64,000 bases of DNA from the NCBI GenBank assembly GCA_022710775.1, contig JAKLGH010000002.1, positions 12,707 through 76,706 on the forward strand. The letters are read 5' to 3'. Positions 1-64,000 of this stretch are shown one piece after another (positions within the stretch are counted from its first letter, which is position 1; each line of letters starts with the position of its first letter). Below the pieces are notes generated by a model. It had not been told where the DNA came from. It searched no databases and saw only the letters and a program-made list of their open reading frames with translations. Made by a program: the position numbers and the translations under genes. Origin of the DNA: Patescibacteria group bacterium. Lineage in GTDB: Bacteria > Patescibacteriota > Minisyncoccia > Minisyncoccales > UBA5738.

Positions 1-1140
1 AGACTGGATGCGCTGATGAAAGCGGTTCAAAAACAAGGGTTGGAATACTGGTATGTTCCTCTTCTGTCGAGGACCCATGGCCAAGGCGCGCACGATATTA
101 TGTTCGGCAAAAGGTTTGCGTCTTATTTTGCCGATTTGGAGGCTGTGCTGCATTATCTCCGTTTTGCCAGGGAATACGTCCGGTTTGGAAGCATGGCGGA
201 TATGGTCGGAGATTACCAAAATACGTCGCCGGAATCCGAGCTGCTGGCGCTTGAAGCTATCGGCCTGAAACCTTATTACGGTGCAACCCAGATTTTACCC
301 CGCCTGATTCACGCTATTCTGGCTTCCTCGCTGACGGTGCTTAGCGGCGTGCTTGCTAAGATTGCCGAAGATATTCAACTCATGGCGCGCAGCCCGAATC
401 CGCTGGTCCAGGAAGCATTCGGTAAAAAACAGGTAGGATCAACGGCTAATCCGGCGAAAAAGAATACCATAAAGTCTGAGAATATAGTCGGTATGTTCCG
501 CCTTGGTATAGGCAACTTGGTGGCTCTATTGCAAAATTTGATTACCAAGGAGGAACGGGATATTTCCCAATCGTCAGTTGAGCGCGTTGCATTGATCGAT
601 CAATTCCATATCTTGGTTCAACAGCTGGACACAATGATCAGGCTGATAGACGGAATAGTAGTCTATCCGGATCGGATGTATCAGCAGATCATCGATATGC
701 GCGGCACCGAATTTGGCGAATCGGCAAAGGATGCGCTGGCGGAGTTTGGCCAAGATTTCGGGATAACGCCGGGCGATGCTTACAACATTATCAAGCTGGC
801 TTCGCACATCGTAATATATCCCGATGAATTGGAAGGCGAGATGCGGACCAATATTCCGCAAAATGCCGCCGAATCTGTGCTTGCTTTGAACCGGTGGGCA
901 AACCGCGAATTGAAGCGGCCGCCGCATATCAAATCTCTTATTGAGGATGGAGGCTTGCATTCGTTGCCGACCTTGGATATCAAGCCGGAAGAAATCCAGC
1001 GCTGGAAGATAGCGGTGGCATCCATGCTGGAAGTACCCGAAATTAAGAAAGCCTGGGATGGGGCTTTCGACATCGAGAGAATGCTTGCCGGCCAGGAAAT
1101 ACTGCGCCAAAAGCTGATGCAAGGCCACATGAACTATTAG
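1..1140 (+). CDS. Fumarate-lyase superfamily protein, adenylosuccinate-lyase-like; 5' end cut by window edge
   Basis: Frame is open from nt 1 (ORF track 16..1140). The signature-loop region reads GSTANPAKKNTIKSEN, a divergent form of the PurB/ASL motif GSSAMPHKRNPxxSEN. It lies about 140 aa in, so roughly 120 N-terminal residues are missing. A hairpin plus T-run follows the stop. Confidence 0.7.
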   Translation, partial: RLDALMKAVQKQGLEYWYVPLLSRTHGQGAHDIMFGKRFASYFADLEAVLHYLRFAREYVRFGSMADMVGDYQNTSPESELLALEAIGLKPYYGATQILPRLIHAILASSLTVLSGVLAKIAEDIQLMARSPNPLVQEAFGKKQVGSTANPAKKNTIKSENIVGMFRLGIGNLVALLQNLITKEERDISQSSVERVALIDQFHILVQQLDTMIRLIDGIVVYPDRMYQQIIDMRGTEFGESAKDALAEFGQDFGITPGDAYNIIKLASHIVIYPDELEGEMRTNIPQNAAESVLALNRWANRELKRPPHIKSLIEDGGLHSLPTLDIKPEEIQRWKIAVASMLEVPEIKKAWDGAFDIERMLAGQEILRQKLMQGHMNY

Positions 1141-1159
1141 CTTTAAAGCGGTTTCTTTT

Positions 1160-1188
1160 AAAGGATCTCAAAAGAGGTTCTTTTTTTT
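1160..1188 (+). terminator. Rho-independent terminator after the lyase gene
   Basis: aaaggatctc-aaaa-gaggttcttt stem (two G-U pairs) followed by a T8 run. Confidence 0.5.
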
Positions 1189-1215
1189 GACAAAAAGACG
1201 GAAATCCGATAAGTT
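1187..1215 (+). promoter_or_regulatory. Sigma70-like promoter (TTGACA-17 nt-TAAGTT)
   Basis: TTGACA at 1187-1192 overlaps the terminator T-run. TAAGTT lies at 1210-1215. Confidence 0.4.
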
Positions 1216-1501
1216 CTTTTTAACGGTTCATTAAAAATCATTATTTATATAGGGGTAGGAGGTGAAAGCATCAGAAAAAACCAGCTTCTTGTTTGGATGT
1301 TCGGAGGCCTTTGGATGGAGCGCAGGATGCGGGAGCTTGTTATTGGGACAGCTTTTTAGCTTCCCGCGGCCGGCTAAGCGCCAACCTATGTTGTTGCGCT
1401 ACCCAGCCTGGAATGTCCTCGCAGCCAACACTTATACGGGGTGTCTGATGAGATCTGCAATCGTCAAGCAAAAACTTGGCGGGCTATGGATGGCTTTCTA
1501 G

Positions 1502-1527
1502 AGCCTAAGCCTAAGCCTAAGCCTAAG
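1502..1527. repeat. Tandem hexamer repeat (AGCCTA)x4
   Basis: agcctaagcctaagcctaagcctaag read directly. It starts right after the stop of the doubtful ORF 1262..1501. Confidence 0.9.
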
Positions 1528-1543
1528 AAAGGTTGTGAGCTAT

Positions 1544-1572
1544 ATCCAGCCGTATCCCTTAAGGAGGTGATC
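1544..1572 (+). other. Segment with extended complementarity to the universal 16S rRNA 3' terminus
   Basis: ATCCAGCCG (1544-1552) and TTAAGGAGGTGATC (1559-1572) are complements of 16S CGGCUGGAU and GAUCACCUCCUUAA, in swapped order relative to the rRNA. Confidence 0.6.
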
Positions 1573-1850
1573 TGATCAAGGGAGCCTACGCCTTTCTGCG
1601 CCGCGCCGTTATGACGGGGATAGCGACAAAGCAATGCGTTATAACGAGCGGTTTGACCGGTAGTCCGCGTTCTTCAGCCAATGCGAGAAAGACGAGGATA
1701 AGCTCGGTTCTGCGGCCAAGGCTGTTATATGCCGGAACCGGTCCGCCCGGTTTTGAAAATTTTTGCTTTTTGGCCTAAGCGGCCGCCGGCCGCCCACGGC
1801 TTGTCCAGAAGATGGAATAATATCCGAGAGCGAAAAGGAGGTGAAAAACT

Positions 1851-2123
1851 ATGCTCGCAGTGCTGACATTAGCACTGGTCGCTTTCGCAATCCTGCTGGC
1901 AACGGCCATGAACACTAATGACGCTGGCGATGTGCCCGGCCGATCGTTCACGGAGCTGTATAGAATCTTTGCTTCGCCATTGCTGGTAATGCTTGCGATC
2001 GCGGCAGTGTGCTTGGCGCTTGGTCCCGGACCGCCCGCATCCATAGCTGGCTCCTCGGGAGTTTCTTGCACCAGCGTTTCTAGCGACAACGGCGCTTCTT
2101 CGAACTATGCCAGAGACCACTAA
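1851..2123 (+). CDS. Hypothetical small membrane protein (90 aa, two predicted TM segments)
   Basis: AGGAGGTGA lies 9 nt upstream of the ATG. Hydrophobic stretches are MLAVLTLALVAFAILLATA and LLVMLAIAAVCLAL. A terminator lies at 2205-2229. Confidence 0.45.
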   Translation: MLAVLTLALVAFAILLATAMNTNDAGDVPGRSFTELYRIFASPLLVMLAIAAVCLALGPGPPASIAGSSGVSCTSVSSDNGASSNYARDH

Positions 2124-2204
2124 CAGGCTGAAACTGTTCGCGCCAACGCCAATTGATCCAAAAGATTCTGAAGCAACCGAAAATCCAGCTGATACCAGTA
2201 TTTT

Positions 2205-2229
2205 AGGACGGAAAACCGTCCTTTTTTTT
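2205..2229 (+). terminator. Rho-independent terminator
   Basis: aggacgg-aaaa-ccgtcct followed by T8. Confidence 0.7.
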
Positions 2230-2255
2230 GACAAGCGGCGGTTTTTTAGTAGAAT
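2228..2255 (+). promoter_or_regulatory. Sigma70-like promoter (TTGACA-16 nt-TAGAAT)
   Basis: TTGACA at 2228-2233 overlaps the preceding T-run. TAGAAT lies at 2250-2255. Confidence 0.55.
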
Positions 2256-2833
2256 AGTTTTAGCAACTTAAAAAGGAGGTGAATACCGAACGCTATTATG
2301 GCTATAGCTATGGTCGTTGGCGCTTGAACTATTCCGCGAGTTTACCCCTCGTCCCGAACAGGGCTTGATCAAGCGGTTCCTTTATGGAACGGTAACTGCC
2401 AAGACTCCGCAAGGCTAGATGCTTTGCGTAAGCAGAGAGATAATACTTGGTTTTCATAGGAGGTGAAACAGAAGTAATGAAACATATTGCTTCCAGCAGC
2501 CGCACCATTACCGACGAGACGCCTTGAGCAGATTCCATTGTCTCTAAGAGGCAGGATGACATGGTGTTAACCTGGCTGTCCGAAAGGACGAAGCTCGATT
2601 GGGAATACCCATCTATTCCAGTTAGCGTTCTGGTTTTAAAAACGAAACACTGGAGGATATTCGGTTAATGAAGAAACTAGCCAGTTTCCCCGGCGGAGCC
2701 ATCTTATAGGCCAAAGTTGAGATGGCGATAATCCGTGGCACAGCTTAAAGAGATTTCGCCCTGCGCAGTTTTATTCCTGCCTTTCTGCCCAGGCATAAAA
2801 AGGCGGGAAGGGTCAAAGGAGGTCCCCCTGGTC

Positions 2834-2899
2834 ATGAGAAAAATGATAGCCGTACTGGTCATCATCGCGATGGCCGTAGTCGGGATGGCCGGCGCATAA
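2834..2899 (+). CDS. Candidate 21-aa hydrophobic micro-protein (MRKMIAVLVIIAMAVVGMAGA)
   Basis: AGGAGGT at 2817-2823 lies 11 nt upstream of the ATG. The peptide is a single TM-like stretch, and a strong terminator lies about 50 nt downstream. It is below the ORF-track length cutoff. Confidence 0.3.
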   Translation: MRKMIAVLVIIAMAVVGMAGA

Positions 2900-2947
2900 A
2901 TTGCTCACTCGCTTTATGAGGCTGTCTTTCACCGACACAAATTAAAC

Positions 2948-2973
2948 GCTGGTTAACAAGAACCAGCTTTTTT
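2948..2973 (+). terminator. Rho-independent terminator
   Basis: gctggtt-aacaag-aaccagc followed by TTTTTT. Confidence 0.7.
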
Positions 2974-3046
2974 CTTGGAATTTTTTCCTTATTTTTTTAA
3001 TCGATTCTAGCCATTAATCAATAAAGAGGTAATATAAGATATATCT

Positions 3047-4207
3047 ATGGAGAACAAGAAACAACTGGGCCAGTTTTTTACCACAAATTCCGACCAGATA
3101 CTGGTTGGCCTAAATAAATACGTAAGAGGGAAGAAAGTGGCTGATCCGTTTGCCGGAAATAGTGATTTGTTAAAATGGGCAAAAAAAGAAGGCGCGAAGA
3201 GTGTCGAAGGTTTTGATATTGATAAAAAATTCGTCAACAATAAGGATGTTTTTTTTAACGACAGCCTTCTTTTCCCCAAAAAATATGAATTTGTGTTAAC
3301 CAATCCTCCATATTTAAATATAAATAAGGCTGATAAAACCACTAAAGAAAAATATTTTGCTAACGGCTTCGAAGATCTATATCAACTGGCTTTGATTTCA
3401 ATTATGGATAGCGATGAGGGGATTGTAATCGTTCCAATAAATTTTTTATCTGCTGAAAATTCAAAAAAAACCAGAAATGCCTTTTTTTCAAAGTTTGAAA
3501 TAGTGGAAATGAATTACTATAAAAACCAAGTATTTTCAGATACAACATACAATGTAATCGTTTTTTATTATAAAAAGAAAAAAGACGCATTTGATTGTTG
3601 CTTTAACATTAAAGCACATTTATATCCTGACAAAAAAAACATAAATATTAAATTGGAAAAAAAATACGGGTGGATGATTGGTGGTAGCTTTATTAATTGC
3701 ATTAAAAATCAAAAAAACGAATTAAAAATTTATCGTCTCCAAGAAAAAGACTTAATAAAAGGAAATCAAGAAATCAAAATGGCTTATAACCATATAAAAG
3801 AACAAAAAATTTATTCAGTAACCGATAAAAACATGGAGCTTGTTAGGGCAAACATAATTTTACTTAAAGCGATTGATAGTGGAAGCGAAAAAGGGAAAAT
3901 TGCCCTCGAGGACATTAGGGACTATAAATTAGATGGTTTAGTGAGTAAGCCAACTTCCAGACACATGGTGCAATTGATTTTTGAAAAGCAGATAACCATA
4001 AATGAGCAAAGAGAGATTATTAAAGTGTTCAACGATGAATTGGAAAATCTAAGAAAGAAATACAACTCTTTATTTTTAACAAATTATCGAGATAATGATC
4101 GAAAAAGAATTTCTTTTAACTTTACGTACAAATTAATCAATTATTTGTACGTGAACAAGCTTCACAATATATCGCAAGAAACGCAGGATGAGAAATTATT
4201 AGCTTAA
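3047..4207 (+). CDS. Type II N6-adenine DNA methyltransferase (gamma-class motif order)
   Basis: LGQFFTT (motif X), ADPFAGNSDL (motif I, AdoMet binding) and LTNPPYL (motif IV, NPPY). The region is visibly AT-rich compared with its flanks. Confidence 0.85.
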   Translation: MENKKQLGQFFTTNSDQILVGLNKYVRGKKVADPFAGNSDLLKWAKKEGAKSVEGFDIDKKFVNNKDVFFNDSLLFPKKYEFVLTNPPYLNINKADKTTKEKYFANGFEDLYQLALISIMDSDEGIVIVPINFLSAENSKKTRNAFFSKFEIVEMNYYKNQVFSDTTYNVIVFYYKKKKDAFDCCFNIKAHLYPDKKNINIKLEKKYGWMIGGSFINCIKNQKNELKIYRLQEKDLIKGNQEIKMAYNHIKEQKIYSVTDKNMELVRANIILLKAIDSGSEKGKIALEDIRDYKLDGLVSKPTSRHMVQLIFEKQITINEQREIIKVFNDELENLRKKYNSLFLTNYRDNDRKRISFNFTYKLINYLYVNKLHNISQETQDEKLLA

Positions 4208-4218
4208 TAGAATATATT

Positions 4219-5133
4219 ATGGATAATATTAAATTATTAGATTATTCAATATTAAACAAAGAGCAGGCTTTAGATCCCGCTTATATGTTTATTGAAAAGG
4301 ATAGAGATTTGCCTAAATACGTTGAAAAAACTAAAAAAATTAAAAATATTTTAATTGCTATTAAGGAGGTTTCCAATAAGAAAAGCTCGACCGAGGTTAT
4401 AGCTACTCTATTTGCAGATTTAAAAGAAAATTTGAAGGACTTTTCCCAATTCTCTGAGTTTAGTTGTTTCATTAACGCCTGCGATTCGAGCTTAAACTAT
4501 GCAACAATGAACGAGGAGCTATTAAAGAAAATTACCGCTTACTATTTGCAAAAAAGAGATTTAAATGAATTTGTACCTTCCGAATGGATACAAGCATTGA
4601 TAGACAAGACATCGTCTCGAAAAAAAGGGCAAGTTGGTGAAGTTAAGTTAATAAATATTCTAAAAAAAAGCGGATATTGTTATACGGAGAATTATTTAGA
4701 ATTTATTAAAGCTAAAAAATCTGTTGCTTGTTTTCGAAATGATTTTACTCTTAAGAATATAAAAAAGAATCTAAAAATTTCCATCGGTAAGGATACTCAA
4801 AGCAAAAAATTGGATTTATGCATAAAGAAGGGTAAAGAGATTTATTTCTTAGAAGCGAAACATGTAAACAATGAGGGCGGGGAACAAAACAAACAAGTAT
4901 TGGAACTGATTAAGATAATTCAAGAAAAAAATGCCAATAATCACTATCATTACGTAAGTTTTCTCGACGGATTATATTTCGATTTACTTTTTAAAAGTAT
5001 TATTTCAGTGCCAAAGAAAAAAAGTGGTGAAAATAAGTTACTAAAACAACAAAAAGACATTCGCAAAGCTTTAAAAAACAACAGGAACAACTATTTTGTT
5101 AATACTGCGGGTTTTAAAAAGCTTTTTGGCTGA
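4219..5133 (+). CDS. Putative cognate type II restriction endonuclease (PD-(D/E)xK-like)
   Basis: It lies 11 nt downstream of the methyltransferase and shares its AT-rich composition. A candidate catalytic motif is KLDLCIKKGKEIYFLEAKH (D...E-x-K). No other recognisable family. Confidence 0.55.
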   Translation: MDNIKLLDYSILNKEQALDPAYMFIEKDRDLPKYVEKTKKIKNILIAIKEVSNKKSSTEVIATLFADLKENLKDFSQFSEFSCFINACDSSLNYATMNEELLKKITAYYLQKRDLNEFVPSEWIQALIDKTSSRKKGQVGEVKLINILKKSGYCYTENYLEFIKAKKSVACFRNDFTLKNIKKNLKISIGKDTQSKKLDLCIKKGKEIYFLEAKHVNNEGGEQNKQVLELIKIIQEKNANNHYHYVSFLDGLYFDLLFKSIISVPKKKSGENKLLKQQKDIRKALKNNRNNYFVNTAGFKKLFG

Positions 5134-5280
5134 AGTCGTTAAAACGTTTCAAGTATTTTTCACAATTTGCTTAAAAGCCAGCCTCTTTCTTGCGTTCGGC
5201 ATGCTTGACGGAGGAATGGATTAAGGTATGATATAGCCGTTTTCGGAAATCAAGGCACGTTAAAAAATGTTGGAGGAAAT

Positions 5281-5823
5281 ATGGAAAACTGGATAACCAT
5301 CGCGACCCCGGGTTATTTGGGGGCGGAAAGGGATGTTAGATATAAAGAATGGGACGAAATATACGGAGAAGGGAACTGGCGCCTGGTTTGGGTGGTGAAC
5401 AAAACCTTAGTGGATTTTCTGGGCGCTTGCGCTCTTTACGAGGACGCATATTATCATTTCCTGAAAAAGAACTCCGCAATCGTAAAGAAACTGGTTTACG
5501 ATGCGCGCGATATCTACGACGATGCTCCATCCAACGTCGAATCGAGGTTCGACTACAATCACCAGGAAACGGGGCGAACCCATATCCAGGACATTGCGAT
5601 CCGACGGTGCATGGTTAGGATGGGGTTGTGGTTCATGGGCAACGATCTCATCCAGATCCGTTCAAGCGGGAAAGACGAACAAGTTTTAGGCAATATTCTT
5701 TCCCCCGGCAATGTGCCTTTCCATATGCCGTATCTTATCAGCGAATTTGAGCTAAGTGGCTGGTGGAAGCCAAAGAGCGTCGAAAGTTTTTACCAGTCGA
5801 ACCGGTTGTTCCAGATCCGTTAA
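5281..5823 (+). CDS. Hypothetical protein (180 aa)
   Basis: A clean ORF with the SD-like GGAGGA 7 nt upstream and a TTGACG-16-TATGAT promoter at about 5204-5231. No recognisable motif. Confidence 0.6.
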   Translation: MENWITIATPGYLGAERDVRYKEWDEIYGEGNWRLVWVVNKTLVDFLGACALYEDAYYHFLKKNSAIVKKLVYDARDIYDDAPSNVESRFDYNHQETGRTHIQDIAIRRCMVRMGLWFMGNDLIQIRSSGKDEQVLGNILSPGNVPFHMPYLISEFELSGWWKPKSVESFYQSNRLFQIR

Positions 5824-6065
5824 CCAAACGGATTTTTTTGTCCTTTTCCTTCAAACTTGAATAAATTCCTGTTTTATTGTATTAATTACTAGTTATCCGA
5901 TAAAGGTTGATCAGAGTTAAAACAATAATTATCTAATGAAAAAAATGCCAGCAAGCCTCAAAAAACACATTCGGAACGAAAAAGCCCGGATTCGCCGGGA
6001 TATATCGGATCTGGACCAGCAGAAGAAACTGATAGCCGACCTTACGAAAAAATATTCAGACAAAA

Positions 6066-7010
6066 ATGAAGGTAACGGAACTGTACAACCTGGCGATAAA
6101 TAAGGGCATTGATGCCGATCTGCGCGGACGGCCAGCGGTGGAAAAAATGCTGGCGCGCCGGCGCCGTAATTACGAAAACTTGACCAACCAGGAAAAGGCG
6201 GATTTTGACGCGTCTGATTTAACCAATCCGTACGCGGACAGCCAGATCCTTTATATCAAAAACGATATTGAGGTTAAAAAGGTCCTGGTTGGAATCGACA
6301 TAGAACCGGCCGAGATTCTGATGGCGAAATTCCTCGGCGATATCGATCTTATTATTTCCCATCATCCGATCGGCAAGGGGTTGGCCAATTTGTCGGATGT
6401 TATGGAGCTTCAGGCGGAAGTCTTGAGCCTGTACGGGGTGCCGATTAATGTGGCTGAAGGATTGATGCGGGAGAAGATCTCCGAAGTGGCCCGCGGATTG
6501 AACGCAAAAAACCACCAGCGGACGGTTGACGCGGCCAGGCTGATGGGATTCAACCTGATCTGCTGCCACACGCCGTGCGATAATTTGGCTGCTAAATTCC
6601 TGAAGGAAAAAATAGAAGAAGCTGATCCCGAAAGGTTAGGCGATTTGCTTGATGTGTTTAACCGGATTCCGGAGTATAGGGAAGCGGCCAAGATCGGGGC
6701 TGGGCCGAAAATTTTTGTTGGCAATCCGGAGAGCCGTTGCGGAAAGATAATGCTTTCGGAGATCACTGGCGGTACCGAGGGCTCTTCCAAGCTTTATGCC
6801 AAGATGGCGATGGCCGGGATCGGGACTACGGTCGGGATGCATGTGTCCGAAGAACATAGAAAGGAAGCCGAAGCCGCGAATATCAACGTGCTGATCGCGG
6901 GGCATATGAGTTCCGATTCCCTGGGCGTTAATCTGTTTCTCGACGAATTGCAGAGACAAGGCGTTGAGATTATCGCATGTTCCGGCCTTACCAGAGTTAG
7001 CCGGGTTTAG
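6066..7010 (+). CDS. NIF3-family dinuclear-metal-centre protein (GTP cyclohydrolase 1 type 2 homolog family)
   Basis: Metal-ligand motifs typical of NIF3/YbgI: ISHHP, CCHTPCD and AGHMSSD. Confidence 0.8.
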   Translation: MKVTELYNLAINKGIDADLRGRPAVEKMLARRRRNYENLTNQEKADFDASDLTNPYADSQILYIKNDIEVKKVLVGIDIEPAEILMAKFLGDIDLIISHHPIGKGLANLSDVMELQAEVLSLYGVPINVAEGLMREKISEVARGLNAKNHQRTVDAARLMGFNLICCHTPCDNLAAKFLKEKIEEADPERLGDLLDVFNRIPEYREAAKIGAGPKIFVGNPESRCGKIMLSEITGGTEGSSKLYAKMAMAGIGTTVGMHVSEEHRKEAEAANINVLIAGHMSSDSLGVNLFLDELQRQGVEIIACSGLTRVSRV

Positions 7011-7220
7011 CGTTCCAGAGCCGAAGTTGAAATCGGTTTCTGACCTTGTTCCGTTTGATGCTGTTTGTTCTTGTGAAACGGGGCGGCAGGGATATGGTGT
7101 AAAAACAGTCAATGTTGGGAGCGGGACGGCTGGCCGAAAGGCCGTTTTTTGGTTAGAATGGATTTGACCAAATCCGCCTGCCGTTCAGATTATAGAGAAG
7201 CTGCGCATGGTTTACAAAAC

Positions 7221-8576
7221 ATGAAAAAAAGATTGTTTTTATTGTTTATATTGTTTATATTGTTGTCAACGCAATCCTTTCTTCTATATATATCGGGGTT
7301 TTTAGGCTATGACCGCACAATGGCTTTAGACTATGTTTCGCAGCCAGCTTTGATTCAAGAAGGCCAAACGCGTCTCAGAGATTATATTGATTTGCGGGAA
7401 GGTTTTTTATCCGAAAAGAGAGATTTTTTGGAAATCGATTCCACAGAGATGAAAGTTAGAATTTATTCTAAAGGAAAAACGGAAAATACTTTTTCAATCC
7501 TGTATAAAAAAGAAGGATTGCCTTCCGGTCTTTTTTCGGTCCAGTCAAAGAGAAAAACAGCTTTTTCGATGGATGGCGGAGTTTATCTGCCCTATACATT
7601 GAATTATTACGGTTCTTGCCAGATTCATGGGGAACCATATTCCGGATTGGGGCAAAAAACCGGCAGCGATAAGGATATGGAATGCCTGACTTTGAGCGAC
7701 CGGGACGCCAAGATTCTTTTTAACATGGCGGAGATCGGGATGCCCGTATTGGTGATAAATAAGAATGCCAGGCGTACCGAAGCGGTTAAATTAACGGTTG
7801 CGGATTTTCCAGACATTTCGGCAAAAAGTTTTTTAGTTGCCGATATTGATTCCGGCCAGATATTGGCAGAGAAAAATTCCGAAGTTCCGTTGCCGATCGC
7901 GTCGCTTACGAAATTAATGACGGCCGCGGTTGTGAAAGAGCAGGCAGATTTAAAAAGCGCGGTTTTGGTCAAAAACTGGATGTTGAGGCCTTACGGCGAA
8001 ACAAGAGGCCTCGCGGCCGGTTTCAGCTACCCGCTGGAACAGCTTTATTACCTCCTTTTGCAGGAATCATCCAATGACGCGGCCGAGGTATTGAGCAGCG
8101 CCGTGCCGGGTGGAAACGCGATTTACGCCATGAATCAAAGAGCCGGATCGATTCTGATGGAAAAGACTAGGTTTGTCGATGCGCATGGAATTGATGTTGG
8201 AAACCAGGCGACCGCCCGGGACTTGTTTTATCTGGCGAGATACGTCCAAGATTCCCATCCGGAAATATTCGAGATTACCAAAGGGATAAAGCCCGCCGGT
8301 TTTTCAACTTCGATTTTTCCTTACGCAAAAAATAGGAATTTATTTTTTAACAGCCAAAATTTTATCGGAGGGAAAACCGGATATATCATAGAATCAAAAT
8401 ATAATGGTTTGTTCCTGTTTGATTTTCCGATAGCCGAAGGGGAGAGCAGGAGAGTGGCGATTATCATTTTAGGAGCGCCGCATTGGCAGACAATGCAGGG
8501 AAATTTAAAAGGCGAAACGGAGAAAATCCTGGCTTGGCTTAGCAACAATTATTCCGTTAAAAATTCAGAAAGATAA
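7221..8576 (+). CDS. Fusion protein: YkuD-like L,D-transpeptidase domain plus S11 D-alanyl-D-alanine carboxypeptidase domain
   Basis: The likely start is the ATG at 7221 (MKKRLFLLFILF signal/TM); the ORF track starts at a TTG at 7149. The N-terminal half has QIHGEPYSG...ECLTLSDRD, resembling the YkuD HG...GC(I/V)R(M/L) motif. The C-terminal half has SLTK (SxxK), SSND (SxN) and KTG. Confidence 0.8.
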   Translation: MKKRLFLLFILFILLSTQSFLLYISGFLGYDRTMALDYVSQPALIQEGQTRLRDYIDLREGFLSEKRDFLEIDSTEMKVRIYSKGKTENTFSILYKKEGLPSGLFSVQSKRKTAFSMDGGVYLPYTLNYYGSCQIHGEPYSGLGQKTGSDKDMECLTLSDRDAKILFNMAEIGMPVLVINKNARRTEAVKLTVADFPDISAKSFLVADIDSGQILAEKNSEVPLPIASLTKLMTAAVVKEQADLKSAVLVKNWMLRPYGETRGLAAGFSYPLEQLYYLLLQESSNDAAEVLSSAVPGGNAIYAMNQRAGSILMEKTRFVDAHGIDVGNQATARDLFYLARYVQDSHPEIFEITKGIKPAGFSTSIFPYAKNRNLFFNSQNFIGGKTGYIIESKYNGLFLFDFPIAEGESRRVAIIILGAPHWQTMQGNLKGETEKILAWLSNNYSVKNSER

Positions 8577-8744
8577 AATTTAAAAAACGTTTAAAAGATG
8601 CCGGGTTTTATTTGGGCCGGTTGTTTTATGCGCTTCGGTTTTAATTCATGAATTTTTGGCTTGACTGTTTTGGCCAAGGCGGCCGCGATTTATGGCGTAA
8701 AACGGATTATAACTGAAGGAAAAAGCCATGGATGTCATTGAAAA

Positions 8745-8909
8745 GGAGCTAAGGCGTGGTTAAAATAACACAAAGGGAGTATTCGGAAGCGCTAAGAATG
8801 GTTAAGATCACAACCCAATCTACCCGCTTTTTTGCGGGAAGAAAGCCTACGGATTCATTTTTTTCCATGACTTGCCCGTGGTTTACAACATAAAGGTTAC
8901 AACATAATA
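8745..8909 (-). ncRNA. Copy C (inverted, 3' half decayed) of the multi-copy structured RNA-like element
   Basis: The reverse complement reads ttattatgttgtaaaccacgggcaagtcatggaaaaaaatgaatccgtaggctttcttcccgcaaaaaagcggg. This aligns with copy A, tttgtagaccacgggtaagccctgggaacaaaatgaaacttacggtttccttcccgcaaaaaagcggg. Confidence 0.4.
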
Positions 8910-8915
8910 AAAAAA

Positions 8916-10100
8916 ATGAGAAAATCTTACATTACGTCTGAATCAGTTACCGAGGGTCATCCGGACAAGATCGCTGACCAGATTGCCGATGCCATTCTTG
9001 ATGAAGTTATCCGCCAGGATAAGTACGGGCGCGTTGCCTGTGAGGTGATGGTTGGCAACAGCTATGCGATTATCGGCGGCGAGATATCGAGTTCAGCGTG
9101 GATCGATTTTAACAACTTGACGAGAAAAGTTATCCGCGATATTGGATACGACCAGGAAACCCACGGTTTTTGCTGCAAGAATGTGGCGATTATGAACGCG
9201 GTAAGCCGGCAGTCGCCCGATATAGCCAGGGGGATCAGGAAGGCCGGGTCGAGAAAACAAGGGGCGGGCGACCAGGGATTTTCGACCGGATACGCCGTTA
9301 CCGAAACTCCGGAATTGATGCCATTGACGATATTAATGGCTCATAAATTGGCTTTCCGCCTTGCCGAAGCCAGAAAAAAGAAGATCATTCCTTATTTGCG
9401 GCCGGACGGTAAAAGCCAGCTGACCTTGGAATACCACGACGGAATACCCGCAAGGCTGGAAAACGTAGTAATTGCGGCTCAACACGATCCAAATACACCG
9501 GTCCAAAAAATAAAAAAAGACATAATCGAAAAAGTAATCAAACCGGTTTGCGGAAAATATTTGGATCATAATACCCGATTTTTCGTGAACAATACGGGCC
9601 GGTTTGTGATTGGCGGCCCCGCCTCCGATACCGGCGCGACCGGACGGAAGATCATTGTTGATTCTTACGGAGGAACTGTGCCGGTCGGGGGCGGCAGTTT
9701 TTCGGGAAAAGATCCGACGAAAGTTGACAGGTCGGGAGCCTATATGGCTCGTTATATAGCAAAAAATATTGTAGCGTCGGGTTTGGCCGACGAGTGTTTT
9801 GTGCGCCTTGCCTATGTTATCGGCGGAACGAAGCCGACCGAATTAAGCATTGAAACTTTTGGAACGGCGAAGATCGACGAGGAAAGGATCGAAAGAATAA
9901 TTCCGAAGGTTTTCGATCTGTCGCCGGGGGGAATTATCAAACAATTGAATCTTTTGAGGCCGATTTACCGGAAAACCAGCTGTTATGGCCATTTTGGCCA
10001 CGAAGAGGCGGAATTTACCTGGGAAAGAAAAGACAAAGCCAAAGAGATCTTGAAAGCCGTTGAGCAAAAAACTGCCAAGGGAAAAACGGCAAAAATGTGA
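8916..10100 (+). CDS. metK: S-adenosylmethionine synthetase
   Basis: [30 protein letters not shown] and a [20 protein letters not shown] motif ([16 protein letters not shown]). Confidence 0.97.
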
Positions 10101-10221
10101 AAAATTATTCTTCCAAAAAAGCGTCGAAAGGCAAATTGGCTTATAGAACGCCAAGCCGTTTTATATATCAAAAATATCTTAAAGCCAGCGGGATGGCTAA
10201 AAAAAGAAAAAGAACAAAGAT

Positions 10222-11100
10222 ATGAGCGAAGCTATAAAAACGGAGCAGGCCAGGGCGGAAGGAAAACCATTGCTGATTTTAGCTATAAGCGCCGCTTTTT
10301 TTGCGATTTTGATGGCTGCCGGGATAATTTCGGTTAGCCATTTGGCCGGTACGGCCAGCGTTAAAGGCCTTGGAACGGCGAAAGTAAATGTGCAAAACTT
10401 CGTAGCCATTTTTATTTTGGCTACTTTAGGGCTTCTCCTTTTAATCTATTTTTTGAAAGTAAAAAAAATAAAAAGAGCGATATTTAAGATAATGTTTTTT
10501 TTGGCCGTTTTTGCCGGAACAGCGGTTTTTTTTAATGTTTGGGTAAGCCGGGCCATTGCTTTTCTGGCCGGGGTTTTCACGGCGGCAGTTTGGTGGGCGT
10601 ATCCAAAAATAGTGAGCCAAAACGCATGTCTTGCTTTTACGATGCTGGGGGCAGGAATTTTTCTTGGATATGTTTTCTTCCCCGGTTCCGCCGCGTTTCT
10701 TCTCCTGCTTTTTTCTTTTTACGACCTTATTGCCGTTTATGTTACCAAGCATATGGTCGCAATGGCTAAAGAAATGGTAGCTAACGGGGCTTTGCCCGCG
10801 GTTTTTATACCGATGAATTTATCGGGTTTGAGAGAGGATATCAACCGTATAGCGGCCGGAGGGGAAAAATTTCTGATTCTTGGCGGCGGAGACATTGTTT
10901 TTCCGCTATTTTTTTGCGTATCGGTGGCCAGGAATTATGGGACTTCTGCCGCCGCGCTTACGGCAGTTTTTTCCACTATTGGGTTTTGCGCCAGTTTCTA
11001 CCAATTTCTCAATCAAGGGACGCGCCGTCCGATACCGGCTTTGCCTCCGATAGCTTTATTTACATTAATAGGATACTCATTGGTTGTTTTTTTAAAATAG
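10222..11100 (+). CDS. Presenilin / signal-peptide-peptidase family intramembrane aspartyl protease (A22, GxGD type)
   Basis: A polytopic membrane protein with the three hallmark motifs in order: FSFYDLIAV (YD), ILGGGDIVFP (GxGD) and PIPALPPI (PAL). Its length of 292 aa is similar to the archaeal PSH. Confidence 0.75.
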   Translation: MSEAIKTEQARAEGKPLLILAISAAFFAILMAAGIISVSHLAGTASVKGLGTAKVNVQNFVAIFILATLGLLLLIYFLKVKKIKRAIFKIMFFLAVFAGTAVFFNVWVSRAIAFLAGVFTAAVWWAYPKIVSQNACLAFTMLGAGIFLGYVFFPGSAAFLLLLFSFYDLIAVYVTKHMVAMAKEMVANGALPAVFIPMNLSGLREDINRIAAGGEKFLILGGGDIVFPLFFCVSVARNYGTSAAALTAVFSTIGFCASFYQFLNQGTRRPIPALPPIALFTLIGYSLVVFLK

Positions 11101-11242
11101 ACAATAGATTATTTGCCCAAAGCGCTCTTCGATGACGCTTCCTCTGGCCGTCCGCTTTGTTACGCTTTGCGCCGGGAGAAACAGCATTCGGAAAATAAAT
11201 TGATAATTTAATAATTTCCGGTCGTTATCAGCGAAGAAACAT

Positions 11243-11833
11243 ATGAGAAAAATTAAACCGTGGTTATTTTTAGCTGTCTGCCTATTAATTGGAGTGTTTT
11301 TTGCCTTGCCGGCGATAGCTTCAGGCTTGGTTCCCTGCGGCGGCTCCCAGCAGGAAGACTGTACGGTCTGCCATTTTTTCAAGATGACCAAAGAGATTCT
11401 TTATTATTCCTTGTCTCTGACCTTTTTAATTTCTTCGTTGATTTTCATTCTTTGCGGCCTTTATTTGATGGCGAACCGCGGCAATGTCCGGGTTGTTGCC
11501 AAAGTAAGGCAAGTTATGGGGGTAACGGTTGTTGGGTTGGTCATTGTTTTTTCCGGTTGGGTTGCCGTAAATACCTATTTTGTTTCAGCTGGAGCCGCGG
11601 AATGGGATGGATACAGCTTAAACAAAGATTGGTGGAAGATCAACGCAAAGTGCGAGAAGAACGACAGCGATCTTATTTTTTGCGGCGATGGCGATGTCCA
11701 ACCGGAAAACAATGAAGATTGCGATCCTAATGAAACAATTACCGATTGCCAGAAAAGGACTGGCAACACTGTGGACGAATGCGATCAGCTGATTTCCAAT
11801 TGCGATACGGAGAAGTGTATTGCCGTACCCTAA
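11243..11833 (+). CDS. T4SS-pilin-like (TrbC/VirB2-like, LVPCG family) protein with C-terminal Cys-rich repeat tail
   Basis: A signal peptide is followed by SGLVPCGGSQQEDCTVCHFF and two TM helices. The C-terminus carries CGDGDVQPENNEDCD-type repeats (Myxococcus cysteine-rich repeat style). Confidence 0.75.
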   Translation: MRKIKPWLFLAVCLLIGVFFALPAIASGLVPCGGSQQEDCTVCHFFKMTKEILYYSLSLTFLISSLIFILCGLYLMANRGNVRVVAKVRQVMGVTVVGLVIVFSGWVAVNTYFVSAGAAEWDGYSLNKDWWKINAKCEKNDSDLIFCGDGDVQPENNEDCDPNETITDCQKRTGNTVDECDQLISNCDTEKCIAVP

Positions 11834-11923
11834 AATGGCGGCAACGTAAAAAACGGTTACAAATCTTTAGAAACCTTTAATGTATTATTTTTCCGATCCC
11901 TTCAAGCTAATTAATCGGGAGAA

Positions 11924-12481
11924 ATGAATAAAACAAGCCGGATGGAAAAACTTAATAGGGAAATCGGCCTATGCGTAAAATGCCGCTTATCGATTACAAG
12001 AATTAAACCTGTTCCGGGCGAGGGACCGCTTGATGCTGATTATTTTATAATCGGCCAGGGGCCGGGCGCCAATGAGGATGAAACCGGCCGGCCGTTCATC
12101 GGGCGGTCCGGAAAACTGCTCACCGAATTGTTGGCGCTGGCTGGTATCGACCGCTCCAAAGAAACCTTTATCACGTCAATCGTAAAATGCCTGCCGACGC
12201 CGCCTCTTAACCGGAAGCCCAGACCCGATGAGATCGCGGCTTGCTGCGATTATTTGGCGCGCCAAATAGAGCTGGTCGGCTCTAAGAAAATTATTCTACT
12301 GGGAGATGTGGCGTTCAGAAGGTTCTTCCCTAAAGATAAATTTTCCGACTGGCGCGGAAAATGGCGAGACAGCGGGGGAAGGAAGTATTTTATCAGCTAC
12401 CACCCGGCCGCCGGAATCCGTTTTCAGAAGTTTAAAAAGATATTGGAAGCCGATTATAAGGCAATCAATAAACTTGATTAA
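11924..12481 (+). CDS. Uracil-DNA glycosylase, family 4
   Basis: CVKCRL...PGEGPLDADYFIIGQGPGANEDETGRPFIGRSGKLL matches the family-4 UDG motifs (GEGP, GxxPGxxED, PFxGxxG). Confidence 0.85.
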   Translation: MNKTSRMEKLNREIGLCVKCRLSITRIKPVPGEGPLDADYFIIGQGPGANEDETGRPFIGRSGKLLTELLALAGIDRSKETFITSIVKCLPTPPLNRKPRPDEIAACCDYLARQIELVGSKKIILLGDVAFRRFFPKDKFSDWRGKWRDSGGRKYFISYHPAAGIRFQKFKKILEADYKAINKLD

Positions 12482-12591
12482 AGATTGGGCAAATGTTTTA
12501 ATTCGACTAGCGGCGGTTTTGAATGAAATTAGATTATATTGTTGTAGGGCGCTAAGCTAACGATCTTAGCCTCTTTTTTAATGAATTTAAA

Positions 12592-12984
12592 ATGGAAATA
12601 GAAAAATTTGAAAAACTTGTAGCCGAGGCGATCAACAGCTTGCCCGAACATATCTTAAAAGCCGTTAACAACACCGCGATCGTCATCGAGGAAAAATCGC
12701 CCCGGCGGTCATTGCTCGGTTTATATGAAGGAATTCCGGAAAACGAGTGGGGCAAGGGGATGGGAATGAACTTGCCCGACAAGATCACTATTTTCAAAAA
12801 CACGATCGAAAGATTGGCGTCATCTCCGGCGGAGTTGAAAGAAGCGGTTAAAATCGTGGTTTGGCACGAGATTGCCCACCACTTTGGTTTTGACGAAGAG
12901 GAGGTGGATAAGCTGGAGAAGAAATGGCGCAAAAAACTAAAAAACCAAAAACCGAATAACGCAAAAAAAGCGCGGCCTTTTTAA
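12592..12984 (+). CDS. Zincin-like metallopeptidase family protein (DUF1025-like)
   Basis: A C-terminal HEIAHHFG metal-binding motif in a protein of about 130 aa. Confidence 0.7.
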   Translation: MEIEKFEKLVAEAINSLPEHILKAVNNTAIVIEEKSPRRSLLGLYEGIPENEWGKGMGMNLPDKITIFKNTIERLASSPAELKEAVKIVVWHEIAHHFGFDEEEVDKLEKKWRKKLKNQKPNNAKKARPF

Positions 12985-12992
12985 GATATGGT

Positions 12993-13020
12993 TTGATATT
13001 TTTTTAAAAAATATTATTAT
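12993..13020 (+). promoter_or_regulatory. Candidate promoter of RNA element copy A (TTGATA-16-TATTAT)
   Basis: TTGATA at 12993-12998 and TATTAT at 13015-13020. The ATTATTTTGT block is conserved in copy B, and as TATTATGTTGT in copy C. Confidence 0.4.
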
Positions 13021-13212
13021 TTTGTAGACCACGGGTAAGCCCTGGGAACAAAATGAAACTTACGGTTTCCTTCCCGCAAAAAAGCGGGAAGAAAGGAGGA
13101 GGACTTAGGTACTCCGCCCCGCATCCTGCGGGGGAGGAAGCATCCTCTGGTTGACAGGCGTGGTTTTATACCACGCCGGGCGAAACTCAAAAGGAAGAAT
13201 ACATAATTGATA
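13021..13212 (+). ncRNA. Copy A of the multi-copy structured RNA-like element (unclassified)
   Basis: A 28-nt block (gaccacgggtaagccctgggaacaaaat) is identical to copy B. Shared hairpins are GGAGG-aagcat-CCTCT and GCGTGG-ttttata-CCACGC, followed by CGGGCGAA. The shared 3' end is ggaagaatacataattgat. Confidence 0.5.
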
Positions 13213-13247
13213 TTGAGAGCGACATCTTAATTTTGGAGAGTTAAGCG

Positions 13248-13550
13248 ATGGATAAAGCAGAGGTAATTGAGGTAAAGAAAGTCGTTTTGGAGCCCGGCGA
13301 GTACGAAGTTATAAAGATCCTTGTTAAGGAATTCGCGTCCGGAGGCGAAGATTCCGGCCTTTTGCGAGAAGAAATAAAAGAACAGCTGAAAGATCTGATC
13401 CCGCTGGTTGCTCTCGCCGATTTAGCCTTAATTGAGAAGGAAATCGGTTTGCCTCCCGGCACGCTCGCGATAATCAGCGCAATGGCGGTCCAAAAGGCTT
13501 TAGAAGAAGCTAGCGGAAGCATTACCGTTTTTACGGTAAATAAAGAATAA
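13248..13550 (+). CDS. Hypothetical acidic protein (100 aa)
   Basis: An ORF with the SD-like GGAGAG 7 nt upstream. No recognisable motif. Confidence 0.55.
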   Translation: MDKAEVIEVKKVVLEPGEYEVIKILVKEFASGGEDSGLLREEIKEQLKDLIPLVALADLALIEKEIGLPPGTLAIISAMAVQKALEEASGSITVFTVNKE

Positions 13551-13584
13551 CGGGGAAAAACCTCGTTTTTTAATGGTTTTTCAA

Positions 13585-15204
13585 TCAGAGCTTTTTTATC
13601 ATATACGTTTCTTTTAAGGCATAGCCGGATTTTCGCCAGTAGGCGCGGGCGCCGACGCCCGAAATGGCCGCGATATTTTTGAAACCAAATTCTTTTTTTA
13701 CGATCTTTTCCGCTTCAAGAATCAATTTTTTCCCCAAACCTTGATGCTGGACCGCCACCAGGCGAGTCTCGCCATTATGGCGGACTGCCGACGCTTTTTC
13801 GGCCACGGCAAGCTGGAAGCCGTAAGTGTGGATTTCTCTTATCAGCGCGGCGTTTTTTAGCGCCGGAATTACCAATTCCGGATTTTGGCTCACGCGCAGG
13901 CGCAGCAGGCTGAAGATTTTGGTTTGATCTTTGTTTTCAAAGCTTAAAAAAATTTCCTGGCCGCCTGACGCGGAATACGTTCGGCGAACCGGAAAAACTT
14001 TTTCATTTGGATCGTAACCGCCTTTTACCTCCCGGCAGCGGATGCACTGGCATTGCCAATTTTCCTTTGCCATATCCGCGGCGATGATCTGGCGCAGGTT
14101 GGAAACGGTCTTGGCGCCCTCGGTAATCCGGGGGGAGGGAATGTCGCGGATGATCCGTTCGATCCTGACATAAGGAGGAATAATTTTTTTTATTTCCTTG
14201 ATAACCTCCGTGAGCTTTTTGTCCGAATATGGTTTGAATGATCCTTGTTTGTAAATTTTATAAAGCGGTGCTTCAGGCAAGACGGCGCAAGGATAAATCT
14301 TGAGCGTGTCGGGCTGGAACCGTTCGTCGTTAAAAAGCGTTTTGACCATATTTAGGTCTTTCTGGGGCGAGGAGCCGTAAAGGTTAAGCATTATCTGGTA
14401 GGCGATTTTGAATCCGGCATTTTTCAAAAGATGGGTCGCTTTGACCGTAGAATCAACTTTATGGCCTCTTTGGTTTAAATCAAGTACATCGTTGTAAATG
14501 CTTTGAATGCCGAGCTCCACTTTGGTTATGCCCAAGTTTCTTAAGCTGATTATTTCTTTTGCGTCAATAAAGTCCGGCCGGGTTTCGACCGACAGCCCGA
14601 TGATCCGGCATTTGGCCGATTCGTTTATTTTTTGCTCCTGTTTTAGCGAACCGATTCTTTTTGGATTTTTAGATCCGTAATTATTACAGGCAAAAAAACA
14701 TTTTTTAACGAACGATTCCCGGTACGCTTTTTTATAGAAACTCCAGGTGCCGCCGATGATCCGCATTTCTATCTTGTCCACCGGATGGCCTTCTTCGGCC
14801 AGCATGCCGAGTCGTCCGGCGACCTGCTTTACCGGATCAAAATTCAAACGCTTGGCCCGTTCCGCCGCCGGTTCGCCCGAAAGATAGCTTTTTGGAAAAC
14901 CGGTTTCCTGGGGGCAATAAAGGCATGATCCGGGGCAGGGATAGGGCTTGGTAAGCACGGAAACATTGATGATGCCCGAAAGCGACCTAACGGGCCTTAC
15001 CCGTAATAAATTTCGGAGTTCTTGGCGGGAAGATTTTATTTTTCCGCCATCGAAGTCGTTTAATGCCGAAAGCAGATCGATGTTGCTTGGGTAGGGAATT
15101 TTAAATTCCGCGCAAATTTTTCGCTTAAACGCGTCCAGTTCCGCTTTTGTTCTCGGATCGGCCTGGACGAGTTTTTTGGCGATTGTTTCTTGGTCTTTCA
15201 TCAT
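13585..15204 (-). CDS. elp3: Elp3-like radical-SAM/GNAT tRNA uridine(34) modification enzyme
   Basis: A radical-SAM Cys cluster (PCPGSCLYCP) in a protein of about 540 aa, with a C-terminal GNAT region (QHQGLGKKLILEAEKI). Confidence 0.85.
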   Translation of the reverse strand: MMKDQETIAKKLVQADPRTKAELDAFKRKICAEFKIPYPSNIDLLSALNDFDGGKIKSSRQELRNLLRVRPVRSLSGIINVSVLTKPYPCPGSCLYCPQETGFPKSYLSGEPAAERAKRLNFDPVKQVAGRLGMLAEEGHPVDKIEMRIIGGTWSFYKKAYRESFVKKCFFACNNYGSKNPKRIGSLKQEQKINESAKCRIIGLSVETRPDFIDAKEIISLRNLGITKVELGIQSIYNDVLDLNQRGHKVDSTVKATHLLKNAGFKIAYQIMLNLYGSSPQKDLNMVKTLFNDERFQPDTLKIYPCAVLPEAPLYKIYKQGSFKPYSDKKLTEVIKEIKKIIPPYVRIERIIRDIPSPRITEGAKTVSNLRQIIAADMAKENWQCQCIRCREVKGGYDPNEKVFPVRRTYSASGGQEIFLSFENKDQTKIFSLLRLRVSQNPELVIPALKNAALIREIHTYGFQLAVAEKASAVRHNGETRLVAVQHQGLGKKLILEAEKIVKKEFGFKNIAAISGVGARAYWRKSGYALKETYMIKKL

Positions 15205-15483
15205 ACTCTGAAATTATACGATTCCTGGATAAAGTCAAAAATGGTTGATTTGCCAATATCAATTTTTCTGATAATATGATGCCGGAGGTGTGAAGCGGGT
15301 CTATGCGTAAAGTTTTTACTTCTATGCTCGTTTGATCCTAGCAGCCTAGAGAAAATAAGGCCGCCGGCGCCGAACAAGAGTAGGACGGGATATCTCTTGT
15401 GAGCATCCATGCCGGAAATTTTATATCTGACCACTTTTGTGGCCAGTCTTTTTTTAAAGCGGGTTTTCTGGCTTTCGAGGGCG

Positions 15484-15511
15484 TTGAATTTATGATAAGT
15501 TTGGCTATAAT
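15484..15511 (+). promoter_or_regulatory. Sigma70-like promoter (TTGAAT-16-TATAAT) for the ybaB-like operon
   Basis: TTGAAT at 15484-15489 and TATAAT at 15506-15511. Confidence 0.5.
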
Positions 15512-15526
15512 GGCAGTATTAAACTA

Positions 15527-15666
15527 CAATTTTCAATTTCTAATTTTCAATTTACAATAAATGTTTCAAATTCCAATGCTTCAAGCAGGATACTCTTATG
15601 TGTTTTGTTTGATTCATTGGTTAATCGAGAATTCATTGAAAATTGGAAATTTTTTATTGAAAATTA
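15527..15666 (+). repeat. Long AT-rich inverted repeat in the ybaB leader (2+2 copies of AATTTTCAAT/ATTGAAAATT)
   Basis: AATTTTCAATT at 15528 and 15542; ATTGAAAATT at 15635 and 15656. The right arm ends 7 nt before the ATG at 15673. Confidence 0.6.
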
Positions 15667-15672
15667 TTTATT

Positions 15673-15930
15673 ATGTTTGAACAATTAAAACAATTAAAAA
15701 AGCTGCAGGAGATCCAAAACACTTTAAAAAACGAAAAACTTGATTATGAAAAGCAAGGCATTAAAATTACCCTTAACGGAAAACTGGAAGTTGAAGATAT
15801 CAAACTTAATCCTACGCTGGCGACCGATCAGCAAGAAAAGATTTTGAAAGAAGCCTTGAATGAAGCAATGAAGAAGATCCAGATGACCGTGGCCCAGAAG
15901 ATGCAGCAAATGGGCGGCCTAGGATTTTAG
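15673..15930 (+). CDS. ybaB: YbaB/EbfC-family nucleoid-associated DNA-binding protein
   Basis: An 85-aa protein with QLKKLQEIQ...KITLNGKLEVEDIKLNP..., the typical YbaB layout. Confidence 0.8.
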   Translation: MFEQLKQLKKLQEIQNTLKNEKLDYEKQGIKITLNGKLEVEDIKLNPTLATDQQEKILKEALNEAMKKIQMTVAQKMQQMGGLGF

Positions 15931-15940
15931 AGGAAATTTT

Positions 15941-16495
15941 ATGGAAATAATTCGGATACCGGTTGGCGCGCTCCAAGCTAATTGCTATTTGTTTGTTTGC
16001 GGCAAAGAGCTGGCCGTTATCGATCCGGGCGGCGAAGAGGAAAAGATCTTTCGGGAGATTAAAAATTCGGGCGCGACGCCAAGATACATTATTAACACCC
16101 ATTATCACGACGACCATGTCTCGGGGAACGGCGGATTGAAAAAAAAGACCGGCGCTCCGGTGATGATCCATGAGAACGAAAAGGATTTCATCGATTTCAT
16201 CCCCGACCGTTTTTTAAAGGACGGCGAAGAAATCAAGATAGGTGAGTGTTCTTTAAAGGTTGTGTTGACGCCGGGCCATTCCGCCGGAAGCATCTGCTTG
16301 TTCGGACCGGGTATTGTTTTTTCTGGCGATACGGTCTTTGAGGCCGGCGGCGTTGGCCGGTGGGACTTGCCGGGAGGTTCGCTTGCCGGCCTGGAAGCGT
16401 CGCTTGAAAAACTCAACAGTTCGATCAGCGCCGGAACAACGGTCTATCCGGGCCATGGCGGAAAATTTGGATTCGAGAAAAGGCAATGGACATAA
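15941..16495 (+). CDS. MBL-fold metallo-hydrolase
   Basis: An HYHDDH (HxHxDH) motif with a downstream TPGHS and PGHG. Confidence 0.8.
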   Translation: MEIIRIPVGALQANCYLFVCGKELAVIDPGGEEEKIFREIKNSGATPRYIINTHYHDDHVSGNGGLKKKTGAPVMIHENEKDFIDFIPDRFLKDGEEIKIGECSLKVVLTPGHSAGSICLFGPGIVFSGDTVFEAGGVGRWDLPGGSLAGLEASLEKLNSSISAGTTVYPGHGGKFGFEKRQWT

Positions 16496-17520
16496 ATTTA
16501 CTCAAAGAAGCGCTAAAAGGCGAACCGGCTTACCGTTTCAAACAGGCCAAGGATCTGGTTTTCAAGCAGTTGATCGAGGATTGGTCCGTTGCCCAAGGCT
16601 TGCCGGCGGGTTTGCGCGAAAAACTGAAAAAAGAGATCCCTTTGGCGATCGCAGCCGAAGCAGTTTCATCGGAATCAAAAGACGCGGATAAAGCCGTAAT
16701 TGTTTTGGCGGACGGTGTCAGGATCGAAACGGTTTTAATGCGCCACAAAGACGGCCGGAACACAGTTTGCGTTTCATCGCAAGCCGGCTGTCCGATGGGA
16801 TGCGTTTTTTGCGCTACCGGGAAGAGCGGATTTAAAAGGAATTTGACGGTTTCCGAGATTGTTCTACAGCTGCTGTTTTTTGCGCGCCGTTTGAAAATTA
16901 CTAATGAAAGGATAGACAATGTCGTTTTTATGGGAATGGGGGAGCCGTTTTTAAATTATGATGCGGTGATGGAAGCGGTTAGGCTGATCAACTCAAAGAG
17001 CGGTTTCAATATCGGCGCCCGGCATATTTCTATTTCGACCGTCGGAGTAGTTGAAGGTATAGAAAAACTGGCCAAAGAGCCGATTCAGGTCAATCTGGCA
17101 ATTTCTTTGCACGCGTCCAACGATGCGCTGCGATCCCGTATCGTCTCGGCTAACAACAAGTATCCTATAGGCGATATTCTTTGGGCGGTTTACGCTTATG
17201 CCAAAAAAACCAACCGCCGCGTGATGTTCGAATATATCATGATCGATGGCGTGAACGATTCCGACGATGACGCGCGAGCTTTGGCGGCGTTGATAAAAAA
17301 AAGGTTTTCCTTGAAGCTGGCTTTTATCAATCTGATAACCTACAATCCGACCGGAGAGTTTAAGCCTTCGAGCCGAGAGAGGGTCAGGAAATTCAAAGAA
17401 ATAATCGACCGAGAAAACGTTGAGACGACTGAGCGCCACCGGTTTGGCCGCGAGATCAAAGCGGCTTGCGGGCAACTCGCTTATGGTTCGAGCAATAATA
17501 AAAAAATGAAAAATAATTAA
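16486..17520 (+). CDS. rlmN: 23S rRNA/tRNA adenine-C2 methyltransferase RlmN (radical SAM)
   Basis: CVSSQAGCPMGCVFCATG radical-SAM cluster and the MGMGEP motif. Confidence 0.9.
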   Translation: MDINLLKEALKGEPAYRFKQAKDLVFKQLIEDWSVAQGLPAGLREKLKKEIPLAIAAEAVSSESKDADKAVIVLADGVRIETVLMRHKDGRNTVCVSSQAGCPMGCVFCATGKSGFKRNLTVSEIVLQLLFFARRLKITNERIDNVVFMGMGEPFLNYDAVMEAVRLINSKSGFNIGARHISISTVGVVEGIEKLAKEPIQVNLAISLHASNDALRSRIVSANNKYPIGDILWAVYAYAKKTNRRVMFEYIMIDGVNDSDDDARALAALIKKRFSLKLAFINLITYNPTGEFKPSSRERVRKFKEIIDRENVETTERHRFGREIKAACGQLAYGSSNNKKMKNN

Positions 17521-17646
17521 AAAAAGCAATAATAAAAAAAGTAATAAAAAAAAGATAATAAACAAAAACTAATAAAAAAAAATCCAAAGACCATAACTAA
17601 AATCTACAAGACACCAGTTGCGGACCGCGGATTTTTAAATATTTTT

Positions 17647-17874
17647 ATGCTAGTTAAAGTAAAAGTGTATCCTTGTTCAAAGGAAGAGGGGGTTACAAAA
17701 TTGGCAGAGGACAAATATGAGGTGAAAGTGGCAGAAAAACCGGAAATGAACTTGGCCAACGACCGCGCCCGGCAGCTTTTGGCGGTTTATTTTGGTTTGC
17801 TGGAAAGTAAAGTGAAGCTTGTCCACGGAGCCCACTCGCAAAATAAGATTTTTGACATCGCTGATCTGAACTAA
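17647..17874 (+). CDS. DUF167 (YggU) family protein
   Basis: A 75-aa protein with VKVYP...KVAEKPE...AN..., the typical YggU pattern. Confidence 0.7.
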   Translation: MLVKVKVYPCSKEEGVTKLAEDKYEVKVAEKPEMNLANDRARQLLAVYFGLLESKVKLVHGAHSQNKIFDIADLN

Positions 17875-17878
17875 TCCT

Positions 17879-18463
17879 ATGGAAGATATTATTTTAGTCG
17901 ATGATAACGATATCCAGACCGGAACAGGAGAGAAAATGGATGTTCACCGCTCCGGTTTGCTCCACCGGGCTTTTTCCGTTTGCATTTATAATTCCAAAGG
18001 CGAACAATTGCTGCAAAGAAGGGCGCTGGCGAAATACCATTGTCCTGGTTTGTGGAGCAATGCGTGTTGTTCCCACCCGCGACCGGCCGAAAATTTATTT
18101 GATGCGGCGAAGCGCCGCTTAAAGGAAGAAATGAGTATTGATTATAATTGGAGCGGGAGGGAAGGCGGAGTACCGCAAATGGAATTTATTTATAAAGTCA
18201 AGGTTGGAAATTTAACCGAATATGAATATGACCATGTTTTGTTCGCTGCGTTCGATGGAGAGCCAAAGATCAATAAAGAAGAGGCGGACGGCTGGAGATG
18301 GATTGATCGCGACGAGCTTGTGGCCGACATCAGAAAAAATCCAGCGGAATACACCCCTTGGTTCCGGTTGATGATGCGCGTGGCTTGGATCGGAAACGAT
18401 CCGAAAAGCCTGGTTCCGGAACTGGATCTGTATGAAGAAAGAACCAAAATCGCAAAAAAATGA
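17879..18463 (+). CDS. idi: Isopentenyl-diphosphate delta-isomerase, type 1 (Nudix)
   Basis: GLLHRAFSV, LWSNACCSHP and EYEYDHV motifs. Confidence 0.85.
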   Translation: MEDIILVDDNDIQTGTGEKMDVHRSGLLHRAFSVCIYNSKGEQLLQRRALAKYHCPGLWSNACCSHPRPAENLFDAAKRRLKEEMSIDYNWSGREGGVPQMEFIYKVKVGNLTEYEYDHVLFAAFDGEPKINKEEADGWRWIDRDELVADIRKNPAEYTPWFRLMMRVAWIGNDPKSLVPELDLYEERTKIAKK

Positions 18464-19182
18464 AAGAAACGGAAGCAAAAATGCTGCTGGAAAAAACAAA
18501 GCGAGACTATGATCTGATAGCGGATGGGTTTTCCGCGACCAGGGAACGCCCGCTGGAGCAATTCGGTTTTTTATTCGACCGGTATCTGAAAAAAGGGGAT
18601 AAGATTTTGGATCTTGGCTGCGGTAACGGCAGGTATGTTTCCGTTTTTTTGGAAAAATCAGCAGAATACATCGGCCAGGATTTTTCGAAAGAACTCATCG
18701 GGATAGCGAAAGCCAAATTTCCTAAAGAGCAATTCATTGTAGGAGAGGCAACCGTGCTGCCGTATCCGGATCGGGATTTCGACAAGGTTTTTTGCTTGGC
18801 GGTTTTGCACCATATACCGTCGCGCCGGATGAGAAAAAAAGTTTTTTGCGAAGCCGCCCGGGTTTTAAAGAAAGAAGGTATTTTTGTGGCGACGGTTTGG
18901 GATTTGCGTCCGTTAAAAATAATATCTTCAAGAAACTGGAAAAGAATGGCCGGATATTTTAAAAGCCAGGTATCGGTGGCGGCTGGAAGATCAAAGTTAG
19001 ATTTTGGAGATTTTTTTATTCCTTGGCGCGGGTCTTTGATGCGTTATTTGCATGCTTTTTCCCTGGGCGAGTTGAAAGATCTGGCGCTTGCCGCTGGACT
19101 GGAAATAATAGAGGCCGGAATTACCGGTCAAGGATCAAGGGAAGGCAACCTTTACATTGTTGCGAAAAAAACGCAAAATTAG
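18460..19182 (+). CDS. Class I SAM-dependent methyltransferase
   Basis: ILDLGCGNGRY (motif I). Its start overlaps the idi stop by 4 nt. Confidence 0.75.
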   Translation: MKETEAKMLLEKTKRDYDLIADGFSATRERPLEQFGFLFDRYLKKGDKILDLGCGNGRYVSVFLEKSAEYIGQDFSKELIGIAKAKFPKEQFIVGEATVLPYPDRDFDKVFCLAVLHHIPSRRMRKKVFCEAARVLKKEGIFVATVWDLRPLKIISSRNWKRMAGYFKSQVSVAAGRSKLDFGDFFIPWRGSLMRYLHAFSLGELKDLALAAGLEIIEAGITGQGSREGNLYIVAKKTQN

Positions 19183-19215
19183 GAAAATACCCTAAGTTCC
19201 GGGAATCAAACCAAC

Positions 19216-20256
19216 ATGATGATAAAAATCGGAGTTACCGGCGCCTTCGCGGCCGGAAAAGATACGCTGGCCGAATACCTTGTTTTGAAAGGTTTCGAAC
19301 ACATTTCTTTGTCCGACCTCATAAGGGAAGAGCTTAAAAAAAATAGCCAGGAAATAACCAGGGAAAATTTGGTGAAAGCTGGAAACGAGATGAGGGAAAA
19401 AGAAGGCAACGGAGTATTGGCCAAAAGGGCAATCGAGCGGATGAATGAGGAAAAGAACTACGTTATTACCAGTATCAGGAATCCGCTGGAAGTTAAAACG
19501 CTGGCCGGTTTTGGAAAGTTTGTTTTAGTGTCGGTTGACGCGCCGGCGGATTTAAGATTTGAAAGGATCATCGCAAGAGGACGGAAAGAAAAAGACGCCA
19601 AGACCTTCGAAGAATTCAAAGAAATGGAAGCGAGGGAAATGAAGTCGGACAATAAATCCAGCCAGCAGATAAAGGCCTGCATGAATATGGCCAAATTCAC
19701 GATCGTAAACGATGCCGGCAAAGAGGATTATTTCAAAAAAATCGATAATCTGATGCCGCACCTCGAAAAAGAAGCGCAGCATATCCGGCCCGATTGGGAC
19801 CGCTATTTCATAGACTTGGTCCGGTTGGTCGGGGAAAGGGGGACGTGTAACCGTGGAAGGGCGGGATGCCTGATCGTTAAAGATAAAAGAATAATCGCGA
19901 CCGGTTACGTCGGGGCGCCTCCAAAATTGGCGCATTGCGACGATGTAGGCCACTGGTTCAAAAAAACCATCCATGAGGACGGAAGCGTCACCCAGCATTG
20001 CATTAGAACTGTACACGCCGAGGCAAACGCTATTGCGCAGGCCGCGAAGTACGGAATTGCCATTGACGGGGCAACGCTTTACTGTAAAATTGAACCTTGC
20101 TTGGACTGTACCAAGCTTTTAATAAGCGCTGGCATAAAAAGGGTGGTTTGCGAGAATCGCTACCATGCCGCTAAAGAGGCCAGGGAAATGCTGGAAGAGG
20201 CGGGAGTGAAAGTGGATTCTTTGAATGAGGAAGAGGAGTCTTACGGAACAAAATAA
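19216..20256 (+). CDS. Fusion: P-loop nucleotide-kinase-like domain plus dCMP deaminase (ComEB-type) domain
   Basis: The N-terminus has IGVTGAFAAGKDT (P-loop). The C-terminus has the HAEANAI...PCLDC zinc-binding deaminase motifs. Confidence 0.75.
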   Translation: MMIKIGVTGAFAAGKDTLAEYLVLKGFEHISLSDLIREELKKNSQEITRENLVKAGNEMREKEGNGVLAKRAIERMNEEKNYVITSIRNPLEVKTLAGFGKFVLVSVDAPADLRFERIIARGRKEKDAKTFEEFKEMEAREMKSDNKSSQQIKACMNMAKFTIVNDAGKEDYFKKIDNLMPHLEKEAQHIRPDWDRYFIDLVRLVGERGTCNRGRAGCLIVKDKRIIATGYVGAPPKLAHCDDVGHWFKKTIHEDGSVTQHCIRTVHAEANAIAQAAKYGIAIDGATLYCKIEPCLDCTKLLISAGIKRVVCENRYHAAKEAREMLEEAGVKVDSLNEEEESYGTK

Positions 20257-20267
20257 CAAACAACAAC

Positions 20268-20340
20268 GCGCCCGTAGTTTAACGGATAAAATGCCGGCCT
20301 CCGGAGCTGGTGACTACTGGTTCGATTCCAGTCGGGCGCA
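20268..20340 (+). tRNA. tRNA-Arg (anticodon CCG)
   Basis: A hand-folded cloverleaf with acceptor GCGCCCG/CGGGCGC. The anticodon arm is CCGGC-CTCCGGA-GCTGG, and the T-arm is ACTGG-TTCGATT-CCAGT. No CCA is encoded. Confidence 0.95.
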
Positions 20341-20530
20341 CATTGCAGCGGTTATATTGTTTAAAGCCCCATTTTCATGGGGCTTTAAACACAGTATATT
20401 CTGTCGATTGTTGAAAAAACGGCTTGTTTTGGATGGATCAGCCATTGTTAATTGGCAGTTTTAAGATATAATTTACTAAAGATATAACAACAGCCGGTGT
20501 TTTGGGAAACAGGCTGGCACTACATTTCCG

Positions 20531-21895
20531 ATGTTCTCAAAAAAAAGATCATTTGCCCTATTATTTTTGACAGCAACCCTTTTTTTATCAGGTTTTGCTG
20601 TTGTCGCGGCTGCCGGCGATCCGCTTGTTCCCTGCGGCGGTCCCGGCCAGCATGCTTGCACCATCTGCGATTTTTTTGAAATGACCCGGCGGGTCTCTAA
20701 TTATATTATTTTTTGGATTATACCGGTTTTGACCGCTTTTTTTCTGTTGATCGGAGGCGGTTACCTTATCTGGTCCAAAGGCGATCCCGCCGCGCTTGTA
20801 AGCTCTAAAAACGTCATTAAAGTAACGATAATCGGTTTCATAGTTATTTTTATAGGCTGGGTTTTCGTCAATACGATGTTTATGGTTCTGGGCATTGCCG
20901 AATGGGACGGTTTTAAACTTAACGAAAGCTGGTGGAAGGTGAGCGCCAAATGTTCTCATCATGAGGAATCAATCGAAGAGTGCGGCGACGGAATATGGCA
21001 GATCGGCGAAGGATGCGATCCGAACATGACTGTTCTGACCTGCCAGGGCCATGGCGGTTATTCGGTGGAAACTTGCAATGAAATAATCGATAATTGCGAT
21101 CCCGATACTTGCAAGTCCGAATATTGCGGAAACGGAGAAGTGGAGAGCGGCGAGGAATGCGATTATAACGAACCGCTCTGGCGATGCAAAAAAAGAAAGC
21201 CGTCTTGGACGGATAAAAAATGCCAGGACACGATTAACAATTGCAACGATGATTGCAAAATAATTGCCGAGGCGATCTGCGAAGCCGAAGATAAATCAAA
21301 AATCGGAAAGGGTTGCTGGCTGACAAACGATCCTTCCGACCGGGAAAAATACTGCCAAAGAGGAAAATACGTCTGCGAAGACGATCCAAGCTCTTCGAAT
21401 TTCAATAAAGTCGTTTGCAAGGGGATCAGCCCGAAAATCTACGACGAATGCTGTTTAAACGGCGGAGATAACCTTGATGATAAATCTTTTGACATAGTGA
21501 GGATCCGCGACTATGTAAAATTAGGGGTAGGCGGGGGATTGTTCGATATGAATCAGATGGTACCCTGCGAGAGCGCCTCGATCGACTGCGACACTATCTG
21601 TAAAGATAAAGGGAAAGTGTGCGTCGGCGTTGGACTGGCGAACTGGCAGAAGAATAAGTGCATTTACGTGATCCATCACGATTTCAACAATTGCAACTTG
21701 AGCCAGAATCTTGCCTCAAACGACTGCCGTTCAAAATATTGCATTACCAGTTACATTTGCTGCGAAGGCGGCGATAACTGCGATAGCAAGCTTGAGCCTT
21801 GCTGCAAAGGCACGATGACCGACCCGGCTTACGGGCCTTTTACCGGCAAAGGCGCGATGTTTAGCGTTGGAGAAACAGCTTGTTATTGCGAGTAA
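20531..21895 (+). CDS. T4SS-pilin-like (LVPCG family) protein with long Cys-rich C-terminal region; paralog of 11243..11833
   Basis: AGDPLVPCGGPGQHACTICDFF is followed by two TM helices and AEWDGFKLNESWWK, collinear with the 11243 protein. CGDG/CGNGEVESGEECD repeats follow, in an extension of about 300 aa containing many Cys. Confidence 0.75.
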   Translation: MFSKKRSFALLFLTATLFLSGFAVVAAAGDPLVPCGGPGQHACTICDFFEMTRRVSNYIIFWIIPVLTAFFLLIGGGYLIWSKGDPAALVSSKNVIKVTIIGFIVIFIGWVFVNTMFMVLGIAEWDGFKLNESWWKVSAKCSHHEESIEECGDGIWQIGEGCDPNMTVLTCQGHGGYSVETCNEIIDNCDPDTCKSEYCGNGEVESGEECDYNEPLWRCKKRKPSWTDKKCQDTINNCNDDCKIIAEAICEAEDKSKIGKGCWLTNDPSDREKYCQRGKYVCEDDPSSSNFNKVVCKGISPKIYDECCLNGGDNLDDKSFDIVRIRDYVKLGVGGGLFDMNQMVPCESASIDCDTICKDKGKVCVGVGLANWQKNKCIYVIHHDFNNCNLSQNLASNDCRSKYCITSYICCEGGDNCDSKLEPCCKGTMTDPAYGPFTGKGAMFSVGETACYCE

Positions 21896-21913
21896 GCTTT
21901 TTTAGGATTCGCT

Positions 21914-23020
21914 GTGCTATCAAAAAATATGGAAGAAGAAAATTTTATCGAAGAGCTGGATAAAAAGAGGAGGATTTTCTATTACGGCGGAATCGCGGCG
22001 GTGGTTTTTTCCTTTTTGATCTTGTATATTTTTGTTATTGCCGATATGCTCGGCGGCAGATCTGGCTTGGATGAAGAGAAGCCCGGAAACGGCCAAGTTT
22101 CAGAGGTGGGCGAGGGGCAGGAGGACGGAATATATCACGTGGAAGTAAAAACAAAAGATGATTGCCTGGATATGGATGATAAAAATGAGAGCCGAAAATG
22201 TCTTGATAATATTGCTCTGGACAGCGCTATAGACGATAACCTTTTTTCAAAGTGTAACGATATCGGAAATGAAAGCCTTCGAAACGACTGTATGCACCAG
22301 GTTGCCCATAACCAGGAAAGCATAGCCCTCTGCTTAAAAATTTCCGATGAAGCGATCAAAAAGACATGCGTTAGCGATGTGGCGATATCGTTGAAGGATC
22401 CGAGCGTTTGCAGCGCCGCTTTCCGTGAATCTTTCGAATTGAAAGAATGCCGCGATGTCGCGACAGCCTTTACGATAGCTTACAGCGGAAAAAAAGACGA
22501 TATCGGAGAATGTGCCGCAATCGAGACCAAAGAATATTCCAATTTGTGTTTTTTGAATTCTTACGTTTCCAAATATGGCGGCGATTGCGAAAAGATTCCC
22601 TCGGCTTATCGGCAGTATTGTATTGATTATAAGGCGATGGAAGCGGCCGAAAATCCGGAAGATTGCGATGTTGTTAAAGATTCCAACTATAAGGAATATT
22701 GTTTGAAGGTGGCGGAGGTGGGAGCTATCGAGGCGCGTTACTTTGATACCGACGGCGACGGAATTACGGATGGTAACGAGCTGTTTATGAAAACCGATCC
22801 CAAGAAAGTTGATACCGACGGCGACGGGATTAATGACGGCGCCGAATGGATTATTCTTGGAATCGATCCCGGTAATCCGGATACCGACGGCGACGGTTTA
22901 AACGATTCCCAGGAAATGCAGGATTACCGTACAAATCCCAAGAATCCGGATACCGACGGCGACGGAAGAAACGACGGTTTAGAGGTAAAAATGAAGAGGA
23001 ACCCATTGACCAAAGACTGA
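21914..23020 (+). CDS. Membrane-anchored protein with Cys-containing repeats and four thrombospondin-type-3-like Ca-binding repeats
   Basis: An N-terminal TM segment (YYGGIAAVVFSFLILYIFVI). The C-terminus has 4x DTDGDG(I/L/R)(T/N)D motifs. The start is uncertain (GTG at 21914 or ATG at 21929). Confidence 0.65.
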   Translation: MLSKNMEEENFIEELDKKRRIFYYGGIAAVVFSFLILYIFVIADMLGGRSGLDEEKPGNGQVSEVGEGQEDGIYHVEVKTKDDCLDMDDKNESRKCLDNIALDSAIDDNLFSKCNDIGNESLRNDCMHQVAHNQESIALCLKISDEAIKKTCVSDVAISLKDPSVCSAAFRESFELKECRDVATAFTIAYSGKKDDIGECAAIETKEYSNLCFLNSYVSKYGGDCEKIPSAYRQYCIDYKAMEAAENPEDCDVVKDSNYKEYCLKVAEVGAIEARYFDTDGDGITDGNELFMKTDPKKVDTDGDGINDGAEWIILGIDPGNPDTDGDGLNDSQEMQDYRTNPKNPDTDGDGRNDGLEVKMKRNPLTKD

Positions 23021-23043
23021 ATAAATTGCGTAAAAAATTTAGC

Positions 23044-23071
23044 TTGACATAAAAACGGTTACGGCTAGAAT
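23044..23071 (+). promoter_or_regulatory. Strong sigma70-like promoter (TTGACA-16-TAGAAT)
   Basis: TTGACA at 23044-23049 and TAGAAT at 23066-23071. No ORF follows. Confidence 0.6.
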
Positions 23072-23076
23072 GTATG

Positions 23077-23240
23077 TGAGGGGATGAGGGTTTTTACCCA
23101 ATAGGCAGAATGTTCTTCAGTGAAGGAGGTTAAGCAGGCCTAACAGCCTCTGCCAGGCTGTAGTTAAAACCTTAACTGATTTCATGTTGGACGCTTTCCC
23201 CTCACTAAAACCCACCGGAACGCCGGCGGTTTTTAGTTTT
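23077..23240 (+). ncRNA. Candidate structured small RNA (unclassified) with its own promoter and terminator
   Basis: A 9-bp closing stem, GTGAGGGGA (23076-84) with TCCCCTCAC (23197-205). Internal hairpins are GGGT-tttt-ACCC and ACAGCCT-ctgcc-AGGCTGT. A weak terminator, CCGG-aacg-CCGG..TTTTT, lies at 23212-23240. There is no SD or ORF. Confidence 0.45.
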
Positions 23241-23370
23241 CTAAAGCCTTTTGCTTTTTGTGCCCGTTTTGATAAAATAGCCTTAAAGAAAGGATCAAAA
23301 GGTTAAAAATTAACTAAGATACGCTGGTTTGACTGGCTTTGCGCTCGGATAATATCTATAATTCCGTAAG

Positions 23371-23955
23371 ATGCCGGATCAGTTAACCATCAGAAATTTT
23401 ATGCAGTATGAAATTGCCGTATCGGGGGCAGCGGAGATTTCCCATTGTTGCGATAAGATAATATTGGTTTCAAGGATAATCGGCCGGGAGATTGCCCGCC
23501 ATGGATGCAATCTGGTGACGGGCGCTACGACGGGAGTGCCTTATTTTTCCGCCGAAGGCTGCAGAGAGGCCGGAGGGTTTAATGTGGGTTTTTCGCCCGC
23601 TTCTTCGGAATCGGCTCATGTTAAAACCTATCGCCTGCCGGTTGAACCTTTTGACGTAATGATCTACACCGGTTCCGATTACGTGGGCAGGGATATTATT
23701 ATGACCAAATCGGCCGACGCAGTGATCATTATTTGCGGCCGGATCGGAACTTTGCATGAATTTGCGACAGCTTTCGAATGCCGGAAAATCATCGGTATTC
23801 TGGAGGGTTCGGGCGGCACCGCGGATAAAATTCGGTCAATCGCCAACGGTCCGTATCGCGTATCAAAAAAAATCATTTACGATAAAGATCCTGTACGGCT
23901 GGTAGAAAGGGTCGTAGCGGCGATCAAAAAGGAGAAGAAGAAAACCGATATCTAG
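23371..23955 (+). CDS. LOG/TIGR00725-like Rossmann-fold nucleotide-binding protein
   Basis: VSGAA...LVTGATTGVPY...GGFNVGFSP...ICGRIGTLHEF pattern. An alternative start is the ATG at 23401. Confidence 0.6.
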   Translation: MPDQLTIRNFMQYEIAVSGAAEISHCCDKIILVSRIIGREIARHGCNLVTGATTGVPYFSAEGCREAGGFNVGFSPASSESAHVKTYRLPVEPFDVMIYTGSDYVGRDIIMTKSADAVIIICGRIGTLHEFATAFECRKIIGILEGSGGTADKIRSIANGPYRVSKKIIYDKDPVRLVERVVAAIKKEKKKTDI

Positions 23956-24098
23956 CGATAGCCGATGCTTTGCAAAACTAGATCAAAAGATATCGGCCGG
24001 AACTTTGCGGTATTTTTCGATATTCAATAGGAAAAAATATTTTTTGCTTTTTTCAAAGAAAGGTCGGTTCATATATCTTTTTTAAAAAAAACAAAAAA

Positions 24099-24356
24099 AT
24101 GCCATCTGAACAAGGAGAACTGATCGGTTCAATCACGCATTATTTTTCCAAAATCGGAGTCGGAGTTGTTGAATTGTCGAAATCTTTAAAAACAGGCGAT
24201 ACGATTAAAATTTTCGGAAAGGATATCGATTTCGATCAAAAAGTTGATTCTATGGAAATGGACGGGCAGAAAATCCAGGAAGCGAAGCCCGGGGTTGCCG
24301 TGGGCCTTAAATTGGAACGAAGAGCGAAGGAAGGCTGCCAGGTTTTTAAGTTTTAA
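24099..24356 (+). CDS. Small EF-Tu-domain-2-like beta-barrel protein (translation elongation factor-like)
   Basis: An 85-aa protein with GSITHYFSKIGVGVVELSKSLKTGDTIKI...AKPGVAVGLKL, as seen in stand-alone EFTu_D2-like proteins. Confidence 0.5.
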   Translation: MPSEQGELIGSITHYFSKIGVGVVELSKSLKTGDTIKIFGKDIDFDQKVDSMEMDGQKIQEAKPGVAVGLKLERRAKEGCQVFKF

Positions 24357-24447
24357 GCTGTCCGAAATTTTCTTTGGCCAAAGTTATCGGTTTTATTATT
24401 TTTTAACCTAAGAATTTTTCGAAAACATAAGAAAACCCGAATTTTTT

Positions 24448-24618
24448 CCGGAATGCGTAAAGGCGGTAAGCGGGCATCCTGCTTTCATTTTCTGGGCAAA
24501 GAAGCATCCTCGACAGTGTTAAGGCATTGTTCCCGGCTAAGAGTGATTGCGCGTTTTATGCCGCGCCGGGCGGTTTTCCGGGTCAAAGGTAAAAACATTT
24601 AGAAGATAAGAAATTGAT
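24448..24618 (+). ncRNA. Copy D (divergent) of the multi-copy structured RNA-like element, directly upstream of mgtC
   Basis: It shares ..ggtaagcggg.., ctgggcaaa and gaagcatcctc. It also shares the hairpin GCGCG-ttttatgc-CGCGC followed by CGGGCGG, and the 3' end agaagataagaaattgat. Confidence 0.35.
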
Positions 24619-24627
24619 GCAAAATTC

Positions 24628-25059
24628 ATGGACGCTGAAATTAAAATAATTCTCCAGCTTTTCTTAACCGTTCTTTTGTGCGGCTTGATCGGATTTGAAC
24701 GGGAAATCAAAAAAAGGGGAGCGGGTCTTCAAACTTACAGTTTGGTTGGTTTGGGTAGCGCTCTTTTTGCTATTCTTACGTTTGGCATGCTGGGCCAGTT
24801 CGTTTCCGATTCTATCGATCCCACCCGATTGATCCAGGCGGTTGCGACCGGTATCGGTTTTATCGGCGCCGGAGTTGTTTTTCGGGGGGAAAAGCATATC
24901 GAAGGCTTGACTACGGCTGCCGGTTTGTGGGTGGTTTCCGCTATCGGAATTGCCGTCGCTATGGAGCTTTATATTGAAGCCGTGGCAAGCACGATGCTTA
25001 CTCTTTTCGTTCTTATCGTGTTCGGTTTTTTGGAAAGAAAGGTTCTCGATAAAGGCTAG
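24628..25059 (+). CDS. mgtC: MgtC/SapB family membrane protein
   Basis: The conserved N-terminal block LLCGLIGFEREIKKRGAGLQTYSLVGLGSALF. Confidence 0.85.
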   Translation: MDAEIKIILQLFLTVLLCGLIGFEREIKKRGAGLQTYSLVGLGSALFAILTFGMLGQFVSDSIDPTRLIQAVATGIGFIGAGVVFRGEKHIEGLTTAAGLWVVSAIGIAVAMELYIEAVASTMLTLFVLIVFGFLERKVLDKG

Positions 25060-25092
25060 CAGCGTTTAAAAAAAGGAGGATGATTCTAATAT

Positions 25093-26343
25093 ATGAAATT
25101 CGCGGCCGATCTTCATCTGCATTCAAGATTTTCCAGGGCAACATCGGCCAATATGAATATCCGGATGCTTGACGCATGGGCGCGCATTAAAGGCATTAGA
25201 ATTCTTGGCACGGGTGATTTTACCCATCCGGAATGGCTTCTGGAGCTGAAAAACGATTTAGAGCCGGCTGAACCCGGACTTTTTAAATTAAAAGGAAAGA
25301 ACAGTCCGACCCGTTTTCTGTTTACAGCCGAGATTTGTTGTATTTATTCCAAGAACGGGAAAGTTAGGAAGGTGCACATTGTTATTTTTGCTCCATCATT
25401 GGAAGTCGCGGAAAAGATCAATGCCAGGCTATCTTCTGCCGGCAATCTGGCTGCTGATGGCCGCCCCATACTTGGGCTTGATTCCTTGGAACTGGCTAAG
25501 ATAGTTTTTGACGCTTCCGATCAATGCATGGTCATTCCAGCTCACGCAATGACGCCTTGGTTCGGGATATTCGGGTCGAAATCAGGATTCGACTCGCTTG
25601 AGGAATGTTTCGGGGAATATGCAAAATATATTTATGCTATCGAAACCGGTTTGTCGGCCGATCCGGGAATGCTTTGGCGGATTCCGGACGGCCGGAGGGC
25701 GGCCCTTATTTCCAATTCAGATGCCCATTCCCCCCAAAAACTTGCCCGCGAAGCCAATATTTTTGAAACGGAGATCGATTATTTTGAGATAACAAACGCG
25801 ATAAAAGAAAAAGATCCCCAAAAATTTTTATATACGGTAGAATTTTTTCCAGCGGAGGGAAAGTATCATTTCGACGGCCATAGGGCTTGTAATGTATGTT
25901 TTTCTCCGCAGGAATCAAAGAAATATAACGGTAATTGTCCGGCTTGCGGGCGGCCTTTGACAATCGGAGTGGTGAGCAGAATTGAAGAATTGGCCGACCA
26001 GCCCGAAGGCTATCGTCCGGACGGAACGATACCTTACCGGCATTTTATCCCTTTGCAAGAGATCATTGCCGATGCTCTGAAGGTGATGGCTGCTTCAAAG
26101 CAGGTACAGATGGAATATGATAATCTTATCAAGGGTTTCGGTTCGGAATTCTCCGTGCTGCTCGGCCCGGATTACGGGGAACTGGCGCGGATTACCTTGC
26201 CAGAAATCGCTGAAGGCGTTATAAGAGTAAGAGAAGGAAAAGTGAGGGTTATTCCGGGTTACGACGGAGTTTTCGGAAAAATTAAAATTTTCGATGATGA
26301 GATTGTGGAGAAGATCACCAATACGCAAAAAAGGCTTTTTTAG
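25093..26343 (+). CDS. PHP-domain endonuclease Q-like protein (TIGR00375 family)
   Basis: ADLHLHSRFSRATS...GTGDFTHPEWLLEL N-terminus, an internal Zn-finger CNVC...CPACG, and a length of about 416 aa, as in EndoQ. Confidence 0.7.
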   Translation: MKFAADLHLHSRFSRATSANMNIRMLDAWARIKGIRILGTGDFTHPEWLLELKNDLEPAEPGLFKLKGKNSPTRFLFTAEICCIYSKNGKVRKVHIVIFAPSLEVAEKINARLSSAGNLAADGRPILGLDSLELAKIVFDASDQCMVIPAHAMTPWFGIFGSKSGFDSLEECFGEYAKYIYAIETGLSADPGMLWRIPDGRRAALISNSDAHSPQKLAREANIFETEIDYFEITNAIKEKDPQKFLYTVEFFPAEGKYHFDGHRACNVCFSPQESKKYNGNCPACGRPLTIGVVSRIEELADQPEGYRPDGTIPYRHFIPLQEIIADALKVMAASKQVQMEYDNLIKGFGSEFSVLLGPDYGELARITLPEIAEGVIRVREGKVRVIPGYDGVFGKIKIFDDEIVEKITNTQKRLF

Positions 26344-26361
26344 ATAAGTTAACCAACCAAA

Positions 26362-27264
26362 ATGACAACAATTGGAATTCCAAGATCGCTGATTTACTGG
26401 AAAAACCCCCTGTTTTGGGAGGCTTTCTTTGAAGGGATGGGTTGCAAGGTCGTGCTTTCCCCCAAAAGCAATAAGGAAATCGTAGATATGGGTGTGCGGG
26501 TCGCTGATCCGGAAACTTGTTTTTCGAGCAAGATTTTTTGGGGGCATCTTTTATGGCTGGAAGGGAAGTGCGACAAGATTTTTATTCCGCGGATGAAGAC
26601 AGATCTTAGAGGGCTGGAATATTGTCCCAAGTTTTTCGGTTTGCCCGACATTGCCAAGATCATCGTTAAAACGCCGATCCTGACCGAAACTTTCGATCAA
26701 AGAAAAGAGCCTTTTGATAAAACAATCCAGCATCTTGGCCGGAAGATCGAATCCGATATTTATTTAATAGAACGGGCAATGAATAAAGGACTGGTAAAAG
26801 AGCAAGACTTGCTGAAGGAGCGGGAAGAAAAATTTGCCCAAAAAATAGCATCTCCGAGAAAAAAGATTTTCCTGGTTTCCCATCCCTATAATCTGTACGA
26901 TGAATATTCAAATTTGAGAATCGAAGAAAAGCTTCATCAATTGGGGGCAGAACCTATTTTTTTAGACGAAGTTCCTCTTAAAGGCTTGACGATCGGAAAC
27001 AAGCTTGGTTTTGAAATTCCGAAATTCCATTGGGAGTTCGGCGAAGAAATGCTGGAAAAAATCGGCTTGGCGATTGAATACGGATTGGCTGGCGCAATCG
27101 AGATATCTTCTTTTCAGTGCGGCTGCGACGCCGTAATCAAGGAATTTGTGGAAAAGGCGTTCCGAACAAAAAAAGTGCCGTTTCTATATCTTATCATCGA
27201 TGAACAAACCGGCGAGGCCGGCTACCAGACTCGGCTTGAAGCATTTATTGACACGCTTAAATAG
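26362..27264 (+). CDS. DUF2229 (CoA-enzyme-activase-associated / acyl-CoA dehydratase-related) protein
   Basis: IGIPRSLIYWKNPLFWEAFFEGMGCKVVLSPKSNKEI...ETCFSSK matches the DUF2229 N-terminal consensus. No fused BcrAD/BadFG ATPase is present. Confidence 0.75.
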   Translation: MTTIGIPRSLIYWKNPLFWEAFFEGMGCKVVLSPKSNKEIVDMGVRVADPETCFSSKIFWGHLLWLEGKCDKIFIPRMKTDLRGLEYCPKFFGLPDIAKIIVKTPILTETFDQRKEPFDKTIQHLGRKIESDIYLIERAMNKGLVKEQDLLKEREEKFAQKIASPRKKIFLVSHPYNLYDEYSNLRIEEKLHQLGAEPIFLDEVPLKGLTIGNKLGFEIPKFHWEFGEEMLEKIGLAIEYGLAGAIEISSFQCGCDAVIKEFVEKAFRTKKVPFLYLIIDEQTGEAGYQTRLEAFIDTLK

Positions 27265-27484
27265 CCTTGAAAACCGGTATCGAAAACACCGATTTCCAAA
27301 TTAGCGTGCTTGAAAAATCCGGGTTGATACGGGTTAGTATCGGCCATAAGGACGAAATTATTTACCAAACTAATAATGTGCCGACAGGGACGCTGAGTTA
27401 ATGGTTGCTGTTTCGTAAGAGCAAATGCCAAAAAAAAGGCAAAAAATCCTTACGTCTTAAGGCTAAAAGCGTAAAACAGGATAA

Positions 27485-27507
27485 ACAGGAGTTGTCCTGT
27501 TTTTTTT
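27485..27507 (+). terminator. Rho-independent terminator
   Basis: acagga-gttg-tcctgt followed by T7, which runs into a TTGACG -35 box. Confidence 0.65.
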
Positions 27508-27533
27508 GACGAAACTAAAAAAATAATTATAAT
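27506..27533 (+). promoter_or_regulatory. Sigma70-like promoter (TTGACG-16-TATAAT)
   Basis: TTGACG at 27506-27511 and TATAAT at 27528-27533. Confidence 0.5.
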
Positions 27534-27568
27534 ATAATCGTACTTTAAAAAAAGGAGACGTTCGAGTA

Positions 27569-27919
27569 ATGAAAGAGATTATTCAAGCAACAACGGAGAA
27601 GGGATTTGCGGTTTTGACTGCAGAAAACCTTGATGATCTTGGCCGGTTATGCAACCGGTTACACAAAATTCTTAAAAACGAAGGCCGGAAGAATATTCTT
27701 TTGGCTCTTAAAGACGGCGGTCCGATGACAAGGTTAGAATTGAGCAGTGTGGCCGGCAATCAAACATCCGTCCATTTGGACTGGTTATTATCCGCTTGCT
27801 TTGTTTGCCGGGAAAAACAACGCCCGTTTCGTTATTCGATAAACGATTTTTTGTTGGAGCTGCTTGGATTGAAGCTGATGCACGACGAACAGCGCCGGCA
27901 AAAAAATTCGGGTGTTTAA
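27569..27919 (+). CDS. Small winged-helix (ArsR-like) DNA-binding protein, hypothetical
   Basis: RKNILLALKDGGPMTRLELSSVAGNQTSVHLDWL resembles an ArsR/wHTH recognition unit. The gene has its own promoter and terminator. Confidence 0.55.
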   Translation: MKEIIQATTEKGFAVLTAENLDDLGRLCNRLHKILKNEGRKNILLALKDGGPMTRLELSSVAGNQTSVHLDWLLSACFVCREKQRPFRYSINDFLLELLGLKLMHDEQRRQKNSGV

Positions 27920-27938
27920 ATATTTTGCGCGGCTAGAT

Positions 27939-27961
27939 AACGGGATTCATCCCGTTTTTTC
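27939..27961 (+). terminator. Rho-independent terminator
   Basis: aacggga-ttca-tcccgtt followed by a T-run, which abuts TTGACA at 27962. Confidence 0.7.
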
Positions 27962-28021
27962 TTGACATGGCGGCAGGATTGGTTAAAGTTTAGATCAGCA
28001 AATTAAAAAGGAGGAGAAACT

Positions 28022-28648
28022 ATGAGTCGGGAAAAAGCGGAAACGGGGGGAAGTCGGAATTTTCAAGAATTTTGCAGAGATATCGGCATTGATCTTGGCA
28101 AAGGCATGAGCCCGGAGGCGTTTTACACCGAAGTAAGCCGCATATTTCCGGAAATTTGCGAAGAAATAGGGATCTATCCCGTAAGTATTTCGCAAATCGG
28201 TGAATTTTCCGATTTTAAGCAAGTTGAAACGAGGCAATTTTTCGGCCGACAAATAGGCTTGATTCCGCTCGAAGGCTTGTTGTCGGCTAAGACAAAGGAC
28301 ATGGAACAATACTGCCAATATCCTTGTTTGTGCTGTTTTGACACATTAAAGCTGGAGCTTCTGGTAGCTATGGGACGGGTTTGGCAGTCAAAGGATCCGA
28401 ATGTCCTGCTTGTCCATGAAGGTTACGGGTCGGTTTCGGGCGCGAGGGATTTTATCAATACTCCAGATTTTCCAAGAGAGCCTTTGCCGGTTAGCGATCC
28501 CAAAAAGATTTGTTTCCATAGCGGTACTAAGGAAAGGACGGGAACGGTTCTCTTTGCCGGAAAAATCATTCTGGTGTTGCTTGGAGATAACCCCGGAGAA
28601 AAAATTCTGGAATCGATTGGCCGGATCAAGTGTGTTCGGGAAGATTGA
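28022..28648 (+). CDS. Hypothetical protein (208 aa)
   Basis: AAGGAGGAG lies 6 nt upstream, with a TTGACA-16-TAAAGT promoter. No recognisable motif. Confidence 0.5.
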   Translation: MSREKAETGGSRNFQEFCRDIGIDLGKGMSPEAFYTEVSRIFPEICEEIGIYPVSISQIGEFSDFKQVETRQFFGRQIGLIPLEGLLSAKTKDMEQYCQYPCLCCFDTLKLELLVAMGRVWQSKDPNVLLVHEGYGSVSGARDFINTPDFPREPLPVSDPKKICFHSGTKERTGTVLFAGKIILVLLGDNPGEKILESIGRIKCVRED

Positions 28649-28932
28649 CGGAATAAAAAATTTGCGCTAAAAGAAAGCATCAAACCATCAGTACGGCGGT
28701 AGTGTAGGCTGCAACACTGTTGCGGCAATGTCATCATGCGCGGTTGACAACCAAACGCGCGACCCCGGGGCGGATCCGGGCCGCCGCATTTCACGGCGAG
28801 CCTCGTCTTTGACGGGCCGCATATTCATCATACAGGGAAATAGATCCCTGTTTTTGTTTATGTTATCGTTGACGGGTTGGCCGGTTTTTGCTACGGTTAT
28901 GGCTCAAAACAGTGGAAATTGGAGGACGATAA

Positions 28933-29301
28933 ATGCCAAAGGATAAGGGTTTAAGCAAAGAAGAGCTGGTTAAAGGATTGGATCTATTGCTTGAATTATC
29001 CAGGAAAATTCTAAGCGATCCGGATTATATCAGGGTGTTGAAAGCAATGGCAAAATATCCCGCCGAATGGAAAGACGGGAACGCCATCGCGGAAAATTCC
29101 GGTGTCGATGGCATCGAGAATAACCTGCCGGTCATGCTGGACAGGCTGCACAACGCCAAGTTACTGCTGGTAAAAGGCAAGATTGGACCAAGGCCCTTAT
29201 GGCTTTTGAATCCGGAATTTACAGTATTGGTAGGCGCCGTTTTAGATTTTTGGGATGAGGCCGAAGAAGACAGCCAAACCAAGCTTAAGACAGAGGATTA
29301 G
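28933..29301 (+). CDS. Hypothetical winged-helix-like protein (122 aa)
   Basis: GGAGGA SD. YIRVLKAMAKYPAEWKDGNAIAENSG...LDRLHNAKLLLVKG resembles a wHTH. Confidence 0.5.
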   Translation: MPKDKGLSKEELVKGLDLLLELSRKILSDPDYIRVLKAMAKYPAEWKDGNAIAENSGVDGIENNLPVMLDRLHNAKLLLVKGKIGPRPLWLLNPEFTVLVGAVLDFWDEAEEDSQTKLKTED

Positions 29302-29381
29302 CCTCTGCTTTTTTTATCAGCCGCTGTTTTTTCGTTTTGCCTTGTAAACAGCGGTTTTTCTGTTAGAATGGAGGTAATTTT

Positions 29382-29894
29382 ATGGCGATATCGGAAAACG
29401 TTTTGAAAGGGAAAATAGCGGAAAACCTGGTTGAGGAGCTTTTGAAAAGGTCCGGCAACCGGGTTTACCGTTTGGGTTCCGACGCCCAGCTTGAGAATAT
29501 TGTCCAGTTGGAACAGGATTTTGGCAAAGATAGCCATATCGGGAAAAAAATCTCATCGATTCCGGATTTCGCGATTATTGGAGCACTCGGATTGCCCCAG
29601 CTTTTAGAGGTGAAATTCCGGACCGATCCGGAGTCTCTGGAAGAAGAGCTGTTGATGGATAAGGACCCGCTGGAAAAATTCTGGGAGGCAAAGATCGTGG
29701 TTGTTACCCCTAAGGAAAAACCTTTTTTTCGGATTTTGATACCGCCTTATTTTACCAAAGAAAAGCGAGACGGCTGGCCGATACCGGTTTTCAGATGGAT
29801 GGCTTTGGAAAAAGACCGTGATATTCTGGTTGAAACCGAGATCCTGCATGAGTTTGACAGCTTAGTCGGAAAATATTATTCAAAAAGGGGTTAA
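29382..29894 (+). CDS. PD-(D/E)xK nuclease-fold protein (Hjc/YraN-like)
   Basis: GKIAENLVEELLKRSGNRVYR ... IPDFAII ... LLEVKFR gives the E / D / E-x-K arrangement of restriction-endonuclease-fold resolvases. It ends 4 nt before leuS. Confidence 0.55.
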   Translation: MAISENVLKGKIAENLVEELLKRSGNRVYRLGSDAQLENIVQLEQDFGKDSHIGKKISSIPDFAIIGALGLPQLLEVKFRTDPESLEEELLMDKDPLEKFWEAKIVVVTPKEKPFFRILIPPYFTKEKRDGWPIPVFRWMALEKDRDILVETEILHEFDSLVGKYYSKRG

Positions 29895-29898
29895 AGAT

Positions 29899-32376
29899 AT
29901 GCCAAAAAAAATAAAAAAAACTAAAACCGGCGGAATCGCCAATAAGCCGGGCTACAACCATAAATCCATTGAAAAAAAATGGCAAAAAGCTTGGGAAGAG
30001 CAGGGGATTTTTTCCGCTGATGACGCAAGCGCAAAAACCAAGTTTTACAGCCTGGATATGTTCCCTTATCCGTCGGCTTACGGTTTGCACGTCGGACATT
30101 TCAAAGGCTATACGCTGTCGGATGTGATTGCGAAGCGGAAAATGATGGATGGCTGCGAAGTGTTAAGGCCGATCGGTTTTGACGCGTTCGGTTTGCCGGC
30201 CGAAAATTTTGCGATAAAAACCGGGATCCATCCGACGGTGGTCACAAAAAAATCCATCAAAAATATTCGTCGCCAATTCAAAGCCGCTGGCTTGGGATAC
30301 GATTGGAGCCGCGAGGTTATTGCCTCCAGCCCGGATTATTACCGCTGGACCCAGTGGATGTTTTTGCAGCTATATAAGAACGGCCTGGCTTTCAGGAAAA
30401 AAGCGCCGGTGAATTTTTGCCCTTCATGCAAAACCGTACTGGCCAACGAGCAGGTTGTGGACGGCAGGTGCGAGCGTTGCGGGAGTACGGTTGCAAAAAA
30501 ATTGCTTGAGCAGTGGTTTTTTAAAATTACCGATTACGCGGAGCGATTGCTTGAAGGCCTGGATAACATTGACTGGCCGGAAAAGATCAAGACTATCCAG
30601 CGCAATTGGATAGGAAAGTCTTATGGCACAGATATCCAATTTTCCTTTTTTACCGGAACAAAAGAAGGGGATAGCAGGAAGCTGGAGGTATTCACTACGC
30701 GCGCCGATACGCTTTTCGGCTGTACTTACGTTGTGATTGCTCCGGAACATCCGATACTGGAAAAATTGAAACCGCTAATTTCCAACTGGGACGAGGCGGC
30801 GGCTTATATGTCGGCGGCTTTGGCGAAAACAGAAATTGAGCGTTCGGCGGAAGACCGGGAAAAAACCGGGGTGGAGCTTAAAGGCGTAAGGGTTGTCAAT
30901 CCGGTCAATAATACCGATCTGCCGGTATTTATTGCCGATTATGTCTTAATGGACTACGGTACCGGGGCGGTAATGGCGGTTCCGGCCCATGACCAGCGGG
31001 ATTTCCTTTTTGCCAAAAAACATAAGCTTCCCATCGTCGAAGTGATTAAGCCGAAAACCGGCGAAACAACGTTGCCTGAACGCGCTTATGAAGATTATGG
31101 CGTTCTGCAAAACTCCGAAGTGTTTTCAGGCCTTGATTCGGAATCGGGCGCTAAAGACATTGCCAAGTATCTCGAAAAAAGAGGCCAGGGAAGATCCATG
31201 GTCCATTACAAATTGCGGGATTGGCTTATATCGCGCCAGCGCTACTGGGGCGCGCCGATTCCGATGGTCATATGTGAAAAATGCGGATGGCAGCCGGTTT
31301 CCGAATCGGAGCTGCCGGTTCTCTTGCCGCGCATCAAGGATTTTAAACCAACCAGCGACGGAAAATCGCCGCTGGCCCGCAACAAGGCTTTTGTTAAAGC
31401 TGTTTGTCCAAAATGCGGCGGCAAGGCGGAGCGGGAGACCGAGACAATGGATACGTTTGTTTGTTCTTCCTGGTATTTTTTCCGATATACCGATCCTAAG
31501 AACAAAGCGGTGTTCGCGGCGCCCGAAAAAATCGCGAAATGGCTACCAGTCGATCTTTATATCGGAGGAGTGGAACATGCCGTATTGCATCTCCTTTATT
31601 CCCGGTTTTTCACCAAAGCCTTGAAGGATTTCGGTTATTTGGATTTTGAAGAGCCGTTTTTAAAGCTTTTCAGCCAGGGAACGATTTATTATCAAGGGGC
31701 CAAAATGTCTAAATCAAAAGGCAATGTTATCAGCCCCGATAAGATTATTGCCGAGTACGGAGCCGATACTTTGCGCCTTTACGAATTGTTTATGGGTCCA
31801 ATGGACCAGTCGTCTGAATGGTCGGATAACGGTTTGGCCGGCATTTACCGGTTTTTGCACAAAGTCTGGCACCTTCAATATAAAGTATCCGATGGCGCCA
31901 AAGATAATCAGGATATTTTAAAGCTTCTTCATAAGACAATCAAGAAAGTGGGAAACGATCTTGATAGCTTCCGAACCAATACGGCCATATCGGCTTTAAT
32001 GATCCTGGCCAACGAATTGGATAAACAGCCGGCCGTTTCAAAAGATAGTTATCTTAAATTTATAACCATGCTGGCCCCGATGGCGCCCCATTTAAGCGAA
32101 GAACTTTGGCAGATATTTGGCCAAGAGCAAAGTATTTTTAAAAACAAATGGCCTGCCTACGATGAAAACCTGATACAGGAAAAAACGATTTTTTTGATTG
32201 TCCAAGTCAACGGCAAAACTCGCGGCAAGATTGAAATTGGCACCGGGGTTGCGGAAAAAGAAGCAAAAATCCTTGCTAAAGATTCGGAAATAGTGCATAA
32301 ATGGGTTGCGGGAAAGGAAATCGTAAAAACGGTTTATGTTCCCGGGAAACTTATAAATTTCGTAATAAAACCGTAA
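29899..32376 (+). CDS. leuS: Leucyl-tRNA synthetase
   Basis: HVGH (HIGH) motif, KMSKSKGN (KMSKS) motif, and a CP1 editing region, in 825 aa. Confidence 0.97.
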   Translation: MPKKIKKTKTGGIANKPGYNHKSIEKKWQKAWEEQGIFSADDASAKTKFYSLDMFPYPSAYGLHVGHFKGYTLSDVIAKRKMMDGCEVLRPIGFDAFGLPAENFAIKTGIHPTVVTKKSIKNIRRQFKAAGLGYDWSREVIASSPDYYRWTQWMFLQLYKNGLAFRKKAPVNFCPSCKTVLANEQVVDGRCERCGSTVAKKLLEQWFFKITDYAERLLEGLDNIDWPEKIKTIQRNWIGKSYGTDIQFSFFTGTKEGDSRKLEVFTTRADTLFGCTYVVIAPEHPILEKLKPLISNWDEAAAYMSAALAKTEIERSAEDREKTGVELKGVRVVNPVNNTDLPVFIADYVLMDYGTGAVMAVPAHDQRDFLFAKKHKLPIVEVIKPKTGETTLPERAYEDYGVLQNSEVFSGLDSESGAKDIAKYLEKRGQGRSMVHYKLRDWLISRQRYWGAPIPMVICEKCGWQPVSESELPVLLPRIKDFKPTSDGKSPLARNKAFVKAVCPKCGGKAERETETMDTFVCSSWYFFRYTDPKNKAVFAAPEKIAKWLPVDLYIGGVEHAVLHLLYSRFFTKALKDFGYLDFEEPFLKLFSQGTIYYQGAKMSKSKGNVISPDKIIAEYGADTLRLYELFMGPMDQSSEWSDNGLAGIYRFLHKVWHLQYKVSDGAKDNQDILKLLHKTIKKVGNDLDSFRTNTAISALMILANELDKQPAVSKDSYLKFITMLAPMAPHLSEELWQIFGQEQSIFKNKWPAYDENLIQEKTIFLIVQVNGKTRGKIEIGTGVAEKEAKILAKDSEIVHKWVAGKEIVKTVYVPGKLINFVIKP

Positions 32377-32396
32377 TCGCAATACGGAAAAAACAT

Positions 32397-34208
32397 ATGT
32401 GTGGAATCATCGGCTATATAGGCGTCAAACCTGCTTTCCCGATCTTGCTGTCGGGGTTAAAAAGAATGGAATATCGAGGATACGACAGTTTCGGTTTTCG
32501 CGTCCTGGATTCCGATAACGAACCTTTCTTTTATAAGAAGACCGGGAAGATCTCTTTGGCGGAGCCGGAGCTTCTAACCATGAAGGTAAAAGGACGCGTC
32601 GGCCATGCCCATACTCGCTGGGCTACTCATGGCCAAGTGACCGATTGCAACGCCCATCCCCATCTTGATTGCAAGGGCGACATATCGGTGGTTCATAACG
32701 GAATCATCGAAAATTACAAAGAGTTGAGAGAGGAATTGCAGCGCGAAGGCCATAAATTCGTTTCCCAGACCGATACGGAAGTGATTGCCCATCTGGTTGA
32801 GAAGTTTTTTGACGGCAATCTTGAGTGCGCCGTTAAAAAAGCCGTTGGTTTCTTAAGAGGAACATACGGCATTGTGGTGATTTCAAAGAACGATCCTGAT
32901 AAGCTTGTGGCAGCCCGGTCGGGCAGCCCGCTTTTGATTGGCGTCGGGGAAAATGAGTTTTTAGTGGCGTCGGATCCGGCAGCCGTTGTTTCCAGCACAA
33001 AGAAGGTTTTATATCTGAACGAAGGGGAAGTTGCTACGATAACGCCGGAAAATTATTTTATTTTTACCGAACGTCAGCCTCATGAAATCGAATGGAGCGC
33101 CGAAGACGTAGAAAAAGGGACATATCCCCATTTTATGCTTAAGGAAATTATGGAACAGCCGTCCAGTTTGAAAAATTCTTTGCGAGGCCGGCTGATCGTT
33201 GAGGAGGGTAGGGCGCAGCTTGGAGGATTGAAGTCGGTCGAAGAAAGGCTGCGCGATATCGATAAGATGTACATCGTTGCTTGCGGAACAGCCAGGTATG
33301 CCGGTTTGGTAGCTGAATATATGTTCGAAGAATACGCCGGCATTACGACAAAAGTGGACGCGGCTTCGGAATTTCGTTACCGCAAATCGACTATGGATCG
33401 GAAAAGCGCCATTCTGGTCGTTTCTCAATCTGGAGAGACCGCAGATACTCTGGCCGCCCTTCGCGACGCCAAATCGAGAGGAATACTGACCTTGGGAATT
33501 ACCAATGTCGTTGATTCGACTCAGGCGCGGGAAACCGATGCCGGGGTTTATAACCATGCCGGTCCGGAGATCGGCGTCGCCTCGACCAAGGCTTTTACGT
33601 CGCAATTGGAAGTATTGGCCCTTATGGCTTTATGCTTGGGCCGCCAGAGACAGCTTTCGAACGTGATGGGCCAGCGAATAGCCGCGGAACTGGAACGGAT
33701 GCCGGATTTGGTGGAACTGGCTTTAAAGTGCGCTCCGCACGTCAAGGAGTTGGCCGAAAAGTATAAAGACAGTGAAAACATGATTTATTTGGGCCGCAAA
33801 TACAACAATCCGATTGCGATGGAAGGAGCGTTAAAAATGAAAGAACTTTCGTATATCCATGCTGAAGGAGTTGCTGCCGGGGAGCTGAAGCACGGAATGA
33901 TCGCCCTTATCGAAAATGGATTTCCCGCTATCGCCATTTGTCCCTCTGATTCGGTATACGAAAAGATGATATCCAATATTATGGAATTGAAAGCGCGAGG
34001 GGCCAGAGTTTTGGCCGTTGCGACCGAAGGAAATGAAGAGATCGTCCAAATCGTAGACGATGTTATCTATATTCCGAAAACCTTGGAAATGTTGACTCCG
34101 ATATTATCCGTCATACCTATGCAATTGTTTGCTTATTATGTCGCGGCTGCGCGCGGTTGCGACGTGGATAAGCCCCGGAATCTTGCCAAGTCCGTTACCG
34201 TCGAATAA
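32397..34208 (+). CDS. glmS: Glutamine--fructose-6-phosphate aminotransferase
   Basis: The true start is the ATG at 32397, giving MCGIIGYIG (Cys2 nucleophile). Two SIS domains are present, and the C-terminus is KSVTVE. Confidence 0.95.
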   Translation: MCGIIGYIGVKPAFPILLSGLKRMEYRGYDSFGFRVLDSDNEPFFYKKTGKISLAEPELLTMKVKGRVGHAHTRWATHGQVTDCNAHPHLDCKGDISVVHNGIIENYKELREELQREGHKFVSQTDTEVIAHLVEKFFDGNLECAVKKAVGFLRGTYGIVVISKNDPDKLVAARSGSPLLIGVGENEFLVASDPAAVVSSTKKVLYLNEGEVATITPENYFIFTERQPHEIEWSAEDVEKGTYPHFMLKEIMEQPSSLKNSLRGRLIVEEGRAQLGGLKSVEERLRDIDKMYIVACGTARYAGLVAEYMFEEYAGITTKVDAASEFRYRKSTMDRKSAILVVSQSGETADTLAALRDAKSRGILTLGITNVVDSTQARETDAGVYNHAGPEIGVASTKAFTSQLEVLALMALCLGRQRQLSNVMGQRIAAELERMPDLVELALKCAPHVKELAEKYKDSENMIYLGRKYNNPIAMEGALKMKELSYIHAEGVAAGELKHGMIALIENGFPAIAICPSDSVYEKMISNIMELKARGARVLAVATEGNEEIVQIVDDVIYIPKTLEMLTPILSVIPMQLFAYYVAAARGCDVDKPRNLAKSVTVE

Positions 34209-34405
34209 CCGCTTTAATGCCGGTGTTTCCCAGCCTTACGGTCCGGTTGGGCGAAACCTTTTTGCTTTGCGGAGCGGAACGTTTTAGTTTTCAAAAAAAT
34301 GGTTCGATGCTAAGATAAAATAGCGTTGCTTTGGCTTTAAAATTACGGCTATGGCAATTAATTTAGCCGCCCGACGAAGAGCGGATAAAAGCAATCTAAA
34401 AAAAC

Positions 34406-36103
34406 ATGAAAGAACTTTTATTGAACAAGAAAGGCGAAAAGGTAATGTATCTGGGAAATGAAGCTATTATCAGAGGCGCTCTTGAATCGGGTGTCCAATT
34501 CGTTTCTACGTATCCGGGAACCCCTGCATCCGAGATCGGTAACAATTTTTACGCGCTGTCGAAAGAGCTAAGAGCGGATCCGAAATTTTATTTCGAATTT
34601 TCCACCAACGAAAAAACCGCGACTGAAGCGGCGATCGGCGCTGATTTCTCCGGGCTGAAAACTTTGGTTGCTTACAAGAATTTTGGTTTAAACGTCGCTC
34701 TCGACGCTCTGATGCCGCTGGCCTATACGGGATCCCTCGCGCCTATGGTTGTTGTCGTGGCTGATGATCCTTCCTGCCACAGCTCCGCCCAGAGCGAGGA
34801 AAATACCCGTCCGTTTTCGGCGTTGAGCCATATTCCGATGTTAGAGCCTTCTGACGCGCAGGAATGCAAAGATTATGTGATCGAGGCGTTTAAAATATCG
34901 GAAAAATTCGGAACGCCCGTAATGGTAAGGGTTACAACCCGCGTGGCCCATCAGCGCGCGCCGGTGGTTTTAGGCGAATTGGACCCGAACCGAAAAGTCG
35001 GATTGAAAGGGGAGTTCATCAAGAATAAGAATAAGTTTGTAACCATGATGCCGCGATTGCACGGGATGAAAAAAGAGATGCTGGAGCGCGAAGAGAAATT
35101 GCGGGCGTATTTCGAAAAAAGCGCCTTAAACTATGTTTACCTTGGATCGAAAGACCAAAAAAAGCCTTCGCCGGCCGCCATCGCTGCGGCGGTTAAAAAA
35201 GCAAAGATCGGCATCATTACTTCCGGCATTTCTTATCTGCACGCGCTGGAAGCTCTGGAAGCGCTTAAGTTGAATATTCCGGTTTTGAAATTAGGCACTT
35301 TCTATCCATTGCCGGAACTTAAGGTTAAGGAATTTATCAAGCCTTTAAAAAAAGTTCTGGTGCTTGAGGAGCTTGAGCCATATTTGGAGAAAAGCGTTCA
35401 GATGCTGGCCAAAGATGCGAACTGCAAATTAAAAATCCACGGCGCGGACCTTCGTTCCCAGATAGGAGAGATGAAACCGGAAACCGCGGCTTACGCCATT
35501 GCCAATTTTGCCGGAAGGAAATATCCGCTTCCGGTTTTTAAACCCGGTTTCGAAATTCCCAGCCGCCTGCCCCAGCTCTGTCCCGGTTGTCCCTATTGGC
35601 TGGCTTTCTCGGCGGTCAAAAAGGCGGTTGACGAGAAAGAAGTGATTTTCGGCGGGGATATCGGCTGCTATATGCTTGGTGCTTTGCCGCCGCACAGCCT
35701 GTACGATTACATGTTTTGCATGGGGTCTTCGATCGGCATCGCCCACGGGATAAAAAAAGCGACCAACCAGAAAGTGATTGCTTTCATCGGGGACGGAACT
35801 TTTTTCCACGCCGGAATAGAGGGCTTGCTGAACGCCGTTTATAACGGATCCAATCCTCTTATTATCATTCTTAATAACCAAATAACGGCGATGACCGGCC
35901 ACCAGCCGCATCCTGATTCCGCCGGCGTCGAGCATCCGGTTCCGATCGAGAAAGTGGTGGAAGCTTGCGGGGTCAAACACTTAAAGATCGTTGACCAGGG
36001 AAACCAGGAAGAATTTATTGCCGCGGTGAAAGAGATGGTTGGCTTGCCCGAGGTAGCCGTCATTATTGCCCGCCGGCCCTGCAAGTTCGTGAAAAAAGAT
36101 TAA
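34406..36103 (+). CDS. iorA: Indolepyruvate/2-oxoacid:ferredoxin oxidoreductase, alpha (TPP-binding) subunit
   Basis: LGNEAIIRGALESGVQFVSTYPGTPASEI N-terminus and a GDIGCY...GDGTFFH TPP-binding region. Confidence 0.8.
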   Translation: MKELLLNKKGEKVMYLGNEAIIRGALESGVQFVSTYPGTPASEIGNNFYALSKELRADPKFYFEFSTNEKTATEAAIGADFSGLKTLVAYKNFGLNVALDALMPLAYTGSLAPMVVVVADDPSCHSSAQSEENTRPFSALSHIPMLEPSDAQECKDYVIEAFKISEKFGTPVMVRVTTRVAHQRAPVVLGELDPNRKVGLKGEFIKNKNKFVTMMPRLHGMKKEMLEREEKLRAYFEKSALNYVYLGSKDQKKPSPAAIAAAVKKAKIGIITSGISYLHALEALEALKLNIPVLKLGTFYPLPELKVKEFIKPLKKVLVLEELEPYLEKSVQMLAKDANCKLKIHGADLRSQIGEMKPETAAYAIANFAGRKYPLPVFKPGFEIPSRLPQLCPGCPYWLAFSAVKKAVDEKEVIFGGDIGCYMLGALPPHSLYDYMFCMGSSIGIAHGIKKATNQKVIAFIGDGTFFHAGIEGLLNAVYNGSNPLIIILNNQITAMTGHQPHPDSAGVEHPVPIEKVVEACGVKHLKIVDQGNQEEFIAAVKEMVGLPEVAVIIARRPCKFVKKD

Positions 36104-36211
36104 CCCGGATTCCGGACGGAAAAATAAAAAAGAGCCGCTTTTGACACCATATAAAAACTATGGTAAAAAAATAGCGGCTCTTTTAATCCAAAGAGCAATG
36201 GAGAGATCTTT

Positions 36212-36418
36212 TTGGTAAAGAAAAAAACACAGCCAAATAAAGAGGAATTGCGTTTGAACAAGCGTAAAAAATCTACCGTTTGCAAAAAGTGCGGGTTTAA
36301 ATTTCCTTGCGGAGGCATATTTAAATGCTTTTGCGGAATAACGCACCAATGCACTTTAACTGACGGGGTTGTTATGGCGATTCCTTTGGCTATCGAGGAG
36401 GGATTGGATAAAAACTGA
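36212..36418 (+). CDS. Candidate small Lys/Cys-rich protein (68 aa), hypothetical
   Basis: A TTG start with GGAGAG 8 nt upstream (the same SD as 13248). The Cys cluster is CKKCGFKFPCGGIFKCFCGITHQC. It lies in the iorA-iorB gap, immediately 5' of RNA element copy B. Confidence 0.3.
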   Translation: MVKKKTQPNKEELRLNKRKKSTVCKKCGFKFPCGGIFKCFCGITHQCTLTDGVVMAIPLAIEEGLDKN

Positions 36419-36545
36419 TTATTTTGTGACCACGGGTAAGCCCTGGGAACAAAATAAGGAGGAGTCCAGAGGAAGCATCCTCTGGCCGCCTGCGTGGCTT
36501 CATACCACGCCGGGCGAATCTCCAATGGAAGAATACTTAATTGAT
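36417..36545 (+). ncRNA. Copy B of the multi-copy structured RNA-like element (unclassified)
   Basis: The same 28-nt 5' block as copy A. Hairpins are CCAGAGG-aagcat-CCTCTGG (a perfect 7 bp) and GCGTGG-cttcata-CCACGC, followed by CGGGCGAA. The 3' end is ggaagaatacttaattgat. Confidence 0.5.
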
Positions 36546-36584
36546 TTCAAACCATTGCCTAAGCACAATTTTTTAACACCATTT

Positions 36585-36612
36585 TTTGGTGTTTTCTCTT
36601 GTTTGCTCCAAG
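36585..36612 (+). terminator. Rho-independent terminator downstream of RNA element copy B
   Basis: aacacca-tttttt-ggtgtt followed by a T-rich tract. Confidence 0.55.
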
Positions 36613-36721
36613 GCGTGGTTGAAAGTTAAGCGAATATTTAATACGATAATACTATTGAAAGAAGTTTTTTATCCGCGGCCATTTGCGGAAACGCCGTTTA
36701 AAGCGATAAGCGTATAACCAT

Positions 36722-37366
36722 ATGAAAAAAACAGTAAAAAAAACAAAACCAGTGAAAAAACCGGCAGCCAAACCGGCAGAAAGAAAAAATTTCAATATCG
36801 TCATCGTCGGTACGGGAGGGCAAGGCTTGATAACTTTGCTTGATATTTTGGCTCGCGCGTCGCAGAACCAGGGCTTTGATACCAAAACATCGGAATTGCA
36901 CGGCCTTTCCCAGCGCGGCGGTTCGGTTGAGGTGCATATTCGGTTCGGTTCCAGCGTGCGATCGCCTTTGGTTGCAAAATCGTCAGCCGATTTGATCCTG
37001 GGCCTAGAAATGCAAGAATGTTTGAAAGCGGCTTATTTTGCCGGTCCGGACACCGCATATCTTATTAACCAGAATATTACTCCTATTCCGGGCAAAGAAC
37101 CTTTGGCCCAAGAAGCGATCGTTAAGAATCTTAAAAAGTATACTAAAAAAATCGAAGTGGTGGCAGCCAACGAGCTATGCCAGAAAGAACTGGGCACGCC
37201 CGTAGTGTCAGGGATATTCCTGTTAAGCCTGGCGGTATTCAAGAAAATGATTCCGCTGGAGCCCCAAACTATGCTTGAGGCGATTAAGCAGACTGTTGCG
37301 CCCAAATACCTGGAACTTAACGTAAAAACATTTGAATTGGCTCAAAAATACGCTGAAAACAAATAG
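36722..37366 (+). CDS. iorB: Indolepyruvate/2-oxoacid:ferredoxin oxidoreductase, beta (gamma-family) subunit
   Basis: NIVIVGTGGQGLITLLDILA...ELHGLSQRGGSV matches the POR-gamma/IorB family. Confidence 0.75.
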   Translation: MKKTVKKTKPVKKPAAKPAERKNFNIVIVGTGGQGLITLLDILARASQNQGFDTKTSELHGLSQRGGSVEVHIRFGSSVRSPLVAKSSADLILGLEMQECLKAAYFAGPDTAYLINQNITPIPGKEPLAQEAIVKNLKKYTKKIEVVAANELCQKELGTPVVSGIFLLSLAVFKKMIPLEPQTMLEAIKQTVAPKYLELNVKTFELAQKYAENK

Positions 37367-37427
37367 TTTTATTCTTAAAAAGAAAAAATCCGGCTTAAGC
37401 CGGATTTTTTTGCAGTTTTGTTTTTTC

Positions 37428-38687
37428 CTAGATACGCTCGATCTTGGCGCCCATTTTTTGGAGTTTTTCGTCGATCTTTTCGTAGCCGCGGTCGATGTGC
37501 ATCACATTCTCCACGGTTGTTTCTCCTTTGGCGGTCAGGCCGGCCAAAATCAGGGCCGCGCCGGAACGGATGTCGGAAGCATCAACCCTGTTGCCTATCA
37601 GTTCAGTTTTCCCGAAAATCAGCGCCCGGTGGGGGTCGGTGATTTCGATATCGGCTCCCATTTTCCGCAGTTCCTGAAGATGCTGGAAGCGATTTTCGTA
37701 AAGCGGTTCATGGATCAGGCTTTTTCCCTGGGCTTGGGTGAGTAGTACCGCGGTTTGGGGTTGCAGGTCGGTCGGGAAGCCGGGGTAGGGCAAAGCCTGG
37801 ATTTTTTGGGCGATGAATCCCACGGAAGGTTTTACGTAGATCTCATGCTCTCCGGCTTCGAAATTCACGCCGATGTCTTTCATTTTTTCCAAAAAAAACG
37901 TCAGAGGGTCGGGATCAACGTTTTTAATAGCGCCTTCGCCGCCCGTTAAAGCGATAGCGATTAAAAACGTGCCGGCTTCCAGCAGGTCGGGGCAGATTTT
38001 ATGCGTGGTTCCCGTTAATTTTTCCGATCCTTCGATCTTAACCGTGTGGGTGCCCAGACCCGAAACTTTCGCGCCCATGTTCTTAAGCATAAAGCCTAGG
38101 TCTTGGACTTGCGGTTCGGCGGCCGCAATCTCGATGGTGGTTTTAACGGGAATAGATGCGGCCAGCATCATGATGTTTTCCGTGGCCGTGACCGAGAATT
38201 CCTTCAAAATTATCCGGTTGTTTTCGAAATTGGCGGGAGCTTCAAAGTTATAGAAACCTTTTTCTTCCTCAATGATTACCCCCATTTTTTTCAGGGCTTC
38301 CAAATGGATCTTGATCGGACGGAGGCCGATCTTGTCGCCGCCCGGATGGGGGACTTTGAATTTCTTAAAGCGAGCCAAAAACGGCCCGATCAAAAGAACC
38401 GAGACCCGCATTTTTTCAAAGAGATTGTAGGGGATCTTATCCGGGGACATGTTCCGCGGATCGATCTTTATAATTTTTGGTTCCAGCCATTCGATCTTTG
38501 CCCCCATCTGCTTCATGATTTCGATTTGGTCGAGGGCGTCTGAAACCAGGGGGATGTTTTCGATTACCGAAGGTTCGTCCGATAAAATAGCCGCCGACAG
38601 GATCGCTCCGGCCGAGTTTTTATAACCCGATATCTCCACTTCGCCCCTTAACGGGATGCCGCCGCGGATCAAGAATTTTTTTGCCAT
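37428..38687 (-). CDS. murA: UDP-N-acetylglucosamine 1-carboxyvinyltransferase
   Basis: The start is taken at MAKKFLIRGG (38687). KNSAGAILSAAIL and an EPSP-synthase fold pattern are present. The active-site loop reads PGGDKIGLRPI. Confidence 0.93.
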   Translation of the reverse strand: MAKKFLIRGGIPLRGEVEISGYKNSAGAILSAAILSDEPSVIENIPLVSDALDQIEIMKQMGAKIEWLEPKIIKIDPRNMSPDKIPYNLFEKMRVSVLLIGPFLARFKKFKVPHPGGDKIGLRPIKIHLEALKKMGVIIEEEKGFYNFEAPANFENNRIILKEFSVTATENIMMLAASIPVKTTIEIAAAEPQVQDLGFMLKNMGAKVSGLGTHTVKIEGSEKLTGTTHKICPDLLEAGTFLIAIALTGGEGAIKNVDPDPLTFFLEKMKDIGVNFEAGEHEIYVKPSVGFIAQKIQALPYPGFPTDLQPQTAVLLTQAQGKSLIHEPLYENRFQHLQELRKMGADIEITDPHRALIFGKTELIGNRVDASDIRSGAALILAGLTAKGETTVENVMHIDRGYEKIDEKLQKMGAKIERI

Positions 38688-38814
38688 AGGTGTTTGTATT
38701 GCCGTCAATTCGTAATTTAACTCAATGATACGAAAAAATACCAAGGCTGTCAAAAGAAAGAACGCGGCCAAAAATTATAAAAGCAGAGGCTCGTCCTCTG
38801 CTTGCTGCTCGCGG

Positions 38815-39309
38815 TTATGCCGCGAAGTCGGTGGTGGCGTTAATACCTGCCAGTCCGATTCCGATCCGGGTATAAACCGGATTGAGCATATTTGTGTTAT
38901 GACCGAGGCTGTTTTTCCATCCCCCAAAGAAATCTTGGGGGGAACCATCAACCGTGATTGTGATTGTGGTTGTGCATTGGCTGCCCCAGCATCTCGTCTC
39001 GGTGGCCGTACTAATTGTGGCCTGCCCGATGTTCTCTGCGGCTGTTCCACCCCACGCAGCCGCCCTTACATCAAATATTGTTTCCCCCGGGCAGTTATGG
39101 GCAAACTGTCCGGTTCGGTTCATCCACTCGCTATGTTCCTGTGCCGCCTGGCTCATTATCGGGTCTATAGTGAGAGGCCCTATGCCATTTGTGGCGCGAT
39201 GCTGGTTGATTAATTCCAGCAGACTGTTTGCGAACTGCTCATCCGCAGCGGTAACGTACGGTACCGCCAGCATCAGGGCCATTAGGCCCAGTAGCCAAAT
39301 CTTCATCAA
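38815..39309 (-). CDS. Secreted CAP/SCP (PR-1-like, YkwD-type) domain protein
   Basis: A signal peptide (MMKIWLLGLMALMLAV), then LINQHRATNG...HSEWM...FAH...GENI...GHNTNMLNP..IGIG. Confidence 0.7.
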   Translation of the reverse strand: MMKIWLLGLMALMLAVPYVTAADEQFANSLLELINQHRATNGIGPLTIDPIMSQAAQEHSEWMNRTGQFAHNCPGETIFDVRAAAWGGTAAENIGQATISTATETRCWGSQCTTTITITVDGSPQDFFGGWKNSLGHNTNMLNPVYTRIGIGLAGINATTDFAA

Positions 39310-39445
39310 GATTCCTCTTTTCTGACTTAATTATAGCATAAAATACATATTTTGTCAACAAAAAACAGGGGGAGTTTGCCGGGTTTTTCCCTGGATTTTT
39401 TAGCCAATTAAGGTATATAATTAAGAAACTAACAATAAATTAACC

Positions 39446-40465
39446 ATGGCGGCAAAGCGAAAAAGCCAAGCGAATAAGCAAGAAACCGTTGTTTGTTTTG
39501 GCGGCGGCAACGGCATAACCAAATATTTGATTGGGCCTCTGAAAAAGGATTACCGGATTGTGGCGGCTACCTCGATGGTGGACAGCGGCATGTCCGCGGG
39601 CCAGCTTCGGCAGGATCTGGGGGTTTTGCCTCCAGGCGATTTGGTGAAGCAATTGGCCGCGGTGTCGGACGCCCGCGAATGGAAGGTGAAATTATGGAAA
39701 AAGCGGTTCGGCCGGGAGCAGTTTTTGGCGGGCCACGTCGGCCATACCTTCGGTAATCTTTATCTGGCCGGGATTGAGCACATTACCGGAAGTTTCGCCA
39801 AAGCATTGAGCGAAGCCGAGATTTTTCTGGAGCTTGGCCGCCATCGAGCCTATCCGGCTACGACCGACAATGTCCAGCTGTGCGCCGAACTGGAAAACGG
39901 GGAGGTGATCGTTGGGGAAGACGAGATCGACGAGCCGGCAAAGCATGACCCGGGTTTAAAGATAAAGCGGGTTTTTCTTGAGCCGGAAGCAAAAGCTTTC
40001 AAACCGCTGTTAAAAGAGATAGCCGCGGCCAAAGCGGTAATTTTTGGGCCAAGCGATTTTTATTCCAGTTTGGTTCCGTGCCTCTTGCCGGCCGGGATAT
40101 CTAAGGCGCTGGCCAAAACATCAGCCAAAAAGATTTTCATTGCCAACACCGTGACCGAAAGCGGGGAGACTGGCGGGTTTTCGATTGAGGATTTTGTTTC
40201 GGTCCTGGAAAAATACATGGGTTGTCCGCTCGACCATATTATCATGCAGTATCCGCCGGTTTCCGAAGAATCAGTTTTGCGATGGAAAAAGAATTACCCG
40301 AGCATTATGGAAACCGTGGCCGGCCGGGTCGGTCTGGACGGAAGAAAATTCATTAAAACCGATATTATGATGCCGGACGGAGAATTCGGATACGACCCAA
40401 AAAAGATTAAAAAAGCTATTATAAGATTAATTAATAATAGAAAGAAAAAAAAGCAAAAATTCTAG
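39446..40465 (+). CDS. yvcK: YvcK/CofD-family (UPF0052, gluconeogenesis-factor-like) protein
   Basis: VCFGGGNG...AATSMVDSGMSAGQLRQDLGVLPPGD pattern. Confidence 0.8.
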   Translation: MAAKRKSQANKQETVVCFGGGNGITKYLIGPLKKDYRIVAATSMVDSGMSAGQLRQDLGVLPPGDLVKQLAAVSDAREWKVKLWKKRFGREQFLAGHVGHTFGNLYLAGIEHITGSFAKALSEAEIFLELGRHRAYPATTDNVQLCAELENGEVIVGEDEIDEPAKHDPGLKIKRVFLEPEAKAFKPLLKEIAAAKAVIFGPSDFYSSLVPCLLPAGISKALAKTSAKKIFIANTVTESGETGGFSIEDFVSVLEKYMGCPLDHIIMQYPPVSEESVLRWKKNYPSIMETVAGRVGLDGRKFIKTDIMMPDGEFGYDPKKIKKAIIRLINNRKKKKQKF

Positions 40466-40469
40466 AACT

Positions 40470-41744
40470 ATGGACAATTTTCCAAAACAAGCCGTGATTT
40501 TAGCCGCGGGTGAATCGTCAAGGTGCTGGCCGTTGAACTCGGTTCACAAAAGTTTGTTTAAAATAATGGGCAAACCGCTGATCTGGTATACTATTAATGC
40601 TTTAAGCGAAGCCGGTATTAAAGAAATTATTCTGATCCAGGGGCCGAAACGGGATATCGAAGAAGAGCTGAAAAAATACGATTTGTCTGCCAAAAATATT
40701 CAATACGTGGTTCAGCCGGCGCCCTCCGGAATTGGCGACGCGCTATTGCGCGCCAAAGATATCTTGCGCGGCCAGTTTTTCGTGCTATGGGCCCATCAGA
40801 TCGATTGCCAGGAGAATGTCAGGAACATGATCGCGAAAAGCTTGGAAACCAAGGCGAAAACCGTGCTGGTCGGCCAAATGACCAAAACCGCCTGGTTATA
40901 CGGGATTGCCCGCATGGTCGGAGAATCGGTGAAGGAGATCGTGGAAAAGCCGCAAGCCGGGCAGGAGCCGTCCAATATCCGCATCGTCGGCACTTATTTG
41001 CTGGACGAAAAACTTATTGATTATTTTAAAAAAACCGCCACCGACGCCTACGATTTTGAGAAAACCCTCTCGCTGTACATGGCTGATAACGACGCGCGGA
41101 TTGTGATGATTAATGAGGATTACAAAGCCGCTTCCCTTAAATATCCCTGGCATTTTTTTAATCTCAATAAATACTTGCTCGATAAATATTTAACCAAAAA
41201 GAATATTGCCAAAAACGCCAAGGTTGCCAAAAACGCGGTAATTGACGGGAATGTAATTATTTGCGATAACGCCAGGATATTGGAAGGGGCTGTAATCAAA
41301 GGCCCGTGCTACATCGGACCCGGTTCGGTTGTCGGCAACAATTCTATTGTCCGCGATTATTGCAACTTGGAGAACAACGCGGTTATCGGCGCGCTATGCG
41401 AAACATCAAGGACGATCTTCCAACCCGATGTCCACGTCCATTCCGGTTATTTTGGCGATTCGATCTTTGCTTCCGGTTGCCGTGTTGGGGCCGGAACAGT
41501 AACAGCCAACGTGCGGCTTGACCGGGAAGGAGTAAAAGTAAAAACGAAAAAGGAAAGCAACGGCGTTAAGAAGATCGTTGAACTTGAAACCGGATTGAAA
41601 TCGCTCGGCTTGATCGCCGGGAACAACGTTAAGATCGGAGTGCAGTCAACTTTCATGCCCGGCGTTTTGTTGGGAAAAGACAGTTTTATCGGCCCCAAAG
41701 CCCTGGTAAAAGAAAATTTGGAAAACGGGCAAAAATTTTTCTAA
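40470..41744 (+). CDS. Sugar-phosphate nucleotidyltransferase with C-terminal left-handed beta-helix (GlmU-like architecture)
   Basis: AVILAAGESSRCWPL...K.L..I.GKPL N-terminal NTP-transferase motif, followed by hexapeptide-repeat-like I/V-G repeats in the C-terminal third. Confidence 0.7.
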   Translation: MDNFPKQAVILAAGESSRCWPLNSVHKSLFKIMGKPLIWYTINALSEAGIKEIILIQGPKRDIEEELKKYDLSAKNIQYVVQPAPSGIGDALLRAKDILRGQFFVLWAHQIDCQENVRNMIAKSLETKAKTVLVGQMTKTAWLYGIARMVGESVKEIVEKPQAGQEPSNIRIVGTYLLDEKLIDYFKKTATDAYDFEKTLSLYMADNDARIVMINEDYKAASLKYPWHFFNLNKYLLDKYLTKKNIAKNAKVAKNAVIDGNVIICDNARILEGAVIKGPCYIGPGSVVGNNSIVRDYCNLENNAVIGALCETSRTIFQPDVHVHSGYFGDSIFASGCRVGAGTVTANVRLDREGVKVKTKKESNGVKKIVELETGLKSLGLIAGNNVKIGVQSTFMPGVLLGKDSFIGPKALVKENLENGQKFF

Positions 41745-41848
41745 AATAGCTATCAATCGGTTTAAAAGAAAGACGATCCACCAGGATCGTTTTTTTTGTT
41801 GACAAAATTTCCAAAAACATTATTATCCCTTACAAGGGAGGAAGTTTA

Positions 41849-42142
41849 TTGCCCCAAAGTGAGCTTGAATTACCTGAAGACTGGCCGTATTGCTTTATTA
41901 GCGGCAGTTCGCTATTTGCGGTTGATCCGTTATTGGCCTGTCTGAAGACCACTCATCCGGAGTGGAAAGTGAGGGATATCAAAACCGGAAAAGCCGTTAC
42001 CGAAGCCTGGATAGATGAATTTATCCAAAAAAAAGACGGCTGGAAGGCAAAAAAGGAAAAACTATTAACGAAGCAAAGAGTGGTTGTGCTGCTTCAAAAG
42101 AAAGGCATAATAGAACCTTTAAAGAGCATACGTAAAAAGTGA
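41849..42142 (+). CDS. Hypothetical protein (97 aa)
   Basis: A TTG start with GGGAGGA SD, a TTGACA-16-TATTAT promoter at about 41801-41828, and the palindrome GTGACGCG-a-CGCGTCAC after the stop. Confidence 0.45.
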   Translation: MPQSELELPEDWPYCFISGSSLFAVDPLLACLKTTHPEWKVRDIKTGKAVTEAWIDEFIQKKDGWKAKKEKLLTKQRVVVLLQKKGIIEPLKSIRKK

Positions 42143-42217
42143 CGCGACGCGTCACTCTTTTCTTGTTCGCGTCCATGATAAAATAAAAAAAGAGTAATCG
42201 CTAACAATTAAAGAGAA

Positions 42218-43153
42218 ATGATAAAAAACAGCAAATTTGTTATCGGAGTTGATGCCGGGGCGACTAAAACCCTGGCGGTTCTGGCCGATGAAAACGGAAA
42301 GATATTGAAAGAAGGAAAAGGCGCGGCGGCAAGCCTGAGGGATAATGGGATCGATGGGGCGTGCGAGAGCGTCGCAACGGCGATCGCTAAGTTGCTGGTT
42401 AGGAAACTGCCGGGCGAAATCGTTTCAACTTATATTGGGTTTCCGGCCATGGCCGAAGAATTCAAAAAAAGAAAAAAAGAAATTATTGGACAGCTGGCAA
42501 AAAATAAAAGGATAAATATTATATTCAAAGGGAAGGTTAATATCGATTCCGACCAGCTTGTCGCTTATCGGGCGGGTACGGATTCCAAAGACGGGATAGT
42601 TGCGATTGCGGGGACGGGATGCGTTGTCCGCGGATGGCACGGGGAAAAAGAAGTGAAGGTAAGCGGCTGGGGCTGGCTTTCCAACGAGGGGTCGGCTTTC
42701 TGGATCGGGAAAAAAGTATTTTTGGCGATCCTTAAAAGTTATGACGGCAGGGAGCAAAAAACTCTTTTGACCGATATGGTTTTTAAGGAGTTCCGCTTGA
42801 AAAACATTGATAATCTAATGACTTTCGTTTACAAAAAACCAGCCGCTAATTTGCCGCTATTCGCAAAGGTTTGCGATGATGCGTCCCAGGCAAATGACGG
42901 GATAGCGAGCCAGATCCTGCACGAAACCGGCCAGGAGATCGCCAGTTCGGTACTGGCGGCGGCAAAACAGCTTAATTTTCCCAAAGATGAAGAAATTACC
43001 CTGGTTGCGGCAGGAGGAGTATTCAAGGCTCATCTTGCTTATTATTCTTTCGAGGTTAATTTAAAAAAAGAAGAACAGTTCGATTTTGCCATCTCAAGAC
43101 CGGATTTACCCGTTACCGGGGCCGTTAAGCTTGCCTTGGAATCTGTCAAATGA
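42218..43153 (+). CDS. BadF/BadG/BcrA/BcrD-type ATPase (N-acetylglucosamine-kinase-like)
   Basis: VIGVDAGATKT phosphate-1 motif and AGTG / GWGW..EGSA motifs of the ASKHA sugar-kinase family. Confidence 0.65.
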   Translation: MIKNSKFVIGVDAGATKTLAVLADENGKILKEGKGAAASLRDNGIDGACESVATAIAKLLVRKLPGEIVSTYIGFPAMAEEFKKRKKEIIGQLAKNKRINIIFKGKVNIDSDQLVAYRAGTDSKDGIVAIAGTGCVVRGWHGEKEVKVSGWGWLSNEGSAFWIGKKVFLAILKSYDGREQKTLLTDMVFKEFRLKNIDNLMTFVYKKPAANLPLFAKVCDDASQANDGIASQILHETGQEIASSVLAAAKQLNFPKDEEITLVAAGGVFKAHLAYYSFEVNLKKEEQFDFAISRPDLPVTGAVKLALESVK

Positions 43154-44229
43154 ACAAAAAGATCCATATTCTCGCGATCGAAACGTCCTGCGACGATACG
43201 TCGGTCAGCATAGTTTTGGCCAAAGAAAAAGGCAATTTGCTTAAAGGTTTTAAGGTGGTTTCAAATAAAATGTCTTCGCAAGTTGAGCTTCATGCCGGCT
43301 ATGGCGGTGTATATCCGGCTTTGGCGAAGCGCGAGCACAAGAAGAATCTTCCGCAGGTATTTAAAGCCGCGACCAGGGGTTTTGACGTGAATAAGATCGA
43401 CCTTTTTGCGATCACGGTCGGACCGGGCTTGGACCCTTGTTTATGGACCGGGATAAACTTTATCCAGGAGGTGCTTCCAAATTCAAAGAAACTGTCTGTT
43501 CCGGTCAATCATGTCGAAGCCCATATCCTGGCTAATTTTTTATCCAAAGAGATCGGTGAAGAGGAGTTCTCAAAAAAATATCTTCCTGCGGCAGCTCTCG
43601 CGGTTTCCGGCGGCCATACAATACTGTTTAGGATGGAGAAAATCGGAAAATACGAATTGCTTGGCCAGACGCGCGACGACGCGGCGGGGGAGTGTTTCGA
43701 CAAGACTGCGCGGATTTTGGGGCTGGGTTATCCGGGCGGGCCTCAAATTTCGGAATTAGCCAAGCGGTATGCCAAACGGAAAAAACCGGCTGTTAAGATC
43801 AGCTTCCCCCGGCCGATGCTTAATCAAAAAAATTATGATTTCAGCTTTTCCGGTTTAAAGACTGCGGCTCTTTACTATCACAAAAAACAAAAACCCGAAG
43901 TCGCGGGTTCTAAAGAATATCTGGAGGCGATGAGCTATGAGATCGAACAGGCGATTACGGATGTTTTGGTTGCCAAAACCCTGAAGGCTGCGCTGAACGT
44001 GAAAGCCAGATCGATCATTGCCGGCGGCGGCGTATCTGCGAACGAATTATTGAGAAAAAGGCTGGGGGAGGAAGCTAAAAAATTTAATTTGAAATTATTA
44101 TTGCCTAAAGCTGTTTATTGCGCCGACAATGCGGCTATGATTGGGGTCGCCGCCTATTTCGGGTATCAAAGAGGGGAAGCGGTATCGGATCCCAACGATT
44201 TGAGATCGAACCCGAATTTGCTGATCTGA
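43150..44229 (+). CDS. tsaD: tRNA N6-adenosine threonylcarbamoyltransferase TsaD (Kae1/Gcp)
   Basis: ILAIETSCDDTSVSIV, HVEAHI, SGGHT and GYPGGP motifs. Confidence 0.9.
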   Translation: MNKKIHILAIETSCDDTSVSIVLAKEKGNLLKGFKVVSNKMSSQVELHAGYGGVYPALAKREHKKNLPQVFKAATRGFDVNKIDLFAITVGPGLDPCLWTGINFIQEVLPNSKKLSVPVNHVEAHILANFLSKEIGEEEFSKKYLPAAALAVSGGHTILFRMEKIGKYELLGQTRDDAAGECFDKTARILGLGYPGGPQISELAKRYAKRKKPAVKISFPRPMLNQKNYDFSFSGLKTAALYYHKKQKPEVAGSKEYLEAMSYEIEQAITDVLVAKTLKAALNVKARSIIAGGGVSANELLRKRLGEEAKKFNLKLLLPKAVYCADNAAMIGVAAYFGYQRGEAVSDPNDLRSNPNLLI

Positions 44230-44284
44230 AAAAGAGGAATACAGGACTCCGGAATTGCAAAAGAAAAGAACCCTGTTTGAGGGT

Positions 44285-44737
44285 TCATTTTGGCGGCGTC
44301 GGTAGCTCTGTTTTATCTTCGTCGTCCTTTTCTTCCTTTATCTCATTCTCCGGCCTTGCCGGCTTTTTGATTAGCGTTTCCGGTTCTTTATCCGGAAAAA
44401 GCCGGTAAATTACCACGACCGCTATAATGATCGAGATAGTGGCGACAAAGGCTACGCAAGCTATCACGCTGATCAGAGTTCCAAATTGCATCGTTATCAG
44501 CAGGGCGGAAATAATGAGGATGAATAACCCTGCTGCCATAAAGCTGACGGAAATAAATATCCCCAAAATTTTTGTCGTGCCCGAAGATCGATGCGTTCCG
44601 GCGGCGAAAATCATACTGATAAGCGCCGCACTTCCGCCTGCCAACGCCATATAGGCGATGATATCCGGATTCATGGAATTCACCAAGCTCTTTGTAAACG
44701 ATAATTTAAAATTTGTCAACAATCTGTAATTCTTCAA
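44285..44737 (-). CDS. Hypothetical multi-pass membrane protein with acidic/Lys-rich C-terminal tail
   Basis: Three or four hydrophobic segments. An alternative start is the ATG at 44674 (MNPDII...). Confidence 0.55.
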   Translation of the reverse strand: MKNYRLLTNFKLSFTKSLVNSMNPDIIAYMALAGGSAALISMIFAAGTHRSSGTTKILGIFISVSFMAAGLFILIISALLITMQFGTLISVIACVAFVATISIIIAVVVIYRLFPDKEPETLIKKPARPENEIKEEKDDEDKTELPTPPK

Positions 44738-44876
44738 TAGCTTGTAGCCACCTGCTAAAAGAGGAAATTCATGATTTTTTTAGACAAAACAAAGGATTAC
44801 GAATAGAGTCCCGCTTCGGGCGGGGTCGACGTAACCCCGCGGAATGCGGGGTTAAGCGAAGCGGCGGGGGATGTCT

Positions 44877-44895
44877 GTGCCCTGTAGAAGAATTT
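44877..44895. repeat. Left inverted repeat flanking the GIY-YIG cassette
   Basis: The reverse complement of gtgccctgtagaagaattt is aaattcttctacagggcac. This matches 45268-45286 (aaattcttctacggggtgc) at the first 12 of 12 positions and at 16 of 19 overall. Confidence 0.65.
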
Positions 44896-44899
44896 AGAT

Positions 44900-45163
44900 T
44901 TAACCCTTCTTGGCCCGTAAATAGTCCTTTAGTCGCAGCTTTAACAATCTTTTACCTTGCGGCGTTTTTAGATATTGCTCTCGTTTGATCGCGTCAGTTT
45001 CGGTAATGCAGGCTTCGTAGTAAATTATTTGCCATGGGCGATACGGCTTAGTCGAAGGGTTAAAGCCATTATTATGTTCTTTTAATCTTTTTTGTAGGTC
45101 ATTAGTATAGCCAATATATAGATTGTCATTTTTTAAGCTTTGCAAAACGTAGTTGTAGAACAT
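44900..45163 (-). CDS. GIY-YIG nuclease family protein (UPF0213-like, 87 aa)
   Basis: YNYVLQSLKNDNLYIGYTNDLQKRLKEHN gives the GIY...YIG core, with the downstream R and E of the fold. Confidence 0.85.
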   Translation of the reverse strand: MFYNYVLQSLKNDNLYIGYTNDLQKRLKEHNNGFNPSTKPYRPWQIIYYEACITETDAIKREQYLKTPQGKRLLKLRLKDYLRAKKG

Positions 45164-45267
45164 AATAACGATCTAATTTCTCTACAGGGTTCACCCCGTA
45201 GAGAATTTTAAGCGCTTTTCCATGAAAAGCGTAACAAAAAACTTGTATCTCAACAAGCTTTTTGCTT

Positions 45268-45286
45268 AAAATTCTTCTACGGGGTG
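45268..45286. repeat. Right inverted repeat flanking the GIY-YIG cassette
   Basis: See 44877..44895. A related hairpin, aatttctctacaggg/ccccgtagagaattt, lies at 45174-45207 just upstream of the GIY-YIG start. Confidence 0.65.
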
Positions 45287-45299
45287 CCGAAGGTGGGAT
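45285..45299 (-). repeat. 15-nt duplicate of the tRNA-Leu 3' end (acceptor plus T-stem)
   Basis: gtgccgaaggtggga at 45284-45298 is identical to 45385-45399, the 3' end of tRNA-Leu. The two copies are direct repeats 101 bp apart. Confidence 0.7.
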
Positions 45300-45385
45300 G
45301 GTTCTCAGGTTCACCATTCCCATCGGCGAAGCGCTGATTTTTTTACCAAAACGTATTTGTATTGAGCGAGTGGTGCGAATCTAAG

Positions 45386-45469
45386 TGCCGAAGGTGGGAG
45401 TTGAACCCACACGAGGTTGCCCTCATAGCATTTTGAGTGCTACGTGTATGCCAGTTTCACCACTTCGGC
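45386..45469 (-). tRNA. tRNA-Leu (anticodon CAA), type II with long variable arm
   Basis: The reverse complement folds with acceptor GCCGAAG/CTTCGGC. The anticodon arm is TAGCA-CTCAAAA-TGCTA, the variable arm is GAGG-gcaa-CCTC, and the T-arm is GTGGG-TTCAACT-CCCAC. Confidence 0.95.
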
Positions 45470-45639
45470 GTATCTTGAACGGAAAAATGATTTAGGTCTC
45501 ATAGTGCCCGTCGAACCACCACTTTGGCATGTCTTTCGCGGACGGTAAACAGTATCTATTATCTATTTTTTTGGCGGTTTGTCAATCAAAATTATTTCTT
45601 CCAAGGCCGTTTTTCGCCGCAAATCCGGTGGGTCGTAAT

Positions 45640-45664
45640 AAAAAAACTATCAAATTTTTGATAG
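45640..45664 (-). terminator. Rho-independent terminator of the 45670..46173 cassette
   Basis: The minus strand reads ctatcaaa-aat-ttgatag followed by T7. The core AAAAAAACTATCAAA is shared with the next cassette's terminator. Confidence 0.6.
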
Positions 45665-45669
45665 CTAGG

Positions 45670-46173
45670 TCAGGCGGTTTTTGATTTAACGTAGGTCGGA
45701 TAAAATATATTCGAGCCGTCGGACGCTCGCACCGATTGCCCGGTAGGTATTACTTCGCCGGATTCAATGAGCGGGGCTATCCCATTTAACATGACGGAAT
45801 ATTCGTCTTCTTGGAGCTGGCGAGCCAATTCGGGAATGGTGAATGGCATCTCGGGAAGCCCCTCCCTAACGCGTCTTAGGACGCGTTCCTGCTCGGCTCT
45901 TAACCGTTCTTCTACGTTTCTCAAATACTCGCGGCTTGAATATTGGGCCGACAAAGTTTCTTCCTCGGCCTTGAATCCAACAACGGCTATTTCGCCGCAG
46001 TTTAATAAGTAAGCGACGGCAATCGATGTTTCAAACAGATCTAGATGGTACAACTTCGCTAATTCGGAAACCGTGATTTTTTCCTGTTCGGTGATCTTGC
46101 TGGTTATCCATTGTTTTATAAGCCATGCCATTCGGCAATGGGTCAAAAAACCAAAGAGATTCATGCGTATCAC
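45670..46173 (-). CDS. Hypothetical protein with two winged-helix-like modules (167 aa)
   Basis: AGGAG SD. ITVSELAKLYHLDLFETSIAVAYLLNCGEIAV and FTIPELARQLQEDEYSVMLNGIAPLIESGEVI look like tandem wHTH units. Confidence 0.5.
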   Translation of the reverse strand: MIRMNLFGFLTHCRMAWLIKQWITSKITEQEKITVSELAKLYHLDLFETSIAVAYLLNCGEIAVVGFKAEEETLSAQYSSREYLRNVEERLRAEQERVLRRVREGLPEMPFTIPELARQLQEDEYSVMLNGIAPLIESGEVIPTGQSVRASDGSNIFYPTYVKSKTA

Positions 46174-46342
46174 TCCTATGCTTTAAAAGTTCTAAAAAAA
46201 GGCTAGCGCATTGAAGGCGAAAAGTAAAGCAACCAAGCGGTTATTTTGCCTTTTCAATAAACTATTTTAAGGTTTCACTTCGGGCCATTCCGTTCTGCTT
46301 GGGGCTAGCTTTCTTTCCCGTAGCAGAGCCGGCGGAATTAAC

Positions 46343-46366
46343 AAAAAAACTATCAAAATGATAGTT
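46343..46366 (-). terminator. Rho-independent terminator of the 46365..46859 cassette
   Basis: The minus strand reads aactatca-ttt-tgatagtt followed by T7. It overlaps the stop codon. Confidence 0.6.
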
Positions 46367-46859
46367 ATGCGATTTTAGAGGCTGCCAATTCAATTGTAGC
46401 TCTTTTTGTGTTTGGAACAAAAAATATTTTCCGGTCAGCTATAAGTTCTTCCAATGCTTCGTTAAAAAGACGTTTGCTTTCGTCGTCTGAAAGATCGAAG
46501 GGAAAGTTTTTCTTTAGTTTCTTGATCGAAACGGGTGAAGCTTTTTCCAGCCGATTTATTATGGCTGACTTCATGCCGAATTTTTTGCAAGCGTCGCGCA
46601 AGCTTGGAAGTGTGTAGCTTACTTCAAACGGGAGTGGACAGCCTCCTTTGTGGCGGCCACGGTAATGCTTTTGATAGGGAGCCATGATCATCCCAAGATC
46701 AACCATTGTTCGCAATACCTTGTATCCGTCGAAATCTATCAGTACTTCCATTCTTTCAATAAGGGCGCACATTTCTCCAATAGTTATTCCTTCAGGATGG
46801 GTTTCGAACTCTTTTCTTACCAGATCTCTAAGCTTCGGGTTAGAGGGAGTTTTAAACAA
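46365..46859 (-). CDS. Hypothetical protein with winged-helix-like modules (164 aa)
   Basis: A clean ORF. ITIGEMCALIERMEVLIDFDGYKVLRTMVDLGMI is wHTH-like. No family recognised. Confidence 0.5.
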   Translation of the reverse strand: MFKTPSNPKLRDLVRKEFETHPEGITIGEMCALIERMEVLIDFDGYKVLRTMVDLGMIMAPYQKHYRGRHKGGCPLPFEVSYTLPSLRDACKKFGMKSAIINRLEKASPVSIKKLKKNFPFDLSDDESKRLFNEALEELIADRKIFFVPNTKRATIELAASKIA

Positions 46860-46884
46860 AGGCCTTGTTTTTTTAGCGGAGGAG

Positions 46885-46954
46885 TTATTTTTTATTGGTT
46901 TCGCATTCTTTGTTGGAGCATTCTTCCGCCGCCGCGGAGCGGTTTGACCTTCAA
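46885..46954 (-). pseudogene. Relic duplicate of the topA 3' end (last ~23 codons, indel/frameshifted)
   Basis: 46903-46954 (gcattctttgttggagcattcttccgccgccgcggagcggtttgaccttcaa) aligns with topA 47654-47704 (gcattccttgtttgagcatttttctccgccgcggagcggtttgaccatcaa). There is an exact 21-nt core. The relic would encode KVKPLRGG..ECSNKECETNKK* versus the TopA C-terminus MVKPLRGGEKCSNKECSQLDYQKKI*. Confidence 0.65.
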
Positions 46955-46991
46955 TATGCCTTGCTTAAAATAATAGCACCCAATGCGGGTG

Positions 46992-47495
46992 CTAAGCGAA
47001 GCGTTTTTGCGCCAAAATGCTTGTAAATTCTTTATCTCCGTATGCTTTAAACATTGCGATTGCTTTTTCGTAATCTTTCGGTTCTTTGCAAAGGCTCAAG
47101 ATCCTCATTTTTAACTTGGCAGAAAGAAAATGCTCTCTATTGTTTCCTTTTGCCGTAAAGTACCTGTATATCTGCATTGCAAGACTGGGGGTAAAAATAG
47201 GGTCCCATTCTGGTAATTGGAATTCGTAACCATTGATTGATCTATCCAGTACCAGCGTGAGGCATTCGTCAAGATCGGCCGATTCGATGAACTTGGACAG
47301 TTTTTCGATAATTATCCGCTTCGAACTCGATTTTTCCCACAGGTTCGATTTTTCCCTCGCAAAAGCATTTGCAAGATCCACGCATTCAACGGCTGTTTTT
47401 CTTTTGAAAAATCCGGCATTGAACAGCGAATCCATTGATAGCATTGCCAAACCCATTCCTTCGTTTTTCGCAATTCTGGCAAATTCACTTTCCAT
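46992..47495 (-). CDS. Hypothetical protein (167 aa), cargo of the cassette bounded by the topA 3'-end repeats
   Basis: A clean ORF, with a TTGACA-17-TATTAA promoter readable on the minus strand at about 47540-47585. No family recognised. Confidence 0.5.
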   Translation of the reverse strand: MESEFARIAKNEGMGLAMLSMDSLFNAGFFKRKTAVECVDLANAFAREKSNLWEKSSSKRIIIEKLSKFIESADLDECLTLVLDRSINGYEFQLPEWDPIFTPSLAMQIYRYFTAKGNNREHFLSAKLKMRILSLCKEPKDYEKAIAMFKAYGDKEFTSILAQKRFA

Positions 47496-47623
47496 ATCTT
47501 CTATATCCTATTGAGAAGTCATTTGGACAACCTCGTTTACCAAATCATTTAATAACAAAAAAATAAAAAATTGTCAAATTTTTATCTCACTTTATCAAAG
47601 CCATTACTTTAATAAACAATAAA

Positions 47624-49768
47624 TTAAATCTTTTTTTGGTAATCAAGTTGAGAGCATTCCTTGTTTGAGCATTTTTCTCCGCCGCGGAGCGGTTTGACCA
47701 TCAAAGAACCGCAAGTCGGACACTTGACGCCGGTGGGTTCGTCCCATAAGGCGAAATCGCAATTCGGGTAATTGGAACAGCCGTAGAAAGTTTTTCCTTT
47801 CTTTGTCCGTTTGGTTACAATATTCCCGGTCTGGCATTTTGGGCATTTGACCTCTATTTTCGGTTCGCCGTTCGCCTGCGCGATGGTTTCGGTGTATTTG
47901 CATTCAGGAAAAGCGGAGCAGGCGTAAAACTTTCCAAAGCGGCCCATGCGCGTAATAACCAACGCGCCGCATTTGGGGCACACTTTTCCGGTCACTTCCT
48001 GGACGAGCCCTTTTTTCTCCACGTTCTGGTATTTATCGGCGAGGTTTTTCGCGAACGGATCGTAGAATTCGCGCAGGACGCCGATCCAGTCTTTTTTCCC
48101 TTCGGCGATATCGTCGAAATCTTCCTCCATTTTGGCGGTGAAGCCGGCATCGACAATCTGGGAGAAATGCTCGACCAAAATGTCATTCACCATGAAACCC
48201 ATTTCCGTAGGCTTGAACGATTTTTTTTCGTCCTTTTCGATGTAGCGCCGCGTTTGGATCGTCGAAATGATGGGCGCGTAGGTCGAAGGGCGGCCGATCC
48301 CGTGCTCTTCCAACACCTTAATGAGAGTTGCTTCGGTGTATCTTGCCGGCGGCTTGGTTTGGTGCTTGGTCGAGTCCAGTTTTAAAAATTCCAAAAGCTC
48401 GTTTAGTCCCACTACGGGAAGATCGACCTGTTCGAATTTAACGTCGTAAATTTTCAAAAAGCCGTCGAATTTCAACGTTTGGCCGGTGGCACGGAAACCG
48501 TATTTTGAGGCGCTTTGGCCGGCGGTTTTGGCGGCAATGTCGATGCTGGCCGAATCGAAGACCGCCGGACTCATCTGGCAGGCGATGAAACGCTTCCAGA
48601 TCAGTTCGTAAAGTTTTGATTGAGATCCGTTCAGGTTCTTTTGGTCTTTCACGGCCTCGGGCGTACTGGCCGGATCCGTTGGGCGGATCGCTTCGTGCGC
48701 TTCCTGGGCAAGCTTCGCTTTGGTTTTATAGCGCGTGTATTGGCCGGGCCAGTAATTCGCGCCGCAATTTTTTTCTATGTAATCCTTGGCCGAGGCTACC
48801 GCTTGGTCGGACAGGTTCAAGGAGTCGGTGCGGTGGTAGGTGATCAAGCCGACCTCGTAAAGCTGTTGGGCCAGTTGCATCGTAAATTTGGCTTGGAAAT
48901 GGAATTTTTTCCAAGCTTCCTGCTGCAAAGTTGAAGTGGTAAACGGGGGAAGGGGATTGCGCTTGGTTTCCTTTTTTTCCAGATTTGCCACACGGTATTC
49001 GGCTCCGGCAAGTTCGTTGACGATGGCATCGGCTTGTTGCTGTGTTTTGATTTCGAGTTTTTCGCAGGCTGTTCCGTCGATCTTATTGAGGCGGGCGGCG
49101 AATTCTTTAAAAGGTTTAAGCCGGGTGTTTTTCAGAAGTACTGTGATTTCCCAATAATCCTGGGGCACGAATTTTTCGATCTCACGTTCGCGTTCCACGA
49201 CCAGGCGCACGGCTACGGACTGGACGCGTCCGGCGGACAGCCCTTTAGCCACTTTTCTCCAAAGGAACGGGGAGAGCTTGTAGCCGACGATGCGGTCCAG
49301 TATCCGGCGGGCCTGTTGGGCGTTGACCAGGCTTTCGTTGATTTTGCGGGGATGTTTGATGGCCTCTTCAATCGCGGTTTTCGTGATTTCGTGAAATTCG
49401 ACGCGCTGGTAGGGTCTGGCCGCCTTTGGCGAGCCTCGCCCTTGGCGGGCTGTTTTGCTTGTCGAATCGTTTTTTAATTTTAAAGCTTGCACCAAGTGCC
49501 AGGCGATCGCTTCTCCTTCGCGGTCCGGATCGGTCGAGATCAAAACCGAATCGGCTTTTTCCAGCTCTTTCTTGATGTCGGAGATCCGTTTTTTGGCCTT
49601 GACGGGAATGGCGTATTTTGGTTCGAAGTCGTGTTCCAGATCCACGCCAAAAGCGTGCTGGGGCAAATCCCTCACGTGTCCGTAGGACGAAATGATTTTG
49701 TAATCGGAGCCCAAAAATCCTTGCAAGGTCCTTGCTTTAGTCGGGCTTTCAACGATAACTAAGCGCAT
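47624..49768 (-). CDS. topA: DNA topoisomerase I
   Basis: TOPRIM N-terminus (LVIVESPTKA, DPDREGE), an active-site region (ITYHRTDS), and three C-terminal CxxC...CxxC zinc ribbons. Confidence 0.97.
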   Translation of the reverse strand: MRLVIVESPTKARTLQGFLGSDYKIISSYGHVRDLPQHAFGVDLEHDFEPKYAIPVKAKKRISDIKKELEKADSVLISTDPDREGEAIAWHLVQALKLKNDSTSKTARQGRGSPKAARPYQRVEFHEITKTAIEEAIKHPRKINESLVNAQQARRILDRIVGYKLSPFLWRKVAKGLSAGRVQSVAVRLVVEREREIEKFVPQDYWEITVLLKNTRLKPFKEFAARLNKIDGTACEKLEIKTQQQADAIVNELAGAEYRVANLEKKETKRNPLPPFTTSTLQQEAWKKFHFQAKFTMQLAQQLYEVGLITYHRTDSLNLSDQAVASAKDYIEKNCGANYWPGQYTRYKTKAKLAQEAHEAIRPTDPASTPEAVKDQKNLNGSQSKLYELIWKRFIACQMSPAVFDSASIDIAAKTAGQSASKYGFRATGQTLKFDGFLKIYDVKFEQVDLPVVGLNELLEFLKLDSTKHQTKPPARYTEATLIKVLEEHGIGRPSTYAPIISTIQTRRYIEKDEKKSFKPTEMGFMVNDILVEHFSQIVDAGFTAKMEEDFDDIAEGKKDWIGVLREFYDPFAKNLADKYQNVEKKGLVQEVTGKVCPKCGALVITRMGRFGKFYACSAFPECKYTETIAQANGEPKIEVKCPKCQTGNIVTKRTKKGKTFYGCSNYPNCDFALWDEPTGVKCPTCGSLMVKPLRGGEKCSNKECSQLDYQKKI

Positions 49769-50624
49769 AGATGTTTTCTCCCAAATCCCGTACCTTTCCT
49801 TTGATTTCGAGGACGGGAAGAAGGCTTAAGACTTTTACTGCCGGCAAGCCGGTGGCTAAAATTATTTTGTCGACTTCCAGCGCGCCTTCGCGCAATGATT
49901 TTAATATCATGACTTCTTCTTTGCTGCCTTCGGGTTCTGTTATGCCGTCCAGAGCAAGCTGGGAGCCGACGCCGATCTCATCTAAAATGTCTTTGGCGTT
50001 CCGGGCCAGGATCGCTCCCTGCCTGATCAGCTCATTACAGCCTCGGGAGTTAGTCGAATAGACGGAGCCGGGAACCGCGAAAATCTTTTTCTTTTGTTTT
50101 CGCGCCCACCCGGCGGTTATCAGCGATCCCGATTTTTCCTTGGCTTCGATTATAACTACGGCAAGCGATAATCCCGAGATTATCCGGTTGCGCTTGGCAA
50201 AAGTAAATCTTGCTCCATGCGTGCCCGGCGGACATTCGCTGACCAACAGGCCGCCGCAGTCCAGGATATTTTCGGATAGCGCCACGTTAGTCTGGGGATA
50301 AATGCTCTTTTTGTCAAGGCCGGTGCCAAGGACGGCGATCGTCCGCGCTTTGTTTTCAACCGCCGTTTTATGGGCAATGGTGTCGATACCGGGAGTCAGT
50401 CCGGAAACAATGACGATTCCGGCTTCCACCAGCCCTTGGGCGATGTTTGAAGCAGCCAGCTTTCCGTAATCCGAGCACATTCTTGTTCCGACGATTGCCA
50501 CTCTGGTTTCTTTGGCTGTCATCCGCCCGGCGCAATAAATGGTTTTTGGAGGCTGGGGGATCGACCGCAGTTCCGGGGGATATAATGTATCCGTTAAATT
50601 GATAGTTTCTATTATGTTGGGCAT
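49749..50624 (-). CDS. dprA: DNA processing protein DprA (Smf)
   Basis: VAIVGTRMCSDYG...VSGLTPGIDTIAHK...GSLITA pattern. dprA-topA synteny is present, with a 20-nt overlap. Confidence 0.85.
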   Translation of the reverse strand: MPNIIETINLTDTLYPPELRSIPQPPKTIYCAGRMTAKETRVAIVGTRMCSDYGKLAASNIAQGLVEAGIVIVSGLTPGIDTIAHKTAVENKARTIAVLGTGLDKKSIYPQTNVALSENILDCGGLLVSECPPGTHGARFTFAKRNRIISGLSLAVVIIEAKEKSGSLITAGWARKQKKKIFAVPGSVYSTNSRGCNELIRQGAILARNAKDILDEIGVGSQLALDGITEPEGSKEEVMILKSLREGALEVDKIILATGLPAVKVLSLLPVLEIKGKVRDLGENIYALSYR

Positions 50625-50838
50625 TGCCGGCGCGGCATTTCCTCCGGACCCGCGAATTTCTGAATAAGAATTTTTTTTGTTGAACAGGACTTGCGAATAA
50701 CCAATGCGAATTTTAAACTATAACATTGTTAGGCTATCCGCGCAAAAAAAACGTATCAAACCGCAGACAACAAATTGACAAAAAACCGTTTTTCCGTTAA
50801 AAAATTCAAGTAGTTCGTTAAAAAGGAGGCGTATAACA

Positions 50839-51306
50839 ATGGGCGTAAAGACAAATTGGGAAATAGCGAGTGATTTAAAAGAAAAACTGCGGGGATTCAT
50901 TGCATCGCCTTTTTGGATCGACATTGAACACGGAACTTCGGTTATGAGCATTGCCGTTGGGCGGTCGCGGAAAGCAGGCGCTAATTCAGATATGGAGCCC
51001 GAAAATTGGTATCGGGAGTTTGCCAAGGCTGTTGCCTCAAAATACGGCGCTTCTTTTAAAACAGCCATCGAAAACGAAGGAGCTCTGGTTTATGACGGTT
51101 TTTACTGGGATATTGAAAAATTAGCACCGGATAAAGTAATTGAAATTTGCGTAGCGGCCATCAAAGATTTTATGGCCGGAGTGTCGGCAGTTAAACGGAT
51201 AGATGTTGACGAAGCAGTCGCCGCTTTGAAATTGAACGCGGCATTGGCAGCGGCAGTTATCCCAAACCTTGGTGCCAAAAGGCGGGACAGAGGCGACAAC
51301 TTGTGA
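50839..51306 (+). CDS. Hypothetical protein (155 aa)
   Basis: AAGGAGG lies 9 nt upstream, with a TTGACA-17-TAAAAA promoter. No family recognised. Confidence 0.5.
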   Translation: MGVKTNWEIASDLKEKLRGFIASPFWIDIEHGTSVMSIAVGRSRKAGANSDMEPENWYREFAKAVASKYGASFKTAIENEGALVYDGFYWDIEKLAPDKVIEICVAAIKDFMAGVSAVKRIDVDEAVAALKLNAALAAAVIPNLGAKRRDRGDNL

Positions 51307-51364
51307 TTTTATCGTGGGACGGGTCATTTGCTTTAAGGGTTGTTGCAAAAAGGAGTTGGGGAGC

Positions 51365-51574
51365 ATGACAGCTATAAGCGTTATAGTGGAAAAAAGCGCG
51401 GCGGGAGAAATCGAAAAACCAATCCTGACATTAAGCTTGGGGTTGGAGTATGCGTGTCCAAAATGCCATATCGTTATCGTTGGCAGATTGGTTACGGATG
51501 AATTCGGCCGGCCCGTTGCCCTTTTTAAATGTCCCGATCCTGAATGTGGATATGTTTGGGGAAGGGTTGATTAA
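51365..51574 (+). CDS. Small zinc-ribbon protein (69 aa), hypothetical
   Basis: The start is at the internal ATG with AAGGAG SD (the ORF track starts at 51269). CPKC...(22 aa)...CPDPEC forms a four-Cys ribbon. Confidence 0.5.
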   Translation: MTAISVIVEKSAAGEIEKPILTLSLGLEYACPKCHIVIVGRLVTDEFGRPVALFKCPDPECGYVWGRVD

Positions 51575-51604
51575 CAAAAAACCGGGGATAACCCTGGTTT
51601 TTTC
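51575..51604. terminator. Bidirectional rho-independent terminator (between 51365..51574 and pth)
   Basis: An A-run, then accgggg-ataa-ccctggt, then a T-run, between convergent genes. Confidence 0.65.
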
Positions 51605-51620
51605 TTGCCCCAAAAGAGCA

Positions 51621-52214
51621 TTAACTGTTGAATTCGGTCATGGCTTTTTCCAGATTTTGGTTTAAAGCCATAATGATTGCTTTAGCTGTTCTTTCGAGAG
51701 TTTTTTCCAGCAGGGCATTATCGTTTTGGGAAAACTTTTTCAGCACGAATTTATCCGCCGCTATTTTTTTCTCGGCCAGCTCCGGTTTTTGGACGCCAAG
51801 CCGGAACCGGACGAAATTTTTCGACTTTAACCGGTCAATGATGGATTGGACGCCTTTATGGCCGGCCGAACCGCGGTTTTTGGCGATTCTGATTTTTCCG
51901 AAAGGCAGGTCGACATCATCGTTTATGACCCAAAGGCCGGGATAGCTTTTTTTGTCTCCAAGCTTCTTCTTCGCCAGGATTTTGGCGATTTCGCGGCCCG
52001 AGTTGTTCATAAAGGACTGGGGTTTTACCAGGATGACCAGGATTTTGCCGATCTTAGCTTCGGTTGTAAGCGATCCGTCGATTTTCATTTCAAAGGGCGG
52101 GAACTCCAGCGTGGCGGCTAATTTGTCTAATGCCAAAAAACCAAAATTATGGGGAGTTTGGCAATAATTTTCCCCGGGATTTCCCAATCCCGCGATAATA
52201 ACGGTTTTTTCCAT
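51621..52214 (-). CDS. pth: Peptidyl-tRNA hydrolase
   Basis: The start is taken at MEKTVIIAGLGNPGENY (52214). HNFGF and the GSAGHKG-type motif are present. Confidence 0.9.
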   Translation of the reverse strand: MEKTVIIAGLGNPGENYCQTPHNFGFLALDKLAATLEFPPFEMKIDGSLTTEAKIGKILVILVKPQSFMNNSGREIAKILAKKKLGDKKSYPGLWVINDDVDLPFGKIRIAKNRGSAGHKGVQSIIDRLKSKNFVRFRLGVQKPELAEKKIAADKFVLKKFSQNDNALLEKTLERTAKAIIMALNQNLEKAMTEFNS

Positions 52215-52340
52215 AAAAGCTCTTTTTAGCAGTTTACAACGATAGGCCGGCCCAGTAAAGACAAGCGGACAAAGTTGATGGCCCAAAAAAGGTTTCGGCG
52301 GACAAACGCGGCCAATAGTCGATTTTTACGTAAAAAAGGC

Positions 52341-52369
52341 TTGATTTGGCGATATTTTTTTGTTATAAT
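52341..52369 (+). promoter_or_regulatory. Sigma70-like promoter with extended -10 (TTGATT-17-TGtTATAAT)
   Basis: TTGATT at 52341-52346 and TGTTATAAT at 52361-52369, upstream of lepB. Confidence 0.55.
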
Positions 52370-52444
52370 TAATAAACTAAGCCAAATAACTGGTAAATAA
52401 CCCCTTAAGCCGCTTTACGCGCGCGGACTGCGGTTTTTATAAAA

Positions 52445-53002
52445 ATGAACAATACCGTAACGAGTACCCTGGTTTTTTTTATCGAAGTCGCTAAAATAGT
52501 GATCTTGGCTTTTGCGATAGTAGTACCGATCAGGTATTATTTGTTCCAGCCTTTCGTTATTCAGGGTTCTTCGATGGAGCCGAATTTTCATCAGGCCGAT
52601 TATTTAATTGTCGATGAATTCAGTTACCGTCTGCGGGCTCCGGAGCGCGGCGAGGTTATTGTTTTCAAGTATCCCTTGGATCCCAGCAAAAGGTTCATCA
52701 AGCGGATAATCGGCTTGCCCGGGGAAACCGTGGAAACGGAAGGTGGAAAGGTAATCGTTTATTCAAACGAGCGAAAATTTGTGCTGGACGAATCGGCTTA
52801 TCTGTCCGCTGACCTGAAAGTTCCGGATATGAGTCCGATCACTTTAAAAGACGGCCAATATTTTGTTCTTGGCGATAACCGATCTTATTCTTATGATTCT
52901 CAGGATTGGGGGGAGCTCGCCGCGAGCGATATCATTGGAAAAGTGGCATTTCGGCTTTGGCCGATCAATACCGTTCAGAAAATATCGTCTCCGACTTATT
53001 GA
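52445..53002 (+). CDS. lepB: Signal peptidase I
   Basis: An N-terminal TM segment, then GSSMEPNF (catalytic Ser), RGEVIVFK, KRIIGLPGE and GDNRSYSYDS boxes. Confidence 0.85.
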   Translation: MNNTVTSTLVFFIEVAKIVILAFAIVVPIRYYLFQPFVIQGSSMEPNFHQADYLIVDEFSYRLRAPERGEVIVFKYPLDPSKRFIKRIIGLPGETVETEGGKVIVYSNERKFVLDESAYLSADLKVPDMSPITLKDGQYFVLGDNRSYSYDSQDWGELAASDIIGKVAFRLWPINTVQKISSPTY

Positions 53003-53063
53003 GCGCGCTCGGGGCTTTGCCCCGGAAATCTTAAATCGCGGCAGTAATGCGATCAACCAACGT

Positions 53064-54341
53064 ATGAAAACAAAATTCCAAACGCCGACCGGTATGCACG
53101 ACATATTGCCGATCGATTATAAATATTACGAGAAAGTCCTTGAGACCGGCAAAGAAGTTGCCGAATTTTACAATTTCCAAAGAATCGAAACTCCTATTCT
53201 GGAAATGAGCGAATTATTTGAAAAGGGAACAGGGGAGACCACTGATATCGTCCAGAAACAGATGTACAGCCTGAAAACCCGGGGCGGCGACGCGCTTACC
53301 TTGCGGCCGGAGGGCACTCCGCCGGCGGTGAGGCTTTATCTGGAGCATGGAATGTTCAATTATCCTCAACCGGTGAAGCTATGGTATTACGGACCGTTTT
53401 TCCGCTACGAAAAGCCCCAAGCGGGACGTTACAGGCAGTTTTGGCAGATGGGGTTGGAGGTGATCGGGGAAAAGAATTCAATTATCGATGCCCAAACCAT
53501 TCAAATTTATTACAACATCTTAAAAGAGCTTAAGCTCAATAATTTGATTGTTGAGGTGAATTGCATCGGCGACCAGCTGTGCCGCCCCCATTACCGGAAA
53601 ACGCTCGCGAGCTATTTGCGCAGCAAGGATTCCAATTTATGCGCGGATTGCAAGCGGAGGATCAAAGAGAATCCTTTGAGGATCTTGGATTGCAAGGATG
53701 AAAAATGCCAGGCAGTGAAAGCGCACGCTCCGCAGATGATCGACCATTTATGCGAGGAATGCAAACATCATTTTAAGGAGGTCTTGGAATATTTGGACGA
53801 GATAGGCTTACCGTACCGTTTAAACCCTTATTTGGTCCGCGGTTTGGATTACTATACCAGAACTGTGTTTGAAATATTCCAGGAAGGCAAAGAGGGGCAG
53901 GCCCAGACGGCTCTTGGCGGCGGCGGCAGGTATGATTATCTGATTAAGCTTCTGGGCGGCAAGGAAACGCCGGCTATGGGCGGAAGTTTGGGTGTTGACC
54001 GGGTGGTGCAGGCGATGAAGGAAGCCCAAATTACGATGGATAACGAAAAAAAAGTAAAAGTTTTTTTGGCTCAGCTTGGCTATTTGGGCAAAAAAAAGAG
54101 TCTCAAGCTTTTTGAGGATCTGCGGCGTGCCAATATCCAGGTTGGAGAATCATTTGACCGGGATTCGCTGAAATCGCAGTTAAAGATCGCTGACAAATAC
54201 GGAGCCCAGCTCACGCTGTTTTTGGGGCAGAAAGAGGCGCTGGAAGGCACGGTTTTAATTCGGAACATGGAAACAGGAAGGCAGGAAACCGTAAAGCTGG
54301 AAAACGCGGTAGTTGAGATAAAGAAGCGCCTTAAGAAGTAG
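53064..54341 (+). CDS. hisS: Histidyl-tRNA synthetase
   Basis: The true start is the ATG at 53064 (MKTKFQTPTGMHDILP). Class II motifs are LRPEGT, FRYEKPQAGRYRQF and GGGGRYD. Confidence 0.95.
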   Translation: MKTKFQTPTGMHDILPIDYKYYEKVLETGKEVAEFYNFQRIETPILEMSELFEKGTGETTDIVQKQMYSLKTRGGDALTLRPEGTPPAVRLYLEHGMFNYPQPVKLWYYGPFFRYEKPQAGRYRQFWQMGLEVIGEKNSIIDAQTIQIYYNILKELKLNNLIVEVNCIGDQLCRPHYRKTLASYLRSKDSNLCADCKRRIKENPLRILDCKDEKCQAVKAHAPQMIDHLCEECKHHFKEVLEYLDEIGLPYRLNPYLVRGLDYYTRTVFEIFQEGKEGQAQTALGGGGRYDYLIKLLGGKETPAMGGSLGVDRVVQAMKEAQITMDNEKKVKVFLAQLGYLGKKKSLKLFEDLRRANIQVGESFDRDSLKSQLKIADKYGAQLTLFLGQKEALEGTVLIRNMETGRQETVKLENAVVEIKKRLKK

Positions 54342-54397
54342 GCGCTTCTTTCGCAAGCGAAAAAAAACGTCTTAAGAAGTAAACACTTCTTTCGCAA
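54329..54397 (+). repeat. Tandem duplication (period 41 nt) of a stem-loop at the hisS 3' end
   Basis: cttaagaagtaGGCGcttctttcgcaa (54330-54356) and cttaagaagtaAACActtctttcgcaa (54371-54397). Each forms AAGAAG-loop-CTTCTT, and the first contains the hisS stop codon. Confidence 0.7.
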
Positions 54398-54488
54398 AAG
54401 CAGCGTCGGGAGCAGGGCGGCAAGTTGACTTTTGGCGAATTTAGAGTAAACTCATAAATTGCGCGTAAAAATTAATTGCAAAGATAAT

Positions 54489-54704
54489 ATGGCGTTAGAA
54501 ATAAGAAAAAAACAAAAAGAAAACATCCAGGGGATGGTCAGGCGTTTTCAGAAAGCGGTCCAGCAGGCCGGGATTTTGCTTCAGGTCAGAAAAAAGCAAT
54601 TCGTAAAAAAGCAGAAATCCGAGAATATGAAGAAAAAATCCGCTTTAAGGCGCGTTGAGACCAAGAAAAAATACGAAGCTTTGCGAAAACTGAAGAAGAT
54701 CTAA
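54489..54704 (+). CDS. rpsU: 30S ribosomal protein S21
   Basis: The start is at the ATG at 54489. The 71-aa basic protein reads MALEIRKKQKENIQGMVRRFQKAVQQAGIL... Confidence 0.85.
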   Translation: MALEIRKKQKENIQGMVRRFQKAVQQAGILLQVRKKQFVKKQKSENMKKKSALRRVETKKKYEALRKLKKI

Positions 54705-54709
54705 CCAAG

Positions 54710-55195
54710 ATGCCGGCGCTAAAAGAAAAAATCCAACAGGATCTAAAAGCGGCAATGATAGGAAAACAAGATACAGTGGTATCTGTTTTGCGTTTGCTTA
54801 CCGCCGCCATCTTGAACAAAGAAAAAGACAAACAATATAAATTAAGCAAAGAAACGGGCGAGGCGAAAAAACCGGAATTGGGCGACGAAGAGATATTGGA
54901 CGTTATAGCAGGCGAATTAAAGAAAATGAGGGATGCGCTCGCGCTTTTTGAAAAAGGCGGCCGGAAGGATTTAGCTGCGCAATTCGAAGCCGAGATGGCG
55001 ATTTTAAAGAATTACCTGCCCGATCAATTATCCGAGGAGGCGGTTAAAAGCTTGGTTGCCGAGGCGGTTGAAAAGACGGGTGCCCAAAGTATTAAGGATA
55101 TGGGCAAGGTGATGGCCGAATTGATGCCAAAAGTGCGAGGAAAGGCGGATAGCGGATTAGTGAGCTCCTTGGTCAAAGAAATATTGGCCAAATAG
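54710..55195 (+). CDS. yqeY: GatB/YqeY domain protein
   Basis: LKEKIQQDLKAAMIGKQDTVVSVLRLL...GKVM..L N- and C-terminal YqeY pattern. Confidence 0.8.
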   Translation: MPALKEKIQQDLKAAMIGKQDTVVSVLRLLTAAILNKEKDKQYKLSKETGEAKKPELGDEEILDVIAGELKKMRDALALFEKGGRKDLAAQFEAEMAILKNYLPDQLSEEAVKSLVAEAVEKTGAQSIKDMGKVMAELMPKVRGKADSGLVSSLVKEILAK

Positions 55196-55226
55196 GGCGT
55201 TCTACAAATCGATGATTTTTTTACGG

Positions 55227-55247
55227 ACGGGGAAACCCGTTTTTTTA
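55227..55247 (+). terminator. Rho-independent terminator
   Basis: acggg-gaaa-cccgt followed by T7. Confidence 0.65.
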
Positions 55248-55646
55248 GTCGGGAAATTCAGTTGCCGGAATGATCCGAGGCTTTTTGGCGGGGCATATGT
55301 TATAATATACCAATGCGGTTTAGTGGCCGGGTAGTGATACGGGAATGCGCGGAAGGCTGAACGGCAAGGAAATAATATTTTTTGAAATTATATGAACGGT
55401 CAGAGCCTAAAAACAAAAACCTGCCCTTGTCGGTTTATGCTGGCTATTTTTTTAGCTTTGACCGTTTTTGCGGCACTTATCGTATTTTTTAAACGCTGAT
55501 TAAATTATCGGCCTTTGGACCCTTTTTGGGAATTAATTAACAAGGGCTCGCAAGAGAACATTTTTCGGTTTCCGCCGAAGCCGAACCTCTGAAGGCGGGA
55601 TCACGAAATTAAAGAAATATAATTTTGACCCGAACCAAGAATTCCA

Positions 55647-56297
55647 ATGGCATTTTTTGCGTTAAAAACATTTGTAAGTAAATTGGCCGGCAGACGGACG
55701 CGGATGATTTTTTGGATGATTTTTTTTGCTATGGTCGCGGCCGGGGGTTATTTTTCTTGGAATTTCATCGAAGCCGAGCCGATAGAAGCCGAAGATGAGA
55801 TTAAAAAATGGAAGGTTTTATCCGAGGATCGTTTCGGTTTAAATATGGATTATCCGTCAAATTGGGATATCCGGCAGGATTATGACAAATACGCGGCAGG
55901 ATTGATGAATGTTGACCTTAACAATAAAAAAAACGGCTCCGGAGCCGAATGCGGATCCCGATACGTCGATCTTAGGATTTTTATCGGAAACAAGCCCGAG
56001 AGCGGTGCAGAAAATTCCGGAAGCGATCTTTTAAGCCAGCTTTATCGGGAAATCGAAATGATCAAGAATTCCGGGAATGATGATTTGGTGGAAAGCATGA
56101 AGATAGAAGGGAAAAGCGCTTTCAAGATCAAATCGGATGCCCCAACGCTTTCGTTGAACGGGCGTTGTCCCGGCCCGCTTTATCTTGTGGATACAAAGAA
56201 CTCATTCATTTATATATTTGCCGGAACGGGAAGCGAGGCCAGAGAAACCGGAGAGAAGGCGGTTGAGAAGATTATTGCCTCGATCAATATTGATTAG
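55647..56297 (+). CDS. Secreted/membrane-anchored protein, paralog 1 of a tandem family
   Basis: An N-terminal TM segment (IFWMIFFAMVAAGGYF), then KKWKVLSEDRFGLNMDYPSNW, the family's W-x-x-(Y/L)-x-x-x-x-(Y/F)G(F/L)-x-x-x-(Y/F)P box. Confidence 0.65.
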   Translation: MAFFALKTFVSKLAGRRTRMIFWMIFFAMVAAGGYFSWNFIEAEPIEAEDEIKKWKVLSEDRFGLNMDYPSNWDIRQDYDKYAAGLMNVDLNNKKNGSGAECGSRYVDLRIFIGNKPESGAENSGSDLLSQLYREIEMIKNSGNDDLVESMKIEGKSAFKIKSDAPTLSLNGRCPGPLYLVDTKNSFIYIFAGTGSEARETGEKAVEKIIASINID

Positions 56298-56538
56298 GCG
56301 ATTCAGAGCCGAAATTGCGCCGGTTCTATGGCCTATGCTCGATTGAAACAGTTTATCTTTACGGAATGGATCAATGCGGGGAAGATCGTTAAAATCATGC
56401 TCCTAACAGCTAGGCAATTCCGATGGCGGACGGCAGCTTTCAAGTTGCCGGCATTTCAATTAAAATATAACAATAGAGAAAAAATCAATAATCAAATCCC
56501 GAATATTTTATTGGGGAAAATTAAAAAAAATAAAAAAA

Positions 56539-57102
56539 ATGAAAAATCAAAGCGGAATTTCGACGTTGGCAGTAGTTATTATCATAGTATTGATCATTTT
56601 AACTGCGGTTGTGGCACTTTTTGTTTTCGGCAATTTAAACAAGGCCGATGATAAAACAGGCGGCGAATTGCGGATAAAAGATGCCAAAAATTCCGCGACC
56701 GAATGGAATGTTTACCGGAACGACCAATTCGGTTTTGAGTTCAAGTTTCCCGGAAACGCGACGGTTAACGATGCTTACCTCGACAACAAGTATGCTTTCG
56801 CGGTTGGAGTCACTTCGAAAAATTGGAATGACGGCGTTGTGGCTGTAATTAACCACGGGAATGTCGGAACCATGACGTTTTCAGAATTTGTGGCTAAAGA
56901 CCTCCAGGACCAGGGAGATTCCGGCGCGTCGGTAAAAGAAGTTAAATTCAACGGTTATGATAGCGTTTTCGTGAGTGGAAAGAATAAATCAGGCTATTAT
57001 TTGTTGCGCAAACTCGATGTTTACGAAGTGTCTAAAACTTCCCCGGTTACGGCCGACGAGGCTGACAAGATATTTGCCTCGTTTAAATTCATCGAACAGT
57101 AA
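56539..57102 (+). CDS. Secreted protein, paralog 2; class III (prepilin-like) signal-like N-terminus
   Basis: MKNQSG/ISTLAVVIIIVLIILTAVV N-terminus, the EWNVYRNDQFGFEFKFP box, and the C-terminal IFASFKFIEQ. Confidence 0.7.
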   Translation: MKNQSGISTLAVVIIIVLIILTAVVALFVFGNLNKADDKTGGELRIKDAKNSATEWNVYRNDQFGFEFKFPGNATVNDAYLDNKYAFAVGVTSKNWNDGVVAVINHGNVGTMTFSEFVAKDLQDQGDSGASVKEVKFNGYDSVFVSGKNKSGYYLLRKLDVYEVSKTSPVTADEADKIFASFKFIEQ

Positions 57103-57148
57103 AGATTGAATGCCTCGCGCAAGCGGGGCATTTTAATTAAACATTAAT

Positions 57149-57787
57149 ATGAATTTCAAATTAAATAATCAGGAAGGCTTGTCGCCAGCTTTTGTTTTAA
57201 TTACGGCAGCGGCTATGATTTCTTTGACCGGTTTCACGATCAAATACGTAAATGACAGCCAGAAAGAAATAGACGATGAAATATCTTATCAGGAAGACCT
57301 GATCGCAAAAAGCAATGTGGATATCATCAAGGAAAGCGCGGCCAAAGAAAAGAGTGGCGAGACGGATAAAACCGCGGATTGGCAAACGTACCGGAACGAG
57401 GAGTACGGGTTTGAGCTTAAGTATCCGAAAGAGTGGGCAATAGCTAAAAACAGCGAGGAAATTGTGTCGATTGGCGATCAAGCTTCGAATTCCGGATTTC
57501 ACATCGAGGCTTTACCGAACAAGGGAAAATTACCGTTTGACCAATGGTATAAGCAAGAAGTGTCTAGCGGAAATAACACCGGATACGAATCTAAAAAAGT
57601 AATTATCAATGGGAGCGAAGCAGAAGTATTTGATACGGTTTTTCACGCGATTAACACGCATAGCGTTGAAGGCCTGGAAGCATATTTAGCCGGCCAGGAT
57701 GATATAATCCACATAGTTGCCGGCGGCCATGGAACAAAAACCATCTTCGACCAAATGCTTTCCACATTCAAGTTGATCGAACAATAA
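57149..57787 (+). CDS. Secreted protein, paralog 3; class III (prepilin-like) signal-like N-terminus
   Basis: MNFKLNNQEG/LSPAFVLITAAAMISLTG N-terminus, the DWQTYRNEEYGFELKYP box, and the C-terminal MLSTFKLIEQ. Confidence 0.7.
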   Translation: MNFKLNNQEGLSPAFVLITAAAMISLTGFTIKYVNDSQKEIDDEISYQEDLIAKSNVDIIKESAAKEKSGETDKTADWQTYRNEEYGFELKYPKEWAIAKNSEEIVSIGDQASNSGFHIEALPNKGKLPFDQWYKQEVSSGNNTGYESKKVIINGSEAEVFDTVFHAINTHSVEGLEAYLAGQDDIIHIVAGGHGTKTIFDQMLSTFKLIEQ

Positions 57788-57829
57788 GATTAGCAAACCC
57801 TCGCTTAAGGTGGGGGTTTTATCAATAAT

Positions 57830-59068
57830 ATGTTCCAACTAACTAACCAAAAGGGAGTTTCGCCGGTTTTTGCCCTGTTGACGATCGTGGCCGCGCTTTC
57901 GGTGACCGGTTTTACGATCAAATACGTAGATGACGGCCAGAGGGAGGTAGATGAAGAAATAGCCCGCCAGGAAGACCTGACCGCAAAAAGCAATGTGGAC
58001 ATCATCAGGAAGGACGCGGCTAGGGAGAAGCAGGGAGGAGAAGGAGAAATCGCTGATTGGCTGACCTATCGCAACGAGGAATATGGATTTGAGATAAAGT
58101 ATCCCGTTGGATTTATCTTCGAAGAAGCAAAATATCCGGCCCAATTTAATCAAACAATAACAAGAAAAGAAATCAGTTTTTATTCCCCGGGAGAATTGAA
58201 AGGGGAGGAAAGGTCTGCGTTGGCTCTGATAATTGATAAAGAACCGACAACATATGCGTTTCATGGGACGTGGGCTGTTCTTCCGTATTCAAAAGCGGAC
58301 AGTATAAAAATGCTTCGATCGCAAGAAATCAATATAAACAATGCTCTTTTCAGCAAAGATTATTGGACGGAGGCAATTTCCGCTCATACGAAAAAAGACC
58401 AATATTATTACTCGCTTGTTTTAGGAATCGATAGCCAAGATAACAGGAATCAGAAAACAGAAATTTTTGGCCAGATTCTTTCCACCTTTAAATTTATTGA
58501 TCCGAGCGTTCAGGCAACAAGCTGGACGGATTGTTATTTTGATCCGGTTTCTAATTTTCCTGGTGATAAGCGCAGTTTATTATGCGCTAACGGCCAGGAT
58601 AAGAAGACGGTTATTATCGATGTAAATGATTGGTTGGGTTGGGACACAGAAAAATTTTTCCCTTTGAAGGTTGTATTTTATCCGAAAACCCAGGAAATTT
58701 TTTTCGTTAAATATTATATAGACAGTGATGTATCGCTTGGTTTTTTTGCCCTGAATACTGGTACTTTAGAAATTAGAGAGTTGCCTAACGCGGGGCGCAT
58801 ATACCAGAATTACAATAATTACTTTAGTATCATCTCTCCCGATCGTGGCAGAATCGCATCGATTGGCAATGCTGATATTTATCTATTGGATCTCGCGTCG
58901 GATGGAACACAAGTGATTATTACCGCAAAGCAGGGCGAAATATTCAATCCTGCTGGCGGACAGAAAAATTCCAAATGGTTTGACGATAAAACATTGCAAT
59001 ACGAGGTTTATCGGGAAGGAGGCATGGAAAACCCTCCACAAATCAGAAAGATTACGGTCAATTACTAG
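57830..59068 (+). CDS. Secreted protein, paralog 4 with an extra C-terminal domain; class III (prepilin-like) signal-like N-terminus
   Basis: MFQLTNQKG/VSPVFALLTIVAALSVTG N-terminus, the DWLTYRNEEYGFEIKYP box, and an internal ILSTFKFIDP followed by about 190 additional aa. Confidence 0.7.
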   Translation: MFQLTNQKGVSPVFALLTIVAALSVTGFTIKYVDDGQREVDEEIARQEDLTAKSNVDIIRKDAAREKQGGEGEIADWLTYRNEEYGFEIKYPVGFIFEEAKYPAQFNQTITRKEISFYSPGELKGEERSALALIIDKEPTTYAFHGTWAVLPYSKADSIKMLRSQEININNALFSKDYWTEAISAHTKKDQYYYSLVLGIDSQDNRNQKTEIFGQILSTFKFIDPSVQATSWTDCYFDPVSNFPGDKRSLLCANGQDKKTVIIDVNDWLGWDTEKFFPLKVVFYPKTQEIFFVKYYIDSDVSLGFFALNTGTLEIRELPNAGRIYQNYNNYFSIISPDRGRIASIGNADIYLLDLASDGTQVIITAKQGEIFNPAGGQKNSKWFDDKTLQYEVYREGGMENPPQIRKITVNY

Positions 59069-59245
59069 ACTATGGCGCGCGGTCTTTCCAATGATATGAT
59101 TTTCATTTGCTTTAAAGTCGGCGGTTTGATAAAATTATACATTTAGGGAAGACTTTTTCGAGTTTCAACACTTAGTAGTTTTTTTATTGGAAGTATGATT
59201 TAAATTTGTTCGGGTAAACGATTCCCGCATTGCGGGTTTTCTGAA

Positions 59246-59725
59246 ATGAACATTGTAACTGAAATTGCCAATAAGACCGCCGCAAGGATCGATAAAAATT
59301 TTATTAAAAAAATTGTAGCCGCGGTTTTATCGGAAGAATTAGCCGGATTTGCGGCCAAAGAGATCGAAGTATCAATAGCTTTTGTCGGTTCTGCAAAGAT
59401 GAAGAGTTTGAACAAGGCTTTTCGAAAGATCGATGCGGCGACCGATATCCTGTCTTTTTGCGAAGAAGAATTCCTGGGCAGATTAAAAAAAGGAATTTTA
59501 AACGAAAGCGAATTCTTGGGAGAGCTGGTAATCGACATCGGCCAGGTTAAAAAGGACGCATTGGCCGCGAATATCGCGGCTCAAGAAGAGCTGTCCTGGG
59601 TGGTCATCCACGGAGCTCTGCATTTATTAGGCTATGACCACGAGAACGGCGAATCAGCAGCCGCTAAAATGCGGCAAAAAGAGGGGTACTATCTAAAAAC
59701 TTGTAACCCGTTTAAATCCAAATAG
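59246..59725 (+). CDS. ybeY: rRNA maturation RNase YbeY
   Basis: The zinc-binding motif HGALHLLGYDHE. Confidence 0.85.
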   Translation: MNIVTEIANKTAARIDKNFIKKIVAAVLSEELAGFAAKEIEVSIAFVGSAKMKSLNKAFRKIDAATDILSFCEEEFLGRLKKGILNESEFLGELVIDIGQVKKDALAANIAAQEELSWVVIHGALHLLGYDHENGESAAAKMRQKEGYYLKTCNPFKSK

Positions 59726-59733
59726 TCAATCCT

Positions 59734-60954
59734 ATGGCAAAATCCCCGCTTATTACCGGTTTGGACATTGGCACCAGCACAATCAAGATTCTGGTTGCCG
59801 TAAAAAAACCGCAGTCAAGCGATTTGGAAGTATTGTATGCCGGCCAAAAACCCTCGTTCGGAGTGAGGCGCGGCGTGATCGTCGATGCCGAAGAAGTCGC
59901 CCGATGCGTCAAGAGCGCGGTCAAGGACGCTGAGTTGGGAGTAGGGCAGGAGATAGATTCATTTTACGTTAATATCGGAGGCAGCCATATTTTTTGCGCG
60001 ATGTCCCATGGGTTGGTATCGGTATCGCGGGCCGACCAAAAAATTTCCGAAGAGGATATCAACCGTGTTTTACTTGCCGCTCAGACGATATCGCTGTCTT
60101 CAAACAAGGAAATCGTCGATGTTTATCCCCGGGAATTCATTGTTGACGGCGAGGGCGGGGTGAAAGACGCCACCGGGATGCAGGGAGTGAGGCTTGAGGT
60201 GGAAGTTTTGCTGGTCGCCGGATTCTCTCCTTATTTGAGGAACCTCGACCAGGCGGTTCTGAAATCCGATTATAGAATTATGCACCGCTTGCCATCGGTC
60301 ATCGCGGATGCCAAATCGGTTTTATCGGCCCAGCAGAAAGAATTGGGCGTGGCAATTTTGGATATCGGTGCCGGAACGTCAAGCCTCGCGGTTTACGAAG
60401 AAGGAGATCTTATCCATTTGGCGGTTTTGCCCATCGGTTCATCCAATATTACCAATGACATTGCCATCGGGTTGAAGACCGATGTCGAGGTCGCGGAGAA
60501 GATCAAGATCGAAAAAGGAACATGTTCTTCCAAGTCCGGTACGAAAAAATTGAAAGCGGTCGCGGAAAAAGAGGATGGCCCGGTTTTTTCCCAGAAGATA
60601 CTCTCCAAGATCGTCCAGGACCGGGTATTGGAAATTTTTGACCTGGTGAACAAGGAGCTGAAAAAGATTGGACGCGACAAAAAACTGCCGTCCGGGATTG
60701 TTCTCTGCGGGGGCGGTGCCAAGTTGCCGAAGATCGAAGAGCTGGCCAAGAAAGAATTCAAACTGACCTCAAAGATCGGAGTACCCAGAGGTTTTGCCAA
60801 TATCGAAGGCGATCCGGCGTTCGCGACGGTTTGCGGGCTGGCGCTTGAAGGCGCGGATCTGGAGGAGTACGGACAAAAAGGGGAGGAATCCGGTTCGTTG
60901 GTGAAGGGAGCGGGAGGAGCAATAGTAAAATTCATAAAAAATCTTATTCCATGA
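59734..60954 (+). CDS. ftsA: Cell division protein FtsA
   Basis: Actin-like DIGTSTIK and LDIGAGTS motifs, with a C-terminal amphipathic helix (GAIVKFIKNLIP). Confidence 0.9.
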   Translation: MAKSPLITGLDIGTSTIKILVAVKKPQSSDLEVLYAGQKPSFGVRRGVIVDAEEVARCVKSAVKDAELGVGQEIDSFYVNIGGSHIFCAMSHGLVSVSRADQKISEEDINRVLLAAQTISLSSNKEIVDVYPREFIVDGEGGVKDATGMQGVRLEVEVLLVAGFSPYLRNLDQAVLKSDYRIMHRLPSVIADAKSVLSAQQKELGVAILDIGAGTSSLAVYEEGDLIHLAVLPIGSSNITNDIAIGLKTDVEVAEKIKIEKGTCSSKSGTKKLKAVAEKEDGPVFSQKILSKIVQDRVLEIFDLVNKELKKIGRDKKLPSGIVLCGGGAKLPKIEELAKKEFKLTSKIGVPRGFANIEGDPAFATVCGLALEGADLEEYGQKGEESGSLVKGAGGAIVKFIKNLIP

Positions 60955-61880
60955 ACAGTCCGGTAAAAATAAAAGTCATCGGCGTAGGCGGTTCGGGTTG
61001 CAACGCGATTTCCAGAATGGAGAAATACAAGATCAAAGGCGTTGAGCTGATTGCCGCCAATTCCGATTTCCAGGATTTAAAAAGAGCCAAGGCCAATGTT
61101 AAGATCCAGATCGGCCGGCAGATCACCCAGGGGCTGGGAACGGGAATGAACCCGGAAATCGGAAAAAAAGCGGCCGAAGAACAGCGCCAGGAGATCGAAG
61201 CGGCTTTAAAGGACGCAGGCATGATCTTTATCGCTTGCGGTCTGGGCGGTGGAACGGGTTCGGGGGCTTCGCCGGTAGTGGCCGAGATAGCCAAAAGCTT
61301 GGGTGCCATAACGGTAGCTGTTGTAACACGCCCTTTTACTTTTGAGGGATCATGGCGGCAAAAGATCGCGCAGGAGTCGATGAACGACCTGAAAGACAAG
61401 GTTGATTCTTTGATCTCGGTTTCCAACGATAAATTGTTGACGACGCTTAATCCGAACACAACATTGCTTAACGCTTTTTGGATTTGCGACGAGATTTTAA
61501 GGCAGGCAGTCCAGAGCATTTCCGACCTTGTGCTTTTTCCCGGCATCATTAACGTGGATTTTGCGGATGTAAAATCGGTCTTGAAAAATTCAGGAAGGGC
61601 GATTTTTGGCATCGGGCGGGCGAAAGGCGAGAAGCGGGCCGAGAAAGCGGCGTTAGCCGCGATCGAGTCGCCGCTATTTGATGCGCCGGCCCGGGGCGCC
61701 AAAGGGGTGCTTTTCAATATTTCGGGCGGGTTGGATATTTCACTTTCGGAAATTGAAGAAGCGGCCAGGATCATTACCCAAGAGATCAATCCGCAGGCCA
61801 AGGTGATCTTTGGCGCGGTTCAGGACCAGACTTTGCCCAAAGAGGAGATCAAGATCACGGTGATCGCGACCGGATTTTAA
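60951..61880 (+). CDS. ftsZ: Cell division protein FtsZ (core only, 309 aa)
   Basis: GVGGSGCNAI and the GLGGGTGSGASPV (T4 tubulin signature). The protein ends at ..KITVIATGF, with no linker or C-terminal peptide. Its start overlaps the ftsA stop by 4 nt. Confidence 0.95.
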   Translation: MNSPVKIKVIGVGGSGCNAISRMEKYKIKGVELIAANSDFQDLKRAKANVKIQIGRQITQGLGTGMNPEIGKKAAEEQRQEIEAALKDAGMIFIACGLGGGTGSGASPVVAEIAKSLGAITVAVVTRPFTFEGSWRQKIAQESMNDLKDKVDSLISVSNDKLLTTLNPNTTLLNAFWICDEILRQAVQSISDLVLFPGIINVDFADVKSVLKNSGRAIFGIGRAKGEKRAEKAALAAIESPLFDAPARGAKGVLFNISGGLDISLSEIEEAARIITQEINPQAKVIFGAVQDQTLPKEEIKITVIATGF

Positions 61881-61908
61881 AAGGGATCGATAATTAAGAT
61901 CGTGTTTT

Positions 61909-61932
61909 AAGCGGAGGGAGGCCGCTTTTTTT
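61909..61932 (+). terminator. Rho-independent terminator after ftsZ
   Basis: aagcgg-agggagg-ccgctt followed by a T-run. Confidence 0.65.
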
Positions 61933-61955
61933 GTTTTTTTAGCAAAAAAAAAGAA

Positions 61956-62465
61956 TCAGCTTTGCTGATTCCTGTCGCTGTCTTTTGATAATTCAAGCCA
62001 TTTTTCCCTGATTTCCGCGAACGCTCCTTTTGCTTCCGGGGAGGTGGAGATGAACAAGGATCTGGCGTCGATGCTGTCTAAGTCCCATTGGGCTTGAAAC
62101 GCCTCCACCCCGCCGACTATGGCCCAGGCGATGTTTTCATTGTACGCGCAGTCGCCTAAACCGTACTTGGTCCTGATATGGTGGTGTATATCGATGTTGC
62201 CGCGGATGACGCAAGCATCGGCAAACGTTTCTTTGAACCGGGCTTTGATCTGGTGGCCTATGTCGCGTTCAATGATCCTTTGTTTTTGGTCTGGCTTGGG
62301 TCTTGCCTTAATATCGGCAGTGTAGACCAAAGAGGCGATCATCGCGAAAATCTTTTCGGCTATTGCCAGCATATTTTTGTCGCCGGCCGCAAAAAGGTCT
62401 AGGTTTTGAATGTCGAAATCGGAAAGATCGACATCGTTATGCGATCTGAATTTTTGAAGTCCCAT
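61956..62465 (-). CDS. Hypothetical protein (169 aa)
   Basis: A clean ORF. The hairpin gaatcagc-aaa-gctgattc plus T9 overlaps its stop. No family recognised. Confidence 0.5.
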   Translation of the reverse strand: MGLQKFRSHNDVDLSDFDIQNLDLFAAGDKNMLAIAEKIFAMIASLVYTADIKARPKPDQKQRIIERDIGHQIKARFKETFADACVIRGNIDIHHHIRTKYGLGDCAYNENIAWAIVGGVEAFQAQWDLDSIDARSLFISTSPEAKGAFAEIREKWLELSKDSDRNQQS

Positions 62466-62821
62466 TGGATCAGCTCCGCGAAGATATCATAATAAATAAG
62501 GTTAATTTGTCAATTTAAGGCGGGTTCGGTTGGTTTTTCAATATTTAAAGCCGTTATTTTTTTGAGGATCGGGGCTGTGGATAACTTGTTGATTTTGCGG
62601 GGATTTAAGGGGGAGAGGCTGATGATTTGACCCCGTTTTTTGGTTAAGTTAAAATTAAGATACTCACCTTAATATTTTACTCAAAAACGTCTTTTATTTA
62701 AGCAATAAAGCCGATTTAACATCTGCAATTGCTGTGTCCGCCAGGAGAATGCGGCAATACCATGAGAGGTATTAAAGTTTAAAGCTGCCGGTAAAAGATC
62801 GTGCGAATAATCCAAAAAAGA

Positions 62822-64000
62822 AATGGAAAATAAGGTCATCAAAGTTAAAAAAAGAGACGGACGGATTGTAGATTTTAACAAAGAGCGCATTACCAGCGCG
62901 ATTTTTAAGGCTATAACGGCGACGGGCCAGGGCGACGGTATCCGGTCAAAACACCTCACGGAAAAATTTTTAAAGATTTTTCACCGCCGGTTCAAAACCG
63001 GGGAAATGCCGACGGTTGAGCAGATCCAGGATATCGTAGAGGAGCTTTTGATCATGGAAGGGCTGGTTGAGACGGCCAAGGCTTATATCCTTTACCGCGA
63101 GCAGAGGAGAAGGGTGCGCGAATCGATCACCGTATCGGAAGAGGCGGTGGAGCGGGTGGACCAGTACCTGGACAAGCTTGATTGGGAAGTCCAGGAGAAT
63201 GCCAACATGGCCTTTTCTTTGCAGGGTTTGAATCATTACGGCGTGTCCTATATCGTAAAGAAGTACTGGCTTAACAAGATTTACCCCAAAGAGATCCGTG
63301 AAGCCAACGAGTCCGGGGATTTCCATCTTCATAATCTTGATACGCTGGCGCCTTATTGTTCCGGATGGGACTTATACGATTTTCTGCTGAAGGGTTTTGG
63401 CGGAACGCCCGGAAAACTGGAATCCAAACCGCCAAAGCATTTGCGGACAGTGCTGGGACAGATAGTGAATTTCATTTACACCGTTGCCGGGGAGGTGGCG
63501 GGAGCGGTATCTTTTTCGAATTTCGATACGCTGGTGGCGCCGTTTATTTACTATGACAATCTGAACTACCACCAGGTAAAGCAGGCCATGCAGGAATTTC
63601 TGTTCAATATGGCTACGCCGACGCGGGTCGGTTTCCAGTGCCCGTTTTCCAACGTAACGCTTGATCTTACGCCTTCGCCTTCTTTCGCCAAACAGCCGGT
63701 GATCATCGGCGGCAAGCCCCAGGATAAAACCTACGGCGAGTTTCAGGAAGAGATGAACATGTTTAACAAGGCGTTTTACGAAGTGATGCTGGACGGCGAC
63801 AAAAACCAGCGGGTGTTCACTTTTCCGATCCCGACGGTGAGCATTACGAAAAATTTCGACTGGAACAATCCGGCCTTGGAACCGATGTGGGAAGCGACGG
63901 CGAAATACGGCATTAACTACTTTACCAATTACATTAATTCGGATATGAATCCCGAGGATGTCCGCAGCATGTGCTGCCGATTGCGCCTGGAACTAAGCGA
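62822..64000 (+). CDS. nrdD: Anaerobic ribonucleoside-triphosphate reductase (class III), 3' end cut by window edge
   Basis: It is absent from the ORF track because no stop lies within the window. The frame is open for 393 codons. An N-terminal ATP-cone (VIKVKKRDGRIVDFNKERITSAI) is followed by an NrdD-like core (FHLHNLD, FTFPIPT). Confidence 0.85.

Follow-up and report, generated by a model that had tools for sequence, protein, structure and literature searches.

What is encoded by a 1.8-kb stretch of a Paceibacteria (CPR) genome for which automated gene calling yields no more than one or two genes? The stretch (positions 1187–2975 of the window, the 64 kb of DNA that was analysed as a whole) had been described from its sequence as either a battery of highly translated micro-proteins or one or two large structured RNAs, and the choice was left undecided. 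The comparisons presented here favor micro-proteins and argue against structured RNAs: the stretch harbors two conserved transcription units with seven very small ORFs, substitution patterns among relatives indicate that no fewer than four coding frames (A1, B, C, and G) are under selection, and three more micro-ORFs (D, E, and F) are conserved in start and length.

Conservation and transcription units of the locus

Homologous loci were gathered from 11 lineages of Paceibacteria/Nealsonbacteria, with 8–11 related lineages available for comparison; the locus is present in relatives, and its absence there would have been adverse according to the preliminary description. Its degree of conservation is similar to that of the flanking housekeeping genes (72–86% identity among lineages and syntenic, compared with 68–79% for the flanking genes), and inheritance is vertical, with housekeeping genes as fixed syntenic neighbors. 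The gene downstream of terminator T2 varies among lineages, and the modules of the locus act like cassettes, with gain and loss from lineage to lineage. The locus had also been considered clearly richer in GC than its neighbors, but its value of 49.6% is close to that of the upstream lyase gene (50.0%; window, 45.4%), and a much lower value is seen in the R-M island alone (29.8%).

Both promoter-to-terminator units proposed earlier were found, with promoters P1 and P2 and terminators T1 and T2 all kept in relatives (Table 1). Unit 1 extends from promoter P1 (1187) to T1 (2229) and carries A1, B, and C, and unit 2 extends from promoter P2 (2228) to T2 (2973) and carries D, E, F, and G. The T-run of the Lyase_1 terminator runs into the -35 element of promoter P1, which is identical in every lineage reaching that far, and the conserved leader that follows may be a 5′ UTR or an operator. 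Promoter-like matches on the minus strand at 2467 and 1845, examined for an antisense RNA such as would overlap a type I toxin–antitoxin hydrophobic peptide gene, proved to be simply the reverse complements of SD sites.

Seven short contigs lie over the locus; the window's own strain accounts for five, obtained from five samples, and related lineages for the other two, and none passes 1239 on the 5′ side or 2952 on the 3′ side. The 5′ ends are found at 1239 and, in three contigs, at 1261/1262, whereas the 3′ ends lie at T1 (~2185–2212) in L008, L020, and L035, and at 2952 in L005. The ends at 1261/1262 fall within the SD of A1 and not upstream of it; if this is the mature 5′ end, the A1 transcript would be without its SD. 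The housekeeping neighbor MetK is represented by one short contig only. The confinement of the short contigs within promoter and terminator bounds suggests abundant transcripts. Conservation and the ends of these probably RNA-derived contigs both support the two transcription units.

Table 1. Features of the locus in window coordinates
Feature	Position	Strand	Evidence or remark
Terminator of upstream Lyase_1 gene	1160..1186	+	Hairpin 1160–1183 and T-run
Promoter P1, TTGACA-17-TAAGTT (relatives: TAAATT)	1187..1215	+	Read directly
Conserved leader with TTAAC-GGTTCA-TTAA(C/A)	1216..1256	+	
Extended SD of A1 (AGGAGGTGA)	1257..1265	+	
sORF A1, 29 codons, ATC start	1270..1359	+	Codon-position pattern, pN/pS
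A2, highly conserved segment	1360..1501	+	88–96% identity
(AGCCTA)x4.3 repeat, variable A–B spacer	1502..1527	+	Window lineage only
Extended SD of B	1562..1570	+	
sORF B, 67 codons (relatives 56–67), ATC/ATT/ATA start	1575..1778	+	Codon pattern, open frame
Terminator-like hairpin and T-run over end of B	1733..1765	+	5′ arm formed by GTGPP codons
Hairpin GCGGCC-GCC-GGCCGC between B and C	1779..1793	+	Two pairs with compensatory changes
Extended SD of C	1836..1844	+	
Gene C, 90 aa, predicted two-helix small membrane protein	1851..2123	+	Homologues, codon pattern
Conserved 3′ UTR of C	2124..2204	+	
Terminator T1	2205..2229	+	Hairpin 2205–2222; conserved in all lineages
Promoter P2, TTGACA-16-TAGAAT	2228..2255	+	11/12 matches; conserved
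Extended SD of D	2274..2282	+	
Micro-ORF D, 9 codons (MAIAMVVGA)	2298..2327	+	Kept start and length
Helix P1, 2321–2327 (last codons and stop of D) with 2369–2375	2321..2375	+	Encloses hairpin 2348–2367
Hairpins P3 (2376–2390) and P4 (2405–2437)	2376..2437	+	Double changes in P4
Extended SD of E	2458..2466	+	
Micro-ORF E, 16 codons (MKHIASSSRTITDETP)	2477..2527	+	Kept ATG, SD, length
SD GGAGGA (2652–2657) and micro-ORF F (2668–2709), 13 codons, MKKLASFPGGAIL	2652..2709	+	
Hairpin directly 5′ of SD of G	2774..2809	+	Two pairs changed on both sides
SD of G (AGGAGGT)	2817..2823	+	
sORF G, 21 aa, hydrophobic peptide (MRKMIAVLVIIAMAVVGMAGA)	2834..2899	+	Codon pattern
Terminator T2	2948..2973	+	Hairpin 2948–2967; conserved

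Extended Shine–Dalgarno sites and small coding frames

The SD sites listed previously are all present: the 9-mer AGGAGGTGA occurs in five copies within 1.2 kb (1257, 1562, 1836, 2274, and 2458) and on neither strand elsewhere in the 64 kb, and AGGAGGT is found additionally at 2817; the window contains no rRNA, and the pairing of these sites with this organism's own 16S 3′ end is presumed. Shuffled sequence contained a mean of 0.19 copies of the 9-mer, and five copies were reached in none of 100 shuffles. The shorter GGAGGTG is enriched at the locus in every lineage (in L010, for example, four copies in 1.7 kb vs none in 14.9 kb). Behind every SD stands a conserved start codon whose distance is either fixed or workable, which yields seven SD-led ORFs kept in up to 11 lineages. 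Five of them start with ATG and not three, as had been stated, with D (2298) and F (2668, behind GGAGGA) having been overlooked, and the ATC codons reported at 1270 and 1575 do stand exactly 7 nt past AGGAGG.

Codon-like substitution is displayed by four frames, A1, B, C, and G, and the pN/pS minimum falls in exactly these frames. Two of them, A1 and B, are the ATC frames, which had been dismissed as lacking protein-like character within a locus of almost no conventional coding capacity; both evolve codon-like, and lineage comparison makes them the best-supported new coding frames. In A1, the three codon positions require a minimum of 13/11/25 changes (P = 0.008; all P values given here are approximate, because the related lineages are few (8–11) and not independent), and pN/pS is 0.38 vs 0.78 and 1.58 for the other two frames. 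The predicted product contains the conserved peptide I[RS]KxQLLxWxFGGLWxERRMR and, after it, a tail that varies. Long overlapping ORFs, noted previously, are indeed present, but the 79-aa ORF at 1262–1501 is interrupted by stops in relatives (L016, L020, L028, and L037); codon-like substitution, for which this ORF had been put forward as a test case, is seen not there but in the overlapping ATC frame. The B frame contains no in-frame stops in 8/8 lineages, compared with 26 stops in one of the other frames and 8 in the second, and its indels, like the spacing between its conserved blocks, are all multiples of 3. Its N-terminus (IKGA[YC]AFLRR..TGI) and C-terminus (RPRLL[YH]AGTGPP) are conserved while the middle varies freely, changes in the first 17 codons are distributed 4/7/19 by position (P = 0.0007), and B was called by a gene caller in one Nealsonbacteria MAG (P0009).

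The start codon of A1 is ATC in eight lineages and GTC in L037/L038, and that of B is ATC in five, ATT in two, and ATA in one of eight lineages. GTC is not a near-cognate codon and counts against a near-cognate start model. When A1 and B are pooled, the spacing from GGAGG to the non-AUG start is 7 nt in 15/15 full SD contexts, with an SD of the form GGAGGTG(A/G). The in-frame codons upstream of the A1 start (GGA GGT GAA AGC) include no start codon, and B has, in most lineages, a TAA or TGA stop in frame shortly ahead of its SD; the codon preceding its start is variable (CTG, TCT, TTG, TCG, TTA, or TTT, with TTG in L019 and L028 only). Lineage comparisons show that A1 and B evolve in the manner of coding sequences and that their non-AUG codon, SD, and spacing are all conserved. 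They appear to fit the class of near-cognate starts, with a conserved AUH codon (GTC in A1 of L037/L038), an extended SD, fixed spacing, and no in-frame canonical start from the SD to the conserved peptide.

Gene C has homologues in 16 clusters at 90% identity (eight representatives in a library clustered at 50% identity), and its changes by codon position are 73/63/96 (P = 0.006). The predicted protein comprises two hydrophobic helices, an invariant GPGPP with synonymous changes inside the motif, and a Ser-rich tail; an AF2 model (pLDDT 65) contains two long helices, separated by a short one, plus a weak beta hairpin. In G, changes are distributed 7/3/11 by codon position and 1/1/5 in the last five codons (eight lineages). 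Its C-terminus (G-[ML]-A-G-A-stop) shows conservation of the protein sequence and is kept even in L017, in which the hydrophobic core is deleted. A search of Pfam and NCBIfam profiles with A1(+A2), B, C, and G returned no family at E ≤ 1, with sub-threshold noise only.

The three remaining micro-ORFs exhibit no amino-acid constraint in the lineage comparison of pN/pS and codon-position counts, and it is only from the conserved SD, ATG, and length that we infer translation of D, E, and F. D consists in all lineages of 8–9 hydrophobic codons, mainly Ile, Val, and Ala, with TGA at the end and indels in frame; its SD–ATG spacing is 18 nt in the window and 10–14 nt in most relatives. E retains its ATG, SD, and a length of 14–16 codons in seven lineages despite a frameshifting indel, and F is retained in five lineages with an in-frame indel and is missing in L017, L036, and L037.

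Local RNA structure and alternative explanations

Several local hairpins accompany these ORFs. The partner strand of helix P1 lies 40–45 nt downstream in nine lineages, and three of its seven positions carry compensatory changes; since the stop codon of D sits inside this covariation-supported helix, translation of D must open it. No hairpin followed by a U-run was found in 2328–2476, where an intrinsic terminator after the D structure was sought. P4 displays two AU-to-GC double changes, and P3 is lost as a unit in L017. The hairpin at 1733–1765 is rebuilt in relatives with different bases, and that at 2774–2809 is re-formed, by eye, from other bases in L036 and L037, with the SD of G exposed as AAGGAGGT beside the hairpin and not within it. 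Overall, local hairpins are 94% paired, with seven pairs changed on both sides vs 2.4 in shuffles.

Could these elements belong to one or two large structured non-coding RNAs that contain ORFs merely by chance and serve as a sponge or sensor of ribosomes or 30S subunits, with exposed AGGAGGUGA sites binding the 16S 3′ end? Five perfect anti-SD complements crowded into 1.2 kb and absent from the rest of the window would suit such a role, as would the high nucleotide conservation that extends outside the ORFs, the compensatory changes in several local hairpins, and the A2 segment that coding leaves without explanation. Unit 2 moreover is somewhat more stable in folding than shuffles (z = -2.14, from 20 shuffles only); z is -1.54 for module B, and the -0.08 of module A speaks against this reading. 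As the preliminary description had recognized no known RNA family, so an Rfam search (gathering score, E ≤ 10) gave no match at the locus, the best hits in 1100–3050 (E = 3.7–4.7) being far below gathering; in the window this score was reached by tRNAs only, outside the locus. RNAalifold covariation terms were -0.24, +1.84, -0.16, and +0.12, close to zero for modules A, B, and D, and covariation over most of the length of a unit was not found, only a few local hairpins. The open frames and codon-like substitutions of A1, B, C, and G, and the conserved start codon placed behind each SD, also argue against this reading, which we consider very improbable: the locus is very probably not a large non-coding RNA, and no new RNA class is revealed.

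Segment A2 (1360–1501) is the most conserved stretch of the locus and is not accounted for by the micro-protein model. It is missing in L010, L017, L036, and L037, no covariation was found in it in the lineage alignment, and it may consist of local hairpins or of coding sequence entered via a +1 frameshift. A programmed +1 frameshift is known from prfB. Were module A a single gene of this kind, tRNA-Phe would slip at UUU-UAG/UUU-UGA into SFPRPAKRQPML... (from 1358); A1 ends in UUU plus a U-starting stop in 7/7 lineages with A2, and otherwise in two without it, and the shift leads into the same conserved frame in six of the seven. The frame of 1358 has the lowest pN/pS of the A2 frames (0.45) and a weak third-position excess (19/16/28, P = 0.04), but its best-conserved 21 codons are not significant (3/6/9, P = 0.11), a 2-nt deletion would force L016 to shift twice, several radical replacements (L to P or S, R to G) lie at would-be hairpin loops or bulges, and all three frames of this conserved, GC-rich stretch are fairly open. 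We regard the frameshift as unlikely. The same low probability is given to a wider version in which A1 and A2 are joined in this way and the tandem extended-SD, AUH/GUC ORFs sense how available ribosomes or IF3 are, park the 30S subunit, stabilize the mRNA, and gate C in a reduced CPR cell. Slightly less doubtful, but still unlikely, is a small-peptide toxin/antidote or membrane-stress operon of the Bacillus subtilis yrzI/spyTA type, in which a hydrophobic peptide (G or C), damaging in large amounts, would be neutralized by another micro-peptide of the locus or by tight turnover of the mRNA, and the strong SDs would mainly set mRNA stability. The architecture is shared (several sORFs of 9–90 aa, internal promoters and terminators, exceptionally long SDs), G is a 21-aa hydrophobic helix, and modules are gained and lost among lineages; however, no Pfam or NCBIfam family is similar, and TA loci are typically mobile, whereas this one is vertically inherited beside housekeeping genes.

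The reading that we favor, as probable, is that the locus gives rise to two neighboring mRNAs, conserved and probably abundant, with a set of micro-proteins as their products; the first option of the preliminary description is supported by seven conserved SD-led ORFs, four with coding-type substitutions. In unit 1, A1 and B would start at AUC/AUU/AUA exactly 7 nt after an extended SD (AGGAGGUGA), ahead of C. The long SD–anti-SD helix would set the weak codon into the P site, resulting in low, IF3-sensitive initiation, and would retain a ribosome or 30S subunit close to the 5′ end, where, by analogy with known systems, it could make the mRNA more stable and adjust how strongly C is expressed. 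D, and probably E and F, would be leader-type ORFs in which translation matters and not the product, remodeling the RNA and setting translation of G. The end products are likely the small membrane peptides C and G, which become candidate membrane micro-proteins of Paceibacteria, apparently highly expressed. The locus offers a clean comparative case, from an uncultivated CPR lineage, that extended Shine–Dalgarno sequences mark real small genes, and suggests that conserved AUC/AUU/AUA starts are recognizable by sequence alone from 7-nt fixed spacing and third-position substitution. Candidate translation-coupled RNA switches are found where helix P1 includes the stop codon of D and where a terminator-like hairpin overlaps the end of B.

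Comparison with known systems

Like the OLE, GOLLD, HEARO, and ROOL ncRNAs, the locus is long, conserved, apparently gene-poor, and looks highly expressed, but it differs from them in its conserved coding frames and in having neither a model match nor extended covariation. With the STAB-SD 5′ mRNA stabilizers (cryIIIA; hbs mRNA) it shares a perfect long SD near the 5′ end of the transcript (high expression being only suggested here); however, no translated ORF follows the SD in those cases (PMC5737220), whereas each SD here heads a conserved ORF. D resembles leader-peptide attenuators (trpL/ilvL; erm/cat leaders) in being short (8–9 codons), near the 5′ end, and Ile/Val-rich, and the end of B likewise lies over a hairpin and T-run. 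Because a conserved helix takes in the end of D, translating D must alter the downstream fold. Unlike in these attenuators, the 'regulatory' codons of D are not fixed, and only more micro-ORFs follow, without a biosynthetic or resistance gene.

The yrzI (spyTA) operon of B. subtilis codes for as many as four small peptides (17–52 aa) from several promoters and terminators, and its SD pairs at 11/12 positions with 16S, and the ribosome bound to it blocks RNase J1 and sets the 5′ end of an abundant stable mRNA (PMC12067863). The present locus is similarly polycistronic, with seven sORFs, two promoters, two terminators, and one internal hairpin with a T-run, and has exceptionally strong SDs. It differs in its CPR host, in lacking sequence similarity, and in carrying an extended SD on every cistron and AUH starts on two. 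Conserved near-cognate starts behind extended SDs are found in infC (AUU/AUA), Staphylococcus aureus cvfC1 (AUU), whose 61-aa product is a small protein encoded first in its operon, and ccpN (AUA) (PMC13009471); in E. coli, initiation at AUA/AUC/AUU reaches 1–2% of that at AUG (bioRxiv 10.1101/063800). A1 and B would share with these genes, judging from sequence, an AUU/AUC/AUA start kept across species, a very strong extended SD, and fixed spacing, but they differ from them in the GUC start of A1 in L037/L038 and in the tandem arrangement of two such ORFs on one transcript, ahead of a gene for a predicted small membrane protein.

Transcription signals and Shine-Dalgarno motifs

The locus, in a MAG that its sources label Candidatus Paceibacterota, sits between Lyase_1 (16-1140) on one side and a restriction-modification (R-M) island of low GC content (3047-5133) on the other, and comprises two transcription units, unit 1 running from promoter P1 to terminator T1 and unit 2 from promoter P2 to terminator T2. 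Both promoters and both terminator hairpins proposed in the preliminary description were found, together with a further terminator-like hairpin (see the table of features). The extended Shine-Dalgarno (SD) 9-mer AGGAGGTGA occurs five times in the locus and is absent elsewhere on both strands of the window, where shuffled sequences predict 0.19 copies. GGAGG stands ahead of only a minority of genes in the rest of the window, and GGAGGTG outside the locus is rare in the window and mostly intragenic; it is concentrated in the locus in relatives too. Such a density of extended SDs makes the locus genuinely unusual. The preliminary description was largely correct, but it overstated the GC content of the locus relative to the neighbors: the locus has 49.6% GC versus 50.0% in the lyase gene, and contrasts only with the R-M island (29.8%).

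Features of the locus, with window positions and coding or structural data
Feature	Position	Data
Promoter P1	1187-1215	TTGACA-17-TAAGTT
9-mer SD	1257, 1562, 1836, 2274, 2458	AGGAGGTGA
A1	1270-1359 (from ATC)	changes 13/11/25 at codon positions 1/2/3 over 9 lineages, P 0.008; pN/pS 0.38 vs 0.78 and 1.58
A2	1360-1501	
B	1575-1778 (from ATC)	first 17 codons: changes 4/7/19, P 0.0007; pN/pS 0.21 vs about 1.0
Terminator-like hairpin	1733-1755	
B-C spacer hairpin	1779-1793	changes on both sides
C	1851-2123	90 aa; changes 73/63/96, P 0.006
T1 hairpin	2205-2222	
Promoter P2	2228-2255	TTGACA-16-TAGAAT
D	2298-2327	8-9 hydrophobic codons
Helix P1	2321-2327 (last codons and stop of D) with 2369-2375	changes on both sides; partner at constant 40-45 nt in 9 lineages
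P4	2405-2437	changes on both sides
E	2477-2527	14-16 codons
F	2668-2709	12-13 codons
Hairpin before G SD	2774-2809	changes on both sides
AGGAGGT	2817	
G	2834-2899	changes 7/3/11; last five codons 1/1/5
T2 hairpin	2948-2967	

Directly after the -10 of promoter P1, the element TTAAC-GGTTCA-TTAA(C/A) (1220-1235) is conserved in all lineages and may represent an operator or a 5' UTR element. Elsewhere in the window, strong SD-like motifs (AGGAGGTGG, AAGGAGGAGG, AAGGAGGTT) lie at 12900, 13095, 23125 and 36458, in or beside gene-poor gaps (12984-13585, which holds 13095, and 23020-23371, which holds 23125). No long ORF follows these motifs, which may mark further unannotated small ORFs. The R-M island, made up of a 386-aa putative methylase and a DpnII-like endonuclease, is inserted exactly between T2 and the promoter of a conserved 180-aa gene; the same site carries only the methylase in L016 and is empty in L010, L019 and L028 (handles with L denote contigs carrying the locus).

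Relatives and modular organization

Homologues of C were identified, and the locus was recovered from 11 lineages: the window strain, L016, L019, L010, L017, L020, L021/22, L035, L036, L028 (equivalent to L029-34, from a Nealsonbacteria MAG) and L037/38. These relatives were obtained by exact-protein look-ups and one DNA-pattern match (L028). Genome contigs scanned with the lyase and the C alignment, metagenomes scanned with the C alignment and viral contigs searched with a DNA pattern yielded no relatives. A NIF3-like gene is always located downstream of the locus, with a conserved gene of ~180 aa in between in most lineages, and wherever the contig reaches far enough upstream, it has a Lyase_1 gene there, which differs in type (two types) and orientation. 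The whole stretch 1183-2977 is alignable at 72-86% identity across lineages. When the window strain is compared with L010, identity is 72.5% for the locus and 68-79% for the flanking housekeeping genes; this match implies selection comparable to that on coding sequence.

The locus is modular: L010 and L017 are without 1257-1560, L021 is without 1498-1791, module A (A1 plus A2) is reduced to its first ~20 codons ahead of C in L036 and L037, and F is absent from L017, L036 and L037. The distant relative L036 also carries an extra upstream cassette (3482-3575), in which a promoter-like TTGACA is followed by GGAGGTGAA and a 26-aa ATG ORF (MPGPPAVAITGISTIAVCIASRSFML), which suggests that SD-led small-ORF cassettes are gained and lost between relatives. 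An 8-codon ORF (MKQTMPTG) directly follows C in most relatives (e.g., about 1030-1056 in L019); in the window, a 21-nt deletion (about 2100-2125) removes it and alters the C-terminus of C. A perfect hexanucleotide repeat, (AGCCTA)x4.3, occupies 1502-1527 in the variable A-B spacer of the window lineage only.

Start codons and coding evidence

The start codon of A1 is ATC in eight lineages and GTC in L037/L038, two independent contigs, whereas that of B is ATC in five lineages, ATT in two and ATA in one. In all 15 full-SD instances of A1 and B, the start codon lies exactly 7 nt after the GGAGG of GGAGGTG(A/G); the L020 and L035 contigs begin inside the SD of A, and their retained GTG..ATC register is unchanged. 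In the ATG-started cistrons, the spacing is 8-18 nt. The GTC-started A1 homologue (L037 386-460, L038 156-230) has the same 7-nt spacing, and its peptide is kept through synonymous changes. In-frame codons upstream of the A1 and B starts are stops or variable non-starts, and an adjacent TTG was found only in L019 and L028. These contexts match those of S. aureus cvfC1, ccpN and infC, in which conserved AUU/AUA starts stand at fixed spacing behind 'very strong and extended' SDs (PMC13009471). In E. coli, AUA, AUC and AUU initiate at about 1-2% of AUG (bioRxiv 10.1101/063800).

To assess coding, the minimum changes in each alignment column were counted by codon position, and pN/pS was determined in all three frames (see the table of features). 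Synonymous changes, such as CAG CTT CTT to CAA CTG CTG in L037, preserve the A1 peptide, I[RS]KxQLLxWxFGGLWxERRMR. The middle of B is unconstrained, yet its frame is stop-free in 8/8 lineages, compared with 26 and 8 stops in the other frames; its conserved N- and C-terminal blocks are always separated by a multiple of three nucleotides, and a gene caller annotated B in the Nealsonbacteria MAG (protein record P0009). The invariant GPGPP of C carries synonymous changes. C is predicted to be a small membrane protein that contains two hydrophobic helices; the confidence of its AF2 model (pLDDT 65) is too low to make a fold comparison informative. The G-[ML]-A-G-A-stop ending of G is kept at the protein level in 8/8 lineages, including L017, where it persists although the hydrophobic core is deleted. 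D, E and F each retain their SD, ATG and length, even across frameshifting or in-frame indels, while their amino-acid sequences show no constraint. A1(+A2), B, C and G match no Pfam or NCBIfam family at E<=1. Reading frames end on TAA, TAG and TGA, and D always on TGA, giving no indication of an alternative genetic code.

The 79-aa ORF 1262-1501, which the preliminary description had put forward as a test case, contains stop codons in L016, L020, L028 and L037 and varies most at its second codon position. A leaderless GUG start at 1262, considered on account of contig ends at this position, was rejected because it uses the same broken frame. A2 is the most conserved stretch of the locus; no covariation was seen in it, and its coding signal, in the frame of 1358, is weak. 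In all seven lineages with A2, A1 ends in UUU-UAG or UUU-UGA, and a +1 slip there enters the 1358 frame in six of the seven, L016 being the misfit. A programmed +1 frameshift from A1 into A2 at the candidate site GGGACAGCUUUUUAGCUUCCC seems improbable. Module A also contains a conserved direct repeat, GGAGGCCTTTGGATGG (1303-1318) and GGCGGGCTATGGATGG (1478-1493), with the consensus GGxGGxCTxTGGATGG, which encodes GGLWM at two different places.

RNA structure, transcripts and comparison with known systems

The preliminary description had left open whether the locus is a battery of micro-proteins or one or two large structured RNAs. Rfam gave no match in the locus, either at the gathering score or at E<=10. 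Whole-module consensus folding of modules A, B and D with RNAalifold produced covariation terms near zero, and single-sequence fold z-scores were -0.08, -1.54 and -2.14. Neither extended covariation nor a clear excess of stability supports a large structured RNA, and what structure there is consists of local helices. Across 14 hand-specified hairpins, 94% of cells are paired and seven pairs change on both sides, as against an average of 2.4 in shuffles (0/500 reach 7) and 1-5 in slid controls. Helix P1 has compensatory changes at three of its seven positions (C-G to T-A, C-G to T-A, and T-A to T-G to C-G), and since it includes the stop and last codons of D, translating D must open it. Codons GTGPP at the end of B make up the 5' arm of a hairpin that precedes a T-run; in relatives, this hairpin is rebuilt from different bases. 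Helices in module A are uninformative because they never vary. Positions 1273-1293 are complementary to the distant T2 region; inspected by eye, this match was inconsistently kept in relatives, and it was judged a coincidence of low complexity or a palindrome.

The exact C protein is present on long metagenome contigs and also, in five samples, on five contigs of 0.95-1.7 kb. The five are 99.9-100% identical to the window and reach neither upstream of 1239 nor downstream of 2952. Among the short contigs, L008 starts at 1239, and L005 starts at 1261 and ends in T2; two more, L020 and L035 from other lineages, start at the equivalent of 1262 and end at T1. Nucleotides 1-30 of L007 correspond to window 1318-1347 in reverse complement; inverted chimeras of this kind are typical of cDNA or transcript assembly. 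MetK, a housekeeping neighbor, has one short contig only. We infer that the short contigs represent assembled transcripts and that transcription of the locus is abundant; unit 1 seems to form a discrete RNA, with some transcription reading through into unit 2. The 5' end at 1261-1262, inside the module A SD, is shared by L005, L020 and L035 (three lineages, different samples) and may reflect an RNA processing site, a second transcription start site or a library artefact.

The locus is a conserved small-ORF locus and not a new RNA class, and two mRNAs encoding micro-proteins are the best-supported picture. Unit 1 would express the predicted membrane protein C, preceded by one or two leader ORFs, each with a near-cognate start and an extended SD, a combination expected to keep ribosomes at the 5' end and to limit peptide output. 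Unit 2 would open with the leader-type ORF D, coupled to helix P1, and close with the hydrophobic 21-aa peptide G. Among described systems, the closest is the B. subtilis yrzI/spyTA operon, which codes for as many as four small peptides with an 11/12-bp SD, where a bound ribosome blocks RNase J1 and renders the mRNA very stable (PMC12067863); hbs mRNA and STAB-SD are related cases. The locus therefore joins two known kinds, small-peptide operons and near-cognate starts behind extended SDs.

Follow-up and report, generated by a model that had tools for sequence, protein, structure and literature searches.

Does a presenilin-type intramembrane protease encoded directly upstream of a pilin-like protein act on that neighbour, or do the two genes merely lie side by side? 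The question is raised by a stretch of 64,000 nucleotides (the window) from a Patescibacteria group bacterium (contig JAKLGH010000002.1), in which the two genes lie on the same strand, separated by a short spacer (Table 1). A preliminary description saw in them a dedicated protease-substrate pair, in which the protease replaces a prepilin peptidase in the maturation of the pilin-like protein and perhaps also matures the proteins encoded at positions 56539, 57149 and 57830. A real pairing would have meant that a presenilin homologue from a prokaryote had, for the first time, a known physiological substrate. The function of archaeal PSH is listed as 'Unknown', and the natural substrates of PSH-type enzymes are not known (PMC9263693). 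We put at roughly three in four the probability of another reading: the protease is a stand-alone PSH-like enzyme, its neighbour is matured through Sec and signal peptidase I (SPase I), and their adjacency is inherited synteny.

Table 1. Positions in the window of the protease, the pilin-like gene, their neighbours and the second pilin-like gene with its own partner.
Feature	Positions	Strand	Length	Remarks
NIF3/DUF34 protein	6066-7010	+		Pfam
S11 D-Ala-D-Ala carboxypeptidase	7149-8576	+		Pfam
MetK (S-adenosylmethionine synthetase)	8916-10100	+		Pfam; upstream member of the syntenic block
Protease ORF	10222-11100	+	292 aa	
Y167-D168 codons	10720-10725	+		Predicted first catalytic Asp, TM6 'YD'; invariant; aligned to PSH YD
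G221-G222-G223-D224 codons	10882-10893	+		GxGD, predicted second catalytic Asp, start of TM7; invariant; aligned to PSH GMGD
P272-A273-L274-P275 codons	11035-11046	+		PAL motif before TM9; invariant in the alignment
Intergenic spacer, protease to pilin-like gene	11101-11242		142 nt	
Pilin-like ORF	11243-11833	+	196 aa	
Uracil-DNA glycosylase (UDG) family protein	11924-12481	+		Pfam; downstream edge of the variable slot
Zincin-like protein	12592-12984	+		Pfam
ELP3-like radical-SAM enzyme	13585-15204	opposite		Pfam
Paralogue of the pilin-like protein	20531-21895	+	454 aa	phmmer E 4e-50; PF18895 16.9 bits
TSP3-repeat protein after the paralogue	21914-23020			TSP3_bac 1.6e-20

The upstream gene had been read as encoding a presenilin/PSH-type protein with YD, GGGD and PAL motifs, an assignment on which Pfam, the alignment to PSH, motif invariance, the structural model and Foldseek now agree. 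The protein matches the Pfam model PF06550 ('SPP'; 'Signal-peptide peptidase, presenilin aspartyl protease') over residues 53-288 with 44.9 bits (E 1.4e-11), above the gathering score of 23.9 bits, and some of its close homologues also match PF04258 (Peptidase_A22B). Its score against the NCBIfam model of archaeal PSH (NF041679) is 60.6 bits, under the equivalog cut-off of 125; by its sequence, it is classed as a member of the presenilin/SPP family but not as an equivalog of archaeal PSH. A phmmer search of PDB sequences gave a sole match, the PSH of Methanoculleus (4HYC/4HYG/4Y6K; E 3e-6, protease residues 17-286). The alignment sets FSFYDLIAVYVTKHM opposite LAVYDAISVYRTKHM and ILGGGDIVFP opposite VMGMGDLIMP, with the motifs in register, and both catalytic Asp (D168 and D224) are present rather than lost.

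The AlphaFold2 model of the protease, built on a 23-sequence homologue alignment, has nine long helices (pLDDT 85, pTM 0.84). Y167-D168 lies inside helix 154-175, D224 of the GGGD motif is at the start of helix 223-239, and PALP directly precedes helix 274-291, with both catalytic Asp falling within predicted TM helices. When the PDB was searched with Foldseek, the best 19 matches were all SPPL2a, PSH or presenilin-1 (probability 1.00, TM-scores 0.55-0.67), and the ranks below these were noise. That the ORF encodes an inactive pseudo-protease or scaffold is hard to credit: nothing specific speaks for it beyond the missed equivalog cut-off of NF041679, whereas YD, GGGD and PALP are invariant in all 23 aligned homologues (36-93% identity) and the confident model has the full presenilin fold. 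We rejected it, since all motifs are invariant. Judged by sequence and predicted structure together, the protein is a genuine PSH-like GxGD intramembrane aspartyl protease (MEROPS A22).

The loops of the protease carry 15 Lys and Arg residues inside (the N-terminal side) and 5 outside, and its predicted topology is therefore N-in/C-out, as in presenilin and PSH and unlike SPP. This orientation is one of several likenesses to archaeal PSH (MCMJR1 of Methanoculleus marisnigri; 4HYG, 4Y6K), along with the full-length alignment, the nine-TM fold (Foldseek probability 1.0), a length of ~290-300 aa and the lack of extra domains; the differences are the CPR bacterial host, an identity of ~20% and GGGD instead of GMGD. 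Archaeal PSH is active without cofactors. The window protease also has the catalytic motifs and fold of SPP, SPPL2a and presenilin-1 (TM-scores 0.56-0.67), at an identity of ~15-18%, but it differs from presenilin-1 and SPPL in being without the partners nicastrin, APH-1 and PEN-2 and without a PA domain, and the orientation of SPP and SPPL is opposite to the one predicted here.

Orientation bears on the substrates that can be expected: presenilins cut type I (N-out) helices, whereas SPPs, which are oriented the other way round, cleave type II helices, e.g., signal peptides (PMC2947513). One alternative is that the protease is the CPR counterpart of eukaryotic SPP and clears the remnants of Sec signal peptides generally after SPase I, the signal peptide of the pilin-like neighbour being merely one among many substrates. 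The name of the best Pfam model (SPP), the closest fold match (SPPL2a), the housekeeping neighbourhood of the gene and its wide conservation in reduced genomes all point this way. Yet the predicted N-in/C-out topology is opposite to that of SPP, and by the polarity rule (PMC2947513) an enzyme in the presenilin orientation is disfavoured for the removal or clearing of N-in signal peptides, so we hold this alternative to be unlikely.

The idea that the protease takes the place of a prepilin peptidase drew on the GxGD motif common to both enzyme classes. Prepilin peptidases process type IV pilins. The enzymes of this kind (PilD, FlaK, PibD; MEROPS A24) are likewise membrane proteases that use two Asp and carry a GxGD-like motif, and to this extent the analogy stands and favours a pair. 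It is otherwise loose, as both the mechanism and the type of pilin differ: in A24 enzymes, the Asp lie in soluble loops and cleavage takes place on the cytoplasmic side, outside the membrane (PMC2947513), whereas predicted TM helices enclose both Asp of the window protease, and the neighbour resembles T4SS pilins rather than type IV pilins. The protease itself was ruled out as a prepilin peptidase, having no match to PF01478 (A24) at E <= 1 and both its Asp within helices. The remark that no prepilin peptidase is visible in the window agrees with our scan, in which none matched among the 28 Pfam-scanned proteins (of ~77 ORFs), although 64 kb are in any event a poor guide to the genome at large.

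The pilin-like gene lies just downstream of the protease, and the signal sequence, LVPCG motif and two hydrophobic helices ascribed to its product are all present. The Sec signal peptide occupies residues 1-26 (n-region MRKIK, a hydrophobic core and c-region P-A-I-A), with predicted cleavage at A24-I25-A26|S27 (AIA|SG). GLVPCGG follows at residues 28-34, within a GLVPCGG..C..C segment that spans 28-43. The AlphaFold2 helices (6-20, 42-77 and 82-115) concur with the hydropathy segments, and the last two, long and hydrophobic, form a predicted TM hairpin. The protein also has a conserved AEWDG..WWK..KC segment and a Cys-rich CGDG/DUF4215-like tail, both of which are additions to the signal peptide and two-helix hydrophobic hairpin that it has in common with PF18895 and PF04956 pilins.

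The proposed relation of this protein to T4SS pilins is borne out by its homologues but not by its own scores, which are below the cut-offs of both PF18895 (T4SS_pilin; 12.2 versus 26.6 bits) and PF04956 (TrbC/VirB2; 13.2 versus 27.9 bits). A word-indexed search with its N-terminus gave one protein, and an exhaustive profile search was used instead: a profile made from the protein and its paralogue in the window found 5799 cluster representatives out of 1.84 billion proteins, and 808 of these reached E <= 1e-10. Among sampled homologues, 49 of 54 match PF18895 (best E 7e-13) and 23 of 54 match TrbC. Structure adds little, because a hairpin of two helices is too simple a fold to discriminate (VirB2 was found at E 0.94 in a profile search of the PDB with the hairpin; Foldseek gave no match at E <= 0.001 for the model, with VirB2 8exh third at E 2.9), and membership of PF18895 thus rests on transitive sequence evidence. 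This evidence supports, through the homologues, the classification of the neighbour as a divergent member of a large CPR LVPCG family that overlaps T4SS_pilin and TrbC/VirB2. Of the T4SS machinery, VirB4, VirB6 and VirD4 were sought among the Pfam-scanned genes at 6066-15204, and none was found.

Signal peptidase I is the enzyme that matures T4SS pilins of the VirB2/TrbC type. Across the pilin-like family, SPase I-type A-x-A c-regions stand just before LVPC, with n- and h-regions upstream; Ala is found upstream of LVPC at -3 in 20 of 48 members and at -2 in 19 of 48. A standard SPase I site therefore explains the N-terminal maturation of the pilin-like protein, which argues against the protease as its maturase. 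The presenilin orientation argues in the same direction, as its polarity does not suit N-in signal peptides.

If the two genes formed a functional module, they would be expected to be neighbours in other genomes as well. The distant set comprised 80 protease loci of other species (protease identity 31-44%) with flanks up to ±6 kb, 806 kb in total, and in none of the 80 does a pilin-like gene adjoin the protease. A motif scan found xVPC near the N-terminus in 2 of the 1030 ORFs of these loci, and phmmer with both pilin-like paralogues of the window gave no significant match in them. With the family HMM, a single pilin-like ORF was found in the 806 kb, ~2.9 kb from the protease and on the opposite strand. 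What recurs beside the protease is instead a set of cytosolic housekeeping genes: NIF3 (42 of the 80 loci), ELP3-like radical SAM (39), methyltransferase (32), Mur ligase (26), DUF763 (25) and RtcB (24).

In the close relatives of the window, the whole block is syntenic, with a variable slot that separates protease and UDG. The conserved order is NIF3, D-Ala-D-Ala carboxypeptidase, MetK, protease, the slot, UDG and zincin, with MetK at the equivalent position in loci L081, L082, L086, L090, L091 and L094, and UDG in the same loci except L090. Protease and pilin-like gene occur together at 93% protease identity (L081), at 74% (L090, in which the pilin-like gene runs off the contig end) and at 62% (L086-89, with a pilin-like version of 529 aa). 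The protease stands alone at 67% identity (L082-85), with a gap of 62 nt to UDG, and at 45% (L091), where the slot has an unrelated 54-aa ORF. The converse is seen in L094, which is organised as S11, DUF763, MetK, a 549-aa pilin-like gene (51% identical) and UDG: the slot is filled by the pilin-like orthologue, and the protease was not detectable by tblastn. In an NJ tree, the 67% lineage is nested within the pilin-positive clade, which implies that the pilin-like gene was lost there and the protease kept. The existence of slots with the protease only and with the pilin-like gene only shows that the two genes are gained or lost independently.

The pilin-like family can also be followed away from the protease. 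In the window, the second pilin-like paralogue lies 9 kb off and is paired with a TSP3-repeat protein, which speaks against a dedicated protease partner. Close pilin-like homologues are found in L092 and L093 with no protease nearby. The pair of pilin-like paralogue and TSP3-repeat protein also occurs in L093.

Where the two genes are paired, they are on the same strand; the distance from one to the other is 38-142 nt, and no terminator can be recognised. A scan of positions 9900-12100 of the window found no promoter- or terminator-like consensus site in the 11101-11242 spacer; the number of such sites in the scanned region equals the shuffled expectation, and all of them are outside the spacer. 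The scan says nothing either way on co-transcription of the two genes, because the spacer has neither kind of site. Rfam at the gathering threshold gave nothing near the locus. Its only matches in the whole window are two tRNAs. The region from 6066 to 15204 also contains a 100-aa ORF without a Pfam match.

These observations weigh heavily against a dedicated pair. In its favour are the same-strand adjacency, seen in the window and again in relatives whose protease is 93%, 74% and 62% identical, and the spacer without a terminator-like site; against it are the missing adjacency in all distant loci, the loss of the pilin-like gene from a nested lineage that retained the protease, and the slot that holds the pilin-like gene without the protease. 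With the SPase I site accounting for N-terminal maturation and the neighbourhood not conserved, the proposal that the protease matures the pilin-like protein did not hold, and we regard it as very improbable. The adjacency is the inherited synteny of one narrow clade, not a functional module.

Under the favoured reading of a stand-alone protease of a CPR bacterium (Patescibacteria/Parcubacteria-type) beside an SPase I-matured neighbour, the Asp pair on TM6 and TM7 would hydrolyse peptide bonds inside TM helices, as in archaeal PSH. By the same analogy, its substrates would preferably be N-out single-pass segments with short ectodomains, and its role that of a general housekeeping or regulatory membrane protease rather than of an enzyme devoted to pilin maturation. 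The pilin-like protein would be exported by Sec, with signal peptidase I then cleaving it at AIA|SG. Its gene occupies a slot whose content varies, within a housekeeping block that is conserved in other respects.

Against this account stands the persistence of the pairing in four of the lineages sampled, the most distant of which has 62% protease identity. Because it persists, with both genes on the same strand, short spacers and no terminator, co-transcription or a lineage-specific interaction between the two products is conceivable. Such an interaction could take the form of cleavage, in one CPR lineage, of the N-out TM1 of the SPase-matured LVPCG pilin-like protein, with the release or turnover of its Cys-rich surface domain as the outcome; the signal peptide would not be the target. 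After SPase I cleavage, TM1 would be N-out with an ectodomain of ~25 residues, formally acceptable to an enzyme in the presenilin orientation. What supports TM1 as a target is proximity alone, and we give this version only a slim chance. If true, it would be the first natural substrate of any prokaryotic presenilin homologue.

The protease had also been called rare in bacteria. This may hold for bacteria as a whole, among which the family is perhaps unusual, but not for the CPR: with each GTDB species represented by one genome, relatives were found in at least 481 genomes, and all 80 retained protease loci are from CPR MAGs. A database search gave 507 protease clusters at E <= 1e-3, the named examples of which are all Patescibacteria, Nealsonbacteria or Paceibacterales. 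Several relatives carry the NCBI/JGI names 'presenilin family intramembrane aspartyl protease' or 'presenilin-like A22 family membrane protease', and among the full-text papers searched, none couples presenilin with CPR or Patescibacteria. The protease is thus a common and already annotated component of the CPR radiation, and the locus brings together two ordinary, already catalogued CPR families that are incidental neighbours in one clade. More widely, there is a slim chance that the large CPR clade of presenilin homologues fills the role of clearing signal peptides or TM stubs in these reduced genomes. The homologues are in any case a potential supply of many small bacterial orthologues for biochemistry.

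The slot-resident pilin-like gene, which lies between the protease and UDG genes, has a longer LVPCG-type paralogue elsewhere in the window, and the gene directly downstream of this paralogue encodes a bacterial TSP3-repeat protein. The same two-gene pair is present in L093, an unrelated metagenome contig, and so the paralogue and the TSP3-repeat protein may form a conserved module, in contrast to the pairing of the protease with the pilin-like gene. The slot-resident gene itself also occurs in long forms of ~530-550 aa in the close-relative loci L094 and L086. These carry, after Cys-rich CGDG repeats, a conserved C-terminal domain of ~250 residues for which Pfam gave no match, and the window version (196 aa) ends after the first CGDG repeat.

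Features of the window and of related loci (window positions unless a locus is named)
Feature	Location	Strand	Remark
Stretch with short ORFs only	1262-2900		~1.6 kb
Putative restriction-modification pair	3047-4207; 4219-5133	+	386 aa; 304 aa
LVPCG pilin-like paralogue	20531-21895	+	454 aa
TSP3-repeat protein	21914-23020	+	PF18884, E 1.6e-20
Small ORF run	about 44285-47495	-	164-167 aa
tRNA-Leu(caa)	45385-45469
Tandem single-pass protein genes	56539-57102; 57149-57787; 57830-59068	+
Paralogue/TSP3 pair	L093 5001-6521; 6536-7540
Long slot-resident forms	L094 4154-5803; L086 6991-8580

The N-termini of the three tandem single-pass proteins (NQSG|ISTLAVV, NQEG|LSPAFVL and NQKG|VSPVFAL) resemble class III signal peptides, the kind carried by type IV pilins, with the usual Glu at +5 missing. 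None of the scanned window proteins was recognised as a cognate peptidase. Weak PsbP_2-like domains occur in two of the three (E 4e-4 and 1e-6), and one gives a weak match to the archaeal Pilin_N (E 0.0076).

Two adjacent genes look like a restriction-modification pair: part of the downstream protein resembles the DpnII endonuclease (E 2.8e-5), and the upstream one starts with a methyltransferase-like GQFFT motif, its counterpart in the close-relative locus L081 having a weak Eco57I match. The genes of the window are nearly all on the plus strand except for a run of small ORFs beside the tRNA-Leu(caa) gene, across which GC and AT skew are reversed; these ORFs have no Pfam match, and the run may be an integrated element. 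In the stretch at 1262-2900 (GC roughly 50%), all ORFs are short and implausible, and Rfam at the gathering threshold returned no match.

Across the 80 more distant protease loci, the genes recurrently flanking the CPR presenilin homologue encode an ELP3-like radical SAM enzyme, RtcB, DUF763 and NIF3, the first three being typically archaeal in character. These archaeal-type neighbours could bear on the route by which the protease entered the CPR bacterial radiation.

Follow-up and report, generated by a model that had tools for sequence, protein, structure and literature searches.

The question raised by this locus is whether a strongly folding sequence that recurs between the genes of one genome is a conserved RNA gene or cis-regulator or a piece of DNA that moves; a sequence-only reading had taken it for an unclassified structured RNA-like element. 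The host is a Parcubacteria-like CPR bacterium, the best named homologues of its metK and mgtC genes being found in Nealsonbacteria and Minisyncoccales MAGs, and the sequence was studied in a 64-kb window (the whole stretch of DNA that was analysed) and in contigs of relatives. Our finding is that the copies were recently inserted between genes, here and in relatives, and thus have the behaviour of a small mobile element and not that of a conserved RNA gene. The repeat family is genuine and undescribed, and it is neither a conserved RNA gene or riboswitch nor a classical MITE.

Two copies define the element. Copy A is full-length (13016..13211, plus strand, 196 nt, with a small ambiguity at its ends) and copy B is a minimal form of 128 nt (36418..36545, plus strand). 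They have in common the 28-nt block GACCACGGGTAAGCCCTGGGAACAAAAT, which occurs twice in the window (starting at 13027 in A and 36428 in B; shuffles expect 0), GGAAGCATCCTCTGG, the hairpin GCGTGG-7nt-CCACGC, CGGGCGAA and the end GGAAGAATAC(A/T)TAATTGAT. Their 3′ halves show 89% identity over 54 nt, and A exceeds B by 68 nt, due to extra hairpins; on all of this the sequence-only reading was correct. In the minimum-free-energy fold, A begins with a long hairpin, P1 (13017..13056, plus strand), made of an outer stem UUAUUUUGU/ACAAAAUGA and an inner stem CCA(C)GGG/CCCUGG with the loop UAAG; the same P1 hairpin is found in B and in two copies from outside the window, E and G. Because ATTATTTTGT, upstream of the 28-nt block, pairs with ACAAAAT at the block's end, what had been described as a 5′ block is one long stem-loop, P1. 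There follow in A an optional middle module of four small hairpins (13055..13133, plus strand; stems GAAAC/GUUUC, CUUCCCGC/GCGGGAAG, GGAG..CUCC and CCCCGC/GCGGGG), which B does not have; the P3 hairpin GAGGA-AGCA-UCCUC (13134..13147, plus strand), of which the outer CCA arm is missing in A; the P4 hairpin GCGUGG-UUUUAUA-CCACGC (13158..13176, plus strand); and a purine- and A/U-rich 3′ tail with the last letters AAUUGAU (13177..13211, plus strand). B is composed of P1 (36419-36457), the linker GGAGGAGU (36458-36465), P3 (36466-36485), P4 (36487-36516) and the tail (36517-36545). The ends of the element are defined with an ambiguity of 2-5 nt in AT-rich DNA.

Where four copies had been counted, the window holds five (A, B, C, D and F), or about one structured repeat per 13 kb. 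Copy C, which a relaxed pattern also picks up on the minus strand, is indeed a 5′ fragment on the opposite strand (8818..8907, minus strand), containing P1, with two mismatches, and the first two middle hairpins; its left end is tandemly duplicated (UUAUGUUGUAACC / UUUAUGUUGUAAACC). Copy D, whose true limits are 24431..24625 (plus strand), is divergent or degenerate. The order of blocks attributed to it holds in the 3′ half only (GAAGCAUCCUC, GCGCG-loop-CGCGC, CGGGCGG and AAUUGAU); its 5′ block is absent, its left end is different, its right end carries an additional GCAAAAU and its fold is not significant (z about 0). Its nhmmer match has E=6.9e-22 with a model that includes D and E=0.25 with a model that does not. 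The fifth copy, F (11118..11214, plus strand), is a decayed 3′-half copy between an SPP-family peptidase gene and the next gene (nhmmer E=7e-7; covariance model R1, 15.8 bits, E=0.045).

Exact-pattern scans with the 5′ block through public collections of genome and metagenome contigs gave copy E, at the end of another contig, and otherwise only chance matches inside coding sequence; scans of viral contigs gave nothing or chance matches only. Public assemblies are broken inside A and inside B, and these breaks, like the contig ending inside E, are expected for a repeat. Reading the copies directly, we saw no conserved ORF. A small ORF from an AUG after P1 was considered and rejected, since the AUG is not conserved: B does not have it, and in C the reading frame stops after 3 codons. 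The sequence GTTAAGCGA, shared downstream of A and B, belongs to the host or is coincidental.

Profile and covariance-model searches of fetched loci of relatives revealed divergent members at other positions, G and H in L022 and J and K in L031, so that relatives do carry the further copies with compensatory changes that the sequence-only reading had called for. Intact members follow one order. It opens with P1, a long hairpin whose outer stem is rich in AT and whose inner stem is GC; the purine linker (G)GAGGAKU comes next, and then the P3 hairpin, with the consensus CCARAGGR/YCCUYUGG. P4, which is GC-rich and varies in sequence, is the following hairpin, and an A/U-rich tail (GAAWUACAU...GAAAAUA) closes the element. 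In A and G, extra hairpins stand between P1 and the linker. The 5′ and 3′ arms of P3 are CCAGAGGA and TCCTCTGG in B, CCAAAGGA and TCCTTTGG in G and H, CCAAAGGAG and CTCCTTTGG in J, and CCAAAGGG and CCCTTTGG in K, which means that two base-pair positions have been altered on both sides. P1 and P4 hairpins are present in every intact member, with stems that are unrelated among A/B, G, H, J and K. The divergent copies thus keep their architecture by compensatory changes and by hairpin replacement, the covariation statistics being weak with only about 12 members. Against shuffles, the folding z-scores are -5.5 for A, -3.4 for B and -4.9 for G, which bears out the claim that the element is genuine, repeated and strongly folding. 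A functional RNA, too, would be expected to keep its P3 sequence and its overall architecture in diverged copies.

The element matches no Rfam family, in line with the sequence-only reading. At gathering thresholds, Rfam 15 finds two tRNAs only in the window. The best permissive match, to Bacillaceae-1 (RF01690), reaches 22.5 bits against a cut-off of 35 and is limited to one optional hairpin of A, CCCCGC-AUCCU-GCGGGG, which B does not have; with its CAUCCU loop and the AAGGA before it this hairpin is like half of the Bacillaceae-1 motif, but a sub-threshold score confined to the middle module of A does not make the repeat a member. Clostridiales-2 scores 20.7 on J (cut-off 58.6), and a search of G and H gave no Rfam match. 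The literature searched yielded no account of such a repeat family in genomes of CPR/Patescibacteria.

The comparison that carries our argument is with syntenic contigs of relatives, obtained via metK, iorB and mgtC homologues: all copies that could be checked against a syntenic relative are lineage-specific insertions. L018 (about 91% nucleotide identity) has neither A nor C, and its A site is empty and reads ...AAAAAATATTAT|GTTGAGG..., with a TATTAT|GTTGAGG junction. The spacer from the Zincin gene to the gene for a 100-aa protein is 71 nt long in L018 and the window has 192 extra bases at exactly that point, BLAST against L018 placing the insertion at 13018-13209 with an AT ambiguity of 2 nt. 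The 90 nt of C correspond to one base in L018, and L019, which is more distantly related, is empty at the A site and at the C site. B is absent from L024 and L027 (about 80-83% nucleotide identity; IorB protein 87-89%), in which the 490-500-nt spacer around its site is conserved, including a Zn-ribbon ORF, a terminator and the iorB promoter; it is present in L023, a 97% strain, with 4 substitutions in 91 nt, a rate about that of the flanking DNA. D is absent from L030 (63-nt spacer) and L031 (36-nt spacer), one of them being the relative whose MgtC is 90% identical. The F site in L018 holds a remnant, F18, with a different interior, and the L019 site is without the element; F and F18 have kept different parts of one ancestral copy, and the old copies D, F and F18 have all decayed. 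A decayed copy may also be present at the site of F in L022 (11990-12120), where the 175-nt spacer after the SPP-family peptidase gene ends in the tail-like ..GAAACCGCGAAATATAGGAATTAAAATAATAAAT.

For the divergent members, the comparison of orthologous sites covered G, J and K, the site of H having no alignable orthologue: G is absent from the orthologous L018 site, and neither the window nor L030 has J or K. In total there have been at least seven independent insertions, in three lineages. They lie in AT-rich DNA right at the boundaries of genes, whether within a -10 box, shortly ahead of a start codon or just past a stop codon, and three of the sites seem to resemble the left-end motif of the element (ATTATGTTG, ATTTTGT and TTTTGT).

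The genes beside the copies are unrelated (a hypothetical gene, iorB, metK, mgtC and others), and the copies do not keep to a fixed place ahead of orthologous genes that share a functional class, as riboswitches and cis-regulatory leaders would. A lies between the Zincin_1 gene and the gene for the 100-aa hypothetical protein (13248-13550), in the -10 region of the promoter of the latter, and becomes the 5′ UTR of that gene; the promoter-like site, which stops 6 nt before the first G of A, is found in the L018 empty site too. B lies between iorA and iorB, annotated as indolepyruvate:ferredoxin oxidoreductase subunits, directly 3′ of the stop codon of the small Zn-ribbon ORF (36212-36418) and upstream of the conserved terminator of that ORF's transcript (36575-36593), which is kept in relatives without B. 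Since the promoter is there at the empty site and the terminator in genomes that have no B, the element brings neither signal. C is antisense, 8 nt upstream of the metK start codon, and only 2 nt separate the end of D from the mgtC start codon that follows (24628).

Several of these sites are worth describing for their host sequence. Between iorA and iorB, the Zn-ribbon ORF (..CKKCGFKFPCGGIFKCFCGITHQC..), the terminator-like hairpin and a promoter-like site at 36619-36647 are all kept in L024 and L027, so the two genes may be transcribed as separate units. Ahead of metK (8916), an 81-nt block (8736-8816, plus strand) is conserved with L018 9900-9990 and is preceded by a short upstream ORF with a conserved C-terminus (..IEKELRRG*); it has no Rfam match and could be a metK leader or regulatory element. 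Because L018 has this block and is without the element, the block is host sequence and not part of copy C, which is lodged between it and the metK start codon; the limits 8745-8909 once given for C thus shrink to 8818-8907. At mgtC, L030 has a TATAAT-like box 2 nt before the ATG (9990-10003) and no SD, which suggests a leaderless mgtC mRNA; as D is inserted exactly at the position of this box in the window, mgtC expression would now have to rely, to judge from the sequence, on the right end of D.

Other variable or repetitive sequences were seen in the window. A region of about 650 nt that is poor in ORFs (~1190-1850, plus strand) follows a promoter-like site of the TTGACA type, shows about 85-90% conservation in L018 (3282-3930) and ends at a strong SD plus ATG (1851); it has no Rfam match, might be either a large non-coding RNA or a leader of unusual length, and contains at about 1500-1527 a (GCCTAA)n microsatellite that is expanded versus L018. 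In place of a DpnII-like restriction endonuclease gene (4230-5188; ORF 4219-5133) L018 has about 50 nt, and for the neighbouring ORF (3047-4207) the L018 orthologue gives only a weak Eco57I Pfam match; the two genomes thus differ by the presence or absence of a gene, possibly within a restriction-modification locus. Three tandem paralogous genes (56539-59068; repeat families D3 and D9) are spaced at about 678 nt, ORF 21914-23020 has tandem 66-69-nt repeats (22731-22992) that encode DTDGDG (TSP3-type) motifs, and a 60-nt AT-rich imperfect inverted repeat, 70% complementary, lies in intergenic DNA upstream of a YbaB-like gene (15528-15665).

A family that is short, non-coding, multi-copy and polymorphic in presence between related genomes is what the copies amount to, and we think it probable that they are non-autonomous mobile elements of about 115-200 bp in the intergenic DNA of one Parcubacteria-like CPR lineage. 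Such an element would depend for its movement on an enzyme that acts in trans from a gene elsewhere in the genome and recognises folded, structure-defined ends and not an inverted-repeat sequence; candidates would be an HUH/Y1-type single-strand transposase or a recombinase. Among about 30 ORFs of the window, a Pfam scan found no transposase, integrase or reverse transcriptase, and no TnpA or RAYT is among them; neither an excision product nor an autonomous parent of the repeat was seen. Once inserted, the element would simply be co-transcribed as a portion of a UTR, and its stable hairpins, together with an SD-like AAGGA sequestered in P3, could incidentally alter how stable the mRNA is or how it is translated.

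Among described elements, bcr1 and the modular BOX come closest. The bcr1 repeats of the Bacillus cereus group are dispersed non-coding sequences of about 155 bp that do not keep their genomic positions from one close strain to another; they are transcribed, compensatory changes maintain their stable predicted RNA structure, and reviews place them in a class of mobile sequences of their own, apart from typical MITEs (PMC3184786, PMC6542083). The present family resembles them as a small dispersed repeat of non-conserved location with compensatory changes, but has no sequence similarity to them and lives in another host phylum; the modular P1-P3-P4 architecture is a feature of the present family, and 5-bp direct repeats (a TTTAT motif) flank bcr1, whereas the copies described here show no consistent flanking repeat. 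BOX elements of Streptococcus pneumoniae, which are intergenic, co-transcribed and non-autonomous, place variable internal hairpin modules between conserved end modules (PMC3184786). The likeness is in this modular composition with variable internal hairpins; the sequences are unrelated, and BOX mobilisation is attributed to a specific IS transposase whereas the present family has no such partner known.

A bolder version of mobility, which we hold to be unlikely, would make the family a new class of non-autonomous elements that travel as folded single strands (of DNA or RNA), with structure-defined ends like those of integron attC or IS200/IS605, and that carry a conserved SD-sequestering P3 into UTRs. 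As an analogy for the putative mechanism, the REP/RAYT and IS200/IS605 ends-only elements serve best. REP/BIME/REPIN with RAYT, and IS200/IS605 PATEs, are defined by hairpins, use folded single strands and have no inverted repeats or target duplications (PMC3733652, PMC6006769, PMC3201880, PMC7290912), and A and E carry, just 5′ of the inner P1 hairpin, a GTAG. However, REPs are 20-40 nt long with one stem sequence genome-wide, whereas the stems of the present family differ within a genome (J versus K), and the left- and right-end hairpins of IS608 are alike, whereas P1 and P4 are unlike. The two ends of our copies do not bear the similar hairpins that are a trait of PATEs and REP-RAYT systems: P1 is no more like the P4 of its own element than that of another, the matrices of shared words and of duplex energies not being diagonal-dominant, except for an 11-nt word in K.

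We considered specific targets and crossover sites as well. The A empty site ends in TTAT, and the G and C empty sites have no TTAT at the junction; in G and C the left-end TTAT/TTTAT is inside the inserted DNA, with no matching repeat 3′ of the right end. A fixed IS608-style TTAT target is disfavoured on this ground, as is a target role for the left-end motif ATTATTTTGTA, which in G and C is part of the inserted DNA. A dif/Xer-like core is a lead at most: the joined right and left ends of A and of G give ATAA-N6-TTAT, but no consistent crossover core could be derived and no recombinase was seen.

Improbable, in our judgement, is that the copies are paralogous structured non-coding RNA genes or cis-regulatory leaders (an SD/anti-SD sRNA or a riboswitch-like switch), kept by RNA-level selection and spread by duplication. 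The strong folding of A, B and G, the compensatory changes in P3, the hairpins kept at P1 and P4, and the promoter-like site just ahead of A's first G all speak for such RNAs, which in view of the Rfam result would be new. So does the mostly sense orientation of the copies to neighbouring genes (10 of 12), a bias compatible with RNA-level selection or with strand-biased single-strand transposition; GC skew is positive over the entire window. Yet orthologous loci do not retain the copies, which are insertions at unrelated, non-orthologous intergenic sites; A's promoter is already present at the empty site, B sits within the 3′ UTR of another gene, C and K are antisense, and D, F and F18 have decayed. 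The folds themselves are as good on the other strand: sense and antisense energies are -77.8 and -74.7 kcal/mol for A, -53.3 and -53.4 kcal/mol for B, and -86.4 and -88.4 kcal/mol for G, and G-U pairs number just 1-5 among the 39-65 pairs of these folds. With both strands folding equally well and so few G-U pairs, there is no strand-specific signature. The sequence-only reading had further proposed two exclusive folds, with ACCACG of the 5′ part pairing alternatively with CGTGGT of the P4 hairpin; this pairing shows no covariation, and P1-P4 complementarity is no better within elements than between them (the word in K excepted), so it is not supported.

Among mobile elements, a classical MITE is very unlikely; it would stem by deletion from an insertion sequence with a DDE transposase and would have terminal inverted repeats and a target-site duplication of fixed length. 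Classical MITEs such as Correia, ERIC and RUP are comparable in size, copy number, intergenic position, co-transcription and possible effects on mRNA (PMC3184786), and small, non-coding, multi-copy sequences with insertion polymorphism at AT-rich sites would fit the description, as might a weak ATTTTGTA / ATTATGTA likeness of A's two ends and the 2-nt AT at its junctions, which could be a TA/AT duplication. But the defining traits of those MITEs, terminal inverted repeats and target-site duplications, which the sequence-only reading too had named as the mark of a plain MITE, were both tested and not found. Comparing the left 35 nt with the reverse complement of the right 35 nt gave no terminal inverted repeats in A, B, G or D, with end-alignment scores of 8-12 that were matched by 19-97% of shuffles (p between 0.19 and 0.97). 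The ends are instead conserved as different sequences, ATTATTTTGTA on the left and GAATACATAATTGAT on the right. At the junctions, the overlap with the empty site is a 2-nt AT in A, at most TT in G and none in D, hence no consistent target duplication; this comparison of filled and empty sites rests on A, G and D, as B, J and K have no close empty site. The copies are thus mobile and yet no classical MITE.

Finally, an RNA-mediated (retro)mobile module, whose transcripts would be reverse-transcribed and integrated in the manner of SINEs, seems scarcely credible: structure-defined and not sequence-defined ends, the truncated copies C and F, and the lack of inverted repeats or target duplications would suit it, but the window has no reverse transcriptase, neither poly-A nor another 3′ priming signature is present, it is the 3′ and not the 5′ end that C has lost, and the folding shows no strand asymmetry.

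A more general lesson is that repeated, well-folding intergenic motifs need a synteny check before they are called a new RNA family; this repeat also causes assembly breaks in metagenome-assembled genomes. For the bacterium itself, insertion of such a repeat in promoters and UTRs could plausibly make regulation differ from strain to strain, and, were the class of folded single-strand elements considered above to be real, the family would amount to a transposable post-transcriptional control module in reduced CPR genomes. The mobilising enzyme, if found, could reveal a hairpin-recognising transposition system in this phylum.

Follow-up and report, generated by a model that had tools for sequence, protein, structure and literature searches.

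A tandem array of four tethered PsbP_2-family proteins, three with Gly-ended N-terminal leaders, in a Patescibacteria group bacterium

Four consecutive open reading frames (ORFs), g1 to g4, are found at 55647-59068 on the + strand of the window, that is, the whole 64-kb stretch of DNA analysed here, and all of the array features described below are on the same strand. The first, g1 (55647..56297, 216 aa), starts with an ordinary anchor, RRTRMIFWMIFFAMVAAGGYFSWNF. In g2 (56539..57102, 187 aa), a leader and an anchor helix are followed by a short linker and one PsbP_2-type domain; translation of the ORF gives the leader as MKNQSG (56539..56556), and the helix ISTLAVVIIIVLIILTAVVALFVF (56557..56628) consists of 24 uncharged residues without Glu at position 5 (Glu5). 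The product of g3 (57149..57787, 212 aa) is composed of a leader, MNFKLNNQEG (57149..57178), with Glu at -2 and a net charge of about 0; an uncharged anchor helix of 21 aa, LSPAFVLITAAAMISLTGFTI (57179..57241), with Pro at +3 and no Glu5; a charged amphipathic helical stalk beginning with KYVNDSQKEIDDEISYQEDLIAKSNVDII (57242..57367), delimited by the AF2 model and alignment; and one PsbP_2 domain, an ectodomain of PsbP/Mog1 fold according to Pfam, AF2 and Foldseek (57368..57784). The largest gene, g4 (57830..59068, 412 aa), encodes the leader MFQLTNQKG (57830-57856), the helix VSPVFALLTIVAALSVTGFTI (57857-57919), a stalk (57920-58045), a PsbP_2-type domain (58046-58504) and an additional beta-rich C-terminal domain (58505-59065). 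The start codons of g2, g3 and g4 are the earliest possible in their ORFs. Their N-termini, as quoted in a previous sequence-only reading of this DNA, were confirmed in the translations, as was their layout, in which a short, polar leader has Gly as its last residue and 21-24 uncharged residues without Glu5 come next. In the six frames of the window, there were no further such N-termini beyond those of g2-g4.

The same reading described four paralogs sharing two boxes, the second of them C-terminal. Both boxes are present in g2-g4. The first, as originally written, is WNVYRNDQFGFEFKFP in g2 (nt 56704-56751), WQTYRNEEYGFELKYP in g3 (57380-57427) and WLTYRNEEYGFEIKYP in g4, and the second is IFASFKFIE in g2 (57070-57096), MLSTFKLIE in g3 (57755-57781) and ILSTFKFID in g4. 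However, this was not true for g1, which has only a degenerate form of the first box (WKVLSEDRFGLNMDYP, from nt 55809) and ends in a degenerate last strand, IIASINID; nor is the second box C-terminal in g4, where it is internal (aa 216-224) and followed by the 187-residue beta-rich domain. The first box is the family-wide first strand of the domain (DWxTYRNEEYGFExKYP) and the second is its last helix/strand (IFxQILSTFKFIE). In the family alignment, these two strands alone are conserved and the intervening part is hypervariable.

The family is PsbP_2 (PF18933). Against this Pfam model, g3 scored 29.2 bits, above the gathering score of 27, and g2 scored 20.7 bits, below it. Searches of Pfam with g1 and g4 gave no match, both being too divergent for the model by themselves, but g4 is matched by the family HMM and by the box. 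When g1 was aligned to the family alignment with hhalign, the probability was 91.5% over 58 columns, which covered the anchor and the first strand only; judged from its sequence, g1 is a degenerate and divergent relative of the family only. With the g3 domain alone as query, at least 3116 clusters were retrieved at E<=1e-3, many of them with 2-6 copies of the domain. Since g3 also passes the gathering score, the similarity is far beyond chance. A genome scan yielded 377 confirmed loci, nearly all of them in CPR bacteria, and the relatives carry the NCBI name 'PsbP-related protein' and a precomputed PF18933 annotation. Like the array genes, they have an anchor at the N-terminus, the box of the first strand and the motif of the last. 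The family of g1-g4 is a very large and already catalogued one, which belongs mainly to Patescibacteria and often takes the form of tandem arrays and multi-domain proteins.

That the array encodes exported paralogues with a globular head, as first proposed, was supported, but the proposal that they are pilin-like subunits was not. The AF2 model of g3, of moderate confidence (pLDDT 67), consists of a helix (residues 13-68) and then a beta-rich domain; that of g4 is of low confidence (pLDDT 59.7). In both, a single continuous helix of about 56 residues runs from the anchor into the stalk. The top Foldseek matches of the g3 model were PsbP/CyanoP structures (2vu4, 1v2b and 2xb3; E ~1e-5, TMt 0.58-0.62). 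BT_1490, PA94/EagT6, Tsi3, Apa, Mog1 and DcrB were matched as well, and there was no pilin among its matches. The g4 model retrieved CyanoP and weak beta-propeller matches (TM ~0.2). The alpha-beta-alpha sandwich of the g3 model is the same as that of PsbP/CyanoP (2vu4, 1v2b, 2xb3, 2lnj) and other PsbP/Mog1-fold proteins (BT_1490, 3hlz; PA94, 1tu1; EagT6, 6xrf; Tsi3; Apa, 5zx9; Mog1, 5yfg; DcrB, 6e8a), with E values of 1e-5 to 1e-2 and TMt of 0.45-0.62. However, the identity is 9-17%, and a search of PDB sequences with the family profile gave none at E<=1. PsbP and CyanoP belong to photosystem II, whereas the array host has no photosystem and an N-terminal helix anchors its proteins. A shared function is not to be assumed.

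The last two genes had been considered a recent duplication because of their similar 5' ends. Over the first 100 codons, however, g3 and g4 have a nucleotide identity of only 69% (47-84% per 15-codon bin), and the duplication is therefore not recent; beyond these codons, the protein identity falls to about 24%. As far as the sequences tell, the 5' likeness is that of a conserved N-terminal module instead of a fresh duplication. Other metagenomes encode proteins with the same module (P0004, P0005 and P0038), and in P0004 it is g3-like and joined to a g4-like body. The charged stalk of g3 is conserved in the alignment with g4, P0002, P0004, P0005 and P0038. Across the family, the linkers between anchor and domain vary, being Pro/Glu-rich, Cys-rich or a helical stalk. 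A related genome, L084, has the g1-g2-g3 array without g4, and its g1 orthologue has equal length and the same position. Rows of 3-6 family genes are present in L005, L069, L067, L076, L074 and L060.

We have high confidence in the PsbP_2 family assignment and the tethered topology of the array taken jointly. A hydrophobic helix is present at the N-terminus of almost all of the full-length family members (n=228), with a lipobox taking its place in about 10, which indicates that membrane attachment by whatever means is the common denominator. With rather less assurance, we favor the interpretation that g1-g4 are tandem, membrane-tethered, extracytoplasmic proteins of PsbP/Mog1 fold that serve as diversifying surface binding modules. 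The single uncharged N-terminal helix of 21-24 aa would direct each protein to the Sec translocon and then be retained as an N-in/C-out membrane anchor, so that the domain would face outward from the cell membrane in a host without an outer membrane. In g3 and g4, the charged stalk of about 40 residues may space the domain off the membrane. By analogy with other PsbP/Mog1-fold proteins, the PsbP_2 domain could be a non-enzymatic binding scaffold. The binding surface would be varied by duplication, by exchange of modules and by the gain or loss of genes such as g4, and this would fit proteins that act on the surface of an episymbiotic cell.

Alternatively, the helix could be a Sec signal peptide of the ordinary kind. 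Signal peptidase I would then cut at a small-x-small site in or after it, and soluble proteins would be released. LepB (Peptidase_S26, 146.9 bits) is encoded at 52445-53002, 2.6 kb upstream of the array, and by inspection there are AAA in g3 and VAA in g4 within the hydrophobic stretch, with TAAA/M and VAA/L as candidate cuts. However, an uncharged stretch of 21-24 residues is long for a Sec h-region. Since the g3/g4 group conserves SLTGFTIKY, past the putative sites, this portion of the helix is probably kept, and the small-x-small sites after the helix are unconserved among the g2 orthologues. The lipobox-bearing relatives likewise imply a tethered rather than a soluble function. We consider it improbable that g2-g4 are cut by signal peptidase I.

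For the tethered proteins that we favor, the bacterial prepilin peptidase PilD could clip the N-Q-x-Gly leader that directly precedes the helix in g2-g4, and the protein would stay anchored either way; to us the chances that the leader stays unclipped look even. N-Q-x-G is kept in all nine g2 orthologues (41-82% identity). The residues Q-3 and G-1 are invariant in these nine, down to 41% identity, and in 6/6 proteins of the g3/g4 group, whereas the helix is variable. A g3 orthologue, P0002, has NDQKG, and the consensus of 51 family N-termini of the leader-Gly type is (N/K)(Q/N)KG. Such invariance beside a variable helix is more than a plain anchor requires and argues for some recognition event at the leader. 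It is possible, although we doubt it, that this leader is a bacterial class III (prepilin-type) signal, cut after Gly by the Peptidase_A24 enzyme PilD on the cytoplasmic face to leave a mature start of I/L/V-S-(T/P). The products might then be low-copy or tip subunits that equip a type IV pilus with a PsbP-like head; without Glu5, they would not be polymerising subunits and would be comparable to minor pilins of the PilX/GspK type. Alternatively, they might be PilD-dependent membrane-anchored surface proteins like the class III sugar-binding proteins of Sulfolobus, an archaeal precedent in which a class III signal precedes a head other than that of a pilin.

Several lines of evidence are consistent with clipping by PilD. 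The leader xxQKG is equally a classical bacterial type IVa prepilin leader. Bacterial type IV prepilins, especially those of the PilX/GspK type without Glu5, likewise have a leader that is short and polar, with Gly as its last residue, Gln at -3 and, in many cases, Lys at -2. It precedes about 21 uncharged residues, as the leaders of g2-g4 directly abut 21-24. The real pilin operons of other CPR genomes have similar leaders, including ...NSSG/FTLIE and ...QQKG/FTLLE as well as the Glu5-less RG/FAAII and QKG/FAALF, the last of which reaches the gathering score of PilX_N with 30.6 bits. The unbroken predicted helix from anchor to stalk in g3 and g4 and the presence of ComEC and DprA in or beside the window also agree with this possibility. 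Type IV pili and PilD occur widely among CPR bacteria (PMC6744442), and a tip pilin of Saccharibacteria combines a non-canonical signal peptide with a beta-propeller (PMC11623550).

However, none of the pilin models (N_methyl, PilX_N, Pilin_N and those of NCBIfam) reached its threshold with g2-g4 or with 34 such N-termini. Differing from bacterial prepilins, g2-g4 have I/L/V at +1, Ser at +2 and Pro or Thr at +3, lack Glu5 and carry a PsbP-fold head in place of a pilin. They are outside any pilus locus: neither type IV pilus nor PilD genes were found in the window plus about 17 kb (~81 kb), nor around three other class-III-like members of the family. The leader-Gly start is also rare, being present in about 10-15% of the PsbP_2 family, the remainder having ordinary anchors or lipoboxes. 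It occurs in about 11% of the members with an N-terminal helix; among the other anchored proteins encoded in 1 Mb of CPR DNA the figure is 3.8%, a difference (p=0.013) that includes the three window genes behind the test and ignores relatedness. In other subgroups, leaders without the Gly junction are equally conserved (e.g. MPFxTQGKTNWKF and AFSKIW), and P0234 (MFKK-ISTPIAIG) has no Gly although its close relative P0045 (MWKYLNKG-ISTPIAIS) does. Non-conservation of the Gly motif in homologs was one of several points that the sequence-only reading had named as refuting it; the motif is conserved among close orthologues and not across the wider family.

The leaders had originally been called archaeal-style. 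If so, g2-g4 would be true archaeal-type pilins or archaellin-like proteins, acquired from archaea and processed by a GxGD protease encoded at 10222-11100. The sequence KG/VSPV resembles the archaeal KG/(V/I)SP(V/I), and a G/(I,L,V)-S-P start without Glu5 is common to g2-g4 and the archaeal class III proteins (Pilin_N, PF07790, and archaellins). A g2 orthologue, P0241, was labelled 'FlaG/FlaF family flagellin (archaellin)' by JGI's pipeline. However, the only pilin-model match of g2, to Pilin_N, was weak (17.5-19.7 bits against a gathering score of 25.2), g3 and g4 gave no match to this model, and K/R at -2 is found in g4 alone. The host, an uncultured and ultra-small CPR organism, is bacterial, encoding FtsA, FtsZ, S21, LepB and D-Ala-D-Ala carboxypeptidase; identical proteins are recorded under a MAG of Candidatus Paceibacterota, the domain family is overwhelmingly that of CPR bacteria, and the head has neither a pilin nor an archaellin fold.

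The ORF at 10222-11100 lies 45 kb from the array. In favor of the archaeal reading, its best NCBIfam match is the archaeal presenilin-homologue equivalog NF041679 PSH, but the score of 60.6 falls short of the cut-off of 125. It matched PF06550 with 44.9 bits (gathering score 23.9) and shares with this presenilin/SPP family the readable motifs YD, GGGD and PAL. It is an intramembrane protease of that type rather than a Peptidase_A24 enzyme like FlaK, PibD or PilD, and therefore falls outside the class of enzymes by which class III leaders are removed. Because of the bacterial host, the sub-threshold Pilin_N score, the PsbP-fold head and the missing A24 peptidase at 10222, we disfavor the archaeal reading of g2-g4, an origin that we regard as very improbable.

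The spacers of the array also contain hairpins. Between g2 and g3, a GC-rich hairpin followed by AUUUUAAUU (57104..57138; RNAfold -19.2 kcal/mol) looks like a candidate intrinsic terminator, and it was not among the predictions of a simple terminator scan. Between g3 and g4, there is a GC-rich hairpin followed by UUUUAUC (57795..57819; RNAfold -14.4 kcal/mol). Alignment of both spacers showed that the hairpins 5' of g3 and 5' of g4 are homologous.

The four tandem genes at 55647-59068 (+) are new members of a known and catalogued protein family, PsbP_2 (PF18933). They are open reading frames of 216 aa (g1, 55647-56297), 187 aa (g2, 56539-57102), 212 aa (g3, 57149-57787) and 412 aa (g4, 57830-59068), all on the plus strand, and database proteins identical to g2, g3 and g4 come from a MAG named 'Candidatus Paceibacterota bacterium'. 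The window is bacterial, with genes for FtsA, FtsZ, YbeY, S21, HisRS, signal peptidase I, D-Ala-D-Ala carboxypeptidase, DprA and topoisomerase I, and the host is a member of the CPR (Patescibacteria). Against Pfam, g3 matched PsbP_2 at 29.2 bits (gathering score 27), g2 reached 20.7 bits, under that score, and g1 and g4 gave no match. Membership of g1, g2 and g4 rests on alignment, on an HMM built from the family alignment A3 and on hhalign, which for g1 gave a probability of 91.5% confined to the anchor and first strand. In the databases, relatives appear under PF18933 as 'PsbP-related protein'.

The sequence-only reading had assigned two shared features to all four genes: the box W-x-x-Y-R-N-(D/E)-(Q/E)-(F/Y)-G-F-E-(F/L/I)-K-(F/Y)-P and a C-terminal motif. 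This was correct for g2-g4, which carry the boxes WNVYRNDQFGFEFKFP, WQTYRNEEYGFELKYP and WLTYRNEEYGFEIKYP, each also with the motif (I/M)(F/L)(A/S)(S/T)FK(F/L)I(E/D), but g1 has both in degenerate form only (WKVLSEDRFGLNMDYP; IIASINID). The C-terminal placement of the second motif does not hold for g4, where it is internal (aa 216-224) and is followed by an extra beta-rich domain of 187 residues, which also sits between PsbP-like domains in the related proteins P0039-P0042. Conservation across the family alignment is limited to the first strand (DWQTYRNEEYGFELKYP) and to the last helix and strand (IFDQILSTFKFIE); the middle is unalignable. The g3 domain alone, without its N-terminus, retrieved at least 3116 clusters at E<=1e-3 (phmmer, 1.84 billion representative proteins), many of them with 2-6 domain copies. 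Scanning one genome per species gave 377 confirmed family loci, of which 80 were listed; nearly all of these 80 have CPR/Patescibacteria record titles. Runs of 3-6 family genes in tandem are common in other CPR genomes (loci L005, L069, L067, L076, L074 and L060). It follows that both features mark membership in a known, very large family, in which such tandem layouts are typical.

For g3, AlphaFold2 (pLDDT 67) predicts a helix over residues 13-68 and, after it, a beta-rich domain of the PsbP/Mog1 alpha-beta-alpha fold: Foldseek against the PDB ranked PsbP and CyanoP first (top matches with probability 1.00, E ~1e-5 and TMt up to 0.62), with further matches of this fold to BT_1490, PA94/EagT6, Tsi3, Apa, Mog1 and DcrB. 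By sequence, the family profile had no match in the PDB at E<=1. The model of g4 was poor (pLDDT 59.7); it also matched CyanoP, and its C-terminal part appeared all-beta with weak propeller-like matches only. The suggestion that the array encodes pilin-like subunits is not supported. The head is of the PsbP type, the top 50 Foldseek matches of g3 were PsbP-fold proteins only and included no pilin, no pilin model was matched at threshold, Glu5 is absent, and the window with ~17 kb of flanking sequence has no pilus genes. Instead, the best-supported interpretation is that g1-g4 are membrane-tethered PsbP_2-family ectodomains. They would be exported via Sec, and the N-terminal helix would keep them at the outer surface of the cell membrane, with a predicted charged helical stalk additionally in g3 and g4. 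To judge from its fold and variation pattern, the PsbP_2 domain is most likely a non-enzymatic binding module, and its variable core may have been diversified by duplication and module exchange. CPR bacteria are attached to other microbes, a contact thought to be made through their surface proteins and type IV pili. With at least 3116 clusters, frequent tandem arrays and a core that is hypervariable where the two flanking strands are constant, PsbP_2 may be one of the largest surface-protein families of the CPR, of which the array is an ordinary example.

It looks as if the N-terminal module of g3 and g4 (leader, helix and charged stalk) is old and conserved, with gene flux in the array. A recent duplication of the two genes had been proposed, and this does not agree with their nucleotide identity of 69% over the first 100 codons (47%-84% per 15-codon bin); beyond these codons the protein identity is ~24%. 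A hairpin 5' of the gene is part of the unit common to both. The two hairpins fold at -19.2 and -14.4 kcal/mol (RNAfold), with a U-run after each. A simple promoter/terminator scan gave nothing beyond shuffled expectation, and Rfam and tRNA scans had no match in or adjoining the array. The module recurs in other metagenomes (P0002, P0004, P0005 and P0038), and P0004 joins a g3-like N-terminal module to a g4-like body. In a related genome (L084, 4514-6639), g1, g2 and g3 are followed directly by ybeY, without g4. The g3 orthologue there is 88% identical, and the order lepB, hisS, S21, yqeY, g1, g2, g3, ybeY, ftsA, ftsZ is as in the window. With the same neighbourhood lacking g4, the gene content of the array thus differs between close relatives. 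A small hydrophobic ORF of 35 codons (MNGQSLKTKTCPCRFMLAIFLALTVFAALIVFFKR) lies at 55392-55499 (+) in the 450-nt gap 5' of g1, a gap in which no Rfam family was found, and L084 has a called gene of 36 residues at the equivalent place (4384-4494).

The three N-termini had been quoted correctly, as MKNQSG/ISTLAVV... (g2), MNFKLNNQEG/LSPAFVL... (g3) and MFQLTNQKG/VSPVFAL... (g4), each read from the first possible start codon, and such a start is unique to these three among the ORFs of all six frames of the window. It is possible, with the balance tilting against it, that the conserved NQxG leader of g2-g4 is clipped by PilD, the bacterial prepilin peptidase. Each of the three has a polar leader of 5-9 residues, a Gly and then 21-24 uncharged residues. 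All nine g2 orthologues, with identities down to 41%, and all six g3/g4-group proteins keep Q(-3) and G(-1), whereas their helices differ. The pre-helix consensus of 51 such family N-termini is (N/K)(Q/N)KG, which is also the classical leader of bacterial type IVa prepilins. Against this, position +5 holds A (g2), F (g3) and F (g4) in place of Glu or Asp, and neither g2-g4 nor 34 similar family N-termini matched N_methyl (PF07963)/TIGR02532 at E<=1, although real CPR pilins at two other loci (L043 and L075) did. PilX_N (PF14341, gathering score 25.5 bits) had no match in g2-g4, compared to 30.6 bits for the positive control L075:5717-6955. Pfam and NCBIfam pilin models run on the 34 class-III-like N-termini returned noise-level matches only (FliL, UpsA at E=0.028, GspG and others). 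The head of g3, as modeled, is not a pilin, and none of three loci with other class-III-like members has adjoining pilus genes.

Both loci of these real pilins have a compact minor-pilin operon, in which three pilin genes are followed by one for a large pilin without Glu5, of 594 aa in L043 (9901-13821) and 413 aa in L075 (3803-6958). The six canonical pilins start G/(F,Y,V)-x-(L,I)-(I,V)-E, and four of them pass the N_methyl gathering score. Their Glu5-less companions (...RG/FAAII or ...QKG/FAALF) show that such a protein can accompany true pilins in CPR, which favours clipping by PilD; the PilX_N gathering score is passed only by that of L075 (...QKG/FAALF). These were the only pilin operons within 10 kb of a family gene among 80 CPR loci, about as many as expected from chance by a rough estimate. 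In L043 the PsbP_2-family gene precedes the operon by <100 nt, and in L075 it lies ~3 kb downstream; this proximity is probably coincidental. PilD and type IV pili have been reported to be widespread in CPR (PMC6744442), and a tip pilin whose signal peptide is non-canonical has been described in Saccharibacteria (PMC11623550).

That the N-termini of g2-g4 are not cleaved at all is about as likely as not. The rest of the family speaks against a class III signal. In an unbiased family sample, most members had ordinary N-terminal anchors, ~10 had a lipobox and only ~10-15% had the Gly junction. The leaders of other subgroups (MPF(I/L)TQGKTNWKF, AFSKIW, KPEKTISLSNLP) are equally conserved without this junction, and leader conservation alone is therefore no proof of a cleavage site. 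Of two closely related members, P0045 (MWKYLNKG-ISTPIAIS...) has the Gly and P0234 (MFKK-ISTPIAIG...) lacks it. In ~1 Mb of CPR DNA, 12 of 107 anchored family members and 9 of 235 other anchored proteins had a class-III-like start (p=0.013), an enrichment that is weak because it includes the three prompting genes and because paralogues are not independent. Cleavage by signal peptidase I is improbable, since the helix is long (21-24 uncharged aa), its distal half is conserved and, on inspection, the candidate small-x-small sites are not. There is no Cys, and thus no lipobox, in the first 40 residues of g1-g4, and lipoboxes are present in some relatives (P0013, P0032 and P0034). Other leader types are strikingly conserved in PsbP_2-family proteins of different genomes, such as MPF(I/L)TQGKTNWKF(L/I)..., M(N)(Q/K)AFSKIWI..., MQNKTK.PEKTISLSNLP... 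and MKKE(S/P)LS.MTVKTLL..., in P0016, P0021, P0048, P0056, P0058, P0060, P0070, P0082, P0085, P0163, P0193, P0211, P0217, P0237 and others. Such strong conservation of cytoplasmic leaders suggests that they may be sorting or recognition signals of some kind in CPR exoproteins.

If the NQxG leader of this subgroup proved to be a PilD site, the known substrates of bacterial prepilin peptidases would extend to a non-pilin fold, and the PsbP_2 family would be linked to pili. A broader and rather unlikely extension is that 10-15% of the family, including g2-g4, acquired a Glu5-less prepilin-type leader and would serve as non-pilin PilD substrates, as interchangeable heads of type IV pilus tips or as a PilD-dependent surface layer. 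The leader pattern of this subset is N-Q-x-G / (I,L,V,F)-(S,A)-(P,T,S). Such proteins would parallel, in bacteria, the archaeal 'bindosome' proteins with class III signals, and an episymbiont could vary what its pili present to hosts. In the literature that we found, no paper describes a prepilin-like leader carried by a non-pilin fold, and this would be a noteworthy variant if confirmed.

The main outcome of the analysis is the correction of an over-reading: neither an archaeal style nor a pilin-like nature of the proteins is supported, and the GxGD enzyme named as their candidate processing protease is of the wrong class. We regard an archaeal-style signal in g2-g4 as scarcely credible, as the host is bacterial and Pilin_N (PF07790, gathering score 25.2) stayed under threshold for g2 (17.5 bits at full length, 19.7 for the first 60 aa), with no match for g3, g4 or 31 other such N-termini. 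The FlaFind-type archaeal rule asks for K/R at -2, G/A at -1, hydrophobic residues at +1 to +3 and then a transmembrane helix; at -2, only g4 agrees with it (K), as g2 has S and g3 has E. A g2 orthologue (P0241, 73% identical) is labeled 'FlaG/FlaF family flagellin (archaellin)' by JGI automatic annotation; the archaeal look of this N-terminus thus misled an annotation pipeline as well, on equally weak grounds. The GxGD protease, ORF 10222-11100 (+), lies 45 kb from the array and belongs to the presenilin/SPP family, not to Peptidase_A24. Its sole Pfam match at E<=1e-3 was SPP (PF06550; 44.9 bits, gathering score 23.9), its sole NCBIfam match at E<=1 was the model of the archaeal presenilin homologue PSH, under its cut-off, and the motifs FYD, LGGGD and PALP are readable. 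The gene is conserved in related contigs (L082 and L083). Class III leaders are removed by Peptidase_A24 enzymes (PilD, FlaK, PibD), not by presenilin/SPP enzymes, which cut inside membrane helices of N-in/C-out orientation. The anchors of g1-g4 would share this orientation with SPP substrates, but nothing here ties them to the protease.

In Pfam scans of ~45 ORFs of the 64-kb window, we found no PilB/C/D/M/N/O and no pilin. The flanks, ~7-10 kb past each end (~17 kb in total), hold ComEC, NrdD and glycosyltransferases and no pilus gene. Three minus-strand ORFs of ~165 aa at 45670-47495 were considered as pilins and rejected, having no transmembrane start and no family. DprA is encoded at 49749-50624 (-) and ComEC (Competence and DUF4131 domains) at L081 4350-5861, ~4-6 kb past the right end of the window; the host therefore has DNA-uptake genes. 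Type IV or competence pili are the usual partners of such genes.

Two paralogous Cys-rich membrane proteins are encoded at 11243-11833 (+) and 20531-21895 (+). Both start with a signal peptide, LVPCGG...C(T)(V/I)C(H/D)FF(K/E)MT and two hydrophobic helices, followed by ...AEWDG(Y/F)(S/K)LN..WWK(I/V).AKC. They have no Pfam match, and they may resemble the T4SS-pilin-like proteins common in CPR. Directly 3' of the second, the gene at 21914-23020 (+) encodes a membrane-anchored protein that is rich in Cys in its middle part and carries calcium-binding repeats of the bacterial thrombospondin type 3 (TSP3) kind at its C-terminus (PF18884, 73 bits). The window also contains a low-GC island at 2001-6000 (35-39%, compared to ~46%). 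In it, the ORFs 3047-4207 and 4219-5133 (+) place a methyltransferase-like ORF, with a readable NPPY motif and no Pfam match, beside a DpnII-like restriction endonuclease (PF04556, 24 bits), and the two probably form a mobile restriction-modification pair.
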